A DNA stretch of 63,531 nt, counting the filler. It is 4 parts of 4 records of this genome, joined end to end, with 100 filler letters (N's around TTAATTAATTAA, not from the genome) between each part and the next. Parts side by side here need not be neighbours in the genome. Positions count along the whole stretch, not along the records: positions 15,259 to 45,183 come from DRR723986_830; 3 more parts are not named here. One strand, given 5' to 3'. Under the pieces are notes generated by a model. The model was not told the origin of the DNA, searched no databases, and worked only from the letters and a program-made list of their open reading frames with translations. Positions within the stretch are counted from its first letter, which is position 1, and every line of letters starts with the position of its first letter. Positions 1 to 63,531 of this stretch are shown in pieces. A program made the translations under genes and the position numbers.

Positions 1-1
1 G

Positions 2-406
2 GCGGGCTGGACCGGCATCCGCATCGATTCGGGCGACCCGGCGACAGGGGCCGAGGTGGCGATCCGCTGGTGGAAAGAGCGCGGCGAGGACCCGCGCGAA
101 AAGCTCATCATCTTCTCGGACGGGCTGGACGAGGAAAAGATCCTCGAGCTTTACGCCCAGTTCGCCGGGCGCGTTCGGGTGTCCTTTGGCTGGGGCACGC
201 TTCTGACCAATGACTTCCGCGGGCTGACACCGGGCGACAAGCTGGCGCCCTTCAGCCTTGTCTGCAAGGCGATCAGCGCCGATGGCCGCCCGACGGTCAA
301 GCTGTCGGACAACCCCAACAAGGCGATGGGGCCCGCCGAAGAAATCCGGCGCTACAAGCGCGTCTTCGGCGTGGGCCAGCAGGACGCCATGGATGTGGTC
401 GTCTAG
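2..406 (+). CDS. pncB: Nicotinate phosphoribosyltransferase, 5'-truncated
   Basis: Frame is open from the window edge. Motifs GIRIDSGDP, IIFSDGLD, SFGWGTLLTND and VKLSDNPNKAMG match NAPRTase. Confidence 0.93.
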   Translation, partial: AGWTGIRIDSGDPATGAEVAIRWWKERGEDPREKLIIFSDGLDEEKILELYAQFAGRVRVSFGWGTLLTNDFRGLTPGDKLAPFSLVCKAISADGRPTVKLSDNPNKAMGPAEEIRRYKRVFGVGQQDAMDVVV

Positions 407-409
407 ATC

Positions 410-1216
410 CTAGAAAGCGGCAAGGTCCCTGGACGCGTGGGTCACCGTGCCCTTGGTGTCGGTCATGGTCACATCGACTGACCGTGTCTTGCCCGGCACC
501 GAAAGGCCCACGCGCGGGTTCTCTGACAGCGAGATAGAGCCGGTCATCTCCACGTAGCCCGCGCCGTCGAGGTCGATCTGCACGTCCTCGACGTAGCGCA
601 TGGGGATGTAAAGCAGCGTGATCTGGTCCATCTGCATGCCCGAATGCGAGGGGTGCGAGATGTCCACGTCCAGCCGCCGCAGCCGCGCGCTCAGCCCGCC
701 AAGGCCGGTGCCGCCGGGCAGCAGGCGGTCGACCTCCAGCCCCATGTTGCCCAGCGTGGCCAGCGCCAGTTCGGGGTCCGTCCCCGGCGGCGCGGCGCAG
801 GCCCCCTGACCCGAGGTCTTGACGAAGCCTTCAGTCACCCAAAGCTGGCCGTCGGTGGTTTCGGCGACGACATGCAGCCCGGTCGGCCCGTTCACCCGCA
901 TCGTCACGTCGAAGAAAAAGCTCTCCTGCGGCTGGTCGAGGTCGAAGACCGCAGAGACCGGCATCGGGTTCTCGTCCAGCACCAGCGTGACCTTCCCCAG
1001 AAGCAGCCCCGGAGGCGCCTGCACCATGGCGGCGATCTGCGTGCGCGAATCGTTCTGGGTCCGGTAGGGGGCGTCGAGGGCGATCATCTCCGACCCGTCG
1101 TTCAGCCTCCGGTCGCCGTATAGTTGCGCGCGCACCGCATCCCAGCTTTCCCCCGCAAGCGCCGGAAGAGTCAGGCAAACCATCAAAAGCACGACGATCA
1201 GGGGCAGTCTGCTCAT
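410..1216 (-). CDS. Quinoprotein dehydrogenase-associated SoxYZ-like fusion carrier protein
   Basis: Signal peptide; SoxY-like half (LDENPMPVSAVF, MRVNGPT, VKTSGQGAC); SoxZ-like half (ISHPSHSGMQMDQ, SISLSENP); sits in a PQQ-dehydrogenase accessory cluster. Confidence 0.85.
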   Translation of the reverse strand: MSRLPLIVVLLMVCLTLPALAGESWDAVRAQLYGDRRLNDGSEMIALDAPYRTQNDSRTQIAAMVQAPPGLLLGKVTLVLDENPMPVSAVFDLDQPQESFFFDVTMRVNGPTGLHVVAETTDGQLWVTEGFVKTSGQGACAAPPGTDPELALATLGNMGLEVDRLLPGGTGLGGLSARLRRLDVDISHPSHSGMQMDQITLLYIPMRYVEDVQIDLDGAGYVEMTGSISLSENPRVGLSVPGKTRSVDVTMTDTKGTVTHASRDLAAF

Positions 1217-2148
1217 TCCTCTCCTCCTCCAGAAAGAAAGTTGCCAAAGGCGCGGGGCCCGTCGCAGGTGTCATGGGAGCCTAGCACTTCCGCCGTGCGT
1301 GCGTCGATGATCGAGAGCGTGTTGTCGAACCAATTCGCCACGACGATGCGGGCCTCGTCCGCCGTGGTGTCGATGCCCTCGGGGTATTCGCCGACTTCTA
1401 CGCGGGCCATTTCCGTCAGGGTTTCAAGGTCGATGACGCTGACCGTGTTCTCGTACTGGTTGCTGACGAAGGCGCGGTCGCGGGTGAAGGTGACGCCGTA
1501 GGGGCGCTCGCCCACCGGGATGGTCGCGGTGACGGTGCCTGCCACCGGATCGACGACAGAGACATCGTTGCTGCCGACATTGCCCACGAAAAGCCCGTCG
1601 CCCGGGCCGAAGCGCAGGCCAAAGGGCCGGGTGCCGACGGTCACGGCGTGTTGCAGCTCCAGCGTTTCGGCGTCGAAAAGCGAGACGCGGTCGGCGTCGC
1701 GGTCCGCCGTGGCCAGCCAGCGCCCGTCCCGCGACAGGGCGATGCCCGCCGGGGCCGCGCCGGTCTCGATCACGCGTTGCTGCTCCAGCGTCGCGGAGTC
1801 CAGCACCCAGAGCCGGGCGTTGTACCAGTCAGAGACGAAGAGGCGCCCGCGCGCGGCGTCCAGCGCCGTGCCGATGGGGCCGCCGTCCAGCGTGACCTCT
1901 GCGGCGATGGTGCCGTCCGGGTCGTGGCGCCGGACCACCTTGGCATCCGGCGCGACGGTGTAGACGGCACCCTTGCCCACCGCGATCCCGGCGGGCTTGC
2001 CGGGCACCGACCACGTCTGAACCGCCGCCCCGCCGTCGAGGTCGATCACCGCCAGCGCGTCGCCGTTCTGGCAGGTGACATAGGCGCGCTCTGCCAGGGC
2101 CGCGCCCGGGACCAGACCCAGCCAAAGCACCGCGCCCCACCCGGCCAC
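1213..2148 (-). CDS. YVTN/YncE-family beta-propeller periplasmic protein
   Basis: Repeated YVT/FVS-N...VSVID blades and VG.RP.G motifs. GTG at 2148 chosen as start because it avoids overlap and gives a signal peptide; the ORF is open to 2232. Overlaps the SoxYZ-like gene by 4 bp. Confidence 0.82.
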   Translation of the reverse strand: MAGWGAVLWLGLVPGAALAERAYVTCQNGDALAVIDLDGGAAVQTWSVPGKPAGIAVGKGAVYTVAPDAKVVRRHDPDGTIAAEVTLDGGPIGTALDAARGRLFVSDWYNARLWVLDSATLEQQRVIETGAAPAGIALSRDGRWLATADRDADRVSLFDAETLELQHAVTVGTRPFGLRFGPGDGLFVGNVGSNDVSVVDPVAGTVTATIPVGERPYGVTFTRDRAFVSNQYENTVSVIDLETLTEMARVEVGEYPEGIDTTADEARIVVANWFDNTLSIIDARTAEVLGSHDTCDGPRAFGNFLSGGGEE

Positions 2149-2194
2149 GCAGCGCGCGCCGGGGCGTCCGGCCCCTGTCCTCCTGTGGAAAGGC

Positions 2195-2746
2195 CTAGCT
2201 GCCCGCCGCACCGAACCGCTCGACCAGCGCATCCATGCCCGCCTGATAGACGCCAGTGACGGCGGCGATGGCGGCCTCGTCGTTCAGCTCTGCCGGCGGG
2301 TCGTTGTTGGGGTAGCCGCGGTAGAAGGCGCCGCGCCACTCGACCAGAGAGCCGCCGCCGTCCAGCGGCTTCACCGTCAGGTGGCTGGAGTAGTTCGTCA
2401 CCGGCAGGACCTCTACCGCGACATCGGTGATGCGGTAGGAATAGGTCATCTTCGCCGCGTCGTACTTGTACAGCACTTCCGAGATGATCGGCCCGTCCGC
2501 GCCCTGATCCGACAGGTGCAGCACCCGCGTGGCGTCGACCTCGTTGCCGCCCTCGCCGGTCTGCGAGACCACCGCAGGGTGCCATGTCAGGTCCTGAAAG
2601 TCGCCGATCGCCTCCCAGACCTCTTCCGGAGAGGCCGCGACCTCTGCGGTGACGGTCACCTTCTGGCGGGTCGGCCCGTGGGCCATGGCAAGCGACGGCA
2701 GCGCCAGCGCCGTGGCCGCGGCCATCATGAACAGTCGTCTTTGCAT
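2195..2746 (-). CDS. SRPBCC/polyketide-cyclase-like protein (MxaD-like), exported
   Basis: GGAGG RBS upstream of ATG 2746; RR-containing signal peptide (MQRRLFMMAAA...AMA); ASPEEVWEAIGDF, WHPAV and VEWRGAFYRG motifs. Confidence 0.82.
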   Translation of the reverse strand: MQRRLFMMAAATALALPSLAMAHGPTRQKVTVTAEVAASPEEVWEAIGDFQDLTWHPAVVSQTGEGGNEVDATRVLHLSDQGADGPIISEVLYKYDAAKMTYSYRITDVAVEVLPVTNYSSHLTVKPLDGGGSLVEWRGAFYRGYPNNDPPAELNDEAAIAAVTGVYQAGMDALVERFGAAGS

Positions 2747-3084
2747 CGTTCCTCCCTCTCGGGCGTGGCCGCGTGGGTCTCCTCCGGGCGCGGCGGCGCC
2801 GATCCTGCGTGCCGCGTGATGCGGCGCGTCCTCATGCGCCCAGCATTTCGCGCCCGGCCCGAAGCGGTCAAGCACAAGGGGCCTGTCCGGCATGTCGACC
2901 AAAGTATGCACTGCCGGAAAGCGGCGCATTTTCCTGCACTTGGACGGTTGCCCGGCGGGGCGGATGGCGCGTAGGCACATCCATGCTTTTCGCATGGAAA
3001 ACAGCATCTTGGCGGCGATCGGTGCCAGGATCGGACCGACCGGCAGACGTCCGCGACGCGCCCGCCCCGGATGGGGGCATCCGA

Positions 3085-3105
3085 ACCGCTCTTAGAAATT
3101 AAGAG
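3085..3105. promoter_or_regulatory. Palindromic operator candidate CTCTTA-N5-TAAGAG, copy 1
   Basis: Perfect 6-bp inverted repeat in an AT-rich patch of a divergent intergenic region; 18/20 identical to 12881-12900. Confidence 0.55.
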
Positions 3106-3231
3106 TCGCGCGCCCATGCGCCGTGTCTACCCTCGATCCTGCAACCCCGGCGGGGACAGGGTGCCGCCGCGCCGTCCCCCTCCGGGGTCGCCAGACGAGA
3201 GCCCGGGCCACCCGGGTCGTGGGAGGATACC

Positions 3232-4419
3232 GTGAACCGTTTGCTGATGCCGCTTCTTGCGGCGCTGCTGTGCCTTGGCCTGACCCAGCGGGCCGCCGCG
3301 CTGGATGTCTCTGCCGCCGTGCTTCGGATCGACTACCAGCGGCTTCTGCCGATCTCGCGCTATGACCTGCGGCCCGAGGACCTCGGATTCGCCGGGGCCA
3401 CGCTGGCGGATGAGGACAACGGCACCACCGGCGGTTTCCTCGGCCACACCTATACCACGCAGACCGTCGCCGTTCCCCCGGAAGAGGCCGACGCCGCGCT
3501 GGAGAAGATCCTGAGCGAGGGCATCCGCCTGATCGTCATTCTTGCCGAGCAGGAGGACCTTCTGCGGCTGACCGATCAGGCGGCAGAGGCGGGCGCGCTG
3601 GTGCTGAACGCGCAGGCGCCCGACGTTGCGCTGCGCGACGACCAGTGCCGGGGCAACCTGCTGCACATCGCGCCGTCGAACGGGATGCTGACCGACGCCG
3701 TGGCGCAATACGCCGTCTGGAAGGACTGGAAGGACTGGTTTCTGATCGCCGGGTCGAACCCCGCCGACGTGGCGCTGGCCGACAGCTACCGCCGTTCGGC
3801 GAAGAAGTTCGGCGTCTTCATCGCCGAGGATCGCACCATAGAGGATCGCGGTGGCACACGGCGCACCGACTCGGGTCATGTGCTGGTGCAGAAGCAGCTT
3901 CCGGTGGAAACGCAGGGCGCCGACCGGCACGATATGGTGGTGGCCGCCGATGCCACCGATTACTTCGCACGTTACCTGCCCTACCACCTCTGGACCCCGC
4001 GTCCCGTGATGGGCAGCGCCGGCCTGCGCCCGGTGAATTTCCACGGGGCGCATGAGGCATGGGGTGCCACGCAGTTCCAGAACCGCTTCGAGGCGCTGAC
4101 CCGCCGCCACGTCCGGCCCGAGGATTACAACACATGGCTCGCCCTGCGCGTCGTCGGAGAGGTCGTGACCCGCGCCAATACCATCGACCCCGACGAGATG
4201 CGCGCCTATGCGCTGTCCGACGCCTTCGAACTGGCCGCATTCAAGGGACAAAAGGTCACCTTCCGCGACTGGAACGGGCAGTTGCGCCAGCCGATCCTGC
4301 TGTACGACGGCATGATCACCGTCAGCGTCAGCCCGCAGGAGGGCTTTCTGCACCAGACCTCGCCGCTCGACACGCTGGGGCTCGACCGCCCCGAATCCGC
4401 CTGCACCGCCTTCAACTGA
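3232..4419 (+). CDS. ABC substrate-binding protein of the PQQ-dependent alcohol dehydrogenase system (PedA1/LutA-like)
   Basis: Signal peptide; DEDNGTTGGFLG, WGATQFQNRF, FKGQKVTFRDWNGQLRQPI and VSVSPQEGFLHQ..LDTLGLDRPESAC are characteristic of this family; GGGAGG RBS. Confidence 0.88.
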   Translation: MNRLLMPLLAALLCLGLTQRAAALDVSAAVLRIDYQRLLPISRYDLRPEDLGFAGATLADEDNGTTGGFLGHTYTTQTVAVPPEEADAALEKILSEGIRLIVILAEQEDLLRLTDQAAEAGALVLNAQAPDVALRDDQCRGNLLHIAPSNGMLTDAVAQYAVWKDWKDWFLIAGSNPADVALADSYRRSAKKFGVFIAEDRTIEDRGGTRRTDSGHVLVQKQLPVETQGADRHDMVVAADATDYFARYLPYHLWTPRPVMGSAGLRPVNFHGAHEAWGATQFQNRFEALTRRHVRPEDYNTWLALRVVGEVVTRANTIDPDEMRAYALSDAFELAAFKGQKVTFRDWNGQLRQPILLYDGMITVSVSPQEGFLHQTSPLDTLGLDRPESACTAFN

Positions 4420-4430
4420 TGGAGACCGCG

Positions 4431-5402
4431 ATGAAAGCCCTCTTGCCCCTCGTCCTTGCGTTGACCGCCTCTCCGGTGCTGGCCAACAAGGCCTTCGTGT
4501 CGAACGAGCGGGGCAACACGATCACCGTGGTCGACACCGAGACATGGGAGGTCATCCACGAGTTCGACGGCGGCAACCGCCCGCGCGGGATCACCCTCTC
4601 TCCGGACGGGACGAAGCTGTATGTCTGCGCCTCGGACGACAACCTCGTGCGGGTCTTCGACACCGAGACCTATGAAGAGTTGCAGAGCCTGCCCTCCGGG
4701 CCCGACCCGGAGCTCTTCATCATCGAACCCTCGGGCAAGCGGCTTTATATCGCCAACGAGGACGACAACCTCGTGACCGTGACGGATACCGAGACGCACA
4801 CCATCCTCGCCGAGGTCCCCGTGGGGGTGGAGCCCGAGGGCATGGGCATGTCGCCGGATGCGAAATGGGTGGTGAACACGTCTGAGACCACCAACATGGC
4901 GCATTTCATCGACACGACCGATTACAAGATCAAGCACAACGTGCTGGTCGACCAGCGCCCGCGCTACGCGCAGTACACGGCGGACGGCACGCGGCTGTAT
5001 GTCTCGTCCGAGATCGGCGGCACCGTGTCGGTCATGGACATCGCCGAGGACGGCACGCCCACGCTGGTCGAGAAGATCACTTTCGAGGTGCCCGGCGTCC
5101 TGCCCGAGTGGCTGCAACCCGTGGGCGTGAAGGTGACAGAGGACGGCAGCCGCGTCTTCGTGGCGCTGGGCCCCGCCAACCGGGTCGCGGTGATCGACGG
5201 CGAGACGCTGGAAGTGCTGGATTACATCATCACCGGGCAGCGGGTCTGGCAGTTGGCCTTCACCCCGGACGAGAAATACCTCCTGACCACCAACGGCAAT
5301 TCCAACGACATCACCGTGATTGACGTGGCCGCCGAAAAGGCCATCAAGTCCGTGCAGGTCGGCCAGCAGCCCTGGGGCGTGGTCGTCACCCCCGATCCCT
5401 GA
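4431..5402 (+). CDS. PQQ-catabolism-associated YVTN beta-propeller protein (PedA2/LutB-like)
   Basis: GGAGA RBS and ATG at 4431; signal peptide; FVSNERGN, RPRGI, SGPDPE, VGVEPEG, VDQRPR and LGPANRVAV motifs. Confidence 0.88.
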   Translation: MKALLPLVLALTASPVLANKAFVSNERGNTITVVDTETWEVIHEFDGGNRPRGITLSPDGTKLYVCASDDNLVRVFDTETYEELQSLPSGPDPELFIIEPSGKRLYIANEDDNLVTVTDTETHTILAEVPVGVEPEGMGMSPDAKWVVNTSETTNMAHFIDTTDYKIKHNVLVDQRPRYAQYTADGTRLYVSSEIGGTVSVMDIAEDGTPTLVEKITFEVPGVLPEWLQPVGVKVTEDGSRVFVALGPANRVAVIDGETLEVLDYIITGQRVWQLAFTPDEKYLLTTNGNSNDITVIDVAAEKAIKSVQVGQQPWGVVVTPDP

Positions 5403-5425
5403 ATGCGAAGACCGAGGAGACCCCG

Positions 5426-5866
5426 ATGAAACGACTGATTGCCGCCGCCGCCCTTGCCTCTGGGCTTGCCGCGCCCGCCGTGGCCGCGCCGCTGTGCGAG
5501 GATCTCGGCTTTGCCGGGCTGCTGGCCGCCTGCAACCGGGGCGAGGATATCCCGCTGACGCTGGCCTCGGGCCAGCCGCTGGGCGAGGACGTGCAGCTTC
5601 AATCGGGCGCCTATTACACGCTGGTCATCACCGCCGACGGCTCTGCCGAGCTTGCAGTCGAGGGCGCCAGCTTCTTCCGGGCGATCTGGATGAACGAGAT
5701 CGTCATCAATTCCATCGAGATCCGCCCCATGGCCATCGATTCGATCGAGTTCGACAAGGCCGGCGTGGTCGAGATGTCCTTCATCGCCATCAAGCCGGGG
5801 ACCCATGTGCTGAAGATCCCGGGCAGCACCGGCGAGACCCAGCAAGTCAAGATTTCCATCCAGTAA
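5426..5866 (+). CDS. Exported hypothetical protein, possibly cupredoxin-like fold
   Basis: GAGGAG RBS; signal peptide; LQSGAYYTLVI...FFRAIW...FIAIKPG pattern resembles cupredoxin-like proteins of PQQ clusters; no obvious type-1 Cu ligand set. Confidence 0.65.
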   Translation: MKRLIAAAALASGLAAPAVAAPLCEDLGFAGLLAACNRGEDIPLTLASGQPLGEDVQLQSGAYYTLVITADGSAELAVEGASFFRAIWMNEIVINSIEIRPMAIDSIEFDKAGVVEMSFIAIKPGTHVLKIPGSTGETQQVKISIQ

Positions 5867-5878
5867 AGGACCACGGAG

Positions 5879-6145
5879 ATGAAACGCCTGACCACCACCC
5901 TTGCCGCCCTCGTCCTTGCCGCGCCCCTCTGGGCCGCCAGCCATGCAGAGGACGGGATCCCGCAGGAAACCGTCGATGCCATCATGGCCATGCTGACGGA
6001 GATGGAATGCCAGATGGCCCCCGATGACATCGAGATGGAGGATGACGGCGGCTACGAATTGGACGACGTGATCTGCAAGGGCGGCAACCAGTTCGACATA
6101 GAGCTCGACGCCGATCTGAACGAGGTCGGCCGTCGCGCCGAATAG
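5879..6145 (+). CDS. Small acidic periplasmic PepSY-domain protein
   Basis: GGAG RBS; signal peptide; IEMEDDGGYELDD and FDIELDADL PepSY_2-like pattern; two Cys. Confidence 0.75.
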   Translation: MKRLTTTLAALVLAAPLWAASHAEDGIPQETVDAIMAMLTEMECQMAPDDIEMEDDGGYELDDVICKGGNQFDIELDADLNEVGRRAE

Positions 6146-6240
6146 GGGCCTGCGACCAAAGCACCGGGTGCGGGCGGTGGTCCGCGCCCTACAGTGAAAA
6201 CCGGGGCCATGGCCGTCCCGATCTCTGGGGGAGAAAAGAG

Positions 6241-7215
6241 ATGCTCGATTTCATCACGCGTCTGGGCGCCGCGGCGCTGGCGGTGACGCTGGCCCTGCCG
6301 GCTGCCGCGCAGGACCTGCCCGTGGTCCGCGCCGCGACGCTCAAGATCGGCACCGTCAACTGGGAGATGGAGACCATCATCCGGAACGGGCTGGACGAGA
6401 AACACGGCTTTGCGCTGGAAATGCAGCCCTATGCCGACAACGGCGCCACCCGCGTCGCGGTCGAGGGCGGGGAGGCCGACATGGCCGTCGCCGACTGGAT
6501 CTGGGTCGCGCGCCAGAATGCGGGCGGCAAGGACTACACCTTCATTCCCTACTCCAAGGCCGTCGGTGGTCTTCTGGTGCCCGAAGGCAGCGAGGCGCAG
6601 ACACTTCAGGACCTCGCCGGGGGCAAGATCGGCATCGCGGGCGGGCCGCTCGACAAGTCGTGGTTGATCCTGCGGGCATACGCCCAGCAGGAGTACGGCA
6701 TGGACCTTGCCGCCGAGACAGAGCAGGTCTTCGGCGCGCCGCCGCTGATCTTCAAGTCCGGCCTCTCGGGCGAGATGAACGGCGCCATCAACTTCTGGCA
6801 CTTCCTCGCCAAGATGAAGGCCGCCGGGATGAAGGAACTGATCTCGGTGGACGAGGCGGGCAAGGCGCTGGGCCTGAACACCGACACGCCGCTTCTGGGC
6901 TACTACTTCAAGCAGGGCTTCCTCGACGAGCACCCCGGTCTGGCGCAGGCCTTCTTCGAGGCCAGCCGCGAGGCCAAGGACCTGCTCGCAAGCGATGACG
7001 CCGCGTGGGAGGCGATCCGCCCGATGATGAACGCCAAGGATGACGCCGAGTTCGAGGCGCTCAAGGCCGACTGGATCGCGGGCATCCCGGCGCGCGGGCC
7101 GGTCGACATCGAGGGCGCCAACAAGATGCTGGCGCTGATGAACGAATTGGGCGGCGAGGAGCTGGTGGGCGAAGCCACCGAGATCCCCGGCGGCCTCTTC
7201 GCCGACGTCAACTGA
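6241..7215 (+). CDS. NitT/TauT (SsuA/NMT1-like) ABC substrate-binding protein
   Basis: Signal peptide; GTVNWE, DMAVADWIWV, LQDLAGGKIGIAGGPLDKSW motifs; followed by a cognate permease and ATPase. Confidence 0.85.
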   Translation: MLDFITRLGAAALAVTLALPAAAQDLPVVRAATLKIGTVNWEMETIIRNGLDEKHGFALEMQPYADNGATRVAVEGGEADMAVADWIWVARQNAGGKDYTFIPYSKAVGGLLVPEGSEAQTLQDLAGGKIGIAGGPLDKSWLILRAYAQQEYGMDLAAETEQVFGAPPLIFKSGLSGEMNGAINFWHFLAKMKAAGMKELISVDEAGKALGLNTDTPLLGYYFKQGFLDEHPGLAQAFFEASREAKDLLASDDAAWEAIRPMMNAKDDAEFEALKADWIAGIPARGPVDIEGANKMLALMNELGGEELVGEATEIPGGLFADVN

Positions 7216-7230
7216 GGCACGGGCAGCCCG

Positions 7231-7983
7231 ATGACCGACACCCACGCGGGCACCTCCGCCCTGTCGCTTGTCGGGCTGCTGGCGCTCTGGATCGTGGCGG
7301 CGGGCCTGACCGCCGACCCGCAGATCCTGCCACAGCCATGGGCGCTGGTGCAGCCCTTCCTGCGCGAGGTTTCTTCGGGCGAACTGCCATTCCATCTTGG
7401 CGCGACGCTCTTGCGGGTGGTCTGGGCCTTCGCGCTGGCCATGGGGCTGGGCATCGCGCTGGGGCTGGTCATGGGGCGCTCGGAACGGGTGAACCGCTGG
7501 CTCGACCCGTGGCTGGTGATCTTCCTCAACCTGCCCGCGCTGGTGCTGATCGTGCTCTGCTACCTCTGGATCGGCCTGAACGAAACGGCGGCGATCCTTG
7601 CCGTGACGCTCAACAAGATCCCCAACGTCGCGACCGTGGTGCGCGAGGGCGCGCGGGCGCTGGACCCCAGCCTCGACGCCATGGCGCGGGTCTACCGGAT
7701 GTCGGCGCTGGCGCGGTTCCGGCACGTGATCCTTCCGCAGCTTGCGCCCTTCATCACCGGCGCGGCGCGGGGCGGCATCGCGGTGATCTGGAAGATCGTG
7801 CTGGTGGTCGAGTTCCTTGGCCGCTCTTCGGGCGTCGGTTTCCAGATCCACCTCTATTTTCAGCTCTTCGACGTGGCCATGGTGCTGGTCTACGCGCTGT
7901 CCTTCATCGCCGTCATGCTGGTGGTCGAATGGCTGGTCCTGCAACCCTGGGAGCGCCGCGTGCGCCGCTGGAGGCAGGCGTGA
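7231..7983 (+). CDS. NitT/TauT ABC permease
   Basis: Multiple TM helices; EAA-like loop (EGARALDPSLDAMARVY) and WKIVLVVEFLG...GVG. Confidence 0.88.
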   Translation: MTDTHAGTSALSLVGLLALWIVAAGLTADPQILPQPWALVQPFLREVSSGELPFHLGATLLRVVWAFALAMGLGIALGLVMGRSERVNRWLDPWLVIFLNLPALVLIVLCYLWIGLNETAAILAVTLNKIPNVATVVREGARALDPSLDAMARVYRMSALARFRHVILPQLAPFITGAARGGIAVIWKIVLVVEFLGRSSGVGFQIHLYFQLFDVAMVLVYALSFIAVMLVVEWLVLQPWERRVRRWRQA

Positions 7984-8573
7984 TCGCGGTCGATATCCTC
8001 TCGAAAAGCTTCGGGGACACGCAGGTTCTGGGCCGCATCCGCTTCGACGTCGCGCCGGGCGAGACGGTGGCGCTGCTCGGGCCTTCGGGGATCGGCAAGT
8101 CGACGCTTCTGCGGATCGTGGCGGGGATCGACCCGAAGTACGAGGGCAGGGTGCAGCGCCCCGACTCTATGGCCATCGTCTTTCAGGAGCCGACCCTGCT
8201 GCCGTGGCGTTCGGCGCTGGACAACCTGCTCTTGACCCAGCCGGGGCTCGACAAACCTGCCGCCAAGGCCGCGCTGGAGCGTGTCGGCCTTGCGGGCAAG
8301 GGCGACGCCTTTCCCGGTCAGTTGTCGCTGGGCCAGCAGCGGCGGCTGTCGCTGGCGCGGGCCTTCGCCGGGCGCCCGGCCTTCCTGATCATGGACGAGC
8401 CCTTCGTCTCGCTCGACCCCGAGATGGCCGCACAGATGATCGGCCTGACCGAGGAGCTGATCGCCGAAACCCGGCCCGCGACGCTGTTCGTCACCCATGC
8501 AAGGGCCGAGGCCGACCGCCTCGCCGACCGCGTTCTGACGCTGTCGGGCCAGCCCGCGACGCTGGAGGCCTGA
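7980..8573 (+). CDS. NitT/TauT ABC ATP-binding protein
   Basis: GTG start overlaps the upstream TGA; Walker A GPSGIGKST, VFQEPTLLPW, LSLGQQRR, MDEPF and H-loop VTH. Confidence 0.88.
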   Translation: MIAVDILSKSFGDTQVLGRIRFDVAPGETVALLGPSGIGKSTLLRIVAGIDPKYEGRVQRPDSMAIVFQEPTLLPWRSALDNLLLTQPGLDKPAAKAALERVGLAGKGDAFPGQLSLGQQRRLSLARAFAGRPAFLIMDEPFVSLDPEMAAQMIGLTEELIAETRPATLFVTHARAEADRLADRVLTLSGQPATLEA

Positions 8574-8634
8574 CGATGCGCCGCTCGCCTTGCCCTTGGT
8601 CGCCCGCCACCCCGTCGCCCGAAGGGGGGAGGCC

Positions 8635-9354
8635 ATGAGCACCGGACTGACCGTCGAAAACCTGAAGTTCCGCTACGGGGCGAAAGAGGCGCTGAAGGGC
8701 GTCAGCTTCGACCTCGCGCCGGGGCGGTTCTGCGCGCTTCTGGGGCCGAACGGGGCGGGCAAGTCGACGCTGGTGTCCCTGCTGACCCGCCTGCTTGTCG
8801 CGCCAGAGGGGCGCATCGCGGTCGCGGGCCATGACCTGAGGGACGCGCCGCGCCGCGCGCTGGCCGCGCTGGGCGTGGTGTTCCAGCAGCCGACGCTGGA
8901 TCTGGACCTGACCGTGCGCCAGAACCTGATGTATTTCGCGGCCCTGCACGGCCTGCCGCGCCGCGAAGCCACGGCCCGGATCGACGAGGCGCTGGACCGC
9001 CTGTCGATGCTGGAGCGCGCCGGAGAGAAGGTGCGCGCGCTGAACGGCGGCCACCGGCGCCGGACGGAACTGGCCCGCGCGCTGATCCACCGGCCCCGCG
9101 TGCTTCTGCTGGACGAGCCGACCGTGGGCCTCGACGCGCAATCGCGCGCGGGGATCACGGCGCATGTGCACGACCTTGCGGAACAGGGGCTTTGCGTCCT
9201 CTGGGCGACCCACCTGACGGATGAGGTGCGCGACGGTGACCGCCTGCTGGTGTTGCATCAGGGCCAGATCCTTGCCGACGGCGACACCGGCGCGATCCGG
9301 GGCGATCAGACGCTGTCCGACTGGTTCCTCTCCAGAACGGGGACGCCGGTATGA
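8635..9354 (+). CDS. ABC ATP-binding protein of the PQQ-ADH system (PedB/LutE-like)
   Basis: GGGAGG RBS; GPNGAGKST, VFQQPTLDLDL, LNGGHRRR, LLDEPTVGLD and LWATHL. Confidence 0.88.
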   Translation: MSTGLTVENLKFRYGAKEALKGVSFDLAPGRFCALLGPNGAGKSTLVSLLTRLLVAPEGRIAVAGHDLRDAPRRALAALGVVFQQPTLDLDLTVRQNLMYFAALHGLPRREATARIDEALDRLSMLERAGEKVRALNGGHRRRTELARALIHRPRVLLLDEPTVGLDAQSRAGITAHVHDLAEQGLCVLWATHLTDEVRDGDRLLVLHQGQILADGDTGAIRGDQTLSDWFLSRTGTPV

Positions 9355-10142
9355 GCGCGTGGCTGATTGCGCTCCGCGCCATCGTCGGGCGCGAGTTCCT
9401 GCGCTTCGTGCATCAGCGCGAACGCTTCCTCTCGGCGCTGGTGCGCCCGCTGGTCTGGCTGCTGATCTTCGCGGCGGGCTTCCGGGCGGCGTTGGGCGTC
9501 TCGATCATCCCGCCCTACCAGACCTACATCACCTACGAGACCTACATCGTCCCCGGCCTCTGCGCGATGATCCTGCTGTTCAACGGGATGCAGTCGTCCC
9601 TGTCCCTCGTCTATGACCGCGAGATGGGGTCCATGCGCCTGCTGCTGACCAGCCCGCTGCCGCGCTGGTGGCTGCTGTTCTGCCGCCTGATCGGGTCCAG
9701 CGCCATATCCGTCCTTCAGGCCTGCGCCTTCCTCGCCATCGCGGCGGTCTTCGACATCACCATGCCGCTCTGGGGCTACGCTGCTGCGCTGCCCGCGCTC
9801 TTCCTCGCGGGGATCATGCTGGGCGCGCTCGGCCTTGTGTTGTCGAGCTTCGTCAAGCAGCTGGAGAACTTCGCAGGCGTGATGAACTTCGTCATCTTCC
9901 CGATGTTCTTCCTGTCCTCGGCGCTCTACCCGCTCTGGAAGATGCGCGAAAGCTCTGACCTTCTCTACGACATCTGCTCTTTCAACCCCTTCACCTATGC
10001 CGTCGAACTGATCCGCTTCGCGCTCTACCTCGAATGGAACGGGCTGGCGCTGGCGGTGGTGACGGGGGCGACGGTGCTGTTCAGCCTGCTGGCGCTTTGG
10101 GGCTACGACCCGGCGCGCGGCCTGATGAAGCGCAAGGGCTAG
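9351..10142 (+). CDS. ABC-2 permease of the PQQ-ADH system (PedC/LutF-like)
   Basis: LVRPLVWL, IIPPYQTYITYETYIVPGL, NGMQSSLSLVYDREMG and QLENFAGVMNFVIFP; ATGA overlap with the ATPase gene. Confidence 0.9.
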   Translation: MSAWLIALRAIVGREFLRFVHQRERFLSALVRPLVWLLIFAAGFRAALGVSIIPPYQTYITYETYIVPGLCAMILLFNGMQSSLSLVYDREMGSMRLLLTSPLPRWWLLFCRLIGSSAISVLQACAFLAIAAVFDITMPLWGYAAALPALFLAGIMLGALGLVLSSFVKQLENFAGVMNFVIFPMFFLSSALYPLWKMRESSDLLYDICSFNPFTYAVELIRFALYLEWNGLALAVVTGATVLFSLLALWGYDPARGLMKRKG

Positions 10143-10221
10143 GCCGGTTCCGGTTGCCCCGCATCGACGGGCCGACCTCTTCCGCCGGTCGGAGGGTGTC
10201 CCCCGCCAGGACGTCCTTCGG

Positions 10222-10434
10222 TCAGGCGTCGCGCGTCGACAGGTCCACCGCGCGGCACTTCCAGCTTGTGATGCGCTGGCCGGGGTGTTCGTTCACCCAT
10301 TTCGCCAGTTGCGGCTGGGCGCCCATCATGCATGTCATGGGAGAGACGTCGGTGAACACGAGGCTGTGCTCGCGGCAGGATTCCGAGCTGGATTGGGACA
10401 TCACCATGCAGGTGACAAAGAGAAGTTCGACCAT
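10222..10434 (-). CDS. Small four-cysteine hypothetical protein (70 aa)
   Basis: AGGAG RBS upstream of ATG 10434; C..C..CMMGAQPQLAKW..HPG..I..W.C pattern typical of small alphaproteobacterial proteins. Confidence 0.65.
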   Translation of the reverse strand: MVELLFVTCMVMSQSSSESCREHSLVFTDVSPMTCMMGAQPQLAKWVNEHPGQRITSWKCRAVDLSTRDA

Positions 10435-10574
10435 GATCGCTCCTGTGAATGCAGACTTTAGTCGCAACCCGAGCATGCACGCCTTTCCCCAAGGGAAGGT
10501 AAAGAGAAATGCTGCAGGTGCGAAATGCCCGGGGGTGGCGCCTGTTTTCTGTGCAGATAGGGCCGGTGCGCCCA

Positions 10575-12164
10575 GTGGCTAGGCAGCAATCCCTGCGGCG
10601 GCGGCTGGCCGCCGGGGCTACCTCTCTGACGCTGGCCACGCTTGTGACGGCGCTGGTGCTCTTCCTCGGCATGACCCGCGTGGCCGAGCGGCTGGACAGC
10701 GCGCTGGCGGCAGAGGCGCGGATGGCGCGCTATTCCATGCTGTCGACGCAGGTCTCGACCTTCCTCGTGATCGCCACGGAGGCGGTGCAGACCGGCCTGC
10801 CCGCCGCAGAGCGGGCCGCCCGCATCCTGCCGGTGGCGGACAACATGCGCGCGACCTTCGCCCTGCTGGAGGAGGATCACGCCCGCGCCGTTGCCGAGGC
10901 CGAGGCGTTGGGGCTGGAACAGCAGACGCGCCACGCGACGCAATCGCTGGGGCTGGCGCGGATGCGGGCGCAGGTCGACGCGGTGCTGCGCGGGCTGTCG
11001 CAGGGCAGCGAAGACCCCGACGTGCTGCGGGCGCATCTGAACAGCTTCGCCTCGACCTTCGACCCGCTGCTGAACCAGGCGGTGAACACCGAGGTGGTCT
11101 TTCGCGGCGAGACGCTGGCCGGGATCGAGCGGCTGCGGGGCCAGTTGAGCCTTGCGGCGCTGGTCATGGCCTGCGCCGCCATCGTCATCGCGCTTGCCTT
11201 CTACATGGGGCTGATCCGCCCGCAGTTCCGCAGGCTCGACCGGCTGCGGGAGGCCGCGCGGCGCATCGGGCAAGAGGACTTCGCCATTGCGCTACCGGTC
11301 GCGCGGCAGGACGAGATCGGGCAGATCTATGCAGAGATCAACCGCATGGCCGCCGCCCTTGGCGACCGGCAGGAGGGCGTGCGGCAGGACCGGGCGCGCC
11401 TGAACGACACCATCGCGCAGCGCACCGCCGACCTGCGCGAGGCCAATGCCGCGCTCGAACGGATCGACGCCAACCGCCGCCGCTTCTTCGCCGACGTCAG
11501 CCACGAGTTGCGGACGCCGCTGACGGTGATCCTGATAGAGGCCCAGATCGGCCAGAAGGCGCAGCCCGCCGCCGCCGAAGCCTTTGCCACCATCGAGACC
11601 CGCGCCGCGCGGCTGAACCGCCGCATCGACGACCTGTTGCGCGTGGCGCGGTCGGACAGCGGCGAGCTGGGGCTGGATCTTGCGCCCTTGGACGGCGGCA
11701 GCGTGCTGCGCGACGTGCTGGAAGAGGTGCGCGCGGAATGCGACAGCGCCGGGATGGTGCTGACCGAAGAGGCCGCTCCGGGCGTCACGGTCATGGCCGA
11801 CGCCAACTGGCTGCGGCAGGTGCTGGCGGGGCTGGTGCGCAACGCCATCCGGCATGCGCGGGCCGGGGGGCGGGTCCACCTCTCGCTCCGGCAGGAGGGC
11901 GAGACGGCGGTCTTCGATGTCCGCGACAACGGCCCCGGCATTCCAGCGGACCGGCAGGAGGCGGTCCTGCAACGGTTCGCGCGGGGCGAGGCCTCTCAAT
12001 CCGAGGGCTTCGGCATCGGTCTTGCGCTGGCGGCATGGGTGGCCGAGGCGCAGGGCGGCAGCCTGTCGCTGCAAAGCCCGCTGCCCCGAACCGTGGCGCC
12101 GGGAGCGGAGCCGGGGCTGGGCGTCTCGCTGCGTCTGCCGCTGGCCCCGAAGGCCGCGAATTAG
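10575..12164 (+). CDS. HAMP-domain sensor histidine kinase
   Basis: Two TM helices flank a periplasmic domain; HAMP (RQDEIG), H-box FFADVSHELRTPL, N-box NAIRH, DNGPGI and GFGIGL. Start uncertain (ORF open from 10509). Confidence 0.88.
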   Translation: MARQQSLRRRLAAGATSLTLATLVTALVLFLGMTRVAERLDSALAAEARMARYSMLSTQVSTFLVIATEAVQTGLPAAERAARILPVADNMRATFALLEEDHARAVAEAEALGLEQQTRHATQSLGLARMRAQVDAVLRGLSQGSEDPDVLRAHLNSFASTFDPLLNQAVNTEVVFRGETLAGIERLRGQLSLAALVMACAAIVIALAFYMGLIRPQFRRLDRLREAARRIGQEDFAIALPVARQDEIGQIYAEINRMAAALGDRQEGVRQDRARLNDTIAQRTADLREANAALERIDANRRRFFADVSHELRTPLTVILIEAQIGQKAQPAAAEAFATIETRAARLNRRIDDLLRVARSDSGELGLDLAPLDGGSVLRDVLEEVRAECDSAGMVLTEEAAPGVTVMADANWLRQVLAGLVRNAIRHARAGGRVHLSLRQEGETAVFDVRDNGPGIPADRQEAVLQRFARGEASQSEGFGIGLALAAWVAEAQGGSLSLQSPLPRTVAPGAEPGLGVSLRLPLAPKAAN

Positions 12165-12203
12165 CGATTCAGATCGCCCGGGATTGGCCCTATGGTCGCC
12201 GCC

Positions 12204-12881
12204 ATGAGCAAGCGCATCCTGATCGTCGACGACGACCCCGGCATCACCTCTGCCCTTGCGCGGGGCCTGTCCCTGCACGGCTACGAGGCAGAGACCGAGA
12301 ACCGCGCCGACCGCGCGCTGGCGCGCCTGATGGCAGAGCCCTTCGGCGGGGCCATCGTCGATGTGATGCTGGGCGCCGACAGCGGCATCGACCTCGTGCG
12401 GACCCTGCGCGGTGCCGGTGTCACCATCCCGATCCTGATGCTGTCGGCGCTCTCCGAGGTCGAGCACCGCGCCGCCGGGTTGGAGGCGGGGGCCGACGAC
12501 TACGTCGTGAAACCCTTCTCGCTCGAGGAACTGGCCGCGCGCCTTGCGGTGCAGGAACATCGCAGCCGCACGCAGCCCCCGCCGGGCAGCCGGTTCAGCC
12601 CTGCCGACCGCAGCCTGTCGCGCGGCGCGCATCGCGCGACCCTGACGGAGCGGGAGGCGGACCTGCTGTGCCTTCTGGCCTCGGGCGGGGCCGAGCCGCT
12701 CCCCCGGGGCGAGATCTTCGACCGGCTCTGGGCGCGCGACGGGTCCGGCGCCGAGAACGTGGTCGACGTCTACATCGGCTACCTGCGCAAGAAGCTGGCG
12801 ACCGGGGATTTCGGGTTCGAGATCAAGACCCGTCGCAATCAGGGCTTCTACCTCGACGGCACGCCGCCTCGGATCGGCTGA
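12204..12881 (+). CDS. OmpR-family response regulator
   Basis: ILIVDDD, VDVMLG, GADDYVVKPF, LTEREADLL and NVVDVYIGYLRKKL. Confidence 0.92.
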   Translation: MSKRILIVDDDPGITSALARGLSLHGYEAETENRADRALARLMAEPFGGAIVDVMLGADSGIDLVRTLRGAGVTIPILMLSALSEVEHRAAGLEAGADDYVVKPFSLEELAARLAVQEHRSRTQPPPGSRFSPADRSLSRGAHRATLTEREADLLCLLASGGAEPLPRGEIFDRLWARDGSGAENVVDVYIGYLRKKLATGDFGFEIKTRRNQGFYLDGTPPRIG

Positions 12882-12901
12882 CCGCTCTTAGAGAATAAGA
12901 A
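12881..12901. promoter_or_regulatory. Palindromic operator candidate TCTTA-N5-TAAGA, copy 2
   Basis: ACCGCTCTTAGAGAATAAGA, 18/20 identical to 3085-3104; intergenic, upstream of the gene at 13104. Confidence 0.5.
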
Positions 12902-13103
12902 TTCAATTCGCGCCCCCGCTGGGCCATGGTCGCCTCGAACGGCACGAGAGCTTTGCCGGTTCTTCCCATGCTGCCGCTTCGTCGCGGGTCGTCTTCTCCC
13001 TTTCCGGCGACTCCCGCGAAGCGGCGGTGCTCTCGCTTACGGTCTTGTCGATCACGGCTTTGTCGGTATCGCCCTCCTTCGGCCATGCGCTATCCTTTGC
13101 GGC

Positions 13104-14024
13104 ATGCGGTGCCTTGCGGTCCTTCTCCTGCTGCTGTGCGCGCTCGCCCCCGCCGGGCGGGCCGATCCGCGCGATCAGGCGTTGGCGCTGGCGCGGACCG
13201 GCTGGGGTTACCAGTTGCGCAGCGCGACGTTCCGGCGCGACGCGACGATCCCGGTCCTGATCCACGGGCGCGCCCTGTCGGGCGCGGCCCTGTGCATCAT
13301 CGGCGATCCGCCCGACCCGCAGACCCAAGAGGCGCTGACCGCCTTCGGTACGCTTTTGCAGCGCGCCTACGGCAAGCCCCTGCCGCTGCGCTATGCCGGG
13401 CCAGAGGCACGGGCCTGCGGCGTTGGCCGCACGGTGGTGCTGCGGCTCTACTCGGGGACGCCGCCACATGACGCGCTGACCCGCGACCTTGGCTGGCTGG
13501 ATCGCACCTATGCGCTGGGCCTGCCGCCGGGGCGGCGCTACCACGCGACCACGCCGGGCATGGCGCAGACCTTCTTCGGGCGTCGCGGCGCGGCGACCCA
13601 TCTGCTGGTGCAGCAGGCCGGAACTGTGCCCTCCAGCCCCCTGCACAGGGCCTACTACCGCTCGATCCTCGTGGAGGAACTGTTCCAGAGCTTCACCTTC
13701 GGCATGGACATCCTGAAGCTGGACCGCCAGTCGGCCTTCACCTCGAAGCTCGAGGAGATCCCGCTGGACCTGCGCCGCCTGCCATGGGGGTCGGATGCCT
13801 TCATGGCGGCCCTCCTGCGGTCCAATCCGGCGCGGCTGTGCCCCTTCGACGCCTTTATGCTGCACGCGGTCGCGGCAAGCCCGGTGGACCAGACCACCGA
13901 CCCGGCCTTTCTCGACTGGATCGACGCCACCTTCGACGGGTTGGCCGAGCAGGCGCGCGCGACGGTCGCGGATGCCCGCCTTGCGCCGATCCTCGACCCG
14001 TCCTGCGCGCCGTGGTCACGCTGA
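13104..14024 (+). CDS. Exported hypothetical protein, DUF2927-like
   Basis: Signal peptide (LAVLLLLLCALAPAGRA); RSILVEELFQSF resembles the xxEELxQ motif of DUF2927. Confidence 0.55.
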   Translation: MRCLAVLLLLLCALAPAGRADPRDQALALARTGWGYQLRSATFRRDATIPVLIHGRALSGAALCIIGDPPDPQTQEALTAFGTLLQRAYGKPLPLRYAGPEARACGVGRTVVLRLYSGTPPHDALTRDLGWLDRTYALGLPPGRRYHATTPGMAQTFFGRRGAATHLLVQQAGTVPSSPLHRAYYRSILVEELFQSFTFGMDILKLDRQSAFTSKLEEIPLDLRRLPWGSDAFMAALLRSNPARLCPFDAFMLHAVAASPVDQTTDPAFLDWIDATFDGLAEQARATVADARLAPILDPSCAPWSR

Positions 14025-14097
14025 GGCCTTGATACCTAAGGCGGCATAGGTCGGCGCGCCCGCCTGCGCTAGGCTGACCCGGCACATGGGAGGAGAC

Positions 14098-15054
14098 ATG
14101 GACGCACCCCTGACACCGCCAGAGGGCGGCCTTCGCCGGCTGTGGGAGCACCTCTCGCACGGTCTCATCGGACATGAGACGCTGATCGAGCGGCTTCTGG
14201 TCTCTTTGCTGGCGGGCGGGCACCTGCTGGTCGAGGGGCCACCGGGCCTTGCCAAGACGCGGGCGGTGAAGTGGCTGGCGCAGGCGGTGGACCTGAGCTT
14301 TGCCCGCATCCAGTGCACGCCGGACCTGATGCCTTCGGACCTGACCGGCACGCCGGTCTGGCGCCCGCAGGACGGGCGGTTCGAGTTCGTGCGCGGCCCG
14401 GTCTTCCACAACCTCGTTCTGGTGGACGAGATCAACCGCGCCCCGCCCAAGGTGCAGTCCGCCCTGCTGGAGGCCATGGCAGAGGGGCAGGTCACGGCCG
14501 GGTCAGAGACCCATGCGCTGCCGCAGCCCTTCCTCGTGGTGGCGACCCAGAACCCCATCGAGCACGACGGCACCTTCCCGCTGCCCGAGGCGCAGCTTGA
14601 CCGCTTCCTTCTGTATACGCTGCTGACCCTGCCCGATGCAGAGACGGAACTGCGCATCCTGAACCTGGTGGAGGCCGAGGCGCAGGCGCCCGCCGCCCTG
14701 CCGGACCGGATGCCGCTGGACGAGCTGCAGGCGCTGCGGGCGCGGGCCATGGCGGTGCATCTGTCGCCCGAGTTGCGCGACTACATCGTGCGGCTGGTCA
14801 TGGCGACCCGCGAAGGCGCGCAGGCGGCAGAGGTCGAACACGCGGTCTCGCCGCGCGGATCGCTGGCGCTGGCTTCGGCGGCCAAGGCGCGGGCCTTCCT
14901 GCGCGGGCGCGACTACGCCCTGCCCGAGGACGTAGAGGCGCTGGCCCCCGACGCGCTGGCCCATCGCATGGTGCTGACGTGGCGCGCGGTGGCCGAGGGC
15001 CGGACCGCGCGGCAGGTGGTCGCCGACATCCTCGACGCGGTGGAACCGCTGTGA
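14098..15054 (+). CDS. MoxR-family AAA+ ATPase (MxaR-like)
   Basis: GHLLVEGPPGLAKT, RIQCTPDLMPSDLTG, DEINRAPPKVQSALLEAM and ATQNPIEHDGTFPLPEAQLDRF. Confidence 0.92.
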   Translation: MDAPLTPPEGGLRRLWEHLSHGLIGHETLIERLLVSLLAGGHLLVEGPPGLAKTRAVKWLAQAVDLSFARIQCTPDLMPSDLTGTPVWRPQDGRFEFVRGPVFHNLVLVDEINRAPPKVQSALLEAMAEGQVTAGSETHALPQPFLVVATQNPIEHDGTFPLPEAQLDRFLLYTLLTLPDAETELRILNLVEAEAQAPAALPDRMPLDELQALRARAMAVHLSPELRDYIVRLVMATREGAQAAEVEHAVSPRGSLALASAAKARAFLRGRDYALPEDVEALAPDALAHRMVLTWRAVAEGRTARQVVADILDAVEPL

Positions 15055-15085
15055 CCCGGCTCGCCCTTCCCCGAGGGCGGACGCC

Positions 15086-15158
15086 GTGACCGCGCTGCCG
15101 CAAACCCCCGGCGTCACGCTGGAGGCGGCGGGCCTGATCGCCCTGCGGCAGGTGGCGC
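15086..15158 (+). CDS. 5' fragment of a probable DUF58 (MxaS-like) gene
   Basis: VTALPQTPGVTLEAAGLIALRQVA runs to the contig end; position after moxR fits DUF58. Inference from context only. Confidence 0.4.
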
Positions 15159-15258
15159 NNNNNNNNNNNNNNNNNNNNNNNNNNNNNNNNNNNNNNNNNN
15201 NNTTAATTAATTAANNNNNNNNNNNNNNNNNNNNNNNNNNNNNNNNNNNNNNNNNNNN
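15159..15258. other. Artificial contig spacer
   Basis: N-run, TTAATTAATTAA (stops in all six frames), N-run; 100 nt. Confidence 0.98.
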
Positions 15259-15445
15259 CTGGTCCAGGTTGAATGTTAGTTTACGCAGGCTCTTTCTGTA
15301 TGGGAAATATCGTTTCCGGATGGTCGCATCCGTCCTCGCGTTCCCGCAATTGACCAATACTTGGCCAGTCGTGACAAAAATTCATGTGTTCCCGATGCTC
15401 CCGCAGAAAAACGGGGCGACAGCGGCCGGCAGCGGCAGCAATTGA

Positions 15446-15510
15446 TCGTCCAGGCCGAACTTTCCGGAACGAAAATTCGATTTTCTATTACCACGGGATT
15501 TCCCTATCAT
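15446..15510 (+). promoter_or_regulatory. LysR/NhaR-type operator (TCG-N7-CGA-N18-TCGA) with -10 box TATCAT upstream of purK
   Basis: TCGTCCAGGCCGA...GAAAATTCGA at 15446-15480 and TATCAT at 15505-15510; same geometry as 19641-19704. Confidence 0.6.
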
Positions 15511-15539
15511 ATGGAACTCGCAGTTTCAGGGGTACCGCG

Positions 15540-16769
15540 GTGGTACAAACGACAGACAGGCAAGCGTCCCTACGGGAGCCAGCACAGCGCCTCGGCATCA
15601 TCGGCGGCGGCCAGCTGGGCATGCTGCTGTGCCGGGCCGCCCGCACGCTGGGCCTGCACACCGTGGTCCTCACGCCGGACGACACGGCACCGGCGGTACA
15701 TGAAGCCGACACAGCCCTGATCGCCGCCTACGACGACCCCGAAACCCTCGCCGAATTTATCAACCAGTGCGACGTCATCACCTTCGAATTCGAAGCGGTC
15801 CCCGATACCACCCTGGAGCAACTGGCTGCAGCGGTGCAGCGCCAGGATATTCAGGTACATCCGGAGATTGATACCCTTCGCCTGCTCAAGGACAAGGGCA
15901 CCCAGAAGTGCTGGCTGGAAGAGCAGGGCCTACCCACCCTGCCCTTCAAACTGCTGGATCCGGATACCACAGTCGAAAGCCTGTTAAGCGGCGACCTGCA
16001 ACTGCCACTGGTGCAAAAGACCCGCAGCGGTGGCTACGACGGCAAGGGCGTCCAGCTACTGCCCTCGCAGGAGTCACTCGCCAATCTGTGGCCGGTAGCC
16101 AGCCTGGTGGAACCGCTGCTCGCCGATTGCATCGAGGTTGGCGTGGTCATCGCCAGCAATGGCAGCGGTACCTTGCGCGCCTACCCGCCGGTCTCCATGG
16201 AGTTCGACTGGGAATTTAACTCGGTGCTGACTGTAACCAGCCCGGCGACCGTTGACCCTGATATCCAGACTCGCTGTGCGGACGTCGCACACAATGCCAT
16301 TGCCGCCCTGGGCTCAGCCGGTGTATTCGCGGTGGAACTGTTCGTCACCCCGAAGAACGAGGTCTACATCAACGAGATTTCACCAAGGGTCCACAATTCC
16401 GGACACCTGACCATTGAGGCCTTCAAGCACGACCAGTTCGAACAGCATGTGCGCGCAGTGGCCGGTTTGCCGCTGGCAGCCATCGTGCCCCGGGCGCCGG
16501 CCGCAGTGATGCTTAACCTGCTCTACCGCGACAGCATGGCGCCGGCGATGGCGCCCAGACCCTACTGCGCGGAACTGGATGACCGGGCCCGCACCTGCCT
16601 GCACTGGTACGGCAAGCGTGAGGCGGTCCGCGGACGCAAGATGGGTCATATCACGGCCCTGGGAATTTCTACGGCGGTAGCCGCAGAGCGCGCTGAAGCC
16701 GGCCTGCAGCGGCTGGAATCCGGCGACCTGGGCGACCTGCCGGAACTCAACCGGGCGCTGGCGTCATGA
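15540..16769 (+). CDS. purK: N5-carboxyaminoimidazole ribonucleotide synthase (ATP-grasp, HCO3- dependent)
   Basis: LGIIGGGQLGML, DVITFEFEAV, KTRSGGYDGKG, GVFAVELF, INEISPRVHNSGH, QFEQHVRA and WYGK...GRKMGHIT; GTG start at 15540. Confidence 0.93.
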   Translation: MVQTTDRQASLREPAQRLGIIGGGQLGMLLCRAARTLGLHTVVLTPDDTAPAVHEADTALIAAYDDPETLAEFINQCDVITFEFEAVPDTTLEQLAAAVQRQDIQVHPEIDTLRLLKDKGTQKCWLEEQGLPTLPFKLLDPDTTVESLLSGDLQLPLVQKTRSGGYDGKGVQLLPSQESLANLWPVASLVEPLLADCIEVGVVIASNGSGTLRAYPPVSMEFDWEFNSVLTVTSPATVDPDIQTRCADVAHNAIAALGSAGVFAVELFVTPKNEVYINEISPRVHNSGHLTIEAFKHDQFEQHVRAVAGLPLAAIVPRAPAAVMLNLLYRDSMAPAMAPRPYCAELDDRARTCLHWYGKREAVRGRKMGHITALGISTAVAAERAEAGLQRLESGDLGDLPELNRALAS

Positions 16770-17257
16770 GTGCACAAGTCGGCATCATCATGGGCAGCGA
16801 CTCCGACTTGCCGGTCATGCAAGCGGCGGCGGATATCCTGACCGAGCTCGAGGTGGCCTGGGAACTGACCATAGTGAGTGCCCACAGGACCCCCGACCTG
16901 CTCTACGAGTACGCCGGCGGTGCTGAGGCTCGCGGCCTGCGCGTCATTATTGCCGGCGCTGGCGGTGCCGCGCACCTGCCCGGGATGGCCGCCGCACTGA
17001 CCGTACTGCCGGTGATCGGCGTCCCGGTCAGCGCCACCAAAATGGCCGGGGAAGACGCGCTGTTATCCATCGTGCAGATGCCTGCCGGCGTGCCGGTGGC
17101 AACCGTGGCCATCGACAACGCCACCAATGCCGGTATCCTCGCGGCACAGATGCTGGCAACTGGCGATGACGCCCTGCGCGGCCGACTGGCGACCTACAAG
17201 CTGAGCCTGAAAGACAAGGTGCTGGCCAAGGCCGCCGCACTGGCGCGAACCGACTGA
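16766..17257 (+). CDS. purE: N5-CAIR mutase
   Basis: [31 protein letters not shown] and [20 protein letters not shown] overlap with purK. Confidence 0.96.
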
Positions 17258-17264
17258 CGCACGG

Positions 17265-18263
17265 ATGTTCCTCGAAAATCTCAGCTCGCCGCCGCTACTG
17301 TTCTTCTTCCTTGGTGCGGCGGCGGTTCTGGCACGCTCCGACCTGGACATTCCAGGGCAAGTCGCCAAGTTTCTCTCCCTGTACCTGCTGTTCGCCATCG
17401 GCTTCAAAGGCGGCGTTGCGCTGGCTGAGTCGGACCTCACCAGTACCGTCTGGCTAACCCTGCTGGCGGCGATGGTGATGTCGGCGGCGATACCCTTGTA
17501 CTGCTTCTTCCTGCTGCGGCGGCGCTTTTCCAATGCCGATGCCGCGGCCACTGCCGCCACCTACGGCTCGGTAAGCGCGGTAACCTTCATTACCGCCACC
17601 AGTTACCTCACCACCCAGGGCGTCGACTGGAACGGCTACATGGTCGCGGCCATGGCACTGATGGAATCTCCCGCCATCATCGTCGGCATCCTGCTTTACA
17701 CACGCTATCGGGAGGGTGACGGGGGAAAGTCCGCACGCATCAACTGGTCGGAACTGCTGCGGGAATCCTGCCTCAACGGGTCGGTGTTCCTGATAATCGG
17801 CAGCATGCTCATCGGCTGGTTTACCGGACCCAAGGGCATGGAACAGATAGCGCCGGTCATCAAGGACCTGTTCCTCGGCGCGCTGTGCCTGTTCCTGCTC
17901 GACATGGGGATTGTTGCCGCGCGGCGCCTTGGGGACCTGCGCCGATCCAGTTCGGAGCAAGGCGACAAAGCTTCGCCACTGCCGTACATGGTCGGCTTTG
18001 CTCTTGTCTTCCCTGCACTCAACGCCGCCCTCGCGCTGGCGATCGGGCAACTGCTGGGCCTGGGTGAGGGCGACCTCGTGCTGTTCACGGTATTGGGGGC
18101 CAGCGCCTCCTACATTGCGGTACCGGCGGCCATGCGACTGGCGCTACCAGAGGCCAATCCCAGCACCTACCTGCCCATGTCGCTGGCGATCACCTTCCCC
18201 TTCAACCTGCTGGTGGGGATTCCGGTCTATCATCAACTGGCCAGATGGCTACTGGCTACCTGA
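17265..18263 (+). CDS. sbtA: Sodium-dependent bicarbonate transporter, SbtA family (DUF897)
   Basis: LSLYLLFAIGFKGG, TYGSVSAVTF, MALMESPAII, LFLLDMG, SASYIAVPAAMR and LAITFPFNL; about 10 TM; starts 7 nt after purE. Confidence 0.9.
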   Translation: MFLENLSSPPLLFFFLGAAAVLARSDLDIPGQVAKFLSLYLLFAIGFKGGVALAESDLTSTVWLTLLAAMVMSAAIPLYCFFLLRRRFSNADAAATAATYGSVSAVTFITATSYLTTQGVDWNGYMVAAMALMESPAIIVGILLYTRYREGDGGKSARINWSELLRESCLNGSVFLIIGSMLIGWFTGPKGMEQIAPVIKDLFLGALCLFLLDMGIVAARRLGDLRRSSSEQGDKASPLPYMVGFALVFPALNAALALAIGQLLGLGEGDLVLFTVLGASASYIAVPAAMRLALPEANPSTYLPMSLAITFPFNLLVGIPVYHQLARWLLAT

Positions 18264-18281
18264 GGCACAGGCCTAATAACA

Positions 18282-18578
18282 ATGAGACACTGTAAGCGTA
18301 TCGAAATCGTGATTGAGGAACCCATGGCGCCCCGCCTGATGGAAATCCTGAGGGAGGTTGGTGTTCCGGGATATACCGCAATTTACGATGCCAGCGGAGA
18401 CGGCGACCGCGGGATCCGCCGTGCCGACGAACTGGCCGGCGACTCCAGCAATGCCCTGTTCATCATCGCCTGCGAGGACGATGACCTGGTAATGCGCATC
18501 GCCGAGGCCGTGCGACCCCTGCTGAGCCGCTCCGGCGGACTGTGCCTGGTCAGTGACGCGATGTCACTGATCCACTGA
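18282..18578 (+). CDS. sbtB: PII-like regulator of the SbtB type
   Basis: KRIEIVIE, GVPGYT, SGDGDRG.R and GLCLVSD; directly downstream of sbtA. Confidence 0.85.
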   Translation: MRHCKRIEIVIEEPMAPRLMEILREVGVPGYTAIYDASGDGDRGIRRADELAGDSSNALFIIACEDDDLVMRIAEAVRPLLSRSGGLCLVSDAMSLIH

Positions 18579-18703
18579 CCACGCGCCACCCGGACGGCGG
18601 CTCTGACCCAAGACCACTTCCCAGAACAGTAACTCCAACGGTCCCAAACGAGCATCGCGCAGACCGCCTGCACCCCTTCATCCGTGCATTGATAACCGCC
18701 CGG

Positions 18704-19612
18704 CTACGAGGCCTGGTCAGCCAGCTGCTGGCGGGTCCGCTCGATGATCTCGACGACCGCCGCATGCTTCAGCCGCCGCTCGGGCGATATGGCCACGTAG
18801 TCCTCCCGCAGCTCCGGGATATGGCCGATTGAACGGGCGTGATACATGCGTTCAATCTCCGGGGTAATCGCCGCTGGCGCGGGGAACACCCCGGCCCCTG
18901 CCTGGCCGAAGGCTTTCAGCAGGGCGCTGTCGTCAAACTCGGCGATGATCCGCGGCTGCACGTCGACCCGCTCGAACCAGTCATCGAGCTCCCTGCGCAA
19001 CTGGGTGCCGGGGGTAGGCAGCAGCATCGGTGCCCCGTCCAGGGACTGGGGAAACGATCGGCGATAGCGCGCGGCGTCACCTTCTGCCGAGAAGAAGCTC
19101 ACTGCGCTGCCTCCCATCCGGTGGTTGTAGGCTTTCACATTCATGCCCGCGGGGATGGGCCGATCCGAAATCAGCAGGTCGAGGCGGTGAACCGCAAGGT
19201 CCGCCAGCAGGCTTTCGAGCGAGGCCTCGCTGCACACTACCTTCACCGATTCGGCGGCCGTCAGGGCGGGTTCGAGAATGCGGTAGGCGATCAGCTTGGC
19301 GATGGAATTGACGATGCCCACATTCAGCACCGCGTGCGACCGTCCCTGGTGGCCGCGAACTACCCGGCTAAGTTCAGCACCGAGATGGAAGATGTCGTCC
19401 GCATAATGCTTGACCAGCCGCCCCGCGTCGGTCAGCACCAGGCCACGCCCGGCACGTTGGAACAGGGCTTCGCCAACCGCCTCGTCCAGCAGTTTCAACT
19501 GCCCGCTGATAGTCTGCGGGGTGATGTGCAGCACCTCGGAGGCCCGGGCGATACTGCCCTCATTGGCAACGGTCCAGAAGTAATGCAGATGGTTGTAATT
19601 CAGATGGCGCAT
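18704..19612 (-). CDS. nhaR: LysR-family activator, NhaR subfamily
   Basis: LNYNHLHYFWTVANEGSIARAS..LHITPQTISGQL, LADLAVHRLDL, FPQSLDGAPMLLP, AEFDDSALLKAFGQAG and YVAISPERRLKH. Confidence 0.85.
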   Translation of the reverse strand: MRHLNYNHLHYFWTVANEGSIARASEVLHITPQTISGQLKLLDEAVGEALFQRAGRGLVLTDAGRLVKHYADDIFHLGAELSRVVRGHQGRSHAVLNVGIVNSIAKLIAYRILEPALTAAESVKVVCSEASLESLLADLAVHRLDLLISDRPIPAGMNVKAYNHRMGGSAVSFFSAEGDAARYRRSFPQSLDGAPMLLPTPGTQLRRELDDWFERVDVQPRIIAEFDDSALLKAFGQAGAGVFPAPAAITPEIERMYHARSIGHIPELREDYVAISPERRLKHAAVVEIIERTRQQLADQAS

Positions 19613-19640
19613 GGAGCCTCCGTAATAAGCCGCTGTTACT

Positions 19641-19704
19641 TCGAGATATACGATGATAGGCGGAGAAAAGATCGACTGGACCTTATTATAGCCCGAGCTA
19701 TGCT
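19641..19704 (+). promoter_or_regulatory. LysR/NhaR-type operator (TCG-N7-CGA-N18-TCGA) with -10 box TATGCT in the nhaR/yccA divergent region
   Basis: TCGAGATATACGA (T-N11-A)...GAAAAGATCGA at 19641-19675 and TATGCT at 19699-19704. Confidence 0.65.
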
Positions 19705-19739
19705 AGCGCCGACCAGTACACCTCATGGAGGCATCCGCA

Positions 19740-20444
19740 ATGCACCTCGACAAACCACGCGCCGTGGCGACCACGGCAGATTTCCGCAGCGCTGATGCAA
19801 CAGCACTTGGCCGCGACGCCGGTGCCCAGCAGGTTTTGCGCAACACCTACCGCCTGCTGGCGATGACCCTGGCGTTCAGCGCCCTGATTGCGGGCATGAG
19901 CGCCGCGTTGAAGCTGCCCCACCCCGGCCTGCTGCTGACCCTGGGGGGCTATTTCGGCCTGTTGTTCCTGACCGCAAAATTGCGCAACAGCGCCTGGGGA
20001 TTGCTCAGCGTCTTCGCCCTGACCGGCTTCATGGGTTACACCCTGGGACCGCTGATTGCCGCCTACCTGGCCATGCCCGGCGGCTCGAACATCGTCGCCA
20101 CCGCAATGGGTACCACGGCCATCGTCTTCACTGGACTGTCCTGGTTTGCCAACAGCGGACTGGCACCGGACGTACGGCGCTACGGTAACTTCCTGATGAT
20201 CGGCATCCTGACCGCCTTCTGCCTGGGGCTCGCGGCCTACTTCTTCGCCATGCCGGCCCTGTCGCTCGCGGTCTCGGGACTGTTCGTGCTGCTGATGTCC
20301 GGGCTGATCCTGTACCAGACCCAGGACATCATCAACGGCGGCGAGCGTAACTACATCATGGCGACCGTGACCCTGTTCGTCGCCATCTACAACCTGTTTG
20401 CCAGCTTGCTGCAGCTGCTCGGCTTCTTCGGCGGCGAGGAGTAA
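19740..20444 (+). CDS. yccA: Bax inhibitor-1/YccA family membrane protein
   Basis: VLRNTYRLLAMTL, FALTGFMGYTLGP and IINGGERNYIMATVTLFVAIYNLF; GGAGG RBS. Confidence 0.9.
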   Translation: MHLDKPRAVATTADFRSADATALGRDAGAQQVLRNTYRLLAMTLAFSALIAGMSAALKLPHPGLLLTLGGYFGLLFLTAKLRNSAWGLLSVFALTGFMGYTLGPLIAAYLAMPGGSNIVATAMGTTAIVFTGLSWFANSGLAPDVRRYGNFLMIGILTAFCLGLAAYFFAMPALSLAVSGLFVLLMSGLILYQTQDIINGGERNYIMATVTLFVAIYNLFASLLQLLGFFGGEE

Positions 20445-20517
20445 CCGGCCTCGCCTGACGCGACGTTGCGCTAGTGCTAAAGTTATCAAGACCAAACCAC
20501 ACCCAAAGGAGAACTGA

Positions 20518-21231
20518 ATGTTGACCCTGCCCCGATCCATCCTGGCCGCAGCGGCATTTGCCGCCGCCGTCGCCCTGCCCATGACTGCCTCGGCAGACAA
20601 CCATGCCGGCGTGCAAACCCTGGCATCACAGTCAGAGCTCACGCCCGCCGCCGCCCTGGGCCTGCTCAAGGCCGGCAACGAGCGCTTCCTCAGCGGCACC
20701 ATGGCGGAACGCGACCTCAAAGCCCAGGTCGCGGCAACGGCGGGCGGCCAGTACCCGCACTCCATCGTATTGAGCTGTATCGACTCGCGGGTACCGCCGG
20801 AGCTGGTGTTCGACCAGGGCATCGGCGACATCTTTTCCCCCCGAGTAGCCGGTAACTTCGTCGATTCGGAATTGCTGGGCAGCATGGAGTTTGCCGCCGC
20901 CGTGGCCGGCTCCAAAGCCCTGGTGGTCCTTGGCCACACCGAGTGCGGCGCGGTTAAAGGTGCCTGCGACGACGTCAAGCTCGGCAACCTGACCAGCACC
21001 CTGAGCTATATCAAGCCCGCCGTGGACGCGGTGCAGGGCTTTGATGGCGAACGCAACTCCGGCAACAAGGCCTTCGTCGACGAGGTAACCCACGAAAACG
21101 TGCGTCAGACCGTCGACAACATCCTCAGCCAGAGCCCGGTACTCGCCGAACTGGTTAGCCGCGGCATGTTGGTCGTAGTTGGCGCTGTCTATGACGTCAG
21201 CACCGGCAAAGTAACCTTTATGGAAAGCTAA
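20518..21231 (+). CDS. Beta-class carbonic anhydrase with Sec-type signal peptide
   Basis: LKAGNERF, GQYP, Zn ligands C(IDSRV) and H(TEC)GAV, FDQGIGD, RVAGN and GAVYDVSTGKV; N-terminal MLTLPRSILAAAAFAAAVALPMTASA; AAGGAG RBS. Confidence 0.92.
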   Translation: MLTLPRSILAAAAFAAAVALPMTASADNHAGVQTLASQSELTPAAALGLLKAGNERFLSGTMAERDLKAQVAATAGGQYPHSIVLSCIDSRVPPELVFDQGIGDIFSPRVAGNFVDSELLGSMEFAAAVAGSKALVVLGHTECGAVKGACDDVKLGNLTSTLSYIKPAVDAVQGFDGERNSGNKAFVDEVTHENVRQTVDNILSQSPVLAELVSRGMLVVVGAVYDVSTGKVTFMES

Positions 21232-21243
21232 GACCGGTGCACC

Positions 21244-21273
21244 CCGGGGGCGGCGCAACGCCCCCGGACTTTT
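21244..21273 (+). terminator. Rho-independent terminator after the carbonic anhydrase gene
   Basis: CCGGGGGCG-gcgcaa-CGCCCCCGG stem-loop followed by ACTTTT. Confidence 0.7.
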
Positions 21274-21371
21274 CCCCCTGCTCCTGCGAAGCTGACCCCG
21301 CCAGCAACACCACACTGGCTAGGCTTCCCAGCCTGACTTAGAATGCGCCGCTGTCGCTTCAGGCCCCAACC

Positions 21372-23267
21372 ATGTCATTGCTCCGCCTAGATTCTGTCGA
21401 ACTGCACTACGGCACCCATGTCCTGCTGGACCAGGTCAGCCTCTCCATTGCCGCCGGCGACCGCCTCGGTCTGCTGGGACGCAACGGCGCCGGCAAGACC
21501 AGTCTGTTGAAGCTGCTCGCTGGCGACACCCAGCCCGACAGTGGTGAACGCTGGTTGCGCCCCGGTACCCGAATCGCCCGCCTGGAACAGGAACTGCCGG
21601 TTGCCGATGACACGACGGTTTACGATGCGGTGGCCTCCGGGCTGGCGGAAACCGGCGCGCTGATCAGCGCCTATCATCACCTGGCCCAGCAGGGCGCCGA
21701 TGCGGATATGGACGCCCTGGCGCGAGTCCAGCAACAGTTGGAAGACCGAGACGGATGGCGCCTGCAGCAGCGGGTGGAGACCACACTCAGCCAGTTACAG
21801 CTGCCCGCGGACGAACCGCTGGCGAGCCTGTCCGGCGGCTGGCGGCGGCGGGTTGCCCTGGGCCGCGCGCTGGTGGCCGAGCCGGACATCCTGTTGCTCG
21901 ACGAGCCCACCAACCATCTGGACATCCCGGCCATCGAATGGCTGGAAGACCAGTTACGCCAGTTCCCCGGCGCCCTGGTGCTGATTACCCACGACCGGCG
22001 CTTCCTGCAGAACGTGGTCACCAGCATCGCCGAGCTCGACCGGGGGCACCTGAGCCTGTGGCAGGGTGACTACGCCGGCTTCCTGCGCCACCGCGAGCAG
22101 GAACTCGCCGCGGAGGAACGGGCGAACGAGCTGTTCGACAAGAAGCTGGCCCAGGAGGAAACCTGGATCCGGCAGGGGATCAAGGCCCGGCGGACCCGCA
22201 ATGAGGGCCGGGTCCGGGCGCTGGAGGCGATGCGCCGAGAGCGCGCCGCGCGCCGTGAGCGCACCGGTGAGGCCGGCTTCGCCATCGAGGAGGCCAACCG
22301 CTCGGGCAAAATCGTGGCAGAGCTGGAACACGTCAACAAGGCCTTCGGCAGTACGGTGATCGCCCGGGACTTTTCCACCATCATCCAGCGCGGCGACCGG
22401 CTGGGCATCGTTGGACCCAACGGTGCCGGCAAATCAACCCTGGTGCGGTTGTTACTGGGCGAACTCACAGCCGACAGCGGCACCGTTACCCTTGGCAGCA
22501 AGCTGGAAGTGGCCTACTCCGACCAGCTGCGGGAGCAGCTCGACCCGGAGCGCAACCTGATCGACAACGTGTGCGGCGGCCAGGAGTTCATCGAGCTCAA
22601 CGGCAGGCGGCGGCACGCCATCTCCTACCTCGGTGACTTCCTGTTTTCCCCGGAGCGGGTGCGAACGCCGGTGAAGGCCCTGTCAGGCGGAGAGCGCAAT
22701 CGCGCGGTGCTGGCCAAGCTGTTCAGCAAACCGGCCAACCTGGTGGTGCTGGACGAACCCACCAACGACCTCGACATCGAGACCCTGGAACTGCTGGAGG
22801 AAATCCTGCTGGACTTCAAGGGGACCGTGATCCTGGTCAGCCACGACCGTGACTTCATGGACCACGTGGTAACCGGCCTGCTGGTACTCGCCGGCGACGG
22901 CGAGATCGAAGAACAGGCCGGCGGCTACAGCGACTGGGAAGCCCGGGGCGGGCGGCTCGGCACGTCGCAGGCAATCGGTGGCGAGAAAAGCGCTGCGCCG
23001 GATCCCGCGCCCGCAGCCCCTGAAAAAACCGCCGAGCCGGTGTCGCGCAAGCGCAAACTATCCTATAAGGACCAGCGGGAACTGGATGCCCTACCCGACC
23101 TGGTGGACAGCCTGGAGCAGCGCCAGACAGCGCTGGAACAGCTGATAGCCGCGCCGGCTTTCTACCAGCAGGACCACAGTGAGGTCGAAAGGACGCTGGC
23201 GGAGCTCACGACAGTGCAGGCCGAACTGGAACGCGCCCTGGAACGCTGGACCGAGCTGGAAGACTGA
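21372..23267 (+). CDS. uup: ABC-F family ATPase Uup
   Basis: Two ABC domains; EETWIRQGIKARRTRNEGRVRAL linker; C-terminal KLSYKDQRELDALP...LERWTELE. Confidence 0.93.
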   Translation: MSLLRLDSVELHYGTHVLLDQVSLSIAAGDRLGLLGRNGAGKTSLLKLLAGDTQPDSGERWLRPGTRIARLEQELPVADDTTVYDAVASGLAETGALISAYHHLAQQGADADMDALARVQQQLEDRDGWRLQQRVETTLSQLQLPADEPLASLSGGWRRRVALGRALVAEPDILLLDEPTNHLDIPAIEWLEDQLRQFPGALVLITHDRRFLQNVVTSIAELDRGHLSLWQGDYAGFLRHREQELAAEERANELFDKKLAQEETWIRQGIKARRTRNEGRVRALEAMRRERAARRERTGEAGFAIEEANRSGKIVAELEHVNKAFGSTVIARDFSTIIQRGDRLGIVGPNGAGKSTLVRLLLGELTADSGTVTLGSKLEVAYSDQLREQLDPERNLIDNVCGGQEFIELNGRRRHAISYLGDFLFSPERVRTPVKALSGGERNRAVLAKLFSKPANLVVLDEPTNDLDIETLELLEEILLDFKGTVILVSHDRDFMDHVVTGLLVLAGDGEIEEQAGGYSDWEARGGRLGTSQAIGGEKSAAPDPAPAAPEKTAEPVSRKRKLSYKDQRELDALPDLVDSLEQRQTALEQLIAAPAFYQQDHSEVERTLAELTTVQAELERALERWTELED

Positions 23268-23270
23268 GCC

Positions 23271-24458
23271 TTACTGTACCGCCTTGACCGCCTGCACCAG
23301 GGCATCGATATTGCGCGCGTTGATCCCGGCCACGTTGATCCGTGACGAATCCAGCATGTAGACGCTGTGCTCGGCCCGCAGGCGCTGCGCCTGCTCCGCA
23401 CTCAGGCCGAGAAACGAAAACATACCCTTCTCGTTGCGGATGAAACTGAAATCGCGATCAATGGCCGCCTGCAGCTTGTCGACCAGCTCCGCGCGCAGGC
23501 CGTTGATCCGCTCGCACATGCCGTGCAGCTCCGCACGCCAGCTCGCGCCCAGCGCCTCGTCAGCCAGCAGGCGCCCGGCAATCAGGGCGCCGTGGGCCGG
23601 GGGCATCGAGTAAACCCGGCGTGCCGCCACCGTGGCCTGGGATACCAGGGCCGAGGCATTCGCGCTGTCGCGACACAGGAACAAGGTGATGCCGGTGCGC
23701 TCCCGATACAGGCCCATATTCTTGGAGCAGGACGCGGCGACGATCATCTCCGGCAACTGCTCGGCCAGCAAGCGCAGTCCGGCGGCGTCCGCATCCAGGC
23801 CGTCACCCAGCCCCTGGTAAGCGATATCGATAAACGGCAGGAAACCCTGGGCCTGCGCCATGCTGCCAATGTCGCCCCACTGTTCCAGGCTCAGGTCCGC
23901 GCCGCAGGGGTTGTGGCAACAGCCATGCAGCAGCACCACGTCTCCGGCGCCCGCCTGCTTCAGGTCCTCGACCATACCGTCAAAGTCGACACCATGGGAG
24001 GCGGGATCGTAATAGCGATAGCTTTTGAACTGGAGCCCGACGCTGCCGAGCAGGGGGATATGCACGGGCCAGGTCGGGTCACTGACCCACACGGTGGCGC
24101 CCGGTCGGGCGGCATTGATGATCTCGGCGCCGATTCGCAGGGCACCGCAACCGCCCGGCGCCTGGATACTGGAAACGCGGTTGTCCCGCAGCGCGGCACT
24201 GTCCGCACCGAACACCAGCTGCCGCATCCCGCTATTGAACGCCTCGTCCCCCGCGGCCGGCATGTAGGCTTTGGTGGTTTCTTCATTGACCAGCGCGAGC
24301 TGGGCCTGGCGCACCGCCTCAAACACGGGGCAGACGCCAGCCTCGTTCATGTAAATACCGACGGTGAGATCCACCTTGTTCGGGTTCTTGTCGGCCCGGG
24401 CGATAGCCGCAAGGCCCAGAATCGGGTCAGGTGGTAACTGCTGCAAGGTGTCGAGCAT
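23271..24458 (-). CDS. Aspartate/aromatic amino acid aminotransferase (AspC/TyrB family)
   Basis: PPDPILGL, LHGCCHNPCG, DIAYQGLG, SCSKNMGLYRER, GMFSFLGL and SSRINVAG. Confidence 0.93.
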   Translation of the reverse strand: MLDTLQQLPPDPILGLAAIARADKNPNKVDLTVGIYMNEAGVCPVFEAVRQAQLALVNEETTKAYMPAAGDEAFNSGMRQLVFGADSAALRDNRVSSIQAPGGCGALRIGAEIINAARPGATVWVSDPTWPVHIPLLGSVGLQFKSYRYYDPASHGVDFDGMVEDLKQAGAGDVVLLHGCCHNPCGADLSLEQWGDIGSMAQAQGFLPFIDIAYQGLGDGLDADAAGLRLLAEQLPEMIVAASCSKNMGLYRERTGITLFLCRDSANASALVSQATVAARRVYSMPPAHGALIAGRLLADEALGASWRAELHGMCERINGLRAELVDKLQAAIDRDFSFIRNEKGMFSFLGLSAEQAQRLRAEHSVYMLDSSRINVAGINARNIDALVQAVKAVQ

Positions 24459-24472
24459 GGTAATAGGTCCTG

Positions 24473-25912
24473 TTACAGGTCAGCCAGCAGTGCCGTCAGG
24501 TACTGCCAGAAAGGGGTAACGGTGGCGATGTCCAAGCGTTCGGTGGGTGAATGCGCACCGCGGATGGTGGGGCCGAAGGAGAGGATATCCACCCCCGGTT
24601 TCTTGCTTTTGAGGATACCGCATTCCAGTCCTGCATGGATGGCCTTGACCGCGGGGCGGAAGCCGAACAGCTTATCGTGCACGGTAGATGCCTGCTCCAG
24701 CAGGGCACTGTCGAAGTCGGGCTGCCAGCCCGGGTATCCCGCTTGCGGCTCCAGGTGCAGGCCGTAGGCCATGGCCAGGCTTTCCACACCCTGCTGCAGC
24801 GGCAGGCTCTGGTCATAGTTGAAAAAGCGGAAGCTGGCTTCCAGGAACAGTTTGCCCTGGTCGAGACGCAGCACCGCAAGGTTGATGCTGAGGTCCGGTA
24901 AATCCGCCGGCTGCGCCAGGTTGTAGGCCTGTGCGCCGTGGGGAAAGGCCGATACCAGGCCTAGCACGTCCAGCGTATCGCGATGCGCCAGCGCCGCGGT
25001 CGCGTCCGCAGGCTCCAGCGTCAGGGTCAGCCCGTGATCAGCCGCGGGGAGATACCCCAGCCACTGCGCCTGCAGTTCACCCAGCTGCCGCCGGATAGCG
25101 GCTTCCGCCCCCGGTGCGGCACCGAACACCACCGTTGCCTCACGCGGGATCACATTGTGGGCGACGCCGGCATCAAAGCTGGCCAGGCGTGCGCCGCTGA
25201 CGCCGTGCAGGAACTGGGCCACCAGCTTGATCGCATTACCCAGCTGCTCATGAATCTGGATACCCGAGTGACCGCCGGCCAGGCCGCGCAGGCGCAGCTG
25301 CCAGAATTCTTCATCGCCGGCGCTGTCCGTATCGAACTCACGGGTAAATTCCCAGCCGCCGCCACCGGCGCAGCCGATGTACAGCTCATTCCAGTCCTCG
25401 GTATCGAGGTTGAGCATACGCTTGCCGGAGAGCAGGCCGCCATCAAGGTTGAGCGCACCGCCGAGCCCGGTCTCCTCGTCCACCGTGAACAGCAACTCCA
25501 GCGGCGGGCGAGACAGGGAGGTATCGGTCATCAGCGCCAGTGCCGCGGCGCAACCCACACCGTTATCGGCTCCCAGGGTCGTGCGATCCGCCAGCAGCCA
25601 GCCCTGTTCTACCTTCAGGTCCAGCGGCTGGCGGTGAAAATCGTGATCCTTGTCCTCGGTTTTCACGGTCACCATGTCCAGATGATTCTGGATGATGACC
25701 GGGTCTTCCTGCTCGCGCCCGCTGGAACCGGGCACCCTCACCACCAGGTTGCCCTCGGCATCCATCTCCCAGGCGCAGCCCAGGGCCTCGGCCTGGTCGA
25801 TAACGTACTGACGCACGGCGGCCTCCTCCTTGGAGGGGCGGGGAATCTGGGTGAACTGGTAAAAGTGCTCCCACAGGTGTGCGGGCTCAGAGGGATAGTG
25901 TTCGGGTTTCAT
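24473..25912 (-). CDS. pepD: Aminoacyl-histidine dipeptidase (M20)
   Basis: IPRPSKEE, QNHLDMV, TTLGADNGVG, FTVDEETG, GGHSG, IHAGLECG and GAHSP. Confidence 0.92.
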   Translation of the reverse strand: MKPEHYPSEPAHLWEHFYQFTQIPRPSKEEAAVRQYVIDQAEALGCAWEMDAEGNLVVRVPGSSGREQEDPVIIQNHLDMVTVKTEDKDHDFHRQPLDLKVEQGWLLADRTTLGADNGVGCAAALALMTDTSLSRPPLELLFTVDEETGLGGALNLDGGLLSGKRMLNLDTEDWNELYIGCAGGGGWEFTREFDTDSAGDEEFWQLRLRGLAGGHSGIQIHEQLGNAIKLVAQFLHGVSGARLASFDAGVAHNVIPREATVVFGAAPGAEAAIRRQLGELQAQWLGYLPAADHGLTLTLEPADATAALAHRDTLDVLGLVSAFPHGAQAYNLAQPADLPDLSINLAVLRLDQGKLFLEASFRFFNYDQSLPLQQGVESLAMAYGLHLEPQAGYPGWQPDFDSALLEQASTVHDKLFGFRPAVKAIHAGLECGILKSKKPGVDILSFGPTIRGAHSPTERLDIATVTPFWQYLTALLADL

Positions 25913-25977
25913 GCCGGGCTCCGGTACAGGGGCCGCGATTATACCGAAGCCCCGGGCGCCGCAAAATGATCGCGGAA

Positions 25978-27294
25978 CTACATAAAGGCAAACTTGGCGA
26001 GGAACACCAGCGCCAGGAACCAGGCTCCCGGAGTGATATCACGCCTGCGGCCCACACACAGCTTGATCGCCACGTAGCTGATAAAACCCACCGCAATGCC
26101 GTTAGCGATGGAAAAGGACAGCGGAATCATGACGATGGTGATCAGTGCCGGCACCACCTCGCTCATATCGGACCATTCCAATCCCTGCACGCCGGTCATC
26201 ATCAGCATGGCCACATAGACCAGGGCCCCGGCGGTCGCGTAGGCGGGCACCATCCCCGCCAGCGGGGCGAAGAAAATTGCCAGCAGGAACAGGATGCCAA
26301 CGGTCACCGCCGTCAGGCCCGTGCGCCCACCAGCAGCCACCCCCGCCGCACTCTCCACGTAACTGGTGACCGGGGCACAACCCAGGAACGCGCCGAGCAC
26401 GCTGGATGTACTGTCAGCCTTGAGAGCGCGATCCATGTTCTGGATGTTGCCGTCGCTGTCGATCAGGTTGGCCCGGCTGGCCACGCCCAGCAGGGTGCCG
26501 GCCGTATCGAACAGGTTGACGAACAGGAAGGCGATGATCACGCTGGTCATGGCAACGTCCAGGGCACCCATGATGTCCAGCTTGAACAGGGTCGGGGCCA
26601 GGCTCGGCGGCGCAGAAACCAGGCCGTTAAATGACACCAGGCCCTGAAACAGCGCTATCAGGGTCACCGAGAGAATTCCGATAATAATGGCGCCGTGAAT
26701 CTGGCGAATCGACAGGATGGCGATCAGCAGGAAGCCGATGCAGGCCAGCAAGGGAGCCGGCTGGGTCAGATCGCCGAGGGTGAGGAAGGTGGCATCGCTG
26801 GCGACGATAATGCCGCCGCTCTTGAGCCCGATAAAGCCGACAAACAGCCCGACGCCCGCACCCATGGCGATGCGCAGGTCCAGTGGAATACTGTCCAGCA
26901 TCCAGCGCCGTATCCGGGTCACGCTCATGATGACGAACAAGACCCCTGCCAGGAACACGGCACCCAGGGCCACCTCCCAGCTATAGCCCATGTCGGCGAC
27001 CACGGTATAGGTGAAGAAGGCGTTGAGCCCCATACCCGGTGCCAGGCCCACCGGCCAGTTGGCGTACAGGCCCATCAGCAGGCAGGCGAGTGCCGAGGCC
27101 AGGCAGGTGGCAACGAAGCTGGCCTGCTGGTCCATCCCCGCGGCCGCCATCATCTGCGGATTCACGAAAATGATATAGGCCATGGTGACAAAGGTGGTCG
27201 CGCCGGCAACCAGTTCGGTGCGCACATCGGTGCCGTGCTCGGCCAGCCTGAAAAACCGCCCGAGGGCGCCCTGCTCCAGAGATTGCTCTGCCAT
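25978..27294 (-). CDS. NCS2/AzgA-family purine (adenine/guanine/hypoxanthine) permease
   Basis: TELVAGATTFVTMAYIIFVNP, LAPGMGLNAFF, FDTAGTL, TSYVESAAGV..GGRTGL and FSIANGI. Confidence 0.92.
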   Translation of the reverse strand: MAEQSLEQGALGRFFRLAEHGTDVRTELVAGATTFVTMAYIIFVNPQMMAAAGMDQQASFVATCLASALACLLMGLYANWPVGLAPGMGLNAFFTYTVVADMGYSWEVALGAVFLAGVLFVIMSVTRIRRWMLDSIPLDLRIAMGAGVGLFVGFIGLKSGGIIVASDATFLTLGDLTQPAPLLACIGFLLIAILSIRQIHGAIIIGILSVTLIALFQGLVSFNGLVSAPPSLAPTLFKLDIMGALDVAMTSVIIAFLFVNLFDTAGTLLGVASRANLIDSDGNIQNMDRALKADSTSSVLGAFLGCAPVTSYVESAAGVAAGGRTGLTAVTVGILFLLAIFFAPLAGMVPAYATAGALVYVAMLMMTGVQGLEWSDMSEVVPALITIVMIPLSFSIANGIAVGFISYVAIKLCVGRRRDITPGAWFLALVFLAKFAFM

Positions 27295-27432
27295 GCTTCA
27301 GAAACCGCCCGTCGGTGAGTTCGCTGCGAAGCAGGCAGTTTACGCAATCGCTCCCCACCCGACTACATGCCGGGCCTTTTAAGCCGCGAGGCCTGTGCTA
27401 ATCTTGGGTTTTCCCCGGACCGATCACCGCTC

Positions 27433-28005
27433 ATGCACAAACACTACATCAGCGCCCAGCAGTTGCTGGAGGACTCCTTCCGCCTGGCCTGGCAGGTCTT
27501 CGAGAGCGGATTCCGACCCAACTACATCATCGGGGTCTGGCGCGGCGGCGCGCCGGTAGGCATCGCGGTGCAGGAACTGCTCGACGTGCTGGGGGTAGAA
27601 TCTGACCACATCGCGATCCGCACGTCCTCCTACACCGGTATCGGGGAGCGCAACCGGCATGTGCTGGTGCACGGCCTGAATTACGTGATCCGCCGCCTCG
27701 AGTCGGAGGACTCCCTGCTGATCGTGGACGATGTGCACGATACCGGCTTATCGATCAACCAGACCATCGAGGACCTCCAGGCGGCGTGTAAAAAGAACAC
27801 GCCGGAGATCCGCATCGCCACGCCCTACTACAAGCCCGGCAACAACCGGACCCAGCGGGTACCCGATTACTACATCCATGAAACTGACGACTGGCTGGTT
27901 TTTCCCCACGAGCTGGACGGCCTGACCACCGAGGAGTTGCGCGCCAACAAGCCCGAGTTGGCGAGCTTCCTGTCCAGGATGGAACCGCTGCTGAAGAAAC
28001 CTTAG
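27433..28005 (+). CDS. Type I phosphoribosyltransferase (hypoxanthine/xanthine-guanine PRT-like)
   Basis: IIGVWRGG, PRPP-binding LLIVDDVHDTGLS and PDYYIHETDDWLVFPHE. Confidence 0.87.
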   Translation: MHKHYISAQQLLEDSFRLAWQVFESGFRPNYIIGVWRGGAPVGIAVQELLDVLGVESDHIAIRTSSYTGIGERNRHVLVHGLNYVIRRLESEDSLLIVDDVHDTGLSINQTIEDLQAACKKNTPEIRIATPYYKPGNNRTQRVPDYYIHETDDWLVFPHELDGLTTEELRANKPELASFLSRMEPLLKKP

Positions 28006-28580
28006 TCGGGATCGGCGCTGCGCGTGTAGGCGCGGATTATGGCCGCGTGCCCGGGGAAGCGCGCAATGAGAGCCTCCCGCTCACCGAGGCTCATATCCTC
28101 GTACTCGAAGCCCGGGGACACCGCCTCGCTGATCAGGCCGTACTGCCCCCCCGGCAGGTGCGACGCCTTCCAGATACCGCCGCGCACCACCAGCTGCAAC
28201 TGCTGTCCCGCCGCCAGGTCTGGTCCCAGCACCGCGGTTTCCAGGCGCCCGTCCGGGTGGATCAGGTAGTAATGCACCGGGCTGCCGAGATGGTAGTAGT
28301 GAATGATGTCCGACTTGTTCAGGTGCCAGTGCCCGATCGGTGCCGCTTCGGTCAGCAGGTAGAAGATTGAGGTGAGGGTGTAGCGCTCCCCCTCCCCCTG
28401 GTCGATCCGCGGCCGGTGATCGGCCTGGAAGGTGCGGCGGAAGTAGCCGCCTTCAACATGGGCCTCCAGGCCCAGCTCGCGAATCACGGTCTCCAGGTCG
28501 GGTTGTTGCGGCACGTTTGTCTCTCCCCAGCTGGGCCCGGTGGCCAGCAGCAGGCCGAATAATAGTGATCGCAGGCTCAC
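28002..28580 (-). CDS. DUF985/Cupin_5 family protein with putative signal peptide
   Basis: LGLEAHVEGGYFRRT, TSIFYLL, WH...SDIIHYYH.G, QLVV.GG.WKA and SEAVSPGFEYED; hydrophobic N-terminus SLLFGLLLATGPSWG. Confidence 0.85.
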   Translation of the reverse strand: MSLRSLLFGLLLATGPSWGETNVPQQPDLETVIRELGLEAHVEGGYFRRTFQADHRPRIDQGEGERYTLTSIFYLLTEAAPIGHWHLNKSDIIHYYHLGSPVHYYLIHPDGRLETAVLGPDLAAGQQLQLVVRGGIWKASHLPGGQYGLISEAVSPGFEYEDMSLGEREALIARFPGHAAIIRAYTRSADPD

Positions 28581-29989
28581 GGCGCTGCCTGCTGGCCCGC
28601 CAGTGCGGCCCGGATCTGGTCACTGCGGGCCTGAACTGCCTTGCGCAGCGCTGCCTCGTCGATCGTGCTGACCTCGCGGTTTTCCATCAACACCCGGCCG
28701 GCAACGACGGTCGTCGTCACATTAGCGCTGTCCAGCACATAGACCAGGTGCGACATCACATCGTACAGCGGCAGCTGGTGGGTCTGGTCCAGCTCCAGCT
28801 GGATCAGATCCGCCTGCATGCCCGGTTGCAGCTGGCCTACGGCATCACCCAGGCGCACCGCCTGCGCGCCGAGGCGGGTTGCCATGGCCAGCGCGGCCGG
28901 AGCCGGCAAGGTAGTTGGGTCCCCACTGTTGACCTTGTGCAGCAGGGCGGCCATGCGGATCTCTTCCCACATGTCCAGATCGTTGTTGGAGGCGGCACCA
29001 TCGGTGCCGAGGCCAACGTTCACTCCGGCGGCCAGCATCGCCGGCACCGGCGACACCCCGGCGCCCAGCTTCATATTCGAGGTGGGATTGTGAACCGCGC
29101 CCACTCCGGCTTCGGCCGTGAGCGCGATGTCATTGGGATCAAGCTGCACCATGTGCGCCGCAATCAGCCGCTGCCGGTACAGGCCAAGGTCGCTGGCGTG
29201 GCGCACCGGGGTCTTGCCGAAATTCCCGGCAATATAGGCGGTCTCTGCCGGCGCCTCGGCCAGGTGCATGGAGATAATTGCGTCCAACTGCTCGGCTTTT
29301 TCAACGGTGGCCCGCAGATTCTCCGGAGCCACGGTGTACGGGGCGTGGGGGGCAAAGGCCGGGGTTATACGCGGGTGCTTGCCCTGCCAGCGGCTGACGA
29401 AGTCTATCGCTGCGGCAAAGGAGTCATCCCAGCCGCTGAAGCCCGGACTGGGATAATCGATATGCGGCGCCGCCACTACCGCCCGCAGGCCGCAGCGATC
29501 TACGACACCGGCTATCTCGTCCGGGTAGAAGTACATATCGACAAACGTGGTGGTACCACCGCGAATCATTTCCCAGCAGGCAAGCTCGGTACCCACACGG
29601 ACAAACTCAGGGGTAACAAAGCGCCCCTCCATGGGGAACACGTACTGGTTGAGCCAGGTCATCAGGTCCAGGTCGTCAACCATGCCCCGAAACAGGGTCA
29701 TCGCCGTGTGGGTATGGCCATTCACCAGACCGGGCATCAGTACCCGGTTCGCTCCCGGGATTGCGCGGGCGGCCATATGGGCGGCGTCGATCTCGGCGCG
29801 TGGGCCGACGGCGATGATTTTATCGCCACTTACTACCACCGCCCCGTCCTCGATCACCGGGTTACCCTCGGTCATCGGCAGCACATAATCGCCGTACAGG
29901 ATCAGGTCCGCAGCCACGCCCGTCTGGACGGGGATAACAGTGACAAGAAGCAGGGCAAGAAGCCCCGCGGGAAGCTGTATTTTCAACAC
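28577..29989 (-). CDS. Amidohydrolase, MTA/SAH (nucleoside) deaminase-like, with putative signal peptide
   Basis: LMPGLVNGHTH, GTTTFVDMY, APHAPYTV, MHLAE, AAHMV, HNPTSNMKLG and LGTDGAASNNDLDM; GTG at 29989 gives a signal-like N-terminus. Confidence 0.88.
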   Translation of the reverse strand: MLKIQLPAGLLALLLVTVIPVQTGVAADLILYGDYVLPMTEGNPVIEDGAVVVSGDKIIAVGPRAEIDAAHMAARAIPGANRVLMPGLVNGHTHTAMTLFRGMVDDLDLMTWLNQYVFPMEGRFVTPEFVRVGTELACWEMIRGGTTTFVDMYFYPDEIAGVVDRCGLRAVVAAPHIDYPSPGFSGWDDSFAAAIDFVSRWQGKHPRITPAFAPHAPYTVAPENLRATVEKAEQLDAIISMHLAEAPAETAYIAGNFGKTPVRHASDLGLYRQRLIAAHMVQLDPNDIALTAEAGVGAVHNPTSNMKLGAGVSPVPAMLAAGVNVGLGTDGAASNNDLDMWEEIRMAALLHKVNSGDPTTLPAPAALAMATRLGAQAVRLGDAVGQLQPGMQADLIQLELDQTHQLPLYDVMSHLVYVLDSANVTTTVVAGRVLMENREVSTIDEAALRKAVQARSDQIRAALAGQQAAP

Positions 29990-30203
29990 GATTGACGCCT
30001 GAACTGGGAACCCGAAGGCAGGGAGCATAGCACCCACTGCGATGGGTCGTGAATTCTGGTACTTTTGCCGCCTGCGGCTGCGAAGTTGCCGCAGAAAGTG
30101 TAAATTTTCACGCTTATCAGAACATCCGCCACCGGCTCATCAGAAAGCCGGGCCGGCATGCAAGGGAACTACCCACATTTCAGCGTTCTCAGGAGAGAGT
30201 CTC

Positions 30204-32363
30204 ATGAAAAGGTCCACCGCACCCCGCCTGGCCCTGGCCAGCGCCGTTGCCGCAGCCGTCGGCTTTGCCACCCCGGCCATGGCACAGCTTGAAGAAGTGA
30301 TTGTCACCGCCACCAAGCGCGAGCAGAGCCTGCTCGACGTCCCGATCTCGGTCGCCACTCTGTCCGGTGAACGGTTCACCTCGATCTTCGAGGGCGGGGC
30401 GGACATCCGCGGCCTGTCGGCTCGGGTGCCGGGCCTGTACGTGGAATCCTCGAACGGCCGGGTGGCGCCACGCTTCTACATCCGCGGCCTGGGTAACACC
30501 GACTTTGACCTCGCCGCCTCCCAGCCGGTGTCCATCATCATGGACGAGGTGGTAAAGGAGAACGTGGTCCTGAAGAGCTTCCCGCTGTTCGACATCCAGC
30601 GCGTGGAAGTCCTGCGCGGCCCCCAGGGCTCACTGTTCGGCCGCAACACCACCGCCGGCATCGTGAAGTTCGACTCCAACAAGCCTACCTATGAGCCGGA
30701 AGGCCATGCCAAGGTGGATATCGGCGACCTCGACACCATCAATTTTGAAGGCGCCATCAGCGGCGGCCTCGGTGAGACCGTTGCCGGACGCCTGGCCGCG
30801 CTGTACCAGAGCCGGGGCGACTACATCGACAACGACTTTACCGGCGAAAGCGAAGCGCTGGGCGGGTTCATCGAAAAAGCGGTCAAGGGCTTCCTGCTGT
30901 GGGAACCCACCGATCGCCTGAGCGTACTGGCCGGTGCACACTATCGTGACCTGGAAGGTACTGCGGCCGTGTTCCGCGCCAATATCTTCACCAAGGGTTC
31001 CAACAAGCTCAACCAGAACTACGACCGCGAGACGGTGTTCTTCGACGAGGGTGAAAACAACCCGCAGGAGTACGAGAACTCCGGCTTCAACGTCAAAGTG
31101 GAGTATGACCTCGGCGGCATGACCCTGACCTCGATCACCGCTTTCGATGAGGCAGAGGGCCTCAGCCGCGGTGATATCGATGGTGGTTTCGGTGCCGTGT
31201 TCCTGCCCGAGTCCGGGCCGGGCTTTATTCCCTTCCCGTCCCAGTCGCAGGATGACGCCGACGTGGAGCAGTTCACCCAGGAGCTGCGCCTGGCCAGCGA
31301 ATACGGTGACAGCTTCAACTGGCAGGTGGGTGCCTTCTTCTTTGACTCGACCCTCGACGTGACCACCAACCCGTTCTTCATCCCGGCGACCACGGTTGAG
31401 CATGAGAACCAGACCTGGGCGGTATTCGGCCAGGGCGACTACGCGATCAACGATGCCTGGACCCTGACCGCCGGCCTGCGCTGGACCGATGACGAGAAGG
31501 ATTTCTCCGCACCGGGTTTCAAGGAGTCCGTATCCGATGACCAGCTCAGCGGCGACGTCACCCTGTCCTACACCATGAGCGACGCCTCGCTGCTGTGGGG
31601 CAAGATCGGCACCGGTTTCCGCGCGCCGACCATCCAGGGCCGCGACGTGGCCTTCGGCGCAGCGCCGTCGATCGCCGATTCCGAAACCATCACCTCCTTT
31701 GAAGTGGGCTACAAGGGCCAGTTCGCTAACGACCGGCTGCGCCTGAATGCCGCCCTGTTCTACTACGAGGTGGAGGACATCCAGTTCACCGCGGTAGGCG
31801 GCAGCGGCAACTTCATCCAGCTGACCAACGCCGACACCGGCATCGGCCAGGGCTTTGAACTGGACGTCGAATGGCTGATAGTCGACAACCTGCAGGTCAC
31901 CTTCGGCGCGGCCTATGCCGACACCGAGATCGACGACAGCAGGCTGCGCGTCGGTATCTGCGGTTTCGACAACTGCACCGTGACCAACCCCATCGACGCC
32001 GATGGCCGCGCCCTGGTGGACGGCAACCCGTTCCCCAATGCGCCGGAGTGGACCTACAACTTCACTGCCTCCTACAGCATCCCTGTCGGCAGGGAGTCGG
32101 AACTGTTCGCATTTACCGACTGGGCCTACCAGGGTGACACCAACCTGTTCCTCTACGAGTCCAAGGAGTTCACCACCGACGGCCAGTACGAGGGCGGTGT
32201 GCGCGCGGGCTGGCGCCTGCGGGACGGTAGTTTCGAAGTTGCACTGTTCGGTCGTAACATCACCGATGAGGAAAACGTGCAGGGTGCCATCGACTTCAAC
32301 AACCTGACCGGCTTCACCAACGAGCCGCGGGTCTGGGGTCTGTCGATCGCATCATCCTTCTGA
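30204..32363 (+). CDS. TonB-dependent receptor
   Basis: Signal peptide; TonB box LEEVIVTATKR; RVEVLRGPQGSLFGRNTTAG; C-terminal Phe; GGAGAG RBS. Confidence 0.93.
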   Translation: MKRSTAPRLALASAVAAAVGFATPAMAQLEEVIVTATKREQSLLDVPISVATLSGERFTSIFEGGADIRGLSARVPGLYVESSNGRVAPRFYIRGLGNTDFDLAASQPVSIIMDEVVKENVVLKSFPLFDIQRVEVLRGPQGSLFGRNTTAGIVKFDSNKPTYEPEGHAKVDIGDLDTINFEGAISGGLGETVAGRLAALYQSRGDYIDNDFTGESEALGGFIEKAVKGFLLWEPTDRLSVLAGAHYRDLEGTAAVFRANIFTKGSNKLNQNYDRETVFFDEGENNPQEYENSGFNVKVEYDLGGMTLTSITAFDEAEGLSRGDIDGGFGAVFLPESGPGFIPFPSQSQDDADVEQFTQELRLASEYGDSFNWQVGAFFFDSTLDVTTNPFFIPATTVEHENQTWAVFGQGDYAINDAWTLTAGLRWTDDEKDFSAPGFKESVSDDQLSGDVTLSYTMSDASLLWGKIGTGFRAPTIQGRDVAFGAAPSIADSETITSFEVGYKGQFANDRLRLNAALFYYEVEDIQFTAVGGSGNFIQLTNADTGIGQGFELDVEWLIVDNLQVTFGAAYADTEIDDSRLRVGICGFDNCTVTNPIDADGRALVDGNPFPNAPEWTYNFTASYSIPVGRESELFAFTDWAYQGDTNLFLYESKEFTTDGQYEGGVRAGWRLRDGSFEVALFGRNITDEENVQGAIDFNNLTGFTNEPRVWGLSIASSF

Positions 32364-32365
32364 TA

Positions 32366-32390
32366 GTGCACCTGCCCCCGGCAGGTGCAC
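32366..32390. repeat. Perfect 11-bp inverted repeat directly after the TonB receptor stop
   Basis: GTGCACCTGCC-ccc-GGCAGGTGCAC. Confidence 0.7.
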
Positions 32391-32431
32391 AGGTGGCGGC
32401 CTTCTTCTACACTGTGGAAGCGGCCGCCGGT

Positions 32432-32458
32432 AAACCCCGGCCCAGGCCGGGGTTTTTT
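32432..32458 (+). terminator. Rho-independent terminator between the TonB receptor and transporter genes
   Basis: AAACCCCGGC-ccag-GCCGGGGTTTTTT. Confidence 0.8.
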
Positions 32459-32498
32459 GTTATGAACGCCTGATAAAACAACAACAGAGGGCCAGTCC

Positions 32499-33500
32499 AT
32501 GTTTATCGTCGAATCCTACGGTGTCGCCGTAGCACTGTGTTTCCTGACCATGCTCTGCTGGGGCTCCTGGGCCAATACCCAGAAGCTCGCCACCCAGGAG
32601 TGGCGCTTCCAGCTGTTTTACTGGGACTATTCCATCGGCGTCCTGCTGCTGGCTCTTGCGCTGGCCTTCACCCTGGGCAGCAGCGGTGAACAGGGCCGGG
32701 CCTTCCTGCCTGATATTTCCCAGGCCAGCGTCGAATCCATCCAGATGGCCCTACTCGGCGGGGCCGTATTCAACCTCGCCAATATCCTGCTGGTGGTTGC
32801 TATCGATATCGCGGGCATGGCCGTGGCCTTTCCGGTCGGCATTGGCCTGGCCCTGGTAATCGGCGTCATCGCCAATTACGACCCGGTCCAGGTTAACAGC
32901 GCCATGCTGTTGTTTTTCGGGGTCGGACTGGTGGTCGTGGCCATCATCATCGACGCGCTGATTTACCGTCGGGTGCCCAGCGCCGGCGGCCAGGGCATTG
33001 GCAAGGGCCTGGCCATTTCGGTGATCGCCGGCATCGCCATGGGCTTCTTCTACCGCTTCGTTGCCCAATCCATGTCCTTCGACTTCGCCAACCCGGACCC
33101 GGGCCTGATGACCCCCTACTCCGCCGGCGTGGTATTTGGCGTCGGCCTGCTGCTGTCGAATGTGATTTTCCTGATCCCGCTGATGTACAAGCCGATCAGC
33201 GGCGAACCGGCAGCGCTGGGAGAGTACTTCAGCAAGGGCACCCCGCGCCTGCACCTGGTGGGCATCCTCGGCGGCGCGATCTGGGCGACAGGCTTCTGTT
33301 TCAATATCATCGCTGCCGGCAAGGCCGGCTACGCCGTGTCTTACGGTCTTGGCCAGGGCGCGACCATGGTCGCCGCCTTCTGGGGTGTGTTTATCTGGAA
33401 GGAATTCAAGGACACACCGGCCGGTACCGGGGCACTTATTGGCGCCATGTTTGCCTGCTTCTTCTTCGGCCTGGGCATGATCATTTACTCCAATCTGTAG
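32499..33500 (+). CDS. DMT-superfamily transporter (GRP/ureide-permease-like; likely ribose or purine derivative uptake)
   Basis: LCWGSWANTQKL, FQLFYWDY, AGMAVAFPVGIG and YGLGQGATMVAAFWGVFIWKEF; about 10 TM; upstream of rbsK. Confidence 0.8.
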   Translation: MFIVESYGVAVALCFLTMLCWGSWANTQKLATQEWRFQLFYWDYSIGVLLLALALAFTLGSSGEQGRAFLPDISQASVESIQMALLGGAVFNLANILLVVAIDIAGMAVAFPVGIGLALVIGVIANYDPVQVNSAMLLFFGVGLVVVAIIIDALIYRRVPSAGGQGIGKGLAISVIAGIAMGFFYRFVAQSMSFDFANPDPGLMTPYSAGVVFGVGLLLSNVIFLIPLMYKPISGEPAALGEYFSKGTPRLHLVGILGGAIWATGFCFNIIAAGKAGYAVSYGLGQGATMVAAFWGVFIWKEFKDTPAGTGALIGAMFACFFFGLGMIIYSNL

Positions 33501-33509
33501 GCGAGCCCC

Positions 33510-34442
33510 ATGAGCAAGGTCGTTGTCATCGGTTCTTCCAACACGGATATGATCATCCAGGTGCCGCACCTGCCCGGACCCGGGGAAACCGTGCTCGGCG
33601 GTGCGTTCACCACCGCCGCCGGCGGCAAGGGCGCCAACCAGGCGGTGGCAGCAGCCCGCGCCGGCGGCAAGGTCAGCTTCATCGGGGCAATGGGAGACGA
33701 TCACTTCGGCCGGCAAGCATTGGCGGGATTCGAAGCTGACGGTATCGATACCGGTCTGTGCCTGATCGATCCGGTCACGCCTTCCGGCGTGGCGCAGATC
33801 TTCGTGGCCGACGATGGCGAGAACTCGATCGGCGTGGCCCCGGGGGCCAACGCCTGTCTGGAAGCGGGCCATATCGACCGCGCCGCCGGCCTGTTCGGGC
33901 CGGGCACAGTTGTCCTGCTCCAGCTTGAAACCCCACTGGAGACCGTGGTTCACGCCGCGCAACTCGCGAGGTCGCGCGGCAGCACCGTTATTCTGAACCC
34001 GGCGCCCGCCGCCACCCTGCCTGACGAGATCTATGCCAACATCGACTACTTCACGCCCAACCTGAACGAGACTGAGCTGCTGACCGGTATGCAGCCGGCG
34101 GACGAGACTTCCGCCCAGATCGCCGCCGAAATCCTGCACAGTCGCGGGGTAAACAACGTGCTGATCACCCGGGGAGCAGAGGGCGTATACCTGTCCCGGC
34201 GTGCCGCCGACGGGTCGATCTCCGGCGGTATGTTCCCGGCATTCCGGGTCAAGGCGGTGGACACGACCGCCGCCGGCGACGTGTTCAACGGCTGCCTGGC
34301 GGTTGCCCTGGCCGAGCAACGGGACCTGGCGGACGCCATTACCTTCGCCCAGGCGGGAGCCGCACTGTCGGTACAGACCCTGGGCGCCCAGATCAGTGCA
34401 CCTACGCTGGACGCCATCCACAACCTTATTCAAACCTCCTGA
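33510..34442 (+). CDS. rbsK: Ribokinase
   Basis: VIGSSNTDM, PGPGETV, GGKGANQAVAAARAG, GENSIGV, LQLETP, LNPAPA and VDTTAAGDVFNG. Confidence 0.93.
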   Translation: MSKVVVIGSSNTDMIIQVPHLPGPGETVLGGAFTTAAGGKGANQAVAAARAGGKVSFIGAMGDDHFGRQALAGFEADGIDTGLCLIDPVTPSGVAQIFVADDGENSIGVAPGANACLEAGHIDRAAGLFGPGTVVLLQLETPLETVVHAAQLARSRGSTVILNPAPAATLPDEIYANIDYFTPNLNETELLTGMQPADETSAQIAAEILHSRGVNNVLITRGAEGVYLSRRAADGSISGGMFPAFRVKAVDTTAAGDVFNGCLAVALAEQRDLADAITFAQAGAALSVQTLGAQISAPTLDAIHNLIQTS

Positions 34443-34454
34443 CGAGTTGATTCC

Positions 34455-35513
34455 ATGACTTACCTGCGTACGCTTCCCCTGTTGTTCCTGCTCGCCCTGT
34501 TTGCCCTGACCACCCGGGCCGCGGAGCCCCTGCCAATCAAGGTAGTGGTGGTCACCATGTTTGAAACCGGGGCCGACACCGGCGACCAGGCCGGGGAATT
34601 CCAGCGTTGGAATGAACGCCAGGACCTCGCTACGGTGTATCCCGCGCCGCACATGCACCACGACATCCACGTCAATGAGAAGACCGGTGTGCTCGGCATT
34701 GTCACCGGCATGGGTACCGCCAATGCCGCGGCCAGCGTGATGGCCCTGGGCCTGGATCCGCGCTTCGACCTGAGCCGGGCATACTGGCTGGTGGCGGGAA
34801 TTTCCGGTTTTGATCCCGCGGATGCCTCGCTGGGCTCGGTTGCCTGGGCCGAGTGGCTGGTAGACGGTGACCTGGCCCACGAGATCGACGCCCGGGAAAT
34901 TCCAGAGGACTGGGATACGGGCTACTTCCCCCTGTTCAGCCAGGGGCCGGGCGACCCCGAGCGCCGCAGCTACAACCTGGGCGAGGTTTTCCAATTGAAT
35001 CCCGCCCTGGTTAACTGGGCCTATGAATTGACCCACGGCATGGACCTGCCCGACGACCCCAGCCTGGAGGCCACCCGCAAACTCTACGTGGACTACCCGA
35101 CCGCCCAGCGCAAACCTTTCGTGCTCAAGGGCGACCAGCTGGCGGCGATGACCTTCTGGCACGGCACGGTGCTCAATGACTGGGCCAACGCGTGGACCAA
35201 ATACTGGACCAACGGCCAGGGCGAGTTCGTCAGCTCCGCCATGGAAGACACCGGGACCTTCCAGTCGCTGAGTTACCTGCACGCCGGGGGAAAGGTGGAT
35301 AAAAACCGGGTGATGGTACTGCGCACCGCGTCGAACTTTACCCTGCCACCGCCCGGGAAGTCGGCAGCCGATTACCTGCGCGAGGAACAGCACGACAGTT
35401 ACGCCGGTCTCGACGCGGCCCTGGAAAATGCCTACCTGGTGGGCAGCCGGGTCGTTAAGGAGTTGCTGGACAACTGGGACCGCTACGCAAAAACACCGCC
35501 CGGCAGCCCCTGA
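34455..35513 (+). CDS. 'Purine nucleoside permease' (NUP) family protein; soluble, exported, nucleoside phosphorylase-like motifs
   Basis: Signal peptide; KVVVVTMFE.G, LGLDPRFDLS..YWLVAGISG.DP, DGDLAHEIDARE, FWHG, SAMEDTG and VMVLRTASNF. Confidence 0.85.
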   Translation: MTYLRTLPLLFLLALFALTTRAAEPLPIKVVVVTMFETGADTGDQAGEFQRWNERQDLATVYPAPHMHHDIHVNEKTGVLGIVTGMGTANAAASVMALGLDPRFDLSRAYWLVAGISGFDPADASLGSVAWAEWLVDGDLAHEIDAREIPEDWDTGYFPLFSQGPGDPERRSYNLGEVFQLNPALVNWAYELTHGMDLPDDPSLEATRKLYVDYPTAQRKPFVLKGDQLAAMTFWHGTVLNDWANAWTKYWTNGQGEFVSSAMEDTGTFQSLSYLHAGGKVDKNRVMVLRTASNFTLPPPGKSAADYLREEQHDSYAGLDAALENAYLVGSRVVKELLDNWDRYAKTPPGSP

Positions 35514-35560
35514 TAGGGGTACTTTTCACGCCTGGAGTAGGGACTTTTCACACCCGGGAG
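35514..35560 (+). repeat. Imperfect tandem direct repeat (two ~23-24-bp units)
   Basis: TAGGGGTACTTTTCACGCCTGGAG followed by TAGGGACTTTTCACACCCGGGAG. Confidence 0.65.
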
Positions 35561-35615
35561 GCAGCTGCCTTTGTTACCCTCCGGGTTGAACAGGGTCCTA
35601 TTTGCAGAGTTTTTC

Positions 35616-35801
35616 ATGAAGCGTCGTGACGAGGGTAAAACCAGCCTGGTGGAGTTCCTCCGCAGCATCAAGTTTACCCATGACAATACCAACTCCGGCG
35701 GCGAGCGCTCCGGTCCGCAGTTCGCGGGTCTCAACCCGCGGGTTCGGCAGCGCCGGAAGTCCAGCAGCGAGGAGTCCCAGCTTATTCGCAGCGCCAACTA
35801 G
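35616..35801 (+). CDS. Small basic hypothetical protein (61 aa)
   Basis: ATG ORF that fills the gap before a convergent gene; no recognisable domain. Confidence 0.4.
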   Translation: MKRRDEGKTSLVEFLRSIKFTHDNTNSGGERSGPQFAGLNPRVRQRRKSSSEESQLIRSAN

Positions 35802-35807
35802 GCGGCG

Positions 35808-36557
35808 TCAAGCCGGGGCCTCCCCCACCAGCGCGTGCTCAGCGAGCCGCGCATACATTCGTTCAGCCTCTTCGCACAGGGCCGCATAGCGTGGCGGTAT
35901 AGCCACGTCCGCCGTATCGTCAGGCGGCGCGGCGGTGAAGCCGGTTGATCGCTCTACTGCGGCATACCAGTGCGGCGCCCAGATACCGTCACTGGCGCGC
36001 CGACCCGCCGGCCAGCTGAGCATGGCGGGAAGGAAATCGATCGCCAGCGCAGCGCACAGGCTCCGCAGCACGCCTTCAGGATTGGCCAGGGTAAGCGCCG
36101 CATCCAGTACCGGCGGCGGCTTGCCCAGCCGCGCCCACTCCCGTTCAAACAGCGCCAACTGCTGGGGGAAACCCAGCTCCTCCAGGCTGAAATCCGGTCT
36201 CACCCTGGCGTAGGAAGCGACGATCCGGCGCGGTTCGCGGATCAGGAAACAGTTCTGCAGGCCGTCGACCCAGTCCAGGCCAGTGTCAGCCAGCAGGTGC
36301 TGGGTCATATGCTTCTGGTAGTAAACCGGGCAGTCACCCGGTGCATCCGACAGCAGGCTATGGGCCACCGAGCGCCAGTCGCAATCCATGCCGGCAATGA
36401 TCGCGTCACTGGCAGGATGATCGAGACCAGTCTGCGCCAGGTAATAGCCGTACAGGGGTTCATCCACCACCGCACAATCCGGCCGATTCTCGAAGGCGCG
36501 CATCAGTGCCGTGCTGATATTGCGCGGCCCTGACCACATGGCAATGCGGTGGGTCAC
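35808..36557 (-). CDS. Sulfotransferase-like P-loop protein of the type associated with aminotransferase IV
   Basis: RIAMWSGPRNISTALMRAF, DEPLY, YQKHMTQH, FLIREP, MLSWPAG and DGIWAPHWY..V..STGF. Confidence 0.8.
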   Translation of the reverse strand: MTHRIAMWSGPRNISTALMRAFENRPDCAVVDEPLYGYYLAQTGLDHPASDAIIAGMDCDWRSVAHSLLSDAPGDCPVYYQKHMTQHLLADTGLDWVDGLQNCFLIREPRRIVASYARVRPDFSLEELGFPQQLALFEREWARLGKPPPVLDAALTLANPEGVLRSLCAALAIDFLPAMLSWPAGRRASDGIWAPHWYAAVERSTGFTAAPPDDTADVAIPPRYAALCEEAERMYARLAEHALVGEAPA

Positions 36558-36560
36558 GGC

Positions 36561-37496
36561 TCAGGCTCGCGGGTGGGTGGCACCGGGACCGCTGATGTAA
36601 CGGCCAACCAGCTCGCGGTACTCCCGCTGCAGGCGGCGCATCACCGGACGCTCATCGCCCTCACCAATTCGGCGCCCGTCAACCTCGGTAACCGGCACCA
36701 GACCGGCGAAGGTCCCGGTAACAAAGGCTTCTTCCGCATTATAGACATCGGTCAGGCTGAAATTGGTTTCCCGCGCGGTGAGGTCGAGGGCGGACGCCAT
36801 TTCCAGCACCTTGCCCCGGGTAATACCGTCGAGGCAGTAATCGCCGGTCGAGGTCCACAGCTCACCGCGGCGCACAATGAAGAAGTGGGTCGAGTTGCAG
36901 GTAGCGACGAAACCGTGCGGATCGAGCATCAGGGCCTCGTCGCAACCGGCCTTCGCCGCCTGGATGCAGGCGGTGATGCAGTTCAGCTTGGAATGGGTGT
37001 TGAGCGCAGGGTCCTGCACATCGGGATAGCCGCGGCGCACGTGCACGGTGAACAGGCGCACGCCGCGGGAGACGGTCTCCGGCAGCGCCTCCTTGTATTC
37101 AGGGATGATCACCACCGTCGGCGGAGTAACGGTCATGCGCGGGTCCTGGTAGGGCGTGGACTTCACCCCGCGACTGACCATCAGCCGGATATGCACCCCG
37201 TCGCGCATCCGGTTGGCTGCCAGCAGGCGGTAGAGGCGCGAGGTGAGGGTCCCGGCATCGAAATCTGGCTCGTAATCCAGGGTTTTCATGCCCTCGAACA
37301 AGCGTTCCAGGTGGCGCTCGAGAAACAGTACGGTGCCATCCTCGACCCGCAGGCCTTCCCAAACGCCATCGCCGAGCACAAAGCCCGAATCAAACACCGA
37401 CACCCTGGCTTCCTTACGCGGGTAGTGCCTGCCGTTAATGTCGATCAGGATCTGGTCATTACGCGGATCACCCGCGTGATCATGGGTACCTTGCAT
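36561..37496 (-). CDS. Aminotransferase class IV (BCAT/D-amino acid aminotransferase-like)
   Basis: SVFDSGFVLGDGVWEG.R, SKLNCI, DEALMLD, LDGITR and AEEAFVTGT. Confidence 0.9.
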   Translation of the reverse strand: MQGTHDHAGDPRNDQILIDINGRHYPRKEARVSVFDSGFVLGDGVWEGLRVEDGTVLFLERHLERLFEGMKTLDYEPDFDAGTLTSRLYRLLAANRMRDGVHIRLMVSRGVKSTPYQDPRMTVTPPTVVIIPEYKEALPETVSRGVRLFTVHVRRGYPDVQDPALNTHSKLNCITACIQAAKAGCDEALMLDPHGFVATCNSTHFFIVRRGELWTSTGDYCLDGITRGKVLEMASALDLTARETNFSLTDVYNAEEAFVTGTFAGLVPVTEVDGRRIGEGDERPVMRRLQREYRELVGRYISGPGATHPRA

Positions 37497-37599
37497 ACAG
37501 ACTCCACAAAGGAATGGCGCAGCAGCGCGCCGTGATAACGGCGCTCATTCTGCTACAGCTTCAACAATCCGTCACCCGAACGGGCAACGGCAGGGGTCG

Positions 37600-38442
37600 T
37601 CAGGTGATGCGAACAAAGGGGCGCAGTGCCGAACTGCGGCATATCGCCCAGCGCTCATGGGGTTCCACCAGGTGATTGCCGATCACTGCGAATACCAGGG
37701 GATTGAAGGGGAATCCCACGTGGCTGGCCATCACCGCCATATTGGTGACATAGCGGGGATCCGCCTCGCAGCGGGCGATGCCGCTGCCCACGATACCGTC
37801 GGATTCGCTGTACAGGGCCAGTACTGGCACCCGCAAGTCGCCGCCGCGATAGGTATGGGCGATCCAGCGCGCCAGCGCGGCCTCGTCGACATCCACTTCA
37901 TTGTTGTAGAGCCGGCCCATTACGCTGTACAGGGCCGTGCCCCGAGGGTCACCGTAGGGCGTGCCGAGGGTGATGACCTGGCGTACCCACTGCGGACAGC
38001 GATGGGCCAGAGCCACCGAGTACAGACCGCCAAGGCTCCAGCCGATCAGGGTCACCTTACGCCCGGACGCGATGTACTCCGCTTCCACCAGCGCCGCGAT
38101 CTCGTCCTCGACCTGCTCCCGAAACAGGAGAAAATCATCCAGGCTCTCGGGCTGCTTGCCGTAGGCGTTGCGTCCCATGCCCCAGGGCTTCGCGTTGTAA
38201 CCGAGGCGATTCAGGGCCTTGCGTAGCTGTGACGTAGAGCCGTCGGCCCCCATGAAGCCCGGGATGGTGATGATCGTGTGTCCGTCACCGGCGGGCAGCC
38301 TGCGCAGAATCGGACCCAGCAGGGCCGAGCCCCCCATCTCGAGGAATACCCGGCCGAACTCCGAAACGCTGTGACGCAGCTTTGGCGGGCGCAGATCCTG
38401 CCGGAAAGATGCAGCACTAGCTTCCATGGCGACTCCTCGCAT
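37600..38442 (-). CDS. Alpha/beta hydrolase (lipase/esterase-like)
   Basis: IPGFMG oxyanion region, GWSLGG nucleophile elbow, ITLGTP, YSESDGIV and SHVG. Start may be ATG 38427. Confidence 0.85.
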   Translation of the reverse strand: MRGVAMEASAASFRQDLRPPKLRHSVSEFGRVFLEMGGSALLGPILRRLPAGDGHTIITIPGFMGADGSTSQLRKALNRLGYNAKPWGMGRNAYGKQPESLDDFLLFREQVEDEIAALVEAEYIASGRKVTLIGWSLGGLYSVALAHRCPQWVRQVITLGTPYGDPRGTALYSVMGRLYNNEVDVDEAALARWIAHTYRGGDLRVPVLALYSESDGIVGSGIARCEADPRYVTNMAVMASHVGFPFNPLVFAVIGNHLVEPHERWAICRSSALRPFVRIT

Positions 38443-38545
38443 CAGGCTATAACCCCATTCTGGACATTAGTCGGACAGGTTTACAGGTCTACCACCCCCT
38501 GCCGGTTCAACAAGTCATGCTAAAATCGCGGGCTTTACGGCAACC

Positions 38546-39298
38546 GTGGTCAATACCGCCAGCAACATGAACGACCAACGCGACACCCTGTACGCCGACA
38601 GCCTGGCCGAACCCGGCCTGTTTGCCTTTGATGACCGGGTTGCCCGGGTTTTCCCGGACATGATCAAGCGCTCCGTGCCGGGCTACACCACCGTGGTGGC
38701 GATGACCGGCGTGATGGCCGCCCGCTACGCGCAGGCGGATAGTCGCCTGTACGACCTTGGCTGTTCCCTGGGCGCATCGACGCTGGCCATGCGCCAGCAG
38801 ACCCTGCCGCCGGGCTGCCGGATTATCGGCGTCGACAACTCAACCGCCATGCTGGCGCGCTGTCGTAGCATTATTGAAACGGATACGCATGAAACGCCGG
38901 TTGAGCTCACTTGCGCAGACCTGGCGGAGATCGTCGTGGAAGATGCCTCGGTCGTGGTGCTGAACTGGACCCTGCAGTTCGTGGCCCCGGAACGGCGCTC
39001 GGACGTGATTGCCGGCATTTACCGCGGCCTGCGCCCCGGTGGCATCCTGGTGCTGTCGGAGAAGGTCACCTTCGAGGACCCCCACCTCGATGCACTGAAT
39101 ATCGAACTTCACCACGAGTTCAAACGCGCCAACGGCTACAGCGACCTCGAGATCGCCAACAAGCGCAGCGCCCTGGAAAACGTACTGGTACCGGAAACCC
39201 TGGCGGACCACCGCCGGCGCATGGCCGCAGCCGGCTTTGGCAGTTGCGATGTCTGGTTCCAGTGCTTCAACTTCGCCTCACTCGTCGCCCTGAAATGA
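38546..39298 (+). CDS. cmoA: Carboxy-S-adenosyl-L-methionine synthase
   Basis: FAFDDRVARVFPDMIKRSVPGY, YDLGCSLGA, FKRANGYSDLEI..KRSALENV and WFQCFNF. Start may be ATG 38567. Confidence 0.95.
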   Translation: MVNTASNMNDQRDTLYADSLAEPGLFAFDDRVARVFPDMIKRSVPGYTTVVAMTGVMAARYAQADSRLYDLGCSLGASTLAMRQQTLPPGCRIIGVDNSTAMLARCRSIIETDTHETPVELTCADLAEIVVEDASVVVLNWTLQFVAPERRSDVIAGIYRGLRPGGILVLSEKVTFEDPHLDALNIELHHEFKRANGYSDLEIANKRSALENVLVPETLADHRRRMAAAGFGSCDVWFQCFNFASLVALK

Positions 39299-40269
39299 TC
39301 GACTACCAGGCGCTGATCCAGAGCTGGCGGGACGGCGAACTCGCCGCCTGGGCTGAGGCCTTGCCGGGGCAGATATCCCGCGGCCTGTCGCCCGAGCGCT
39401 ACGGCGATATTGGCCGCTGGCTGGCCGCCCTGGACGCCCTGCCCGAGCTGCAGGCCGACAGCATCCAGCTCGACGGCGCCCGGGTAGGCTGCAGCACCCG
39501 ACAGCCGCTGACCCCGGAGATCGCGGCCCGGTTGCGGGAGGGGCTGATGGGCCTGCACCCGTGGCGCAAGGGACCGTTCGAGCTGTTCGGACTGCACATC
39601 GATACGGAATGGCGTTCAGACTGGAAATGGGACCGGCTGGCCGCCCAGATCGACCCCCTGGCCGGGCGCCGTGTGCTCGATGTCGGCTGCGGCAGCGGCT
39701 ACCACTGCTGGCGTATGCGGGGCGCCGGTGCCCGGGAAGTCATCGGTATCGATCCGACACCGCTGTTCGTCATCCAGTTCTGGGCCCTGCAGCGCTACCT
39801 GCAACAGCCGGATATCTGGGTACTGCCGCTGGGCATCCAGCACGTGCCGGCGAAACTGCAGGCTTTCGATACCGTCTTCTCGATGGGGGTGCTGTACCAC
39901 CGCCGCTCCCCCTTCGATCACCTGCTGGAATTACGCGACTGCCTGCGCTCCGGCGGGCAACTGGTGCTGGACACCCTGGTGGTCGAGGGCGGCCCCGGAA
40001 CCACGCTGGTGCCCAGGGACCGCTATGCTCGCATGGGGAATGTCTGGTTCCTGCCCAGCGTCGACACCCTGCTGGGCTGGCTGGAAAAGGTCGGTTACCG
40101 GGACCCGAGGCTGATCGACGTCAGCGTGACCAGCACCGACGAGCAGCGCAGCACCGAGTGGATGACCTTCCACTCCCTCAGTGACTTTCTCGACCCGTCT
40201 GATCCGGGCAAAACCCTCGAAGGCTACCCGGCGCCGATGCGGGCCGTGGTCACCGCGCAGGCTCCCTGA
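39295..40269 (+). CDS. cmoB: tRNA U34 carboxymethyltransferase
   Basis: PWRKGPF, IDTEWRSDWKW, VLDVGCGSGYH, FSMGVLYHRRSP and EQRSTEWM; ATGA overlap with cmoA. Confidence 0.95.
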   Translation: MIDYQALIQSWRDGELAAWAEALPGQISRGLSPERYGDIGRWLAALDALPELQADSIQLDGARVGCSTRQPLTPEIAARLREGLMGLHPWRKGPFELFGLHIDTEWRSDWKWDRLAAQIDPLAGRRVLDVGCGSGYHCWRMRGAGAREVIGIDPTPLFVIQFWALQRYLQQPDIWVLPLGIQHVPAKLQAFDTVFSMGVLYHRRSPFDHLLELRDCLRSGGQLVLDTLVVEGGPGTTLVPRDRYARMGNVWFLPSVDTLLGWLEKVGYRDPRLIDVSVTSTDEQRSTEWMTFHSLSDFLDPSDPGKTLEGYPAPMRAVVTAQAP

Positions 40270-40290
40270 CCGGCCCCGCCCAGGCGCTGC

Positions 40291-42714
40291 TCAGTGCAGC
40301 GACTTCTCCAGACGGTGTTCCTGGAACACGTACTCAAACACTTCGCGGAAGTTGCGGGCGAAGTGCACATTGATGCCCTCGCGCAGGTAGTCCGGCAGCT
40401 CTTCGAAATCCCGCCGGTTGGCGTAGGGCAGGATCAACTCCATGATCTTGCTGCGCCGCGCGGCAATCACTTTCTCCCGGATTCCGCCCACTGGCAGCAC
40501 CTGCCCGGTCAGGGTCAGCTCGCCGGTCATGGCCAGCGGTCGCTTGATCCGTTCCCGGCGCGCCAGGGAGACCAGCGCTGTGGCCATGGTAATGCCGGCG
40601 CTGGGGCCATCCTTGGGCGTCGCCCCCTCGGGCACGTGCATGTGCACCATGCTCATGTCGAAGAAGTCCTGGTCGCAGCCGTAGTCCTTCAGGTGGGCGA
40701 TCACGTAGCTGTAGGCAATCTCAGCGGATTCGCGCATCACGTCCCCCAGGCGACCAGTGAGTTTGAAGCCCCGGTTGAGGGTATGCACCTGGGATGACTC
40801 GATCGCCAGGGTAGCACCGCCCATCGCAGTCCAGGCCAGGCCGGTCGCCACCCCGATACCGCGTACCGGCTTGTCGGGCTGGAACGGGGGTTTGCCCAGC
40901 AGGTCTTCAATATCTTTCTTGCCAACCCGCAACTTCTCCTCGTCACCCTCCAGCAGGGTCACGATGGACTTGCGCATAATCCGCGCCAGCTGCTGGTCCA
41001 GGGTACGCACCCCGGCTTCGCGGCAGTAGGAGTCGATCACGTACTTGAGGCCGGCATCGTTGATCCTGAGCTGTTCATCCTCCAGGCCGTGGCGCTCGAG
41101 CTGCTTGGGCCACAGGTGCTTGCGGGCGATGGACAGCTTTTCCTCCGCCACATATCCCGCCAGGCGCAGCACTTCCATGCGGTCCAGCAGCGGACCGGGA
41201 ATCGTGTCCAGCTGGTTGGCGGTGCAGATAAACAGCACCTTGGACAGGTCGACCCGGAGGTCAAGATAGTGGTCGAGGAAATCACTGTTCTGCTCCGGGT
41301 CCAGCACCTCGAGCAGTGCCGAAGCCGGGTCGCCGCGAAACGAGGCGCCAATCTTGTCGATCTCGTCGAGCATGATGACCGGGTTGGATACTTTCACCTC
41401 TTTCAGGGCCTGCACGAACTTACCGGGCATGGCGCCGATGTAGGTGCGCCGGTGACCCTTGATCTCTGCCTCGTCGCGCATACCACCCAGGCTGAAGCGG
41501 TAGAATTCACGGCCCAGGGCATCGGCCACCGAGCGTCCGATGCTGGTTTTACCGACACCGGGCGGACCCACCAGCAGCAGGATGGAGCCGGAGATCTCGC
41601 CCTTGAACGCGCCCACCGCGAGAAACTCCAGGATCCGCTTCTTCACGTCCTCCAGGCCTTCGTGGTGTTCGTTCAGCACCTTGCGGGCATGACCCAGCTC
41701 GAGCTTGTCGGTCGAGTGCACGCCCCAGGGAACCGATGTCGCCCAGTCCAGGTAGTTGCGGGTTACGCCGTACTCCGGCGAACCGGTTTCCAGCACCGAC
41801 AGTTTCCTGAGCTCGTCATTGATACGCGCAGCCACTGCCTCGGGCAGGTCGAGCCCGGCGATGCGCTGCTCAAACATCTCCACATCGGTGGTGCGATCAT
41901 CCTTGGAGATACCCAGTTCCTTCTGGATGATCTTCATCTGCTCCTTGAGAAAGAACTCGCGCTGCTGATCCGACACCTTCTCATTGACCTGACTGGTGAT
42001 CTGGCCCTGCAGCTCCGCGACCTCCCGTTCCTTGCGCAGCAGCTGCAGCACTTTTTCGATGCGCGAGCGCAGTGGCAGGGTATCGAGGATCTCCTGTAAC
42101 TGGTCACCACTGGCCGTGGTCAGGGCGGCGGAAAAATCCGCCAGCAGGCTGGGCTGGTTGGGGTTGAAGTTGGCCAGGTACTGCTTGAGCTCCTCGCTGT
42201 ACAGCGGGTTGAGCGGCAGCAGTTCCTTGATCTCCTTGATCAGGGCCATCACATAGGCCTTGATCTCGTCGCTGTTGCGGTCTCCCTGGCTGCGCGGGTA
42301 TTCCACCTGCACCATGTAGGGCGGCTTGTCGTTCAGCCAGCGCACTATGCGGAACCGGCGCAGGCCCTGGGCGAGGAATTGCCCGGGGTTGTCGCCGGTC
42401 ATCGGTGTGCGGTGCAGGCGCACCACGCAGCCAATGTCCGGGAACTGGCGCGGGTCAACGCTCGCCGGGTCCTTGTGATCGACATAACACAAACCCAGCA
42501 GGCCATGACCGGCCTCCCTGACTGCCGCCAAGGTGCTATCCCACTGCTCCGGGTTGATCGCCACCGGCTGCACCTGCCCGGGGAAGAAGGGCCGATTGGG
42601 TACCGGCATCAGGCACAGGGTATCGGGTAACACATCGTCCGCCACGGCCGGCGTCCGGGGGCCTCCTTCCGGCGCGACGAGCTCCGGCTCGGGCGCTGGC
42701 TTCTGCTCGCTCAT
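40291..42714 (-). CDS. lon: ATP-dependent protease La (Lon)
   Basis: LON N-domain, GPPGVGKTS, DEAEIKGHRRTYIGAMPG, catalytic PKDGPSAG and GGIREK; ATG at 42714. Confidence 0.95.
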   Translation of the reverse strand: MSEQKPAPEPELVAPEGGPRTPAVADDVLPDTLCLMPVPNRPFFPGQVQPVAINPEQWDSTLAAVREAGHGLLGLCYVDHKDPASVDPRQFPDIGCVVRLHRTPMTGDNPGQFLAQGLRRFRIVRWLNDKPPYMVQVEYPRSQGDRNSDEIKAYVMALIKEIKELLPLNPLYSEELKQYLANFNPNQPSLLADFSAALTTASGDQLQEILDTLPLRSRIEKVLQLLRKEREVAELQGQITSQVNEKVSDQQREFFLKEQMKIIQKELGISKDDRTTDVEMFEQRIAGLDLPEAVAARINDELRKLSVLETGSPEYGVTRNYLDWATSVPWGVHSTDKLELGHARKVLNEHHEGLEDVKKRILEFLAVGAFKGEISGSILLLVGPPGVGKTSIGRSVADALGREFYRFSLGGMRDEAEIKGHRRTYIGAMPGKFVQALKEVKVSNPVIMLDEIDKIGASFRGDPASALLEVLDPEQNSDFLDHYLDLRVDLSKVLFICTANQLDTIPGPLLDRMEVLRLAGYVAEEKLSIARKHLWPKQLERHGLEDEQLRINDAGLKYVIDSYCREAGVRTLDQQLARIMRKSIVTLLEGDEEKLRVGKKDIEDLLGKPPFQPDKPVRGIGVATGLAWTAMGGATLAIESSQVHTLNRGFKLTGRLGDVMRESAEIAYSYVIAHLKDYGCDQDFFDMSMVHMHVPEGATPKDGPSAGITMATALVSLARRERIKRPLAMTGELTLTGQVLPVGGIREKVIAARRSKIMELILPYANRRDFEELPDYLREGINVHFARNFREVFEYVFQEHRLEKSLH

Positions 42715-42863
42715 GTCTGGTCCTTTAACTTCGCGTATTCCAGCGATATGGGGCCGGCTTGGACCTGTTTCAAGCATCGCTGTAGGTGCTGCGGCCAGCT
42801 TGCCGGTATACTTCGGAGCGCCACGGGATAACCGCAAACCACAACACACCAACAGGGCAGACT

Positions 42864-44141
42864 GTGAACATAGAGACCGCGAACAAGGCCGAACTGGAAG
42901 CCAGTCTGGCTGCGCTGGAAGCCGCCTACGGGGACCTCTGCGCCAAGGGCCTGTCCCTGGACCTGACCCGCGGCAAGCCGGGCCCGGAACAGGTCGAGCT
43001 GTCGGCCGAACTGGACGGGATCCTGGAGAACTTTTACTTCAGCCAGGACGGCACCGATGTGCGCAACTACGGCGGCCTCGACGGCCTGCCCGAGGCCAAG
43101 GCCCTGTTCGGCGGGCTGTTTGACCTGGCCCCCGAGGAGACGTTGATTGGCGGCAACAGCAGCCTGTCATTGATGTACACGGCCCTGGATTTCGCCTACA
43201 GCGGCGGTCTCTGCGGGCCGGGCTCGGCCTGGGGCCTGGAGGACCCGGTGAAGTTCCTGTGCCCGTCGCCCGGCTATGACCGGCACTTTGCCGTGTGCGA
43301 ACACCTGGGCATCGAAATGATCCCGGTCGCCATGGGCGACAGCGGCCCCGATATGGCCCAGGTCGAGGCGCTGGTGGCGCAGGATCCGGCCATCAAGGGT
43401 ATCTGGTGCGTGCCCCGGTTCTCTAACCCCACCGGCTGTGTCTACGACGATGCCACCGTGGACGCCCTCGCCCGGCTGCCGCTGAGCGCGGGTCGCCACT
43501 TCGTGGTGATGTGGGATAACGCCTACGCGGTTCACGCCCTGACCGACGATGCCCCGGCACTGGCGAGTATCAGCGAAGCCTGCCGGCGGCATGACACCAT
43601 GGACCAGGTGCTGCAGTTCGGCTCTACATCGAAGATTACCTTCGCCGGGGCCGGCGTCGCCTTCATGGGCGGCAGTGCCGGCAATATGGCCGCCCTCAAG
43701 GCCCACCTCGGCTTCCAGACCATTGGCCCGGACAAGGTCAACCAGCTGCGCCATGTGCGCTTCCTGCAGAACCGGGAGACCCTGGACGCGCATATGGCGC
43801 GCCACGCACAGATCATTCGCCCGCGCTTCGACTGTGTGCTGGAGGTCCTTGAGCGCGAACTGGCCGGGACCGGCATGGGGCAGTGGACCCGGCCGCAGGG
43901 GGGCTATTTCATTTCCTTCGACACCCAACCCGGACTGGCACGGGAGGTAGTCACCCTGGCCGCCAGGGCCGGCGTGCGGCTGACCCCGGCTGGCGCCACC
44001 TTTCCCTACGGCAATGACCCGCAGGACAGCAATATCCGCCTGGCGCCGACCTATCCGGCGCTGGACGATGTTGTGGTGAGTGCGGAGGCGTTTGCCCTCT
44101 GTGTGAAGCTGGCCTCGGTCCGCCAGGCGCTGGCGGCCTGA
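42864..44141 (+). CDS. PLP-dependent aminotransferase class I/II, actinobacterial AspAT-like
   Basis: LDLTRGKP, RNYGGLDGLPE, CPSPGYDRHF, WDNAY..H, STSKITFAG and GATFPYGNDP.DSNIRLAP. Confidence 0.85.
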   Translation: MNIETANKAELEASLAALEAAYGDLCAKGLSLDLTRGKPGPEQVELSAELDGILENFYFSQDGTDVRNYGGLDGLPEAKALFGGLFDLAPEETLIGGNSSLSLMYTALDFAYSGGLCGPGSAWGLEDPVKFLCPSPGYDRHFAVCEHLGIEMIPVAMGDSGPDMAQVEALVAQDPAIKGIWCVPRFSNPTGCVYDDATVDALARLPLSAGRHFVVMWDNAYAVHALTDDAPALASISEACRRHDTMDQVLQFGSTSKITFAGAGVAFMGGSAGNMAALKAHLGFQTIGPDKVNQLRHVRFLQNRETLDAHMARHAQIIRPRFDCVLEVLERELAGTGMGQWTRPQGGYFISFDTQPGLAREVVTLAARAGVRLTPAGATFPYGNDPQDSNIRLAPTYPALDDVVVSAEAFALCVKLASVRQALAA

Positions 44142-44159
44142 ACCGGGGCGGCGGAGCGC

Positions 44160-44507
44160 TTACTCTTCGGTGCCCTGCTGGCCCGGCTGTGGCGCTCCGG
44201 GGAAGGGGAAAGCGGCGATATTGCCCACCCCGGGCTTGCTGTCGGACACCTTGGCGGCGCCCTCCTTCTCGACTTCATCGATACGGATGATCGCCTGCAG
44301 GGGGATGTAGGAGCGCTTGACCCCGTTGAACTCGAGTTTGAGCTTCTCTTCACCCGGATCAACCACGATCTGGGAGCGCTCGCCGAACAGGAACTCCTCG
44401 ATTTCGATGAAGCCCCACATGTCGCTCTGGTAGATCTGGCGCGCGAAGACCTCGAACACCTGATTGCCGTTCTGGAAAATCACCTTGTAGACGGGATATG
44501 TGGCCAT
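44160..44507 (-). CDS. DUF1820 family protein
   Basis: YKVIFQN...[44 protein letters not shown]. Confidence 0.85.
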
Positions 44508-44706
44508 TGTTTCCTCGGGTTCGGGCGCGGCGGACGCCGGCGCGGGCACCCCGTCAGCCGGGGGCGGCAATATTACCAGCCTACACGCGAAATGCCAGTC
44601 CGTGAACTGCTGCCGGGCTGTGTTTCAGGCGCCGGAATCTGTATACTCCGACGCCCTTTTTACCTGTCCGAGAGCAAAAGCGCCAGCGGCGCGAACAGAG
44701 CGACCA

Positions 44707-45183
44707 GTGACCCGGAAACTGTACATCAAAACCCACGGCTGCCAGATGAACGAGTACGACTCGTCGCGCATGCGTGATCTGCTTCAGGAGAGCCACGGGC
44801 TGGTGCCCACGGACAACCCCGAGGAAGCCGACGTACTGCTGCTCAACACCTGCTCAATCCGGGAAAAAGCGCAGGAAAAAGTATTCCACCAGCTCGGCCG
44901 CTGGAAGCACCTCAAGCAGAAAAATCCGAAGCTGGTGATCGGTGTCGGCGGCTGCGTCGCCAGTCAGGAAGGCGCGGAAATCGGGCGCCGGGCGCCCTAT
45001 GTGGACCTCGTGTTCGGCCCGCAGACCCTGCACCGGCTACCGGAGATGATGGAACAGCGCGGCCCCGGCGGGGCCATCGTGGTGGACATCAGCTTCCCTG
45101 AGATCGAGAAATTTGATCGCCTGCCCGAGCCCCGGGTGGACGGCCCGACCGCCTTTGTCTCCATCATGGAAGGCTGCAGCAAA
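44707..45183 (+). CDS. miaB: tRNA ms2i6A37 methylthiotransferase, 3'-truncated
   Basis: [49 protein letters not shown] and SIMEGCSK. Confidence 0.95.
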
Positions 45184-45283
45184 NNNNNNNNNNNNNNNNN
45201 NNNNNNNNNNNNNNNNNNNNNNNNNNNTTAATTAATTAANNNNNNNNNNNNNNNNNNNNNNNNNNNNNNNNNNNNNNNNNNNN
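45184..45283. other. Artificial contig spacer
   Basis: N-run, TTAATTAATTAA, N-run. Confidence 0.98.
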
Positions 45284-45322
45284 CGGCAAGCTCTGGTCGC
45301 CGATCGCGTGAGGGAGGGATTG

Positions 45323-46324
45323 ATGGAACCGGGAACCTTGAGCACTTTTCTGAAACGCGGCGCGATCTGGGGCTTCATTCTCGTCGAGCTGGTCTTCTTC
45401 TCGGTCGCGGGCGAATTCCTGTCGCTCAGTGACAAGGCCTTCATGGACGTGGACAACATGCTGCTTTTGTTCAAGCAGTCAGCCCCCATCGGGATCATCG
45501 CCATCGGCATGACGATCATCATGATCAATGGCAATATCGACCTCAGCGTCGGAGCGACCTTTGCCCTGAGCGCCGTCGTCCTGCTCGACAGCATGACCTG
45601 GCCGGTTTTCGCCGGCCTCGGCGACGGCGTCATTCCCATTGCCTGGGGACTGGCATTGCTGACAGGGATCGTTCTGGGCGCTCTGAACGGGTTGATCGTC
45701 TGGAAGACCGGTGTCGATGCCTTCATCGTCACGCTCGGTTCCATGCTCGGCTATCGCGGCCTTGTGTTCATGTACAATGGCGAACAGCCCACATCTCATC
45801 TCAACTGGACGCTGGTTGATTTCGCCGAAGCCCATTTCCTGGGACTGCACACCGCCACCTGGTTCCTGATCGTCGTGACCGCCGTGATCTGGTTCGTGAT
45901 GAACCGCACGATCCACGGGCGCAACGCCTATGCCATCGGCGACAACCGGTCTGCGGCCATCAATGCGGGTATCCGCGTCGGGCCGCACATGATGATCAAC
46001 TTCATGATCATCGGCTTTCTCGCGTCCATGTCTGCCGTGGTGTTCTATTCGGAATCCGGCTCGGTCAATCCCAACGACGGCGAACTCTATGAGCTGTGGG
46101 TCATCACCGCCGTGGTTCTGGGCGGCACCAAGCTTACCGGAGGTGCGGGATCCGTGCTTTCGACGCTCGGCGGCGTTCTGGCCATCCAGCTTCTGCGAAA
46201 AGGACTTGGACACATCGGCGCCGACACGGAAACAGTCAATCTGGTAATCGGCCTGATCCTGATTGCCGTCCTGTTCCTCGACCGCCAATTGAATCTGAAA
46301 GGCAAACAGGAGCTGAGAATATGA
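45323..46324 (+). CDS. Monosaccharide ABC transporter permease (RbsC-like)
   Basis: GNIDLSVG, AFIVTLG, GRNAYAIGDN..AA..AGI and ITAVVLGGTKLTGG.G; preceded by the tail of another ORF ending at 45311. Confidence 0.9.
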   Translation: MEPGTLSTFLKRGAIWGFILVELVFFSVAGEFLSLSDKAFMDVDNMLLLFKQSAPIGIIAIGMTIIMINGNIDLSVGATFALSAVVLLDSMTWPVFAGLGDGVIPIAWGLALLTGIVLGALNGLIVWKTGVDAFIVTLGSMLGYRGLVFMYNGEQPTSHLNWTLVDFAEAHFLGLHTATWFLIVVTAVIWFVMNRTIHGRNAYAIGDNRSAAINAGIRVGPHMMINFMIIGFLASMSAVVFYSESGSVNPNDGELYELWVITAVVLGGTKLTGGAGSVLSTLGGVLAIQLLRKGLGHIGADTETVNLVIGLILIAVLFLDRQLNLKGKQELRI

Positions 46325-47832
46325 CCGGCACCACCCCCGCCTTGCGCCTGGAAGGCATCGTCAAGACCTTCCCCGGCGTGCGCGCGCTCGACGGTGTGTC
46401 CTTTTCCGTCCTGCCCGGCGAAGTGCATGCTCTGATGGGCGAAAACGGCGCCGGAAAGTCGACCCTCATGAAAGTGCTTGGCGGCATCTATCAGCCTGAT
46501 GAAGGCAAGATTATCGTCAGCGAGCAACCGGTTGTCATGACGTCGCCGCTTCAGGCGAAAAGCAAGGGCATCGTCTTCATCCATCAGGAACTGAGCCTCG
46601 CCGAGGAACTGACAGTTGCCGAAAACATCTATCTCGGCGAACTGCCGCGAAAGAGCTTCGGCCGGGTCGACTGGCAAAAGCTGCATGAGCAGACCAACCG
46701 CATTCTGGAGATGCTCAAAGTCGGCTTCGACGCCCGCACGCGTGTCGGCGATCTCTCCATCGCCAACCAGCAGATGGTGGAAATCGCGCGTGCCCTGACA
46801 GTGGAAGCCAAGGCGGTCATCTTTGATGAGCCGACCGCCTCGCTGACCGATGCGGAAAAGGTGGTTCTGTTCGATGTCATCGACAACCTGAAAGCCGAAG
46901 GCGTCGGCATCATCTACATCTCGCACCGGATGGAAGAGATCTTCAGGATCACCGACCGCATCAGCGTGCTGCGGGACGGACAGTATCGCGGCACGCTGAA
47001 CACCGCTGAAACCAGCGAGGACGAGATTACGCAGCTCATGATCGGCCGCAAGCTCGACCTGTCACGCAACGCCGTCCATCACGAACTGGGTGATGTGGCA
47101 CTGGAGGTACGAGGGCTCTCCTGTGGTTCGCTTTTCCGTGACATCAGCTTCGAAGTGCGCAAGGGAGAGGTTGTCGGCTTTTATGGCCTGGTCGGGGCCG
47201 GCCGCACGGAAATCGCCGAAACGCTGTTCGGTCTCAGAGAACCCAGCAGTGGCGCTATTTTCCTGAACGGGCAAGAAACTGCCATTCACTCGCCGGCCGA
47301 TGCCATCGCCAAGGGTATCTCGCTGGTGCCTGAGGACCGCAAGACGCAGGGCCTCGTTCTGGGCATGAACTGCCGGGACAACATGACCCTGCCTCAAGTA
47401 GACGACTTGAAAGCCGGCCCATTCGTCGCCGAAGGCGCGGAGATCGCGATTTTTGACCAGTACCGGGACCGGCTCGACATTCGCACGCCCGGCTGGAAGC
47501 AGCTTGCCGGCAACCTTTCCGGCGGTAACCAGCAGAAGATCGTGATCGGCAAGTGGCTTTCGATGCACCCGAGCGTTCTGATCGTCGATGAACCGACACG
47601 CGGCATCGATGTCGGCAGCAAGTCCGAGATCCACAACCTCATCCGCGAACTGGCAAGCCAGGGCTATGCGGTCATCGTCATCAGTTCGGAAATGCCGGAG
47701 GTCCTGCATGTAAGTGACCGGATCGTCGCCATGTACAGCGGCGAGATCATCCGGACTTTCACCTCCGAGGAAGTTACCGAAGACAATCTCATCCAGGCCA
47801 TTTCCGGCATTCGGCCGGACAAGGCCGCCTGA
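46321..47832 (+). CDS. Monosaccharide ABC transporter ATP-binding protein (RbsA-like)
   Basis: GENGAGKST, FDEPT, YISHRMEE, LSGGNQQK, DEPTRGIDVG and ISSEMPE; ATGA overlap. Confidence 0.92.
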   Translation: MTGTTPALRLEGIVKTFPGVRALDGVSFSVLPGEVHALMGENGAGKSTLMKVLGGIYQPDEGKIIVSEQPVVMTSPLQAKSKGIVFIHQELSLAEELTVAENIYLGELPRKSFGRVDWQKLHEQTNRILEMLKVGFDARTRVGDLSIANQQMVEIARALTVEAKAVIFDEPTASLTDAEKVVLFDVIDNLKAEGVGIIYISHRMEEIFRITDRISVLRDGQYRGTLNTAETSEDEITQLMIGRKLDLSRNAVHHELGDVALEVRGLSCGSLFRDISFEVRKGEVVGFYGLVGAGRTEIAETLFGLREPSSGAIFLNGQETAIHSPADAIAKGISLVPEDRKTQGLVLGMNCRDNMTLPQVDDLKAGPFVAEGAEIAIFDQYRDRLDIRTPGWKQLAGNLSGGNQQKIVIGKWLSMHPSVLIVDEPTRGIDVGSKSEIHNLIRELASQGYAVIVISSEMPEVLHVSDRIVAMYSGEIIRTFTSEEVTEDNLIQAISGIRPDKAA

Positions 47833-48707
47833 TGCGGGTCGGATTTGCGGGGCTTGGCCGGATGGGCGTGCGCATGGCTGCCAATCTGGCCGCCGCCGGT
47901 CTGGATGTGAGCGTCTGGAACCGGACAGCTGGAACTGCACAGGCCTTCGCCGCCGCCCACAACGCCTTTTCGGCAGCCAACCCAAAAGACCTGGCGGAAC
48001 GGTCGGATGTGGTGATCACCATGCTCGCCGACGACACCGCCGCGGAGACAGTCTATCACGGGCCGGATGGCCTGCTTGAGGCGTCAGGGGGCAGTCGGGT
48101 TCTGGCCGAAATGGGTACCATTTCCGTACCGATGGCAGAACGTCTGGCGCTATCGGCACGGGAGAAAGGCCGACGCTTCGTCGATGCGCCGGTTTCCGGT
48201 GCCACACAAGCGGCGGCGGATGCCAAGCTGCTTATCATGGCAGGAGCAGAAGCAACTGATGTGCCTGACCTGGCCCGCCTCTTCGAGGTTCTTGGCCGGA
48301 AAACCGTCTGGCTTGGCAAATCCGGCGCAGGCGCTGCCATGAAACTCGGCGTCAACATGCTCATTCATGGCCTCAACCAGACATTGTCAGAAGCCCTTAC
48401 GCTGACCTCAGCAGCCGGCATCTCAAAAGAACAAGCCTATGAGGTCGTTGAGAATTCGGCGGCAGCCGCTCCGGTTCTCGCCTATCGCAAGGGGCTTTAT
48501 CTGGATGAGACTGCGCATGACGTCAGCTTCACGGTCGCACTTGCCCGCAAGGATGTCGGGCTGGCGCTGGAGCTTGCATCCACTTGCGGTGTGATCATGC
48601 CGCAGGCGGAACTCAATCATGCGGTTCTGAAGGCCGCCGGATCAGCCGGATATGACGACCGCGACATGGCTTCCATTCTTTCTTTCGTGAACAAGGGTCT
48701 GAAATGA
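47832..48707 (+). CDS. NAD(P)-dependent beta-hydroxyacid dehydrogenase (3-hydroxyisobutyrate DH family)
   Basis: GFAGLGRMG..MA.NL, WNRT, FVDAPVSG, MKLGVN and KDV.LA. Confidence 0.88.
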   Translation: MRVGFAGLGRMGVRMAANLAAAGLDVSVWNRTAGTAQAFAAAHNAFSAANPKDLAERSDVVITMLADDTAAETVYHGPDGLLEASGGSRVLAEMGTISVPMAERLALSAREKGRRFVDAPVSGATQAAADAKLLIMAGAEATDVPDLARLFEVLGRKTVWLGKSGAGAAMKLGVNMLIHGLNQTLSEALTLTSAAGISKEQAYEVVENSAAAAPVLAYRKGLYLDETAHDVSFTVALARKDVGLALELASTCGVIMPQAELNHAVLKAAGSAGYDDRDMASILSFVNKGLK

Positions 48708-49414
48708 AGGCAGTTCTGTTTGTCGGTGGCTGGGAAGGCCACACACCAACCCATTTCAGCGACTGGTATGAGGCCTTGCTTCGCGACAATGGTTTCAGCG
48801 TTACCGTCTACGATACGATGGAACCGCTGGAACGCCCGGAAGACCTTGCCGATGTCGACCTGATCACGCCTATCTGGTCCTCGGCCCGGTCGGGTCACCA
48901 GCAGGAATTCGGCAACATGACCAAACCGCAGGAGGACGGGCTGCTGAAGCTCGTCGCCAACGGCTGCGGCATTGCCGGGTGGCACGGACATATGGGAGAT
49001 GCCTTCCGCGACCGGCCGACCTACCACTTCCTGATTGGAGGCCAATTTGTTGCCCATCCTCCCGGTTGGCCGGACAACCTGCAGCCCAGGGAGGACTACA
49101 TCGACTACGACGTGACGATCTGCAAACCGGACGATCCGATCGTGAAGGGCATCAGGAGTTTCCGCCTCAGGTCCGAGCAATACTACATGCTGGTCGATCC
49201 CTCCAACGACGTGCTGGCCACCACGACCTTCTCAGGCGATCATTTGTGGTGGATCGAGGGCACCGTCATTCCCGTTGTCTGGAAACGGCGCTGGGACAAG
49301 GGCCGAGTGTTCTACTGCTCCATCGGACACGAACTGGATGACCTGAAGGTTCCCCAGGTGACGGAGATCATCCGTCGCGGTGCACTCTGGGCAGCAGAAG
49401 GCAAATCCGCTTAG
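48704..49414 (+). CDS. ThuA-like domain protein
   Basis: GGWEGH.P, G.AGWHG..GDAFR, GGQFVAHP, SEQYYM..DP and GRVFYCSIGH. Confidence 0.85.
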   Translation: MKAVLFVGGWEGHTPTHFSDWYEALLRDNGFSVTVYDTMEPLERPEDLADVDLITPIWSSARSGHQQEFGNMTKPQEDGLLKLVANGCGIAGWHGHMGDAFRDRPTYHFLIGGQFVAHPPGWPDNLQPREDYIDYDVTICKPDDPIVKGIRSFRLRSEQYYMLVDPSNDVLATTTFSGDHLWWIEGTVIPVVWKRRWDKGRVFYCSIGHELDDLKVPQVTEIIRRGALWAAEGKSA

Positions 49415-49517
49415 TGACCCGCAAAGAACACACCCTTCAAGAACCGTCAGCTTTGCAATAGGATATTCAAACTTTCACGATCGTCTGGCGCACCTTTCAC
49501 TGCGCTGATCTGCGCGA

Positions 49518-50324
49518 ATGCAGTTAATACACTGCAGGAACAGGGAGACGTTTTTGAAGTTTGATAGAAAGATCTTCTTCTGCCATATCCCGAAAACAGC
49601 CGGCACCTCATTGCGCCTGTCGCTGGAACAGGCTGTCGGAGACGCAGCCGTTGTTCCCTCTCAGGCGCTGATTTCCCATCATGGTGGCCGCTATCCGCCG
49701 CTTCACGAAGCCCTGCAGGAGCTTCAGGAGAAGCCGGACTATCGCCTGTTTCGGGGACACTACGGCTTTTGGGTCCGAAAATATCTTCCGAGGAATACAC
49801 TGACGATCGTAGTTCTGCGTGATCCGGTAGAGCGTGCCATTTCCCACATTCGCCATTTTCTCGCAGACGGAAAAACGACAGAGGCAGAAGCGCTTGAAAG
49901 TCTGGATCAGGGAAGATTGCCAATTCCTGACAATGCTTTGTGCCGATATCTGGGTGGTGCGGCCATAGAAGCAGCAGGACAAGAGCTGTCCGCCCGATTT
50001 CTTGATTCCAAATCAATACCGATTGTCGATCATAACGATCTTTTCAAACGGGCTATTTCAACCGGTCACTCGGTGGACATCATGGGTTTTACCGATGATA
50101 TGCCGGCTCTCTATGAGAAGATCTCGCAAGAAACCGGCCTGCCCCTCACAATGCGGCAGGACAATCCGAGCCGCTATCCTGCGCTTTCGCTTTCAGACCG
50201 TCAGCTCGACACCGTCAGGAGACACAATCAACTCGATCTGCAGCTCTATGAGGCAATGCGAGCAGAGCGCAATTCCAACAAGTTGACACGGCTCCTAAAA
50301 AGAACAGGACTATACCGAACCTGA
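49518..50324 (+). CDS. Sulfotransferase family 2 domain protein
   Basis: 5'-PSB HIPKTAGTS, 3'-PB LRDPVERAISH and N.LD.QLYE; start uncertain. Confidence 0.8.
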   Translation: MQLIHCRNRETFLKFDRKIFFCHIPKTAGTSLRLSLEQAVGDAAVVPSQALISHHGGRYPPLHEALQELQEKPDYRLFRGHYGFWVRKYLPRNTLTIVVLRDPVERAISHIRHFLADGKTTEAEALESLDQGRLPIPDNALCRYLGGAAIEAAGQELSARFLDSKSIPIVDHNDLFKRAISTGHSVDIMGFTDDMPALYEKISQETGLPLTMRQDNPSRYPALSLSDRQLDTVRRHNQLDLQLYEAMRAERNSNKLTRLLKRTGLYRT

Positions 50325-50433
50325 TCTGCAGCTAAGGCCCTGCCTGCCAGAGCCCCCACTAGAGACCGTCGGCTTGCTGACGTGGAAATCAACCGCATGA
50401 ACAATCCACTTGCAGGCAAATGGGCCGGAGGCG

Positions 50434-51156
50434 CTAAACTCTGGCGCCCAGCTTGACCTGCACATTGAGACGGGACGCAGCACCCTGAACATGAGCCGCC
50501 ATGGCTTCCCGGGCGCCTGTCCTGTCACCTGCCTCAATGGCCTCAAGCACCCTGCAATGTTCACCCAAAGTGATCTCCACCAGGTCGTCCTTGGCGTAGA
50601 TGTCGGATGTCACCCGCGTGGTTTCCTTCAGCCTGGAGGAGATGTAGCAGATGATGGCGAAGAGATAGGAGTTGCCGGCCGCCTTGCCGATTGCGCGGTG
50701 AAACACGGCGTCGGCTTCCAGCCGCTGTTCGTCGAACTGCTTGTGCCCTTCCAGAATGGCGACTGCTGCCCGCATCTCCCTGAGATCTGCCCCTGTGCGA
50801 CGCATCGCGGCAAGTCCCGCAGCTTCGATTTCCAGGAGGCCACGCAACTCGAACAGGTCCGCAAGGTTGCCGGACTTGTCGAGTGAGCGGATATCGACCC
50901 GGAAGGTTTCGCGCTCCGAAACAGGTTTGACAATGGCCCCACGCCCCTGACGCGATTCAATGACGCCATCAGACCGCAGCCTGGCAATGGCTTCGCGCAC
51001 CACATTTCGGCTCACGCCAAAGGTTCCGGCGAGTGCATGTTCGGTCGGCAACGTATCGCCGGGATTCAGTTCACCATCCTGAATTTTCGCCATGATGTCT
51101 GCTGCGATGCGGTCCGGTAACAGCGATGACCGACGCACTTCCCGAAACTCAGCCAT
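50434..51156 (-). CDS. GntR/FadR-family transcriptional regulator
   Basis: LNPGDTLPTE..LA..FGVSRNVVREA..L, ELR..LE and D..FH..I..AAGN. Confidence 0.92.
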   Translation of the reverse strand: MAEFREVRRSSLLPDRIAADIMAKIQDGELNPGDTLPTEHALAGTFGVSRNVVREAIARLRSDGVIESRQGRGAIVKPVSERETFRVDIRSLDKSGNLADLFELRGLLEIEAAGLAAMRRTGADLREMRAAVAILEGHKQFDEQRLEADAVFHRAIGKAAGNSYLFAIICYISSRLKETTRVTSDIYAKDDLVEITLGEHCRVLEAIEAGDRTGAREAMAAHVQGAASRLNVQVKLGARV

Positions 51157-51354
51157 GCCGGGCTCCTCTTCGCATTGCCGGTGGGTTATTCGTGTTCTTC
51201 AACGGCTTAATGCATCCTTAGGCCAAGCTCGGGTGCTTGTCGAGCCGGTCGGTACCTTGGTATCAGATGGCGGAAACCCGCTATTCTCACGGATCGAACG
51301 CGATTACGGAAGCAGATTGCAGATCGAGCCGAGGAACCCGTTTCCCACGAAGCC

Positions 51355-52269
51355 CTAAAGCGCGTAGATCACCTCTGCTGCGCGAACGGCAGCGGAGGCC
51401 CGGTTCTCAACACCAAGTTTGACGAAGATCTGCTCCAGATGCTTGTTCACGGTGCGCGGCGACAGACCCAGAATTTCGCCGATATCCTTGTTGGACTTGC
51501 CCTTGGCGATCCAGATCAGGACTTCCGCCTCGCGCTGTGTCAGTTCAAAGCTGCCCTGCAGCGCCTGTACCTGTCCGGCTTCGTCTTCTGCGGTGACGCG
51601 GAACAGGTTTTCATCCGGGCCGACACGGCCAAGCGGGTGAAGTTGCACTGCCAGGTTTTCAGATAAGCCGAGCATGAAACTCTTGCGACGCTCGCCGGAG
51701 GAATTCGGCCCGTCCAGCCAGTCCCCCAGTGCTCGGCCCAGCCGGAAAAGACTGGTTTCGGCAGCCCCTGTCTTTGCCAGCAGGTTGTGAATTTGCGGTG
51801 TCGACCAAAGCACTGTCCCCTCCTGAGACACGGCCACCAGATGGCGCCCGGCTGCATCCAGCGCCACATGCGCGCTTTGAACCGACCGGGCATTCTTCAG
51901 ATGCACCTTGATCCGCGCCTTCAGTTCGTCGACGTCGATCGGCTTGGTAAGGAAATCGACCCCGCCGGATTCCAGCGCCTTTACCACATGTTCCGTTTCG
52001 GACAGCCCGGTCATGAAAATCACCGGGACATGCTGAAGCGCCGGGTTTTCCTTGATCTGCCGGCAGGTCTCAAAACCGTCGAGGCCGGGCATGACCGCAT
52101 CCATCAGGATCGTATCCGGTGTCACCTTGTTGCAGATGTTGAGAGCGGTTTCGCCGCTGGTCGCCACCAGAACGGCTACGCCGGTCTTTTTCAGGGCTTC
52201 GGTGACGAAGCCGAGCGTTTCCGGGCTGTCGTCGACCACAAGGACCGTATCGCGACGATCATCCGTCAT
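51355..52269 (-). CDS. Response regulator with REC and LuxR HTH domains
   Basis: VLVVDDSP, MDAVMPGLDGFETC, GGVDFLTKP and LTQREAEVL.WIAKGKSNKDIGEILGLSPRTVNKHLE. Confidence 0.9.
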   Translation of the reverse strand: MTDDRRDTVLVVDDSPETLGFVTEALKKTGVAVLVATSGETALNICNKVTPDTILMDAVMPGLDGFETCRQIKENPALQHVPVIFMTGLSETEHVVKALESGGVDFLTKPIDVDELKARIKVHLKNARSVQSAHVALDAAGRHLVAVSQEGTVLWSTPQIHNLLAKTGAAETSLFRLGRALGDWLDGPNSSGERRKSFMLGLSENLAVQLHPLGRVGPDENLFRVTAEDEAGQVQALQGSFELTQREAEVLIWIAKGKSNKDIGEILGLSPRTVNKHLEQIFVKLGVENRASAAVRAAEVIYAL

Positions 52270-55200
52270 GTGTTTCCAATTCACTCAAGACGTTTTTGTA
52301 GGCATCGAAATCGAACCGGGCGAGATGGACATTCAATGCATCGATCAGGGGCAGATTTTCCGGCGTTTTCGCCAGTTCGTTCAATTTGGCCTCGATGCCT
52401 TCCACATAACCGATCTCCGCAAGCGAGATGAGATCGGCGACGTGATCGGCACCGGGCGATTTCAAGGGATCCTTTCGGGCGGGTTCCTGGTTTCGCTCGA
52501 CCGGCTGTTCGGTCCAGACAACACCCATGTGTTTTTGCAGCAGGTCGTAAAGCTGGCCGATGCCGAAGGGCTTTGCAAGGGTTGCCGAATGGTGAGCCGG
52601 ACCGTCCGGCCGCAAAGCCTTGTCACCGATGTTGGCCGACAGCATGATGATCGGCGCGCTGACGCCTCTGTCCCTCAGGTCCTCGGCCAGTTCCCAACCG
52701 TTCATTCCCGGCATCAGGATATCGATCAGGTAGAGATCCGGCCGGAGCGGCTCGACCGTCTCCAGGCAGGCCCTGCCCGTATCCGCCTCGACGACGGCAA
52801 ATCCGATCGGTTTCAGGATATCGCAGACAAGCGCTCGGTGATCCGGATTGTCATCGATCACAGCAACCGTCTTCCGCTCGCCTTCGTAACCTCGCACCTG
52901 TCTTTCCAGGCGGATGGTATCGACAGGCCGGTCGACAGCCGCCAGCATCAGCCGCACTTCAAAGGAAGCGCCCTTCCCTGGTTCGCTGGACAGCGCAATG
53001 GCTCCACCCATGGTTTCCGTCAGAAGCTTGGTAATGGTCAACCCGAGCCCCAACCCCGGTGTCTTCGCCCCGTCCGCGGTCTTGCTGCGGCCGAATGGTT
53101 CGAAAATCTTGACCTGTTCGTCAAGCGCGATGCCCGGTCCGCTGTCCGACACGACAAAGCTGGCCACCTGTGACCGGTAACTGACCGAAAACGAAACAAT
53201 GCCCTCAGAGGTGAACTTGATCGCATTCGACAGGAGGTTCACCAGGATCTGTCGCAGACGTTTTTCGTCGGTTCGTACAAACACCGGCAGGTTGGGAGCG
53301 CGCGCATAGTTGAAGCCGAGCCCCTTGGCAGCCGCCTGCATGCGGAACATATCGACGATCTGATCCAGAAACTCGTGAATGTTGATCTCGTTGGAATAGA
53401 TCTGCAGCCTGCCAGCCTCGATCCGCGAAATATCCAGAAGGCCGTCGATCAGCCCCGACAGATGCTCTGCACTGCGCCGGATTGTGCTGATCGCAGGCCT
53501 GCGGGCTGTCGGCACGCTGTCGTCCCGCTCCAGCACCTGGGCATAGCCCATGACCGCGTTCAAGGGTGTTCTGAGTTCGTGACTGAGGCCGACAACGTAG
53601 CGGCTCTTGGCAAGGTTGGCGGCCTCGGCATCTTCCTTGGCCTTCTGCAGAGCCGCGTCGGTAACACCGTGAGCGTCGATTTCCTTCTGAAGCAGCGCGT
53701 TCTGGCGCATGGACTCTTCTTCGGCGACGCGCCGGGTGTCATGAGCAAGCACCAGGAACCAGCAGGCAATACCGACGACGATGGCAAAAACAAAGAAAAT
53801 CAACAGCACCGTCTGGCCGATGATGCCGGTCGGATCTCCCAGACGGTTTTCCGCCTGAGCATAAATGATCCAGAGAACCAGGCCGATTGCAGCATTCGAC
53901 AGAACAGAGATGAACGCATAGCGCCCCAGCCGGGACTGCAGAAACGCCATCGCGTTTTCCGGCAAAACCCGGCCCGCGACGGTGCCGACCTGATAGGAGA
54001 GCCGTGCCTTCGGCTTGCAGCTGTCGTGGCAGCGGGCATCGAGCGAGCAGCACAGCGAACAGATCGGCGACTGATAGGCCGGACAATAGGCCATGTCTTC
54101 CGGTTCGAACGGGTTTTCGCAGATCGAACAGGCGATGTGCTCCTTCGTCTGCCAGCTCTGGCGCGGCTTGCGAGCCAGGTAGAACCGCCCCCTGGTCGCA
54201 TAGGCGATCAGGGGGGCAGCGACAAAGGCGATGGCCATAGCCAGAAAGGTGGCCAGTGCCTCGGCCGTCTTGCCGAACTCGCCGAAGTGCGCGGCCAATG
54301 CGAGACCGGCGGCCAGAAGCATTGCGCCGGTACCAACCGGATTGATGTCATAAAGATGCGCGCGTTTGAATTCGATTCCCGGAGGCGACAGCCCGAGCGG
54401 CTTGTTGATGAAGAGGTCAGCCGAAATGGCGGAAAGCCAGGCCATCGCAATGATGGAAAAGACACCAAGGGTTTCTTCCAGCAACCGATAGATGCCGAGT
54501 TCCATCAACAGCAGAGCGATGCCGACATTGAATACGAGCCAGACGACCCGGCCGGGATGGGAGTGTGTGAGGCGCGAGAAGAAATTCGACCAGGCAAGCG
54601 ACCCGGCGTAGGCATTCATGACGTTGATCTTGAGCTGCGCCACCACCACGAATGCCGCCATCAGCAAGAGGACGACGGTTTCGTTCGGGATCATGTAGCC
54701 GAAAGCGACCGCATACATGCGCGAGGGTTCGTCGGCATGATCAACCGGAACACCGTGCGACAAAACGAGGACTGCCAGGAAAGAGCCTGCAATCATCTTG
54801 GGGGCACCGAGAACAACCCAGCCGGGCCCGGCCAGAAACAGGGCAAGCCGGTGCCGGCGGCGGGCATAATCCTGCGCCGGAAGAAACCGCAGAAAGTCCA
54901 CCTGTTCACCGATCTGTGCCATCAGCGCCAGAATGACTGCGGAGGCTGCGCCGAAGCTGACCAGGTTGATACTGTCCCAGCCGCCAGCTGTCGTACGCGG
55001 CGCCTGTGTTACCGGGTCGATGCCGGAAAACGTCAACCATTCGCCGACGGCCTGCCAGTCGGTGAAGGCAATGAAGACAAACGGCAGGATGTTCAGGATG
55101 ATCCAGAAGGGTTGGGTTGCGAGCTGAAAGCGGCTGATCCAGGTAATGCCGTGGGTAACCAGCGGAATGACCGCAACCGCGCTGATGACATACCCCAGCC

Positions 55201-55648
55201 AGAGCGGCACACCGAAAGCGAATTCCAGCGCGCTCGACATGATGGAAGCTTCAATCGCAAAGAGAATGAAGGTGAAGCTGGCATAGATCAGCGAAGTGAC
55301 CGTCGAACCGATGTAGCCGAACCCTGCACCACGCGTGAGCAGGTCTATATCGACGCCGTAACGCATGGCATAGCGGCTGATCGGCAGACCGACGACCAAC
55401 AGCACCAGGCTGCCGACCAGTATGGCGAGAAACGCGTTGGCTGTTCCGTGGGACAGGGTTATCGCACCACCGATCGCTTCCAGAGCCAGAAAGGAGATGG
55501 CCCCGATCGCCGTCTGGGAAATCGCACGTGAGGAAAAGCGGCGAGCGCTCTTGGCGGTGAACCGGAGCGCATAGTCTTCCAGGGTCTGGTTGTTGACCCA
55601 TTTGTTGTACTGGCGCCGAACAGGCAGAATGCGTTGGCGCGCCCTCAC
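52259..55648 (-). CDS. Hybrid histidine kinase with N-terminal permease-like (NCS1/APC-type) sensor, Cys-rich linker, HisKA, HATPase and REC
   Basis: About 12-14 hydrophobic helices; CSIC...C...CSLCC...C.DSC; SHELRTPLN, NLLSNAIKFT, DSGPGI, GLGLGL and DILMPGMNGW. Confidence 0.88.
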   Translation of the reverse strand: MRARQRILPVRRQYNKWVNNQTLEDYALRFTAKSARRFSSRAISQTAIGAISFLALEAIGGAITLSHGTANAFLAILVGSLVLLVVGLPISRYAMRYGVDIDLLTRGAGFGYIGSTVTSLIYASFTFILFAIEASIMSSALEFAFGVPLWLGYVISAVAVIPLVTHGITWISRFQLATQPFWIILNILPFVFIAFTDWQAVGEWLTFSGIDPVTQAPRTTAGGWDSINLVSFGAASAVILALMAQIGEQVDFLRFLPAQDYARRRHRLALFLAGPGWVVLGAPKMIAGSFLAVLVLSHGVPVDHADEPSRMYAVAFGYMIPNETVVLLLMAAFVVVAQLKINVMNAYAGSLAWSNFFSRLTHSHPGRVVWLVFNVGIALLLMELGIYRLLEETLGVFSIIAMAWLSAISADLFINKPLGLSPPGIEFKRAHLYDINPVGTGAMLLAAGLALAAHFGEFGKTAEALATFLAMAIAFVAAPLIAYATRGRFYLARKPRQSWQTKEHIACSICENPFEPEDMAYCPAYQSPICSLCCSLDARCHDSCKPKARLSYQVGTVAGRVLPENAMAFLQSRLGRYAFISVLSNAAIGLVLWIIYAQAENRLGDPTGIIGQTVLLIFFVFAIVVGIACWFLVLAHDTRRVAEEESMRQNALLQKEIDAHGVTDAALQKAKEDAEAANLAKSRYVVGLSHELRTPLNAVMGYAQVLERDDSVPTARRPAISTIRRSAEHLSGLIDGLLDISRIEAGRLQIYSNEINIHEFLDQIVDMFRMQAAAKGLGFNYARAPNLPVFVRTDEKRLRQILVNLLSNAIKFTSEGIVSFSVSYRSQVASFVVSDSGPGIALDEQVKIFEPFGRSKTADGAKTPGLGLGLTITKLLTETMGGAIALSSEPGKGASFEVRLMLAAVDRPVDTIRLERQVRGYEGERKTVAVIDDNPDHRALVCDILKPIGFAVVEADTGRACLETVEPLRPDLYLIDILMPGMNGWELAEDLRDRGVSAPIIMLSANIGDKALRPDGPAHHSATLAKPFGIGQLYDLLQKHMGVVWTEQPVERNQEPARKDPLKSPGADHVADLISLAEIGYVEGIEAKLNELAKTPENLPLIDALNVHLARFDFDAYKNVLSELETHDG

Positions 55649-55822
55649 GCGTCCACCTCCAAGCCGGCGTCAAATGCCCAACAACTGGACATATGACTAT
55701 TTATTCGGCAAATGCCGTTCTTCATCGCCCGCTTTCCGCCCCGTTTTTTTTCCAGCTCCTCTCTTCAGCACATTTCATGCCGTCTTTGCTTCTGGAACGC
55801 CGTGGCAGGCTTTCAAGCCGGT

Positions 55823-55838
55823 TACGTCAATTGACGTA
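55823..55838. promoter_or_regulatory. Perfect 16-bp palindrome, candidate binding site of the adjacent LuxR-type regulator
   Basis: TACGTCAATTGACGTA, between the divergent kinase and urtA. Confidence 0.7.
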
Positions 55839-55947
55839 TGTTGCGGTGCAGTGGTGCCAGTGCACGATCCCTTCCTGACAGCGGCACACCTTCCAGCCGC
55901 CAATCGCCGGCGTGGGAACCGGTGACGTCAAGCAAAGGGGAACATCC

Positions 55948-57234
55948 ATGAAAAACACATTCACCAAACTCGCATTGGCAGGCCTGATGGCCTCCACGAT
56001 GATCGGCGGCGCATCCGCCCAGGAAGACACGATCAAGGTCGGCATCCTGCATTCGCTTTCCGGCACCATGGCCATTTCGGAAACCACTCTGAAAGACGCC
56101 ATGCTGATGCTCATCGAAGAGCAGAACAAGAAGGGCGGCCTGCTTGGCAAGAAACTGGAAGCGGTCGTCGTCGACCCGGCTTCCGACTGGCCGCTGTTTG
56201 CTGAAAAGGCGCGTGAGCTGATCGAAGTCAACGGCGTCGACGCCGTGTTCGGCTGCTGGACGTCCGTTTCGCGCAAGTCCGTTCTGCCGGTCTTCGAAGA
56301 ACTTAACTCGCTGCTGTTCTATCCGGTTCAGTACGAAGGTGAAGAATCCCAGCGCAATGTCTTCTACACGGGCGCTGCACCGAACCAGCAGGCCATTCCG
56401 GCCGTCGATTACCTGATGAACGAGGAAGGCGTCGAGCGCTGGGTTCTGGCCGGTACCGACTATGTCTATCCGCGCACGACGAACAAGATCCTTGAAGCCT
56501 ACCTGAAGTCCAAGGGCGTGGCTGAAGAAGACATCATGATCAACTACACGCCGTTCGGACATTCCGACTGGCAGACGATCGTGTCCGACATCAAGACCTT
56601 CGGCTCTGCCGGCAAGAAAACCGCTGTGGTCTCTACCATCAACGGCGATGCCAACGTGCCGTTCTACAAGGAACTGGGCAACGCGGGCATCAAGGCTGAA
56701 GACATTCCGGTTGTCGCCTTCTCCGTTGGTGAAGAAGAGCTCGCCGGTCTCGACACCGCTCCGCTCGTCGGCCACCTGGCGGCCTGGAACTACTTCCAGT
56801 CCGCAGATACCGATGCCAACGCCGAATTCATCGATGCCTGGCACGCTTACATCGGCGACGACAAGCGCGTGACCAACGACCCGATGGAAGCGCACTTCAT
56901 CGGTTTCAACATGTGGGTTGAAGCAGTCAAGAAGGCGGGCAGCACCGAGCCGGATGCCGTGATCGACGCCATCGTCGGTGTCAGCGTTCCGAACCTGACC
57001 GGCGGCTATTCCGCGATGATGCCGAACCACCACATCACCAAGCCGGTGCTGATCGGTGAAATCCAGGAAGACGGCCAGTTCGAAACCGTCTGGGAAACCT
57101 CCGGTCTCGTCGTCGGCGACGCATGGTCCGACTATCTGGACGGCTCCAAGGACCTGATCTCCGATTGGCGCGCACCGCTTTCCTGCGGCAACTTCAACAC
57201 TGCCACCGGCAAGTGCGGCGGCTCCGGGTCTTAA
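55948..57234 (+). CDS. urtA: Urea ABC transporter substrate-binding protein
   Basis: IKVGILHSLSGTMAISE, DPASDWPLFAEKA, FGCWTSVSRKSVLP, YPVQYEG and GTDYVYPRTTN. Confidence 0.95.
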   Translation: MKNTFTKLALAGLMASTMIGGASAQEDTIKVGILHSLSGTMAISETTLKDAMLMLIEEQNKKGGLLGKKLEAVVVDPASDWPLFAEKARELIEVNGVDAVFGCWTSVSRKSVLPVFEELNSLLFYPVQYEGEESQRNVFYTGAAPNQQAIPAVDYLMNEEGVERWVLAGTDYVYPRTTNKILEAYLKSKGVAEEDIMINYTPFGHSDWQTIVSDIKTFGSAGKKTAVVSTINGDANVPFYKELGNAGIKAEDIPVVAFSVGEEELAGLDTAPLVGHLAAWNYFQSADTDANAEFIDAWHAYIGDDKRVTNDPMEAHFIGFNMWVEAVKKAGSTEPDAVIDAIVGVSVPNLTGGYSAMMPNHHITKPVLIGEIQEDGQFETVWETSGLVVGDAWSDYLDGSKDLISDWRAPLSCGNFNTATGKCGGSGS

Positions 57235-57251
57235 GGGAGGAGACGGAGCTC

Positions 57252-57275
57252 GGGCGGGTCTTACGAGACCCGTCC
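57252..57275 (+). terminator. Stem-loop after urtA (terminator or mRNA stabiliser)
   Basis: GGGCGGGTCT-tacg-AGACCCGTCC followed by TCTTT. Confidence 0.5.
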
Positions 57276-57332
57276 TCTTTCCCCGGTTTTCCAACCGGAA
57301 AGGTTTGCCTGGAGAGTCGCTCTTAGCTCTCC

Positions 57333-57439
57333 CCTCATCCTGAGGAGGACCACAAGGTCCGTCTCGAAGGATGGGCGGCAACCCCGGAAGCAAGTGACCC
57401 ATCCTTCGAGACGCCGCAATGCGGCTCCCCAGGATGAGG
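57333..57439. repeat. Palindromic intergenic REP/MITE-like element (107 bp)
   Basis: Outer IR CCTCATCCTGAGGAG / CTCCCCAGGATGAGG (14/15); perfect inner 16-bp IR at 57360-57375 / 57398-57413; two short side hairpins. Confidence 0.8.
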
Positions 57440-57474
57440 TCGTCAGGTGAAAGTTCTAAACACCGGTGGACACG

Positions 57475-58299
57475 ATGTCCTTGATGAGATCCTTCCTACT
57501 CCTCCTCAGCCTCGCTGCCAGCCTCCTTGCCGCACCGGCACTGGCCCAAAGCGATCCAGAGGCACTCCGTCCGCTGATCAACGACTTGGCCAAGGGCAAA
57601 TATTCCGAAACCGAAAAGCAGATCGGTGCCCTTGTCGCGACCGGTGACCCGCAGGTGGCTCCTGCCCTCGAGGCCTTGAGCGATGGCGATCTATACGTGC
57701 GCAAGGCAGATGGCGAAGTCTTCATCACCAGGAAGGCCGGCAAGAACTTTGCCCTGATCGACCCGCTGACCATGGAAACGACCAGCGAAGCGGCCAAGGG
57801 CGAAATCGACAAGATCAAGGTCAACAACAAGCTGCGCCGTGTGATCCGGTCCGCGCTCGGGTCGCTGACCCTGATGGCGCCCGACCCGAAGGTTCGGATG
57901 GCCGCTGCCGAAGCCGTGTTCAAGGCGAAGGATCCGGACAGTATCGAAGCCCTGGATGCCGCCATTGCCGCTGAAACGGACGATGGCGTGCGCAAGGTAA
58001 TGGAAGAAGCCCGGGCCGCAGCCGTTCTGAACTCAGATATGGACGAGGCAGCGAAACTCCAGGCGGTTTCGACGCTCGGCACCATGGGCAATCGCGATGC
58101 TCTGTCGCTTCTGATCGCCGTACAATCTTCCTCTGAAGGCGCCTTGCGCGAAGCGGCAACCACGGAAATCACCAAGATCGAGAAATCCATTGCTGCCTGG
58201 GATGCGGCACAGAATGTCTGGTATGGCCTGTCGCTTGGATCCGTGCTGCTGCTCGCTGCCATTGGCCTTGCCATCACCTTCGGCGTCATGGGCGTCATC
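57475..58299 (+). CDS. urtB: Urea ABC transporter permease with HEAT-like periplasmic N-domain, 3'-truncated
   Basis: KVNNKLRR and GLSLGSVLLLAAIGLAITFGVMGVI; follows urtA. Confidence 0.92.
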
Positions 58300-58399
58300 N
58301 NNNNNNNNNNNNNNNNNNNNNNNNNNNNNNNNNNNNNNNNNNNTTAATTAATTAANNNNNNNNNNNNNNNNNNNNNNNNNNNNNNNNNNNNNNNNNNNN
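58300..58399. other. Artificial contig spacer
   Basis: N-run, TTAATTAATTAA, N-run. Confidence 0.98.
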
Positions 58400-58468
58400 C
58401 TCTTCGGGGGTGTCCATTTCGAAGCTTTCGTTCAAGAGTGCTTCAAACTCGTCCATCATATTCGCCAT
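58400..58468 (-). CDS. rpsA: 30S ribosomal protein S1, N-terminal fragment
   Basis: MANMMDEFEALLNESFEMDTPEE; conserved aroA-cmk-rpsA order. Confidence 0.85.
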
Positions 58469-58802
58469 GTAGCGTATTTTTCCTAATCTAGACTTGTTTT
58501 CTGGCCGCGCGGTTGTCTCCGCCGGTCTTGGAATGAAATTGGTCCGCCGCGCGGGCATCAAACACAAACGAAAGAGGGCCGGTTGAAACCGACCCTGCCC
58601 GCAAATTGTGTCCGAAGCTGTATCCGCCCCTTAGACAGACGCGCGTATAGGCCAAATGCCCCAACACTGCAAGGGCCAAAGCCCTCATTGTCTGCCTTGG
58701 CGCTGTGCCCTTGGGCCGAACCAATCATCCGCTTTCAACCGCACCTGTGCCAAAGCGTGCATGATTCCCAAAACCCCGGCCCGGTTCCCTCAACGAAACC
58801 GC

Positions 58803-59441
58803 CTATGCACCCTTGTCCGGCATCTGGTCCAAGACCCCTTGGATCAACGCAGCAACCTCCGCCACCGCATCAGCAATGGCCATATTCGACGTATCAATGC
58901 GCACCGCATCTGTCGCCGGTTTCAGCGGTGCATCGGCGCGTCCCATATCCCGCGCATCCCGCGCCAGCACGTCTTTCAACACCTCTTCAGGTGTCACATC
59001 CATGCCCTTGCCTGCCAGCTCAGCATAACGCCGTTCTGCCCGCACCTCCGCATCTGCCGTGACAAACAGTTTCACCTGCGCCTGCGGGCATATCACCGTC
59101 CCGATGTCGCGCCCATCCAGCACCGCACCGCCCGCCCGCGCCGCAAAACTGCGCTGAAAATCAACCAAAGCCGCCCGCACCTCGGGGATCGCCGCTACCC
59201 GGCTGGCCTCTTGGGCCACAGAGGGGCGGCGCAAATCGTCATGCTCCAGATCCCCCGGCACCAGCGCGCGCGCTGCCTCTGCCGGAGACTGCCCCTGCAA
59301 GGTTTTCCCTGCCACAGCCCTGTACAGCAAACCAGTGTCCAGATGCGCAAACCCAAAATGCGCCGCGACCGCCTTGGAAATTGTCCCCTTGCCAGAGGCC
59401 GCAGGCCCGTCAATCGCCACGGTAAAGCCGTTTGTTGTCAT
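58803..59441 (-). CDS. cmk: Cytidylate kinase
   Basis: [34 protein letters not shown] and R..APL. Confidence 0.95.
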
Positions 59442-59953
59442 GACCCGCCCCTTGCACGTTGTTTAGGCGCCCGGCGCCATGCCCAAAGGCAAATGGCACA
59501 TGCCAGCGCCAGAAAGCCCCATTTCGCCATGGTAAATCCACTGGCCAGCGCCACCGCTTCTGCATCCAACGCCGCGCTGCGCAACATATCAGCCACCAAA
59601 GCGTTCTCGGCCAGATCCATCACCAAATATGCTGCCGGAATGACAATCAATGACAGGCGCAGGGCCGGATGCACCCCGCGTGCTTGCCCCCACAGAATAC
59701 CCGACAGGCAAAATGTCAGAAGAACCGGAAACACGGTGTCCAGCCATCGAAACCAGCCCAGATAAAGCTGCTTTTGCCCCGCATCCAGCATGCCCAGATA
59801 ACTATCGGCCTCCGCCAAAGAATACCCGCCCAACCGGCTGTCAAAGATCAGCATCCCGTCTGGCTCCAACCACCCTTTCGACAATGCCGCCAACACCAGA
59901 AACAGCGCAAGCGAGATCGCCCCGGACAGTCTGACCAAACGGCCCAGCGTCAT
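59438..59953 (-). CDS. Hypothetical four-TM membrane protein
   Basis: Overlaps aroA (1 bp) and cmk (4 bp); [21 protein letters not shown] and T.AKW. Confidence 0.75.
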
Positions 59954-61305
59954 CAGCCCGCGTTGCGCGTCACCTGCGCACCCAACTGCTGCATCAACGG
60001 CTCGAATATCGGGAAGGACGTGGCAATCGGCCCGCCATCATCCAACTGCACAGGCTTTTGCGACGCCATGCCAAGGATCATGAATGACATCGCAATCCGG
60101 TGATCCAGATGACTGGCACAGGTCGCACCACCCGGCACCTCGCCATGGCCACGCCCCGTGACGATCCACCAATCAGGCCCGTCCTCAACCTCAATGCCAT
60201 TGGCCCGCAAACCCGTGGCCATCGCATCAATCCGGTCGCTTTCCTTCACGCGCAACTCTTTTACGCCGCGCATCACGGTCTGCCCTTCGGCAAAGGCGGC
60301 AACAACCGACAATACCGGATACTCATCAATCATCGACGCGGCACGCTCGGGTGGCACTTCGATCCCCTTAAGGTTCGGCGAAAACCGCGCCCGCAAATCC
60401 GCGACAGGCTCACCGCCCTCTTCGCGCTCGTTCTCATAGGTCAGATCCGCACCCATCTCGCGCAGCGTGGTAAAGACCCCGGCCCGCGTCGGGTTCAACC
60501 CGATCCCCGGCACCAGAACATCCGACCCCGGCACAATAAGCGCGGCACAAACCGGAAATGCCGCCGAAGATGGATCACGCGGCACGTCAATATGCTGCGG
60601 CTTCAACTCTGGCTGCCCGGTGAGGGTGATCACACGGCCCGCATCTGTCTGTTCTACGGAAACTTCCGCACCAAACCCGGACAGCATCCGCTCGGTATGA
60701 TCACGCGTGGCTTCGGCCTCAATCACAACGGTCTGACCCGGCGTGTTCAATCCGGCCAGCAAAACCGCGGATTTCACCTGCGCCGACGGCACCGGCACCT
60801 CGTAACGCACTGGAACCGGACCCGCTGCCCCCACCAAGGTCATCGGCAAACGCCCCCCCGCGCGGCCAACCGACTGACACCCGAACAACGCCAAAGGATC
60901 AGTAATCCGTGCCATCGGCCGCCCGTTGAGGCTGGCATCCCCGGTAAAGGTCGCCGTGATCGGAGATGTCGCCATCGCCCCCATGATCAGCCGCACACCG
61001 GTGCCGGAATTGCCGCAATCAATCACATTCTCCGGCTCGGCAAACCCGCCGACACCAACACCCTGCACCGACCAGGACCCGCCGCCGTGATCGGTCACCT
61101 CTGCGCCGAAGGCCCGCATCGCCTTGGCGGTATCAAGCACGTCCTGCCCTTCCAAAAGACCGTTGATCGTGGTCTCGCCCACCGCCATCGCACCCAAAAT
61201 CAACGACCTGTGCGAGATCGACTTGTCACCCGGCACCTCGGCCACACCGGTCAAGGGGCCGCAAGCGGTAGAAGTCATAGGAATGGGGGCACCGTGGCTC
61301 GACAT
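59953..61305 (-). CDS. aroA: EPSP synthase
   Basis: [48 protein letters not shown] and DHRIAMSF. Confidence 0.97.
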
Positions 61306-61389
61306 GTTAGCGTCCTTACTTTGTTCAAAACGCTTCTAACGCAGCCATGAAACCACGTCCATGCCATCCGCGACGGCGCAGCCCCCAAA

Positions 61390-61441
61390 CTTCATTTGGC
61401 CAGAAAACCTCTGGGGGAGTTTGAGGGGCCAGTGCCCCTCA
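61390..61441. repeat. Intergenic hairpin element resembling Rhodobacteraceae repeats
   Basis: CTTCATTTGGCCAGAAAACCTC..GGGGAGTT, then a TGAGGGGC-cagt-GCCCCTCA hairpin; single copy in this window. Confidence 0.4.
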
Positions 61442-61485
61442 TCAGCACAATAAAATCGAATGCGGGCCATGCCCGCACACTCAGC

Positions 61486-62187
61486 TCAGGTCTTGCGGAA
61501 GGTCAGGTAATGCGGGGTGCGCCCTTCGCGCAGGGCCTTCTGCTCATACCGGGTTGAAAGCCAATCCCCCCAAGGTTGCCGCCAGTCCTCCGGTCCTTCG
61601 GCCAGCCATTCAAACCCGAACTGCGGAACCTGCTCCAGGGTTTGACGCACATAATCCTCAATATCTGTGGCCACGCGGAACACTGCTCCGGGTTTGAGCA
61701 CCCGCGCCAAGGGTTCAAGGTGTTCGGGCGTCACAAACCGGCGCCGGTGATGCCGCGCCTTGGGCCATGGGTCAGGATACAAAAGAAACGCCCGGTCAAT
61801 CGATTCTGGCGGTAGCACGTCAAACATATCGCGCACGTCGCCGGGGTGGATCGCCAGATTGCCGACACCGGCGCGGCGGATCTTACCCAACAGCATCGCC
61901 ACACCATTGATATAAGGCTCGCACCCGATGATCCCCACATCAGAGTTCTGCGCCGCCTGATGCACCAGATGCTCACCACCGCCAAAGCCGATCTCAAGCC
62001 AAACCGGCTTGCTATCAAAGAGCCCCTTCAGATCCAAAGGGGTCCGCTGGGGATTGTCCTCCCAGCTGACCGGACCGGGCGACAACCCGTCCAGATCCTG
62101 CTCAATATACCCCTGTTGGGATTTCTTGAGAGATTTGCCTTTGAGGCGACCATAGAAATTGCGGCGGGGGCGTGTTGGCTGTGTCAT
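61486..62187 (-). CDS. trmB: tRNA (guanine-N7)-methyltransferase
   Basis: LEIGFGGGEH, IGCEPYING, YPDPWPK.RH..RR, ATD..DY and TRYEQKA..EGR. Confidence 0.95.
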   Translation of the reverse strand: MTQPTRPRRNFYGRLKGKSLKKSQQGYIEQDLDGLSPGPVSWEDNPQRTPLDLKGLFDSKPVWLEIGFGGGEHLVHQAAQNSDVGIIGCEPYINGVAMLLGKIRRAGVGNLAIHPGDVRDMFDVLPPESIDRAFLLYPDPWPKARHHRRRFVTPEHLEPLARVLKPGAVFRVATDIEDYVRQTLEQVPQFGFEWLAEGPEDWRQPWGDWLSTRYEQKALREGRTPHYLTFRKT

Positions 62188-62289
62188 GCGCTGCCTTTAC
62201 CGAAGCCCGCGCCTTGCTGCAACGGGGGCATTAACGCTTGGGTAATATCCTCCCGCCTATAGTCGGCAAACTTGTTGAAAGGACACTCC

Positions 62290-63066
62290 TTGCCCAGCCC
62301 CTCGCCCCTGCGGTCTCATGGATCTGTCACAAATGGGCAACCCACGGCGGTTCTCATTCTGGATGACGAACGGTTTGACAGACACCGATTGGCCCGGTTC
62401 TGCTCAAGCCTCGATTTTCCCTGCGCAGTCTCCAACGCCAGCAGCCTGAACGATTTTCGCAGTCGGATCGAGGAAAGCTCGTTCTCGCTGATCCTGATTG
62501 ACTATTATCTGCCGGACGGCAACGGGATGGACGCGCTGGAACTCGTGCGCCTGTCGCCGCGCAACCTGAACACCGCCACGATCATGATCACCGGTCTGGG
62601 TCAGGACAGCATCGAACAACAGGCACTGGACTGGGGCTGCGCCGACTACCTCACCAAGGACGAGCTGTCCTCGGCCACGTTTCACCGCGCGGTCAACAAC
62701 GCCTTGCAAAGGTCGGAACTGACCGTTGCGGTCGAGGCTCAGACCTATGCGCGGCTAGAGGTCGAAAAGGTACTGGAACACTTTGCCGGGCAATGCGCCC
62801 GCGACATCAAACCCATGGTCAGCCGGATGATGCGGCAATTGCGCGATCTGCGATCCGGTGCGGACCGCGCAGGCGTACCCCAGCTGGATCAGTTTGACCG
62901 GATCGACAGCTCTTGCATGACCTTGTGGGAGTTCCTCATCGAGATGGAGCGTTACCAAGGCGCGGCACTTGTGGGCGGGTTGCTGACGCCACTTGCTGAC
63001 GGTTCTAGCGGCGATCTGGCCGAACCAGACAAACCACCCTCGCCGTTTACGCGGATGTCTCACTAG
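62290..63066 (+). CDS. Response regulator receiver protein with uncharacterised helical C-terminal domain
   Basis: VLILDDE.FDR, LIDYYLPDGNG, IMITG and GCADYLTK; AAGGA precedes TTG 62290; start uncertain. Confidence 0.8.
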   Translation: MPSPSPLRSHGSVTNGQPTAVLILDDERFDRHRLARFCSSLDFPCAVSNASSLNDFRSRIEESSFSLILIDYYLPDGNGMDALELVRLSPRNLNTATIMITGLGQDSIEQQALDWGCADYLTKDELSSATFHRAVNNALQRSELTVAVEAQTYARLEVEKVLEHFAGQCARDIKPMVSRMMRQLRDLRSGADRAGVPQLDQFDRIDSSCMTLWEFLIEMERYQGAALVGGLLTPLADGSSGDLAEPDKPPSPFTRMSH

Positions 63067-63152
63067 GATCACGGCCCGAAACCAGACCCATCACAACACA
63101 AAGGGCCGCGATTGCGGCCCCTGTCTGAATTATGCGATTCCAGGCGATCCGA

Positions 63153-63530
63153 TCAAACGGCGGCTTTCAACGCCTCTGCCAGATCGGTCTTTTCCCAGCT
63201 GAACCCGCCATCCGCTTGTGGGGCGCGGCCAAAGTGACCGTAAGCTGCCGTGCGTTGGTAAATCGGGCGGTTCAATTGCAGATGTTCACGAATACCGCGC
63301 GGCGTCAGGTCCATCGTGGCGCCAATTGCCTTTTCAATGTCCTCATCGCGCACTTGGCCCGTGCCAAAGGTGTCACAATAGATCGACAGTGGCTTGCTCA
63401 CCCCAATCGCATAGCTGAGCTGGATCGTGCATTTGCTGGCCATGCCAGAGGCCACCACGTTCTTGGCGAGATAGCGGGCCGCATAGGCCGCCGACCGGTC
63501 AACCTTGGTCGGATCCTTGCCGGAAAACGC
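63153..63530 (-). CDS. metK: S-adenosylmethionine synthetase, 5'-truncated
   Basis: [40 protein letters not shown] and FSWEKTD. Confidence 0.96.
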
Positions 63531-63531
63531 A

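Follow-up and report, generated by a model that had tools for sequence, protein, structure and literature searches.

Two putative operators for an NhaR-orthologous LysR-type regulator, upstream of purK-purE-sbtA-sbtB and of yccA

Genes and candidate operator sites

The window analyzed here, 63,531 bases long, was assembled by joining contigs, and the one carrying the gene cluster starts at position 15259. The genes of the cluster and the elements that precede them are listed in Table 1.

Table 1. Genes and predicted regulatory elements of the cluster (positions along the window)
Feature	Position	Strand	Basis
Site 1 dyad TCG-N7-CGA (T-N11-A box)	15446..15458	+	pattern match; about -65 from inferred start
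Site 1 TCGA half-site	15477..15480	+	pattern match
-10-like TATCAT	15505..15510	+	24 nt past site 1 TCGA
purK (N5-carboxyaminoimidazole ribonucleotide synthase)	15540..16769	+	Pfam ATP-grasp, preATP-grasp, PurK_C; probable GTG start
purE (N5-CAIR mutase)	16766..17257	+	PF00731 211.9 bits; TIGR01162 208.3 bits, cutoff 149.6
SbtA-like permease, Na+-dependent bicarbonate transporter superfamily	17265..18263	+	PF05982 395.4 bits
P-II-like small protein, SbtB-like permease partner	18282..18578	+	PF00543 43.9 bits
LysR-type regulator, NhaR orthologue	18704..19612	-	NF008284 253.7 bits
Site 2 dyad TCG-N7-CGA	19641..19653	+	pattern match; conserved beside regulator gene in relatives
Site 2 TCGA half-site	19672..19675	+	followed by -35-like TGGACC
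-10-like TATGCT	19699..19704	+	23 nt past site 2 TCGA
yccA (Bax inhibitor-1 family membrane protein)	19740..20444	+	PF01027 134.7 bits
Beta-class carbonic anhydrase	20518..21231	+	PF00484 138.6 bits; NF011765 259 bits, cutoff 221

The NCBIfam PurK models score the first gene product at 318.8 bits, slightly below the cutoff of 326. The start of purK is most likely the GTG at 15540, not the ATG at 15384 that opens the longest ORF. Read from that ATG, the protein shows its Pfam pre-ATP-grasp match from residue 69 onward. In 19 of 21 purK matches, the orthologue alignment begins at residues 5–31 of the protein read from the GTG, the remaining two being partial and beginning at residues 106 and 123. 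With the start placed at this GTG, site 1 is non-coding, and because the contig begins at 15259 only 281 nt of sequence upstream of purK are present. The start of purE overlaps the stop of purK by 4 nt. The permease gene (Sbt_1) is followed after 18 nt by the gene for the P-II-like protein, which is the layout of an SbtA/SbtB pair; the permease matches no NCBIfam model, and bicarbonate transport is suggested by its family name. On the other side of the regulator gene, yccA starts with the ATG at 19740, preceded by GGAGG, and its product scores 195.7 bits with the NCBIfam YccA model, under the cutoff of 353. The carbonic anhydrase gene follows yccA after a gap of 73 nt that contains no full operator, and it is assumed that the two are probably co-transcribed. 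A dyad within this gap (20451–20463) was considered as a third operator and rejected, as it is without a TCGA partner and its score is below threshold. A tblastn search of the window detected neither nhaA nor an HPF-like gene, nor a further copy of purK or purE.

A sequence-only reading of this DNA had described two 35-bp elements with the form TCG-N7-CGA-N18-TCGA, and both are present on the + strand at 15446–15480 and 19641–19675. They are the only two matches to this pattern in the window when both strands are searched. The -10-like hexamers named in the same reading are also found, 24 nt (TATCAT) and 23 nt (TATGCT) past the respective TCGA. If transcription starts about 7 nt past these hexamers, the dyads would be near -65 and the half-sites near -38. 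For site 2, the dyad lies 29 nt upstream of the regulator ATG and at about -64 from the start inferred for yccA. It is proposed that the site 1 dyad is a putative high-affinity regulator site of the purK promoter, and that the site 1 TCGA is a putative activation site abutting a weak -35.

Shuffling of the window gives 0.24 expected matches, with at least two matches in 3 of 100 shuffles, a test that is post hoc because the pattern was derived from sites 1 and 2 themselves. Of the 25 positions that the pattern leaves free, only 6 are identical in sites 1 and 2, and consequently chance is not decidable from the window alone.

Other regulatory signals were also sought around the cluster. A strict sigma-70 scan of 15259–21400 called no promoter at site 1 or site 2, and a terminator scan of the same interval gave terminator-like matches that were not above shuffles. 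An Rfam scan of 15259–19800 at E values up to 1 returned no RNA family, indicating that purK is not preceded by a riboswitch leader of a known family. No PurR site is evident upstream of purK, the best match to a 16-bp PurR-box consensus having 7 mismatches in 15259–15545.

Conservation of the operator pattern in related loci

As an independent test, the pattern, fixed beforehand by the sequence-only reading, was searched in 80 loci (1.02 Mb) from other species that were fetched via the LysR protein. These loci were picked through the regulator gene, so the co-occurrence of regulator and motif is partly by design. The exact pattern has 61 matches in the 80 loci, whereas 30 block-wise dinucleotide shuffles gave 5.4 on average and never more than 11. 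This is an 11-fold enrichment, in which about 5 of the 61 exact matches are expected by chance. The pattern is found no more than 300 nt upstream of the regulator gene in 45 of 79 loci, 25 with an exact match and 20 with one mismatch, and the motif lies 4–90 nt from the regulator start whichever gene is divergent.

In 10 loci the purK upstream region is not common with the regulator gene. Within 300 nt upstream of purK, the best match is exact in three of these loci, has one mismatch in one, two mismatches in four, and three mismatches in two (L023, L033). Shuffled purK upstream regions yielded an exact match in 0 of 2000, a match with at most one mismatch in 14 of 2000, and a match with at most two in 209 of 2000. 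Taken one at a time, the two-mismatch cases (L010, L015, L027, L069) are no better than chance (10.5% of shuffles), and in L015 the match is at a distance that differs from the others. Over all of the loci, the element upstream of purK is exact in L002, L017, L034, and L076 and has one mismatch in L046 and L049.

When the upstream regions of first genes are read in the orientation of the target, a match with at most one mismatch precedes yccA in 10 of 15 units, the carbonic anhydrase gene in 3 of 3, and purK in 6 of 17 (13 of 17 with at most two mismatches); for sbtA-first units this is the case in only 1 of 6. Absence of the motif from orthologous promoters, which the sequence-only reading named as a refuting outcome, is not what is seen: in other species the motif precedes purK, yccA, and carbonic anhydrase genes. 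The spacing to the promoter is conserved as well. Of 34 sites selected from five gene families, 29 have a -10-like hexamer 23–24 nt past the TCGA; the gap is of this length in 10 of 10 purK-upstream and 9 of 10 yccA-upstream sites compared. Among 10 purK sites, pairwise identity is 84% at the fixed positions, 38% at the other positions of the 35-mer, and 28% in the 30-nt flank. Exact sites also precede NhaA antiporter ORFs (L019, L026, L038), and the pattern is found upstream of HPF-like and other genes in relatives. Consequently, the six-gene regulon put forward from the sequence alone, while supported in silico by the conserved motif, is too closed, the set of genes being wider in relatives.

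The 61 sites also describe the bases around the fixed positions. The dyad arms are 100% conserved by construction and the spacer is AT-rich, in contrast to the GC-rich spacer of the site 1 dyad (TCCAGGC). The TCGA begins 31 bp past the start of the dyad and forms the left arm of a second dyad in the nhaA promoters of relatives; over the 61 sites the right arm of this second dyad is weak (C 52%, G 40%, A 36%). The consensus around the TCGA is aaaatTCGA.Tt, and site 1 reads GAAAATTCGATT there. At the position of the site 2 half-site, the sequence in relatives is TCGAatagacc or TCGActggacc. A 44-bp matrix derived from the sites of other genomes and scanned over the whole window ranks site 2 first (38.0) and site 1 second (27.4), with no further site above the next match at 10.2. 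This ranking is not an independent test because it rests largely on the 10 fixed bases taken from both sites. The independent part of the matrix evidence is the score of the non-fixed bases of site 1, which is 9.0. This exceeds the 99th percentile for random positions in the window (-5.1) but is below the lower quartile of the 61 related sites (10.4). The match of the two sites is very unlikely to be due to chance.

The order of genes in related loci supports the view, also taken in the sequence-only reading, that the cluster is one system. The purK gene is divergent from the LysR gene in seven loci, and the two units of the window are fused in L013 (yccA-purK-purE-sbtA-sbtB) and in L006 (yccA-sbtA-sbtB).

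The regulator and a proposed mechanism

The regulator passes the NF008284 NhaR equivalog model over residues 1–297, scoring 253.7 bits where the cutoff is 219, which upholds its earlier label as NhaR-like. Its identity to E. coli NhaR is 36% across 290 aa, and the helix-turn-helix is conserved. The canonical NhaR target is nhaA, which is induced by Na+ in E. coli. An nhaA gene adjoins the regulator gene in 14 of the 80 related loci, and four loci have both nhaA and carbon genes as regulator neighbors. A separate paralogous clade for the carbon-linked regulators was considered and rejected, as a FastTree tree (FastTree support only, with the E. coli outgroup on a long branch) interleaves the nhaA-linked and carbon-linked regulators.

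Taken at the level of sequence, both 35-bp elements are likely to be operators of the NhaR-orthologous LysR-type regulator whose gene lies between them, and their predicted geometry is that of LysR-type sites. In the mechanism proposed here, the TCG-N7-CGA box would be centered about 65 nt upstream of the inferred start, with the weaker TCGA site 31 bp further on, adjoining a poor -35 and 23–24 nt ahead of the -10. A tetramer of the regulator would occupy both boxes. Upon a signal the tetramer would shift at the weak site to recruit RNA polymerase, as in the sliding-dimer mechanism of LysR-type regulators. With E. coli NhaR as the model, Na+ is the probable signal. Activation from site 1 would turn on purK-purE-sbtA-sbtB, and activation from site 2 would turn on yccA, probably together with the carbonic anhydrase gene. 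Because site 2 lies so closely ahead of the regulator start codon, it probably also limits expression of the regulator itself, making the LysR gene autoregulated.

It is less likely that the NhaR orthologue binds both sites but acts as a repressor, or that it senses inorganic-carbon or pH status and not Na+. The predicted targets are centered on bicarbonate (PurK, the SbtA-like permease and its P-II partner, and carbonic anhydrase), and the LysR-type regulators of the cyanobacterial CO2-concentrating mechanism respond to metabolites, according to the review excerpts available. Furthermore, site 2 is downstream of a possible -10 of the regulator gene (TATAAT, 19690–19685), which fits repression of that gene. 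Against these readings, a dyad near -65 with a half-site at a weak -35 is the usual layout for an activator in the same excerpts. The Na+-induced nhaA has the same operator in relatives, and nhaA-linked and carbon-linked regulators interleave within one family, with both sets of neighbors at four loci.

It is improbable that the operator, though conserved, is recognized by a DNA-binding protein other than the adjacent LysR/NhaR protein. The selection of all loci via the LysR gene builds in part of the association between regulator and motif. However, the motif has the T-N11-A form and two-site spacing of LysR-type operators as these are outlined in the review excerpts, keeps its place close to the regulator start independently of the divergent gene, occurs upstream of nhaA in relatives, and has a matching dyad ahead of two E. 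coli NhaR targets. Equally improbable is that only site 2, in the divergent region of the regulator, is a real operator and site 1 a chance lookalike: the few non-fixed positions common to the two sites, the atypical spacer and low-quartile score of site 1, and the recurrence of paired matches in a few window shuffles are offset by the lack of any exact match in shuffled purK upstream regions, the element with an equal gap to the -10 upstream of purK in other species, the agreement of site 1 with the family consensus outside the fixed bases, and the loci in which purK is directly divergent from the regulator.

Comparison with known systems and biological meaning

The regulator of the window belongs to the same protein family as E. 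coli NhaR, which has operators at nhaA, pgaABCD, and osmC. Exact TCG-N7-CGA dyads are found upstream of E. coli nhaA and pgaA, as in the window, and a copy with one mismatch is found at bdm-osmC; these are likenesses in sequence. In the available part of PMC6307784, an NhaR matrix from PRODORIC and a T-N11-A consensus given as a 13-mer begin with TCG/TCg. There are also differences. The partner 18 nt downstream of the E. coli nhaA dyad reads TCTG, compared with TCGA in the window, and in E. coli nhaR follows nhaA whereas in the window the regulator is divergent from yccA. The predicted targets purK-purE-sbtA-sbtB and yccA-carbonic anhydrase are absent from the E. coli NhaR targets given in the portions of PMC6307784 and PMC5596200 consulted. 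A table in a review of LysR-type transcriptional regulators (LTTRs) gives the response of E. coli NhaR as one to Na+ (or Li+). In Shewanella, the NhaR regulog of Rodionov et al. (2011, PMC3223726, in excerpt) has a motif of 33 bp obtained by comparative genomics, which by length is near the 35 bp of the window, and a regulon of only nhaA-SO1337-nhaR. The excerpted text of a bioRxiv preprint on Vibrio NhaR contains no passage on 'NhaR binding', 'consensus', or 'motif'.

Generic LysR promoters, such as that of BenM (ATAC-N7-GTAT), are described in excerpts as having a symmetric T-N11-A site together with activation sites of lower symmetry overlapping the -35 region, and the LTTR review excerpt sets out the sliding-dimer model for them; the putative operators of the window differ from the BenM type only in the sequence of the arms (TCG/CGA). 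Similar to the control predicted for the window, cyanobacterial CcmR/NdhR and CmpR place an SbtA permease and its P-II partner under LysR-type regulation. The targets of NdhR/CcmR include sbtA/sbtB. The LTTR review table assigns NdhR/CcmR to the CO2-concentrating mechanism. In contrast to the window regulator, the cyanobacterial regulators belong to another LysR subfamily, with the metabolites 2-phosphoglycolate and 2-oxoglutarate as effectors in the excerpts available. Cyanobacterial control serves autotrophic carbon fixation, whereas the window holds a purine operon in a probable heterotroph.

The regulator is of a known kind, with purK-purE-sbtA-sbtB and yccA-carbonic anhydrase as new predicted targets. 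PurK-PurE is the bicarbonate-consuming step of purine synthesis. The use of HCO3- by PurK is stated in the available part of PMC10880623. Full-text literature searches returned no paper that links NhaR with bicarbonate and carbonic anhydrase, as judged by titles and the openings of abstracts, and none relevant by title among the matches listed for NhaR with purK. For SbtA with purK no link was found, the relevant paper treating each apart in the text available.

It may be suggested, as a tentative reading, that marine Halieaceae, Woeseiaceae, and related gammaproteobacteria have come to use the sodium-stress regulator NhaR for the control of a module that supplies bicarbonate to heterotrophic carboxylation. 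Such a module, itself still doubtful, would unite three components. The first is a Na+-coupled SbtA/SbtB importer joined in one operon with PurK-PurE; the others are a carbonic anhydrase and a membrane protein of the Bax-inhibitor type. If true, sodium cycling through NhaA would be regulated jointly with the acquisition of inorganic carbon, the two forming one physiological unit, and non-autotrophs would possess a carbon-concentrating device on a small scale. The conserved purK-purE-sbtA-sbtB operon also deserves attention in its own right in connection with the inorganic-carbon supply of heterotrophs. The analysis offers a well-defined, conserved 35–44 bp predicted operator for the NhaR orthologues of abundant marine sediment and coastal bacteria, and it predicts that their NhaR regulon is not confined to Na+/H+ antiport but also takes in carbonic anhydrase, the uptake of bicarbonate, and the step of purine synthesis that depends on bicarbonate.

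Operator-like sites and the purK-yccA cluster

Direct reading of the window bears out two 35-mers, one upstream of purK (site 1) and one upstream of yccA (site 2), that both read TCG-N7-CGA-N18-TCGA, a dyad followed by a TCGA half-site. The -10-like hexamers reported with them in the sequence-only reading are also real, with TATCAT 24 nt after site 1 and TATGCT 23 nt after site 2. The pattern has exactly two matches in the whole window, and site 1 is non-coding, lying 60 nt before the probable purK start. The window alone is weak evidence for the two-site match, because the pattern was derived from both sites, the sites agree at 6 of the 25 positions besides the fixed bases, and 3 of 100 window shuffles contain at least two matches. 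The scanning matrix was trained on sites picked with this same pattern, so that its independent part is the non-fixed positions alone; on these, site 1, whose dyad spacer is GC-rich, scores 9.0 (61 exact sites in related loci: lower quartile 10.4, median 22.8; random 99th percentile, -5.1). A matrix scan of the whole window found no further operator site. A third dyad, which directly follows the yccA stop codon and precedes the carbonic anhydrase gene, was rejected as it lacks a TCGA at +18 and scores low with the matrix. Across the window, the bare dyad TCG-N7-CGA is present 57 times versus 27.6 expected, mostly within genes, and none of 100 shuffles reaches 57; this excess is possibly caused by codon or dinucleotide structure.

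The contig carrying the cluster begins at position 15259, and its end limits the sequence upstream of purK to 281 nt. The purK and purE genes overlap by 4 nt, while 7 nt separate purE from the permease gene and 18 nt separate the latter from the P-II-like gene, a tight spacing that makes these four genes an operon by layout. Extension of the purK reading frame from 15384 is supported by neither Pfam nor orthologue alignments, which begin at residues 5–31 in 19 of 21 hits, the remaining two being partial hits. Searches of the window with tblastn found no nhaA, HPF-like gene, or second purK/purE. The contigs are joined by stretches of N that enclose a 12-base linker with stops in all frames, and consequently genes across the joins are not genome neighbours. 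A MoxR-type AAA+ ATPase gene closes the preceding contig and is unrelated to the operator sites.

Coordinates of features in the window and in related loci (L-numbers)
Feature	Sequence	Coordinates	Basis or remark
Site 1	window	15446-15480	upstream of purK
Site 2	window	19641-19675	upstream of yccA
Third dyad (rejected)	window	20451-20463	
purK	window	15540-16769	probable GTG start; Pfam, NCBIfam
purE	window	16766-17257	Pfam, NCBIfam
SbtA-like permease, Na+-dependent bicarbonate transporter superfamily	window	17265-18263	Pfam
P-II-like small protein	window	18282-18578	Pfam
LysR-type regulator	window	18704-19612	strand opposite to purK and the others; Pfam, NCBIfam
yccA (Bax inhibitor-1 family)	window	19740-20444	Pfam, NCBIfam
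Beta carbonic anhydrase	window	20518-21231	Pfam, NCBIfam
TATAAT	window	19690-19685	minus strand
MoxR-type AAA+ ATPase	window	14086-15054	preceding contig
Contig joins	window	15159-15258, 45228-45239, 58344-58355	N runs and stop linker
Exact sites before TerC, BON-domain, peptidase M48, CcmE, baeRF-family, and isocitrate dehydrogenase ORFs	L072	3246-3280	
	L079	1384-1418, 4448-4482	
	L078	6987-7021	
	L013	89-123	
	L018	8272-8306	
HPF/RaiA-like neighbours (examples)	L026	4676-5035	
	L032	6518-6877	
	L074	6536-6877	
nhaA promoters with second full or near-full dyad	L019	264-340	
	L026	5143-5220	
	L038	5481-5560	

Conservation of the motif in related loci

An alignment of the regulator with 23 relatives (A1) was used to fetch 80 loci, each from a different species and flanked by 7 kb on either side, and the pattern was applied unaltered to the resulting 1.02 Mb. 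It has 61 exact matches, compared with a mean of 5.4 and a maximum of 11 in 30 block-wise dinucleotide shuffles, such that about 5 of the 61 would be expected by chance. The 300 nt upstream of the regulator gene contain an exact match in 25 of 79 usable loci and one with a single mismatch in 20 more.

Ten loci have a purK upstream region separate from that of the regulator, and the best purK-oriented match was taken from each. This match is exact in three (L002, L017, L034) and has one mismatch in L046, two in L010, L015, L027, and L069, and three in L023 and L033. Shuffled purK upstream regions gave no exact match in 2000, 14 with at most one mismatch, and 209 with at most two; a convincing site is absent from two to three of the ten. 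When all units headed by a target gene are considered, a match with no more than one mismatch stands upstream of yccA in 10 of 15 units, of purK in 6 of 17, and of carbonic anhydrase in 3 of 3; units headed by sbtA mostly have no site (1 of 6 with such a match). Pairwise identity among the ten purK sites is 84% at the ten fixed positions versus 38% at the other 25 and 28% in the 30-nt flank, indicating that conservation is confined to the motif. A lack of motif conservation in orthologous promoters had been named as a possible refutation of the proposed regulon; the motif is present upstream of purK, yccA, and carbonic anhydrase in relatives.

The regulator and the genes behind its candidate operators

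The regulator scores 253.7 bits against the NCBI NhaR equivalog model (cutoff 219) and shares 36% identity with E. coli NhaR over 290 residues, with a nearly unchanged helix-turn-helix. Its closest relatives carry the names Halioglobus or Halieaceae, and judging from these names the source organism probably belongs to the Halieaceae. In a FastTree tree of the 80 locus regulators with those of the window and E. coli, regulators neighbouring nhaA (14 loci) interleave with those neighbouring carbon genes (39 of 80 loci). Together with four loci that have both kinds of neighbour, this argues for one NhaR family rather than a specialised paralogue. The regulator of the window falls in a well-supported group of seven, all of which adjoin carbon genes. 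Two NhaR-like genes (L037 and L057) lie about 13 kb apart on a single Woeseiaceae chromosome (OZ246981.1), and thus paralogues exist in some genomes.

The classical NhaR target is nhaA. E. coli K-12 has an exact TCG-N7-CGA dyad 91 nt before the nhaA start, a second upstream of pgaA, and a one-mismatch copy between bdm and osmC. PMC6307784 quotes a PRODORIC NhaR matrix and a T-N11-A consensus of 13 bases, both of which start with TCG/TCg. The Shewanella NhaR regulog is listed with a 33-bp motif and a regulon of nhaA-SO1337-nhaR only.

When 55 ORFs downstream of exact sites were classed by Pfam, the regulator itself accounted for 17, Ribosomal_S30AE (HPF-like) proteins for 7, PurK and Bax1-I (YccA) for 4 each, and carbonic anhydrase and NhaA antiporters for 3 each. 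TerC, BON, peptidase M48, CcmE, isocitrate dehydrogenase, a baeRF protein, an FAD-dependent oxidoreductase, and an AcrB-family transporter occur once each, and 13 have no Pfam match. Some of the sites before the six such ORF types listed in the table may be chance. In 26 of 80 loci the NhaR gene has a small Ribosomal_S30AE gene as a neighbour, which, with the seven such ORFs behind exact sites, suggests that ribosome hibernation belongs to the regulon.

Promoter geometry and the predicted regulon

Promoter spacing was probed in 34 selected sites anchored on the motif (10 purK, 10 yccA, 4 carbonic anhydrase, 3 nhaA, 7 HPF-like), taking the best hexamer that has A in second and T in sixth place and allowing gaps of 17–28 nt. 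The best hexamer lies 23–24 nt past TCGA in 29 of the 34. Directly after TCGA, relatives have the -35-like sequences atagacc or ctggacc (yccA) and attgtcgg (purK). A strict promoter scan called no promoter at either site of the window. Assuming transcription starts about 7 nt downstream of the -10, the two dyad centres would lie near -65 and -64 and TCGA near -38. Given such starts, the geometry of both sites would be the textbook LysR layout, described in a review of LysR-type regulators as a symmetric regulatory site plus a weaker activation site. In the nhaA promoters of three loci (L019, L026, L038), a second TCG-N7-CGA/CGG dyad, with TCGA as its left arm, lies 31 bp beyond the first, pointing to a complete operator of about 44 bp. 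The right arm of this second dyad is weakly kept over the 61 sites (C 52%, G 40%, A 36%), which fits a low-symmetry activation site.

A perfect minus-strand TATAAT is found between the TCGA half-site and the yccA -10, and it was not seen in the relatives inspected by eye. It may be the -10 of the regulator gene, in which case the promoters of the regulator and of yccA may overlap in back-to-back orientation, with site 2 just downstream of the regulator's start.

In the most likely mechanism, a tetramer of the NhaR orthologue would bind the dyad and TCGA site at each promoter and, on signal, would activate purK-purE-sbtA-sbtB and yccA, with transcription probably continuing across the 73-nt gap after yccA into the carbonic anhydrase gene. 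At site 2, where 29 nt separate the dyad from the start codon of the regulator gene, the regulator would also limit its own expression. By analogy, the effector would be Na+; transport function, like the binding, activation, and start sites, is inferred. SbtA-type permeases bear the name of Na+-dependent bicarbonate importers, carbonic anhydrase catalyses the conversion between CO2 and bicarbonate, and NhaA expels Na+, which bicarbonate import would bring in. PurK uses up bicarbonate, and purK mutants require high CO2 (PMC10880623). The functional logic of a bicarbonate and Na+ target set is plausible.

The order purK-purE-sbtA-sbtB, as in the window at 15540-18578, places purK before purE and joins them to a bicarbonate-permease pair; it is kept in 10 of 80 loci (L002, L003, L010, L013, L027, L033, L034, L044, L046, L073). 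In seven loci purK and the regulator gene are immediate divergent neighbours. L013 has yccA-purK-purE-sbtA-sbtB in a single direction, with yccA in front, L006 has yccA-sbtA-sbtB, and in L004 and L010 carbonic anhydrase is divergent from the regulator. Gene order thus varies yet keeps the parts together, supporting the placement of both window units in one regulon.

In relatives the predicted regulon also takes in nhaA and HPF-like genes, which makes it a stress regulon that has a bicarbonate branch and not a closed set of six genes. Literature searches outside subscription journals and RegPrecise, judged from listings and passages, yielded no published link between NhaR and bicarbonate transport, carbonic anhydrase, or purK, and no description of a purK-purE-sbtA-sbtB operon. 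A LysR-type NhaR operator with standard geometry is of a known kind, and it is the predicted target set that is new.

Follow-up and report, generated by a model that had tools for sequence, protein, structure and literature searches.

A candidate bicarbonate-supply module joining sbtA-sbtB to purK-purE in a marine bacterial family

Genes and features of the locus

The window, meaning the whole stretch of 63,531 nucleotides that was analysed, is made up of four contigs with N-spacers between them; their GC contents are 0.685, 0.636, 0.589 and 0.602. The genes considered here lie on a contig of 29.9 kb at positions 15259-45183, with the following features.

15159..15258, no strand: artificial contig spacer, N44-TTAATTAATTAA-N44; the module contig starts at 15259
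15446..15480, plus strand: predicted NhaR-type operator, TCG-N7-CGAA-N17-TCGA, 5' of purK (motif match and matrix score)
15540..16769, plus strand: purK, N5-CAIR synthetase (profile matches, motifs)
16766..17257, plus strand: purE, class I N5-CAIR mutase (TIGR01162, motif)
17265..18263, plus strand: sbtA, SbtA-family permease, apparently of the short SbtA2-like type (PF05982, PDB 7cye)
18282..18578, plus strand: sbtB, PII-like protein of 98 aa (PF00543, alignment)
18704..19612, minus strand: NhaR-subfamily LysR regulator gene (NF008284)
19641..19675, plus strand: predicted NhaR-type operator in the nhaR-yccA gap (exact pattern match and matrix score)
19725..20444, plus strand: yccA, Bax inhibitor-1 family membrane protein (PF01027)
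20518..21231, plus strand: beta-carbonic anhydrase (CA) with a predicted Sec signal peptide (NF011765, zinc motifs, N-terminal hydropathy)
21244..21273, plus strand: possible terminator after the CA gene, a GC-rich hairpin followed by TTTT (9-bp stem by RNA folding)

Profile searches placed all seven genes where the sequence-only reading had located them, and its spacings also hold: purK and purE overlap by 4 nt (ATGA), 7 nt separate purE from sbtA and 18 nt separate sbtA from sbtB, from which we infer that the four genes form one operon. The regulator gene is divergent from yccA and the CA gene, as had been claimed, being on the minus strand while these two run away from it on the plus strand. 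A scan of the sequence for sigma-70 promoters and terminators returned nothing above chance. A possible -10 element (TATCAT, 15505-15510) was read by eye 3' of the purK operator, and the hairpin after the CA gene was missed by the terminator scan, whose rule is five T.

PurK converts HCO3- and ATP to N5-CAIR, which PurE rearranges to CAIR. The PurK found here has 409 aa from a GTG start, the start being our own call, and scores slightly under both equivalog cut-offs (318.7 bits against 326 for NF004679 and 297.8 against 318.4 for TIGR01161) and far under those for PurT. Its Pfam PurK_C and ATP-grasp domains are present, as are the conserved motifs (GGGQLG, GYDGKG, INEISPRVHNSGH and RKMGH). PurE matches TIGR01162 with 208 bits (cut-off 149.6) and has the class I motif GGAAHLPG. 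These features place both proteins in the PurK/class I PurE pathway.

SbtA (332 aa) belongs to the SbtA family (TC 2.A.83), matching PF05982 with 395 bits (cut-off 27) over profile positions 1-307 of 308, and PDB 7cye with an E-value of 1.9e-21. Hydropathy gives nine hydrophobic peaks plus the crossover helix TM4, which the peak count missed. At the bicarbonate site of the Synechocystis-type Na+/HCO3- symporter SbtA1, Ser114 and Ser324 are kept, while Tyr140 is Met and Ser327 is Ala, so only two of these four residues are those of SbtA1. The transporter looks SbtA2-like; both its shortness and its distance from SbtA1 agree with this, and its motifs probably resemble those of SbtA2. The yardstick for alpha-cyanobacterial SbtA2 was grouping with characterised SbtA2 and about 25% identity to SbtA1. 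Na+ did not drive SbtA2 in E. coli (PMC13187645) and two of the four SbtA1 residues differ here, which leaves the Na+-coupled import first proposed for this locus unsupported. A separate clade of SbtA1-like paralogues (SSSDISGP), with about 30% identity, is also present within the family.

SbtB is a P-II family protein (PF00543, 44 bits) with a profile match to Synechocystis SbtB (E 1e-6). The PII fold, the position behind sbtA and the aligned T-loop residues Arg43 and Arg46, whose role is treated in bioRxiv 10.1101/2023.08.10.552651, identify it as SbtB; the C-terminal CGPxGC redox loop was looked for in the 98-aa protein and is not there. The pair therefore resembles cyanobacterial sbtA-sbtB (Synechocystis slr1512/slr1513; PDB 7cye/7cyf/7egk; marine alpha-cyanobacterial SbtA2/SbtB2, PMC13187645) in that the permease gene precedes a gene for a PII-like SbtB with R43/R46, in the TM4 and TM9 crossover motifs with both serines, and in a LysR regulator nearby. 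It differs from Synechocystis SbtA1 in its shortness and in having Tyr for Asp325 as well as the two substitutions above, and from the cyanobacterial pair in lacking the redox loop, RuBisCO and a carboxysome, in being joined to purK-purE, and in the NhaR type of the regulator that goes with gene orders A and B described below.

The LysR protein is of the NhaR subfamily (NF008284, NCBIfam NhaR, 253.7 bits against a cut-off of 219). YccA matches PF01027 (Bax1-I) with 134.7 bits and NF007765 with 195.6, under the cut-off of 353, and translation may really begin with the ATG at 19740. The CA is of the PRK15219 type (NF011765, 259 bits, cut-off 221), with zinc motifs CxDxR and HxxC at C87/D89/R91 and H140/C143. 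Its N-terminus is hydrophobic and ends in ASA-D; visual inspection and hydropathy predict a signal peptide here, in agreement with the earlier call of a secreted beta-CA.

Conservation of the link and the resident purE

The closest relative is a Halioglobus MAG, and comparisons were made within its family. Since these genomes share ancestry, and many of them are incomplete, the counts below should not be taken as independent events. The synteny search suggested by the sequence-only reading was run and extends the arrangement well beyond one genome: sbtA lies beside purE or purK in 77 of the 92 SbtA-bearing family genomes (74 of 89 fetched, plus three by coordinates) and in 24 of the 58 genomes taken from elsewhere in the same taxonomic order. 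The 74 fall into order A, purK-purE-sbtA-sbtB (36 genomes), order B, purE-purK-sbtA-sbtB (15), and order C, sbtA-purE-purK (23). Each order forms its own clade in the SbtA and PurK trees, and B and C are single clades in the PurE tree too; overall, the pairing takes at least five gene orders. How many times it arose independently can be given with lower confidence only, because FastTree was used, without an AU test. PurK is present in all 92 SbtA genomes, and SbtA in none of the 64 PurK-less genomes. PurK does not need the importer, however, since 132 family genomes have PurK without SbtA, and in 15 sbtA and purK lie apart.

A literature search found no description of sbtAB coupled to purKE. 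Thermus sbtB (TTHA0516) may lie near pur genes, for which no paper was found. Twenty plasmids carry SbtA homologues, and purK-purE was nearby in neither of the two examined. A single-protein scan of the genome contigs showed one locus only.

It seems improbable to us that horizontal transfer keeps the genes together as a co-transferred cassette whose SbtA homologue is dispensable or transports some other anion, the benefit coming from purK-purE only. The SASYIAVP and YGSVS motifs also occur in SbtA of carboxysome/RuBisCO clusters (24 loci), and the pairing is found repeatedly, in at least five gene orders and with SbtA, PurE and PurK each of separate lineages, so that one hitch-hiking event is insufficient. 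Module types are nevertheless scattered over the core-gene tree, as such a cassette might be, half of the four SbtA1 substrate residues differ, and the Labrenzia alexandrii protein, the only non-autotroph SbtA that we found with a transport test, took up no HCO3- in E. coli (PMC4275256).

Two or more purE genes occur in 45 of 74 linked genomes; the 15 unlinked genomes include no such case, and the 196 SbtA-less ones include eight. The second purE is a lone gene in a dprA-purE-tsaC-hemF core locus (10 of 10 two-copy genomes checked), and the same core-locus purE is the sole purE in all four PurK-less genomes checked. In nine single-copy genomes, scattered over the core-gene tree, the core locus is intact and purE is gone (eight) or left as an internally deleted remnant (one). 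The module thus appears often to have been added onto a resident PurK-less purE and, several times, to have replaced it. The idea, taken from G001, that the linked purK-purE is a simple housekeeping copy was dropped on these two-copy and core-locus comparisons. Identity of the lone purE as a class II AIR carboxylase is also unsupported, because the AAHL motif is kept and the protein matches class I-type structures. The resident purE, with AAGMAAHLAGA and no adjoining PurK, resembles the class I-like PurE that methanogens and other high-CO2 organisms have without PurK (PMC3261824, PMC10880623). PurK-less enzymes of this kind are thought to depend on an ample supply of CO2. What differs in this aerobic marine family is that a second purE, coupled to PurK and accompanied by an importer, has been added, and that several lineages have deleted the resident gene.

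No match to RbcL, RbcS, BMC, CsoSCA or CcmL was found by tblastn within the window, which bears out the remark that the contig has no RuBisCO or carboxysome genes; given that it is only 29.9 kb long, this says little of the host. The proposed check on hosts points the same way, with a strong RuBisCO match in just one of 77 linked family genomes (G068) and none in the 38 that have the window's gene order. Weak-only matches in 8 of 77 (E 1e-19 to 1e-27) are likely RuBisCO-like proteins. The RuBisCO and carboxysome sink of a CO2-concentrating mechanism is therefore missing from the window, as is a strong RuBisCO match from nearly all linked relatives. Class-wide, 24 of 59 SbtA loci do sit with carboxysome or RuBisCO genes, and G563, a loosely linked class genome, has a strong match like that of G068. 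Yet with 76 of the 77 linked family genomes lacking one, we regard it as very improbable that sbtAB serves carbon fixation in an autotrophic or mixotrophic host, with an incidental purK-purE beside it. The carboxysome loci of chemolithoautotrophic Gammaproteobacteria (reviewed in PMC10880623) share the short SbtA type, its motifs and often a LysR neighbour, but there SbtA(B) has carboxysome/RuBisCO neighbours and a CbbR-like regulator, where the module has PurK.

The predicted operator and the carbonic anhydrase

The motif TCG-N7-CGAW-N17-TCGA has exactly two matches in the window, with 0.15 expected, one 5' of purK and the other 5' of yccA-CA. With a scoring matrix trained on other genomes, the nhaR-yccA operator is the top site in the contig (36.2 bits) and the purK operator the second (17.4 bits); the third best has 3.6. 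Set against 30 shuffles in relatives, the motif comes out ahead in 24 of 33 purK leaders of order A, in 10 of 15 purE leaders of order B and in none of 18 leaders of order C; these tests are partly circular because the seed pattern was chosen by eye from both promoter sets. Control loci gave one false match (23.6 bits) among 15, and the motif is missing 5' of purK in G001, G286 and G290, three of the closest relatives. Order-A and order-B loci mostly have an nhaR gene at a distance of up to about 6 kb (32 of 36 and 13 of 15), compared with none of 27 unlinked loci; a CbbR-like LysR gene is found in 15 of 23 order-C loci. In the 4 kb of E. coli sequence scanned, the top matrix match is 107 nt 5' of nhaA, and the module motif is similar to the consensus that has been published for E. 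coli NhaR, TCgtaAaAAac (PMC6307784). The motif is thus likely the switch site for the neighbouring NhaR-type regulator, and the predicted targets may form an NhaR regulon, with the partly circular seed in mind.

Since the same motif stands 5' of purK and of yccA-CA, the earlier proposal that the regulator and the CA are tied to the module stands in this predicted form. As a fixed syntenic part the CA was rejected, for it adjoins the module in only one of 36 relatives with order A; given that the motif is also 5' of all seven close CA homologues (8.8-44 bits, one being a training site), the CA likely belongs by co-regulation. Three unlinked SbtA1-type paralogues also have the motif in front of them. 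A beta-CA is also present in 77 of 92 SbtA genomes, mostly of another, apparently cytoplasmic type, and in 133 of 214 others, which led us to reject SbtA as a replacement for cytoplasmic CA. Such an enzyme would itself supply HCO3- and bleed off a concentrated pool, which counts against a supply line.

The same motif precedes nhaA (in one relative), yccA, an HPF-like gene and DUF533. This fits a general alkali and salt regulon, in which NhaR drives pH-homeostasis genes (nhaA, yccA, CA, HPF-like), SbtA provides bicarbonate for every carboxylase or serves to buffer the pH of the cytoplasm, and purK-purE are its neighbours only because of the shared trigger. Also in line with it are nhaA or Mrp genes near several loci, purK-purE genes beside nhaR that carry the motif without sbtA (L282, L284), and the 15 family genomes with sbtA apart from purK. 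We nonetheless hold it to be unlikely, if the most serious of the alternatives: order C keeps the sbtA-purE-purK link with a CbbR-like regulator and without the motif, so the link outlasts the regulator, and no other carboxylase gene is recurrent among 136 neighbour proteins scanned. In the available text of PMC6307784, the E. coli NhaR regulon (nhaA, osmC, pgaA) is similar in its NhaR-subfamily LysR protein and in the consensus-like operator, including the nhaA motif of one relative, but none of the targets predicted here (purK-purE-sbtA-sbtB, CA, second sbtA) is named there.

A proposed bicarbonate supply for purine synthesis

We favour, with reasonable though far from complete confidence, the explanation that an acquired SbtA-PII-purK-purE module, with a promoter motif shared with yccA and a predicted exported CA, is an NhaR-switched bicarbonate supply for purines in a non-autotroph. 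High pH and Na+ or low CO2 would activate the NhaR-type protein, which would bind both operators and turn on purK-purE-sbtA-sbtB and yccA-CA. The periplasmic CA could then convert CO2, including leaking respired CO2, to HCO3-, which SbtA, judging from its family, would import under gating by SbtB according to the adenine-nucleotide state. PurK would spend this HCO3- with ATP, and PurE would complete the step to CAIR by its established chemistry; the imported bicarbonate would serve other carboxylases too. As the resident purE has no PurK partner and would presumably work only where CO2 is plentiful, the module would release purine synthesis from this dependence. The sequence-only reading, which had proposed inorganic-carbon uptake for purine synthesis, is thus partly supported; it overlooked the module as an add-on to, or replacement of, the resident PurK-less purE.

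Inorganic-carbon import by heterotrophs is known for DAB/MpsAB-type pumps, for example in Staphylococcus aureus. The proposed module is like these in feeding biosynthetic carboxylations in a non-autotroph; its transporter family is unrelated, and SbtA does not replace CA, unlike the one-or-other pattern of pump and cytoplasmic CA in Firmicutes (PMC10880623).

SbtA and SbtB have so far been studied almost only within the CO2-concentrating mechanisms of autotrophs, and in hosts without RuBisCO a link to PurK that is conserved and was put together repeatedly would give many heterotroph SbtA genes a concrete job. It makes a sharp prediction, namely that purines should cure a low-CO2 or high-pH defect, and the transporter is a fresh candidate for heterologous bicarbonate-uptake screens. 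NhaR-type proteins were known before only as Na+/pH regulators, and the predicted operator would add a new target set for the subfamily. More tentatively, and at somewhat less than even chances, this may be RuBisCO-free carbon uptake with purines as the main customer, an NhaR-type master switch, and a mobile module that repeatedly replaced a CO2-hungry purE; if that is true, genomes could reveal which lineages need added CO2. The family offers natural comparisons (64 genomes with PurK-less purE only, 45 with both routes and several that lost the old gene), which could show whether CO2 dependence limits the growth or culturing of marine heterotrophs. The arrangement likely lets the host keep making purines in alkaline, CO2-poor seawater.

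Gene content and order of the module

The module lies near the start of a 29.9-kb contig (15259-45183, GC 0.636), one of four in the window separated by N-spacers (N44-TTAATTAATTAA-N44 at 15159-15258, 45184-45283 and 58300-58399). The contigs have GC contents of 0.685, 0.636, 0.589 and 0.602, and need not originate in one organism. The gene content and layout given by the sequence-only reading were borne out:

15540-16769: purK
16766-17257: purE, overlapping purK by 4 nt
beginning 7 nt past purE: sbtA
beginning 18 nt past sbtA: sbtB
minus strand: LysR gene of the NhaR subfamily (253.7 bits, cut-off 219)
beyond the LysR gene: yccA
after yccA: beta-carbonic anhydrase (CA) gene, carrying the zinc motifs and a probable signal peptide

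Single marine metagenome contigs span 16134-17263 and 17256-20041 without a break (the best run is possibly related to the source sample), and thus the gene order is not an assembly artefact. The four genes from purK to sbtB may be co-transcribed. A search across the window found no RuBisCO or carboxysome genes. A nucleobase and nucleoside scavenging cluster (25978-35513) lies on the same contig, 5 kb downstream of the module, and includes a xanthine/uracil permease, a phosphoribosyltransferase, a DUF985 cupin, an amidohydrolase-family deaminase, a TonB receptor, a ureide-type permease, a ribokinase and a purine nucleoside permease. No conserved association of this cluster with the module was seen.

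Linkage of sbtA to purE and purK in related genomes

The nearest locus found, in a Halioglobus MAG, encodes an SbtA 80% identical to that of the window and has the same gene order, with yccA and no CA behind. Comparison sets were the GTDB family of this MAG (306 genomes, Halieaceae), its order and its class; these genomes are related and many are incomplete MAGs, and all counts are descriptive. SbtA exceeded the Pfam cut-off in 92 of the 306 family genomes (107 matches), and the analysis covered 101 of these loci, in 89 genomes. sbtA adjoins purE in 74 of these 89 genomes, as purK-purE-sbtA-sbtB (order A, that of the window) in 36, purE-purK-sbtA-sbtB (order B) in 15 and sbtA-purE-purK (order C) in 23. 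Three further genomes are linked by coordinates, giving 77 linked and 15 unlinked genomes out of 92. Only one of the 77 has a strong RuBisCO match, and eight have weak matches, likely to RuBisCO-like proteins; the expected synteny was thus recovered, in hosts almost all of which lack a strong RuBisCO match. The strong match, form I-like (G068:C248:1057-1980, L287), is on a small contig and may represent either real autotrophy or binning contamination.

The fuller synteny proposed for the module, purKE-sbtAB-nhaR-CA, held for the sbtA linkage and for the regulator, but not for the CA, which is adjacent in only 1 of the 36 order-A loci (yccA in 15). An NhaR-type gene occurs within about 6 kb of 32/36 order-A, 13/15 order-B, 6/23 order-C and 0/27 unlinked loci. 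Fifteen of the 23 order-C loci carry a LysR gene for which CbbR is the best model, with a score below the CbbR cut-off.

Each of the three gene orders groups as a single clade in the SbtA tree, with unlinked and carboxysome-associated SbtAs between them, and does so again in the PurK tree. In the PurE tree this is true of B and C, and A is interspersed with purK-purE loci that have no sbtA. In the order-level sample SbtA was present in 60/201 genomes; with two family members removed, 24/58 are linked (≤1.5 kb), in further gene orders. The linked state changes 14 times on the joint FastTree. Across the class, 54/401 genomes exceeded the SbtA cut-off, and 4 of 59 SbtA loci are near purE or purK, versus 24 with carboxysome or RuBisCO genes.

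Small proteins with no Pfam match also occur at these loci. In order-C loci, which lack sbtB, the CbbR-like gene is often separated from sbtA by an ORF of some 60-90 aa (e.g., L103:5783-6001, L111:7011-7235). Seven order-A loci (L083:2332-2658 and six more) encode a conserved protein of some 108 aa in the stretch from sbtB to nhaR, frequently with an HPF-like gene next to it.

Addition to and replacement of a resident purE

purE is present in 288/306 family genomes. PurK was scored as present at TIGR01161 E <1e-60; values of 1e-46 to 1e-52 were taken to be PurT, which G001 shows directly. PurK accompanies SbtA in all 92 SbtA genomes, and SbtA is missing from every one of the 64 PurK-less genomes; a further 132 have PurK and no SbtA. 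At least two purE copies occur in 45/74 linked genomes, versus 0/15 unlinked and 8/196 SbtA-less genomes. Of the two-copy genomes checked, 10/10 carry as their extra copy a solitary purE (AAGMAAHLAGA) with no PurK partner in a dprA-purE-tsaC-hemF core locus, and this gene falls in one clade with the sole purE of four PurK-less genomes.

Among nine single-copy genomes the core locus is intact without purE in eight. In the ninth, G122, the resident purE is cut by an in-frame internal deletion that joins five N-terminal residues to the C-terminal helix (L399:1220-1441), and this remnant is a loss in progress. On a HemF+TsaC tree covering 23 genomes the losses are dispersed (seven changes, the same as in shuffles), a pattern consistent with repeated loss of an ancestral lone purE after the arrival of purK-purE. 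According to PMC3261824 and PMC10880623, a class I-like PurE that has no PurK probably depends on high CO2, and PMC12846827 associates purK with aerobes.

A shared motif, the NhaR-type regulator and a proposed bicarbonate supply

The pattern TCG-N7-CGAW-N17-TCGA, derived by eye from upstream regions, has two matches in the 63.5 kb, one ahead of purK (15446) and one ahead of yccA (19641), versus 0.15 expected, a comparison that is partly circular. A matrix built from 13 nhaR-side sites in genomes other than the window's ranks the yccA-side (36.2 bits) and purK-side (17.4 bits) sites first in the module contig; the next match has 3.6 bits. It outscores every one of 30 block shuffles in 24/33 order-A purK leaders, 10/15 order-B leaders and 0/18 order-C leaders. 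The motif before purK is absent in G001, G286 and G290, three of the closest relatives of the window. One of 15 control loci has a match (23.6 bits), far from any target. In the 4 kb surrounding nhaA of E. coli, the matrix scores highest (19.7 bits) at a site 107 nt ahead of the nhaA start, and the NhaR consensus TCgtaAaAAac, as published in PMC6307784, is similar to the first half of the motif. We infer that the NhaR-type protein binds these sites and answers its signal there.

Many order-A and order-B loci also have, by eye, a short leader ORF (about 20 codons, with a ribosome site of its own) that ends in a stop overlapping the beginning of purK or purE, whichever gene comes first (L075, L076, L078, L081, L068, L070-L072). 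Its sequence is not conserved, and in the window's subclade the stretch is seemingly fused to PurK.

Matches of at least 12 bits number 66 in the 101 loci; 56 precede a gene and 10 have no assigned gene. The genes are mostly purK (18), yccA (15) and purE (6), followed in small numbers by DUF533, LysR, unlinked SbtA1-type sbtA (3), HPF-like, CA, nhaA and others. The main rival explanation is a general alkali or salt regulon, which would take in nhaA and which we consider unlikely. PMC3223726 places Shewanella NhaR under osmotic stress.

Of 46 genomes searched, 15 have homologues of the window's CA. The motif lies upstream of all seven closest (63-77%; 8.8-44 bits, one being a training site), five of which are not beside nhaR, and of two of eight more distant ones. 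The periplasmic location first proposed for this CA is putative. Since 77 of the 92 SbtA family genomes have a beta-CA, the module is more likely a top-up of bicarbonate supply than a strong concentrating system.

The window SbtA looks like SbtA2, the short type of marine alpha-cyanobacteria, a presumed likeness. This look reflects its TM9 motif, also found in carboxysome-associated SbtAs, and its retention of Ser114 and Ser324, but not Tyr140 and Ser327, of Synechocystis SbtA (PMC8352866). SbtA2 in E. coli is reported to transport HCO3-, stimulated by Cl- or sulfate and not by Na+ (PMC13187645), and a Labrenzia SbtA-like protein had no activity in E. coli (PMC4275256). HCO3- is the putative substrate here. 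SbtB retains R43/R46 and lacks the redox loop (positions as in bioRxiv 10.1101/2023.08.10.552651). A second, SbtA1-like paralogue (SSSDISGP) occurs away from purK at L120-L129 (e.g., in G059, G060, G061, G064, G070, G073 and G001), with an NhaR-type motif 58-79 nt upstream in three copies and yccA about 5 kb off in several.

The literature searched, a scope short of subscription journals and curated databases, gave no description of sbtA in an operon with purK-purE; PMC10880623 covers sbtA, purK and bicarbonate without linking them, and PMC3610870 also mentions all three. Nor was NhaR control of inorganic-carbon genes found in that literature. We think it fairly probable that the module is an NhaR-switched bicarbonate line sustaining AIR carboxylation. 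In this scenario, the NhaR-type switch would turn the line on and AIR carboxylation would be maintained when dissolved CO2 is scarce, with purines the first purpose. The module is real and conserved and represents a seemingly undescribed variant of putative SbtAB-based carbon uptake by non-autotrophs, one with all parts from known families and a regulator that can be tested.
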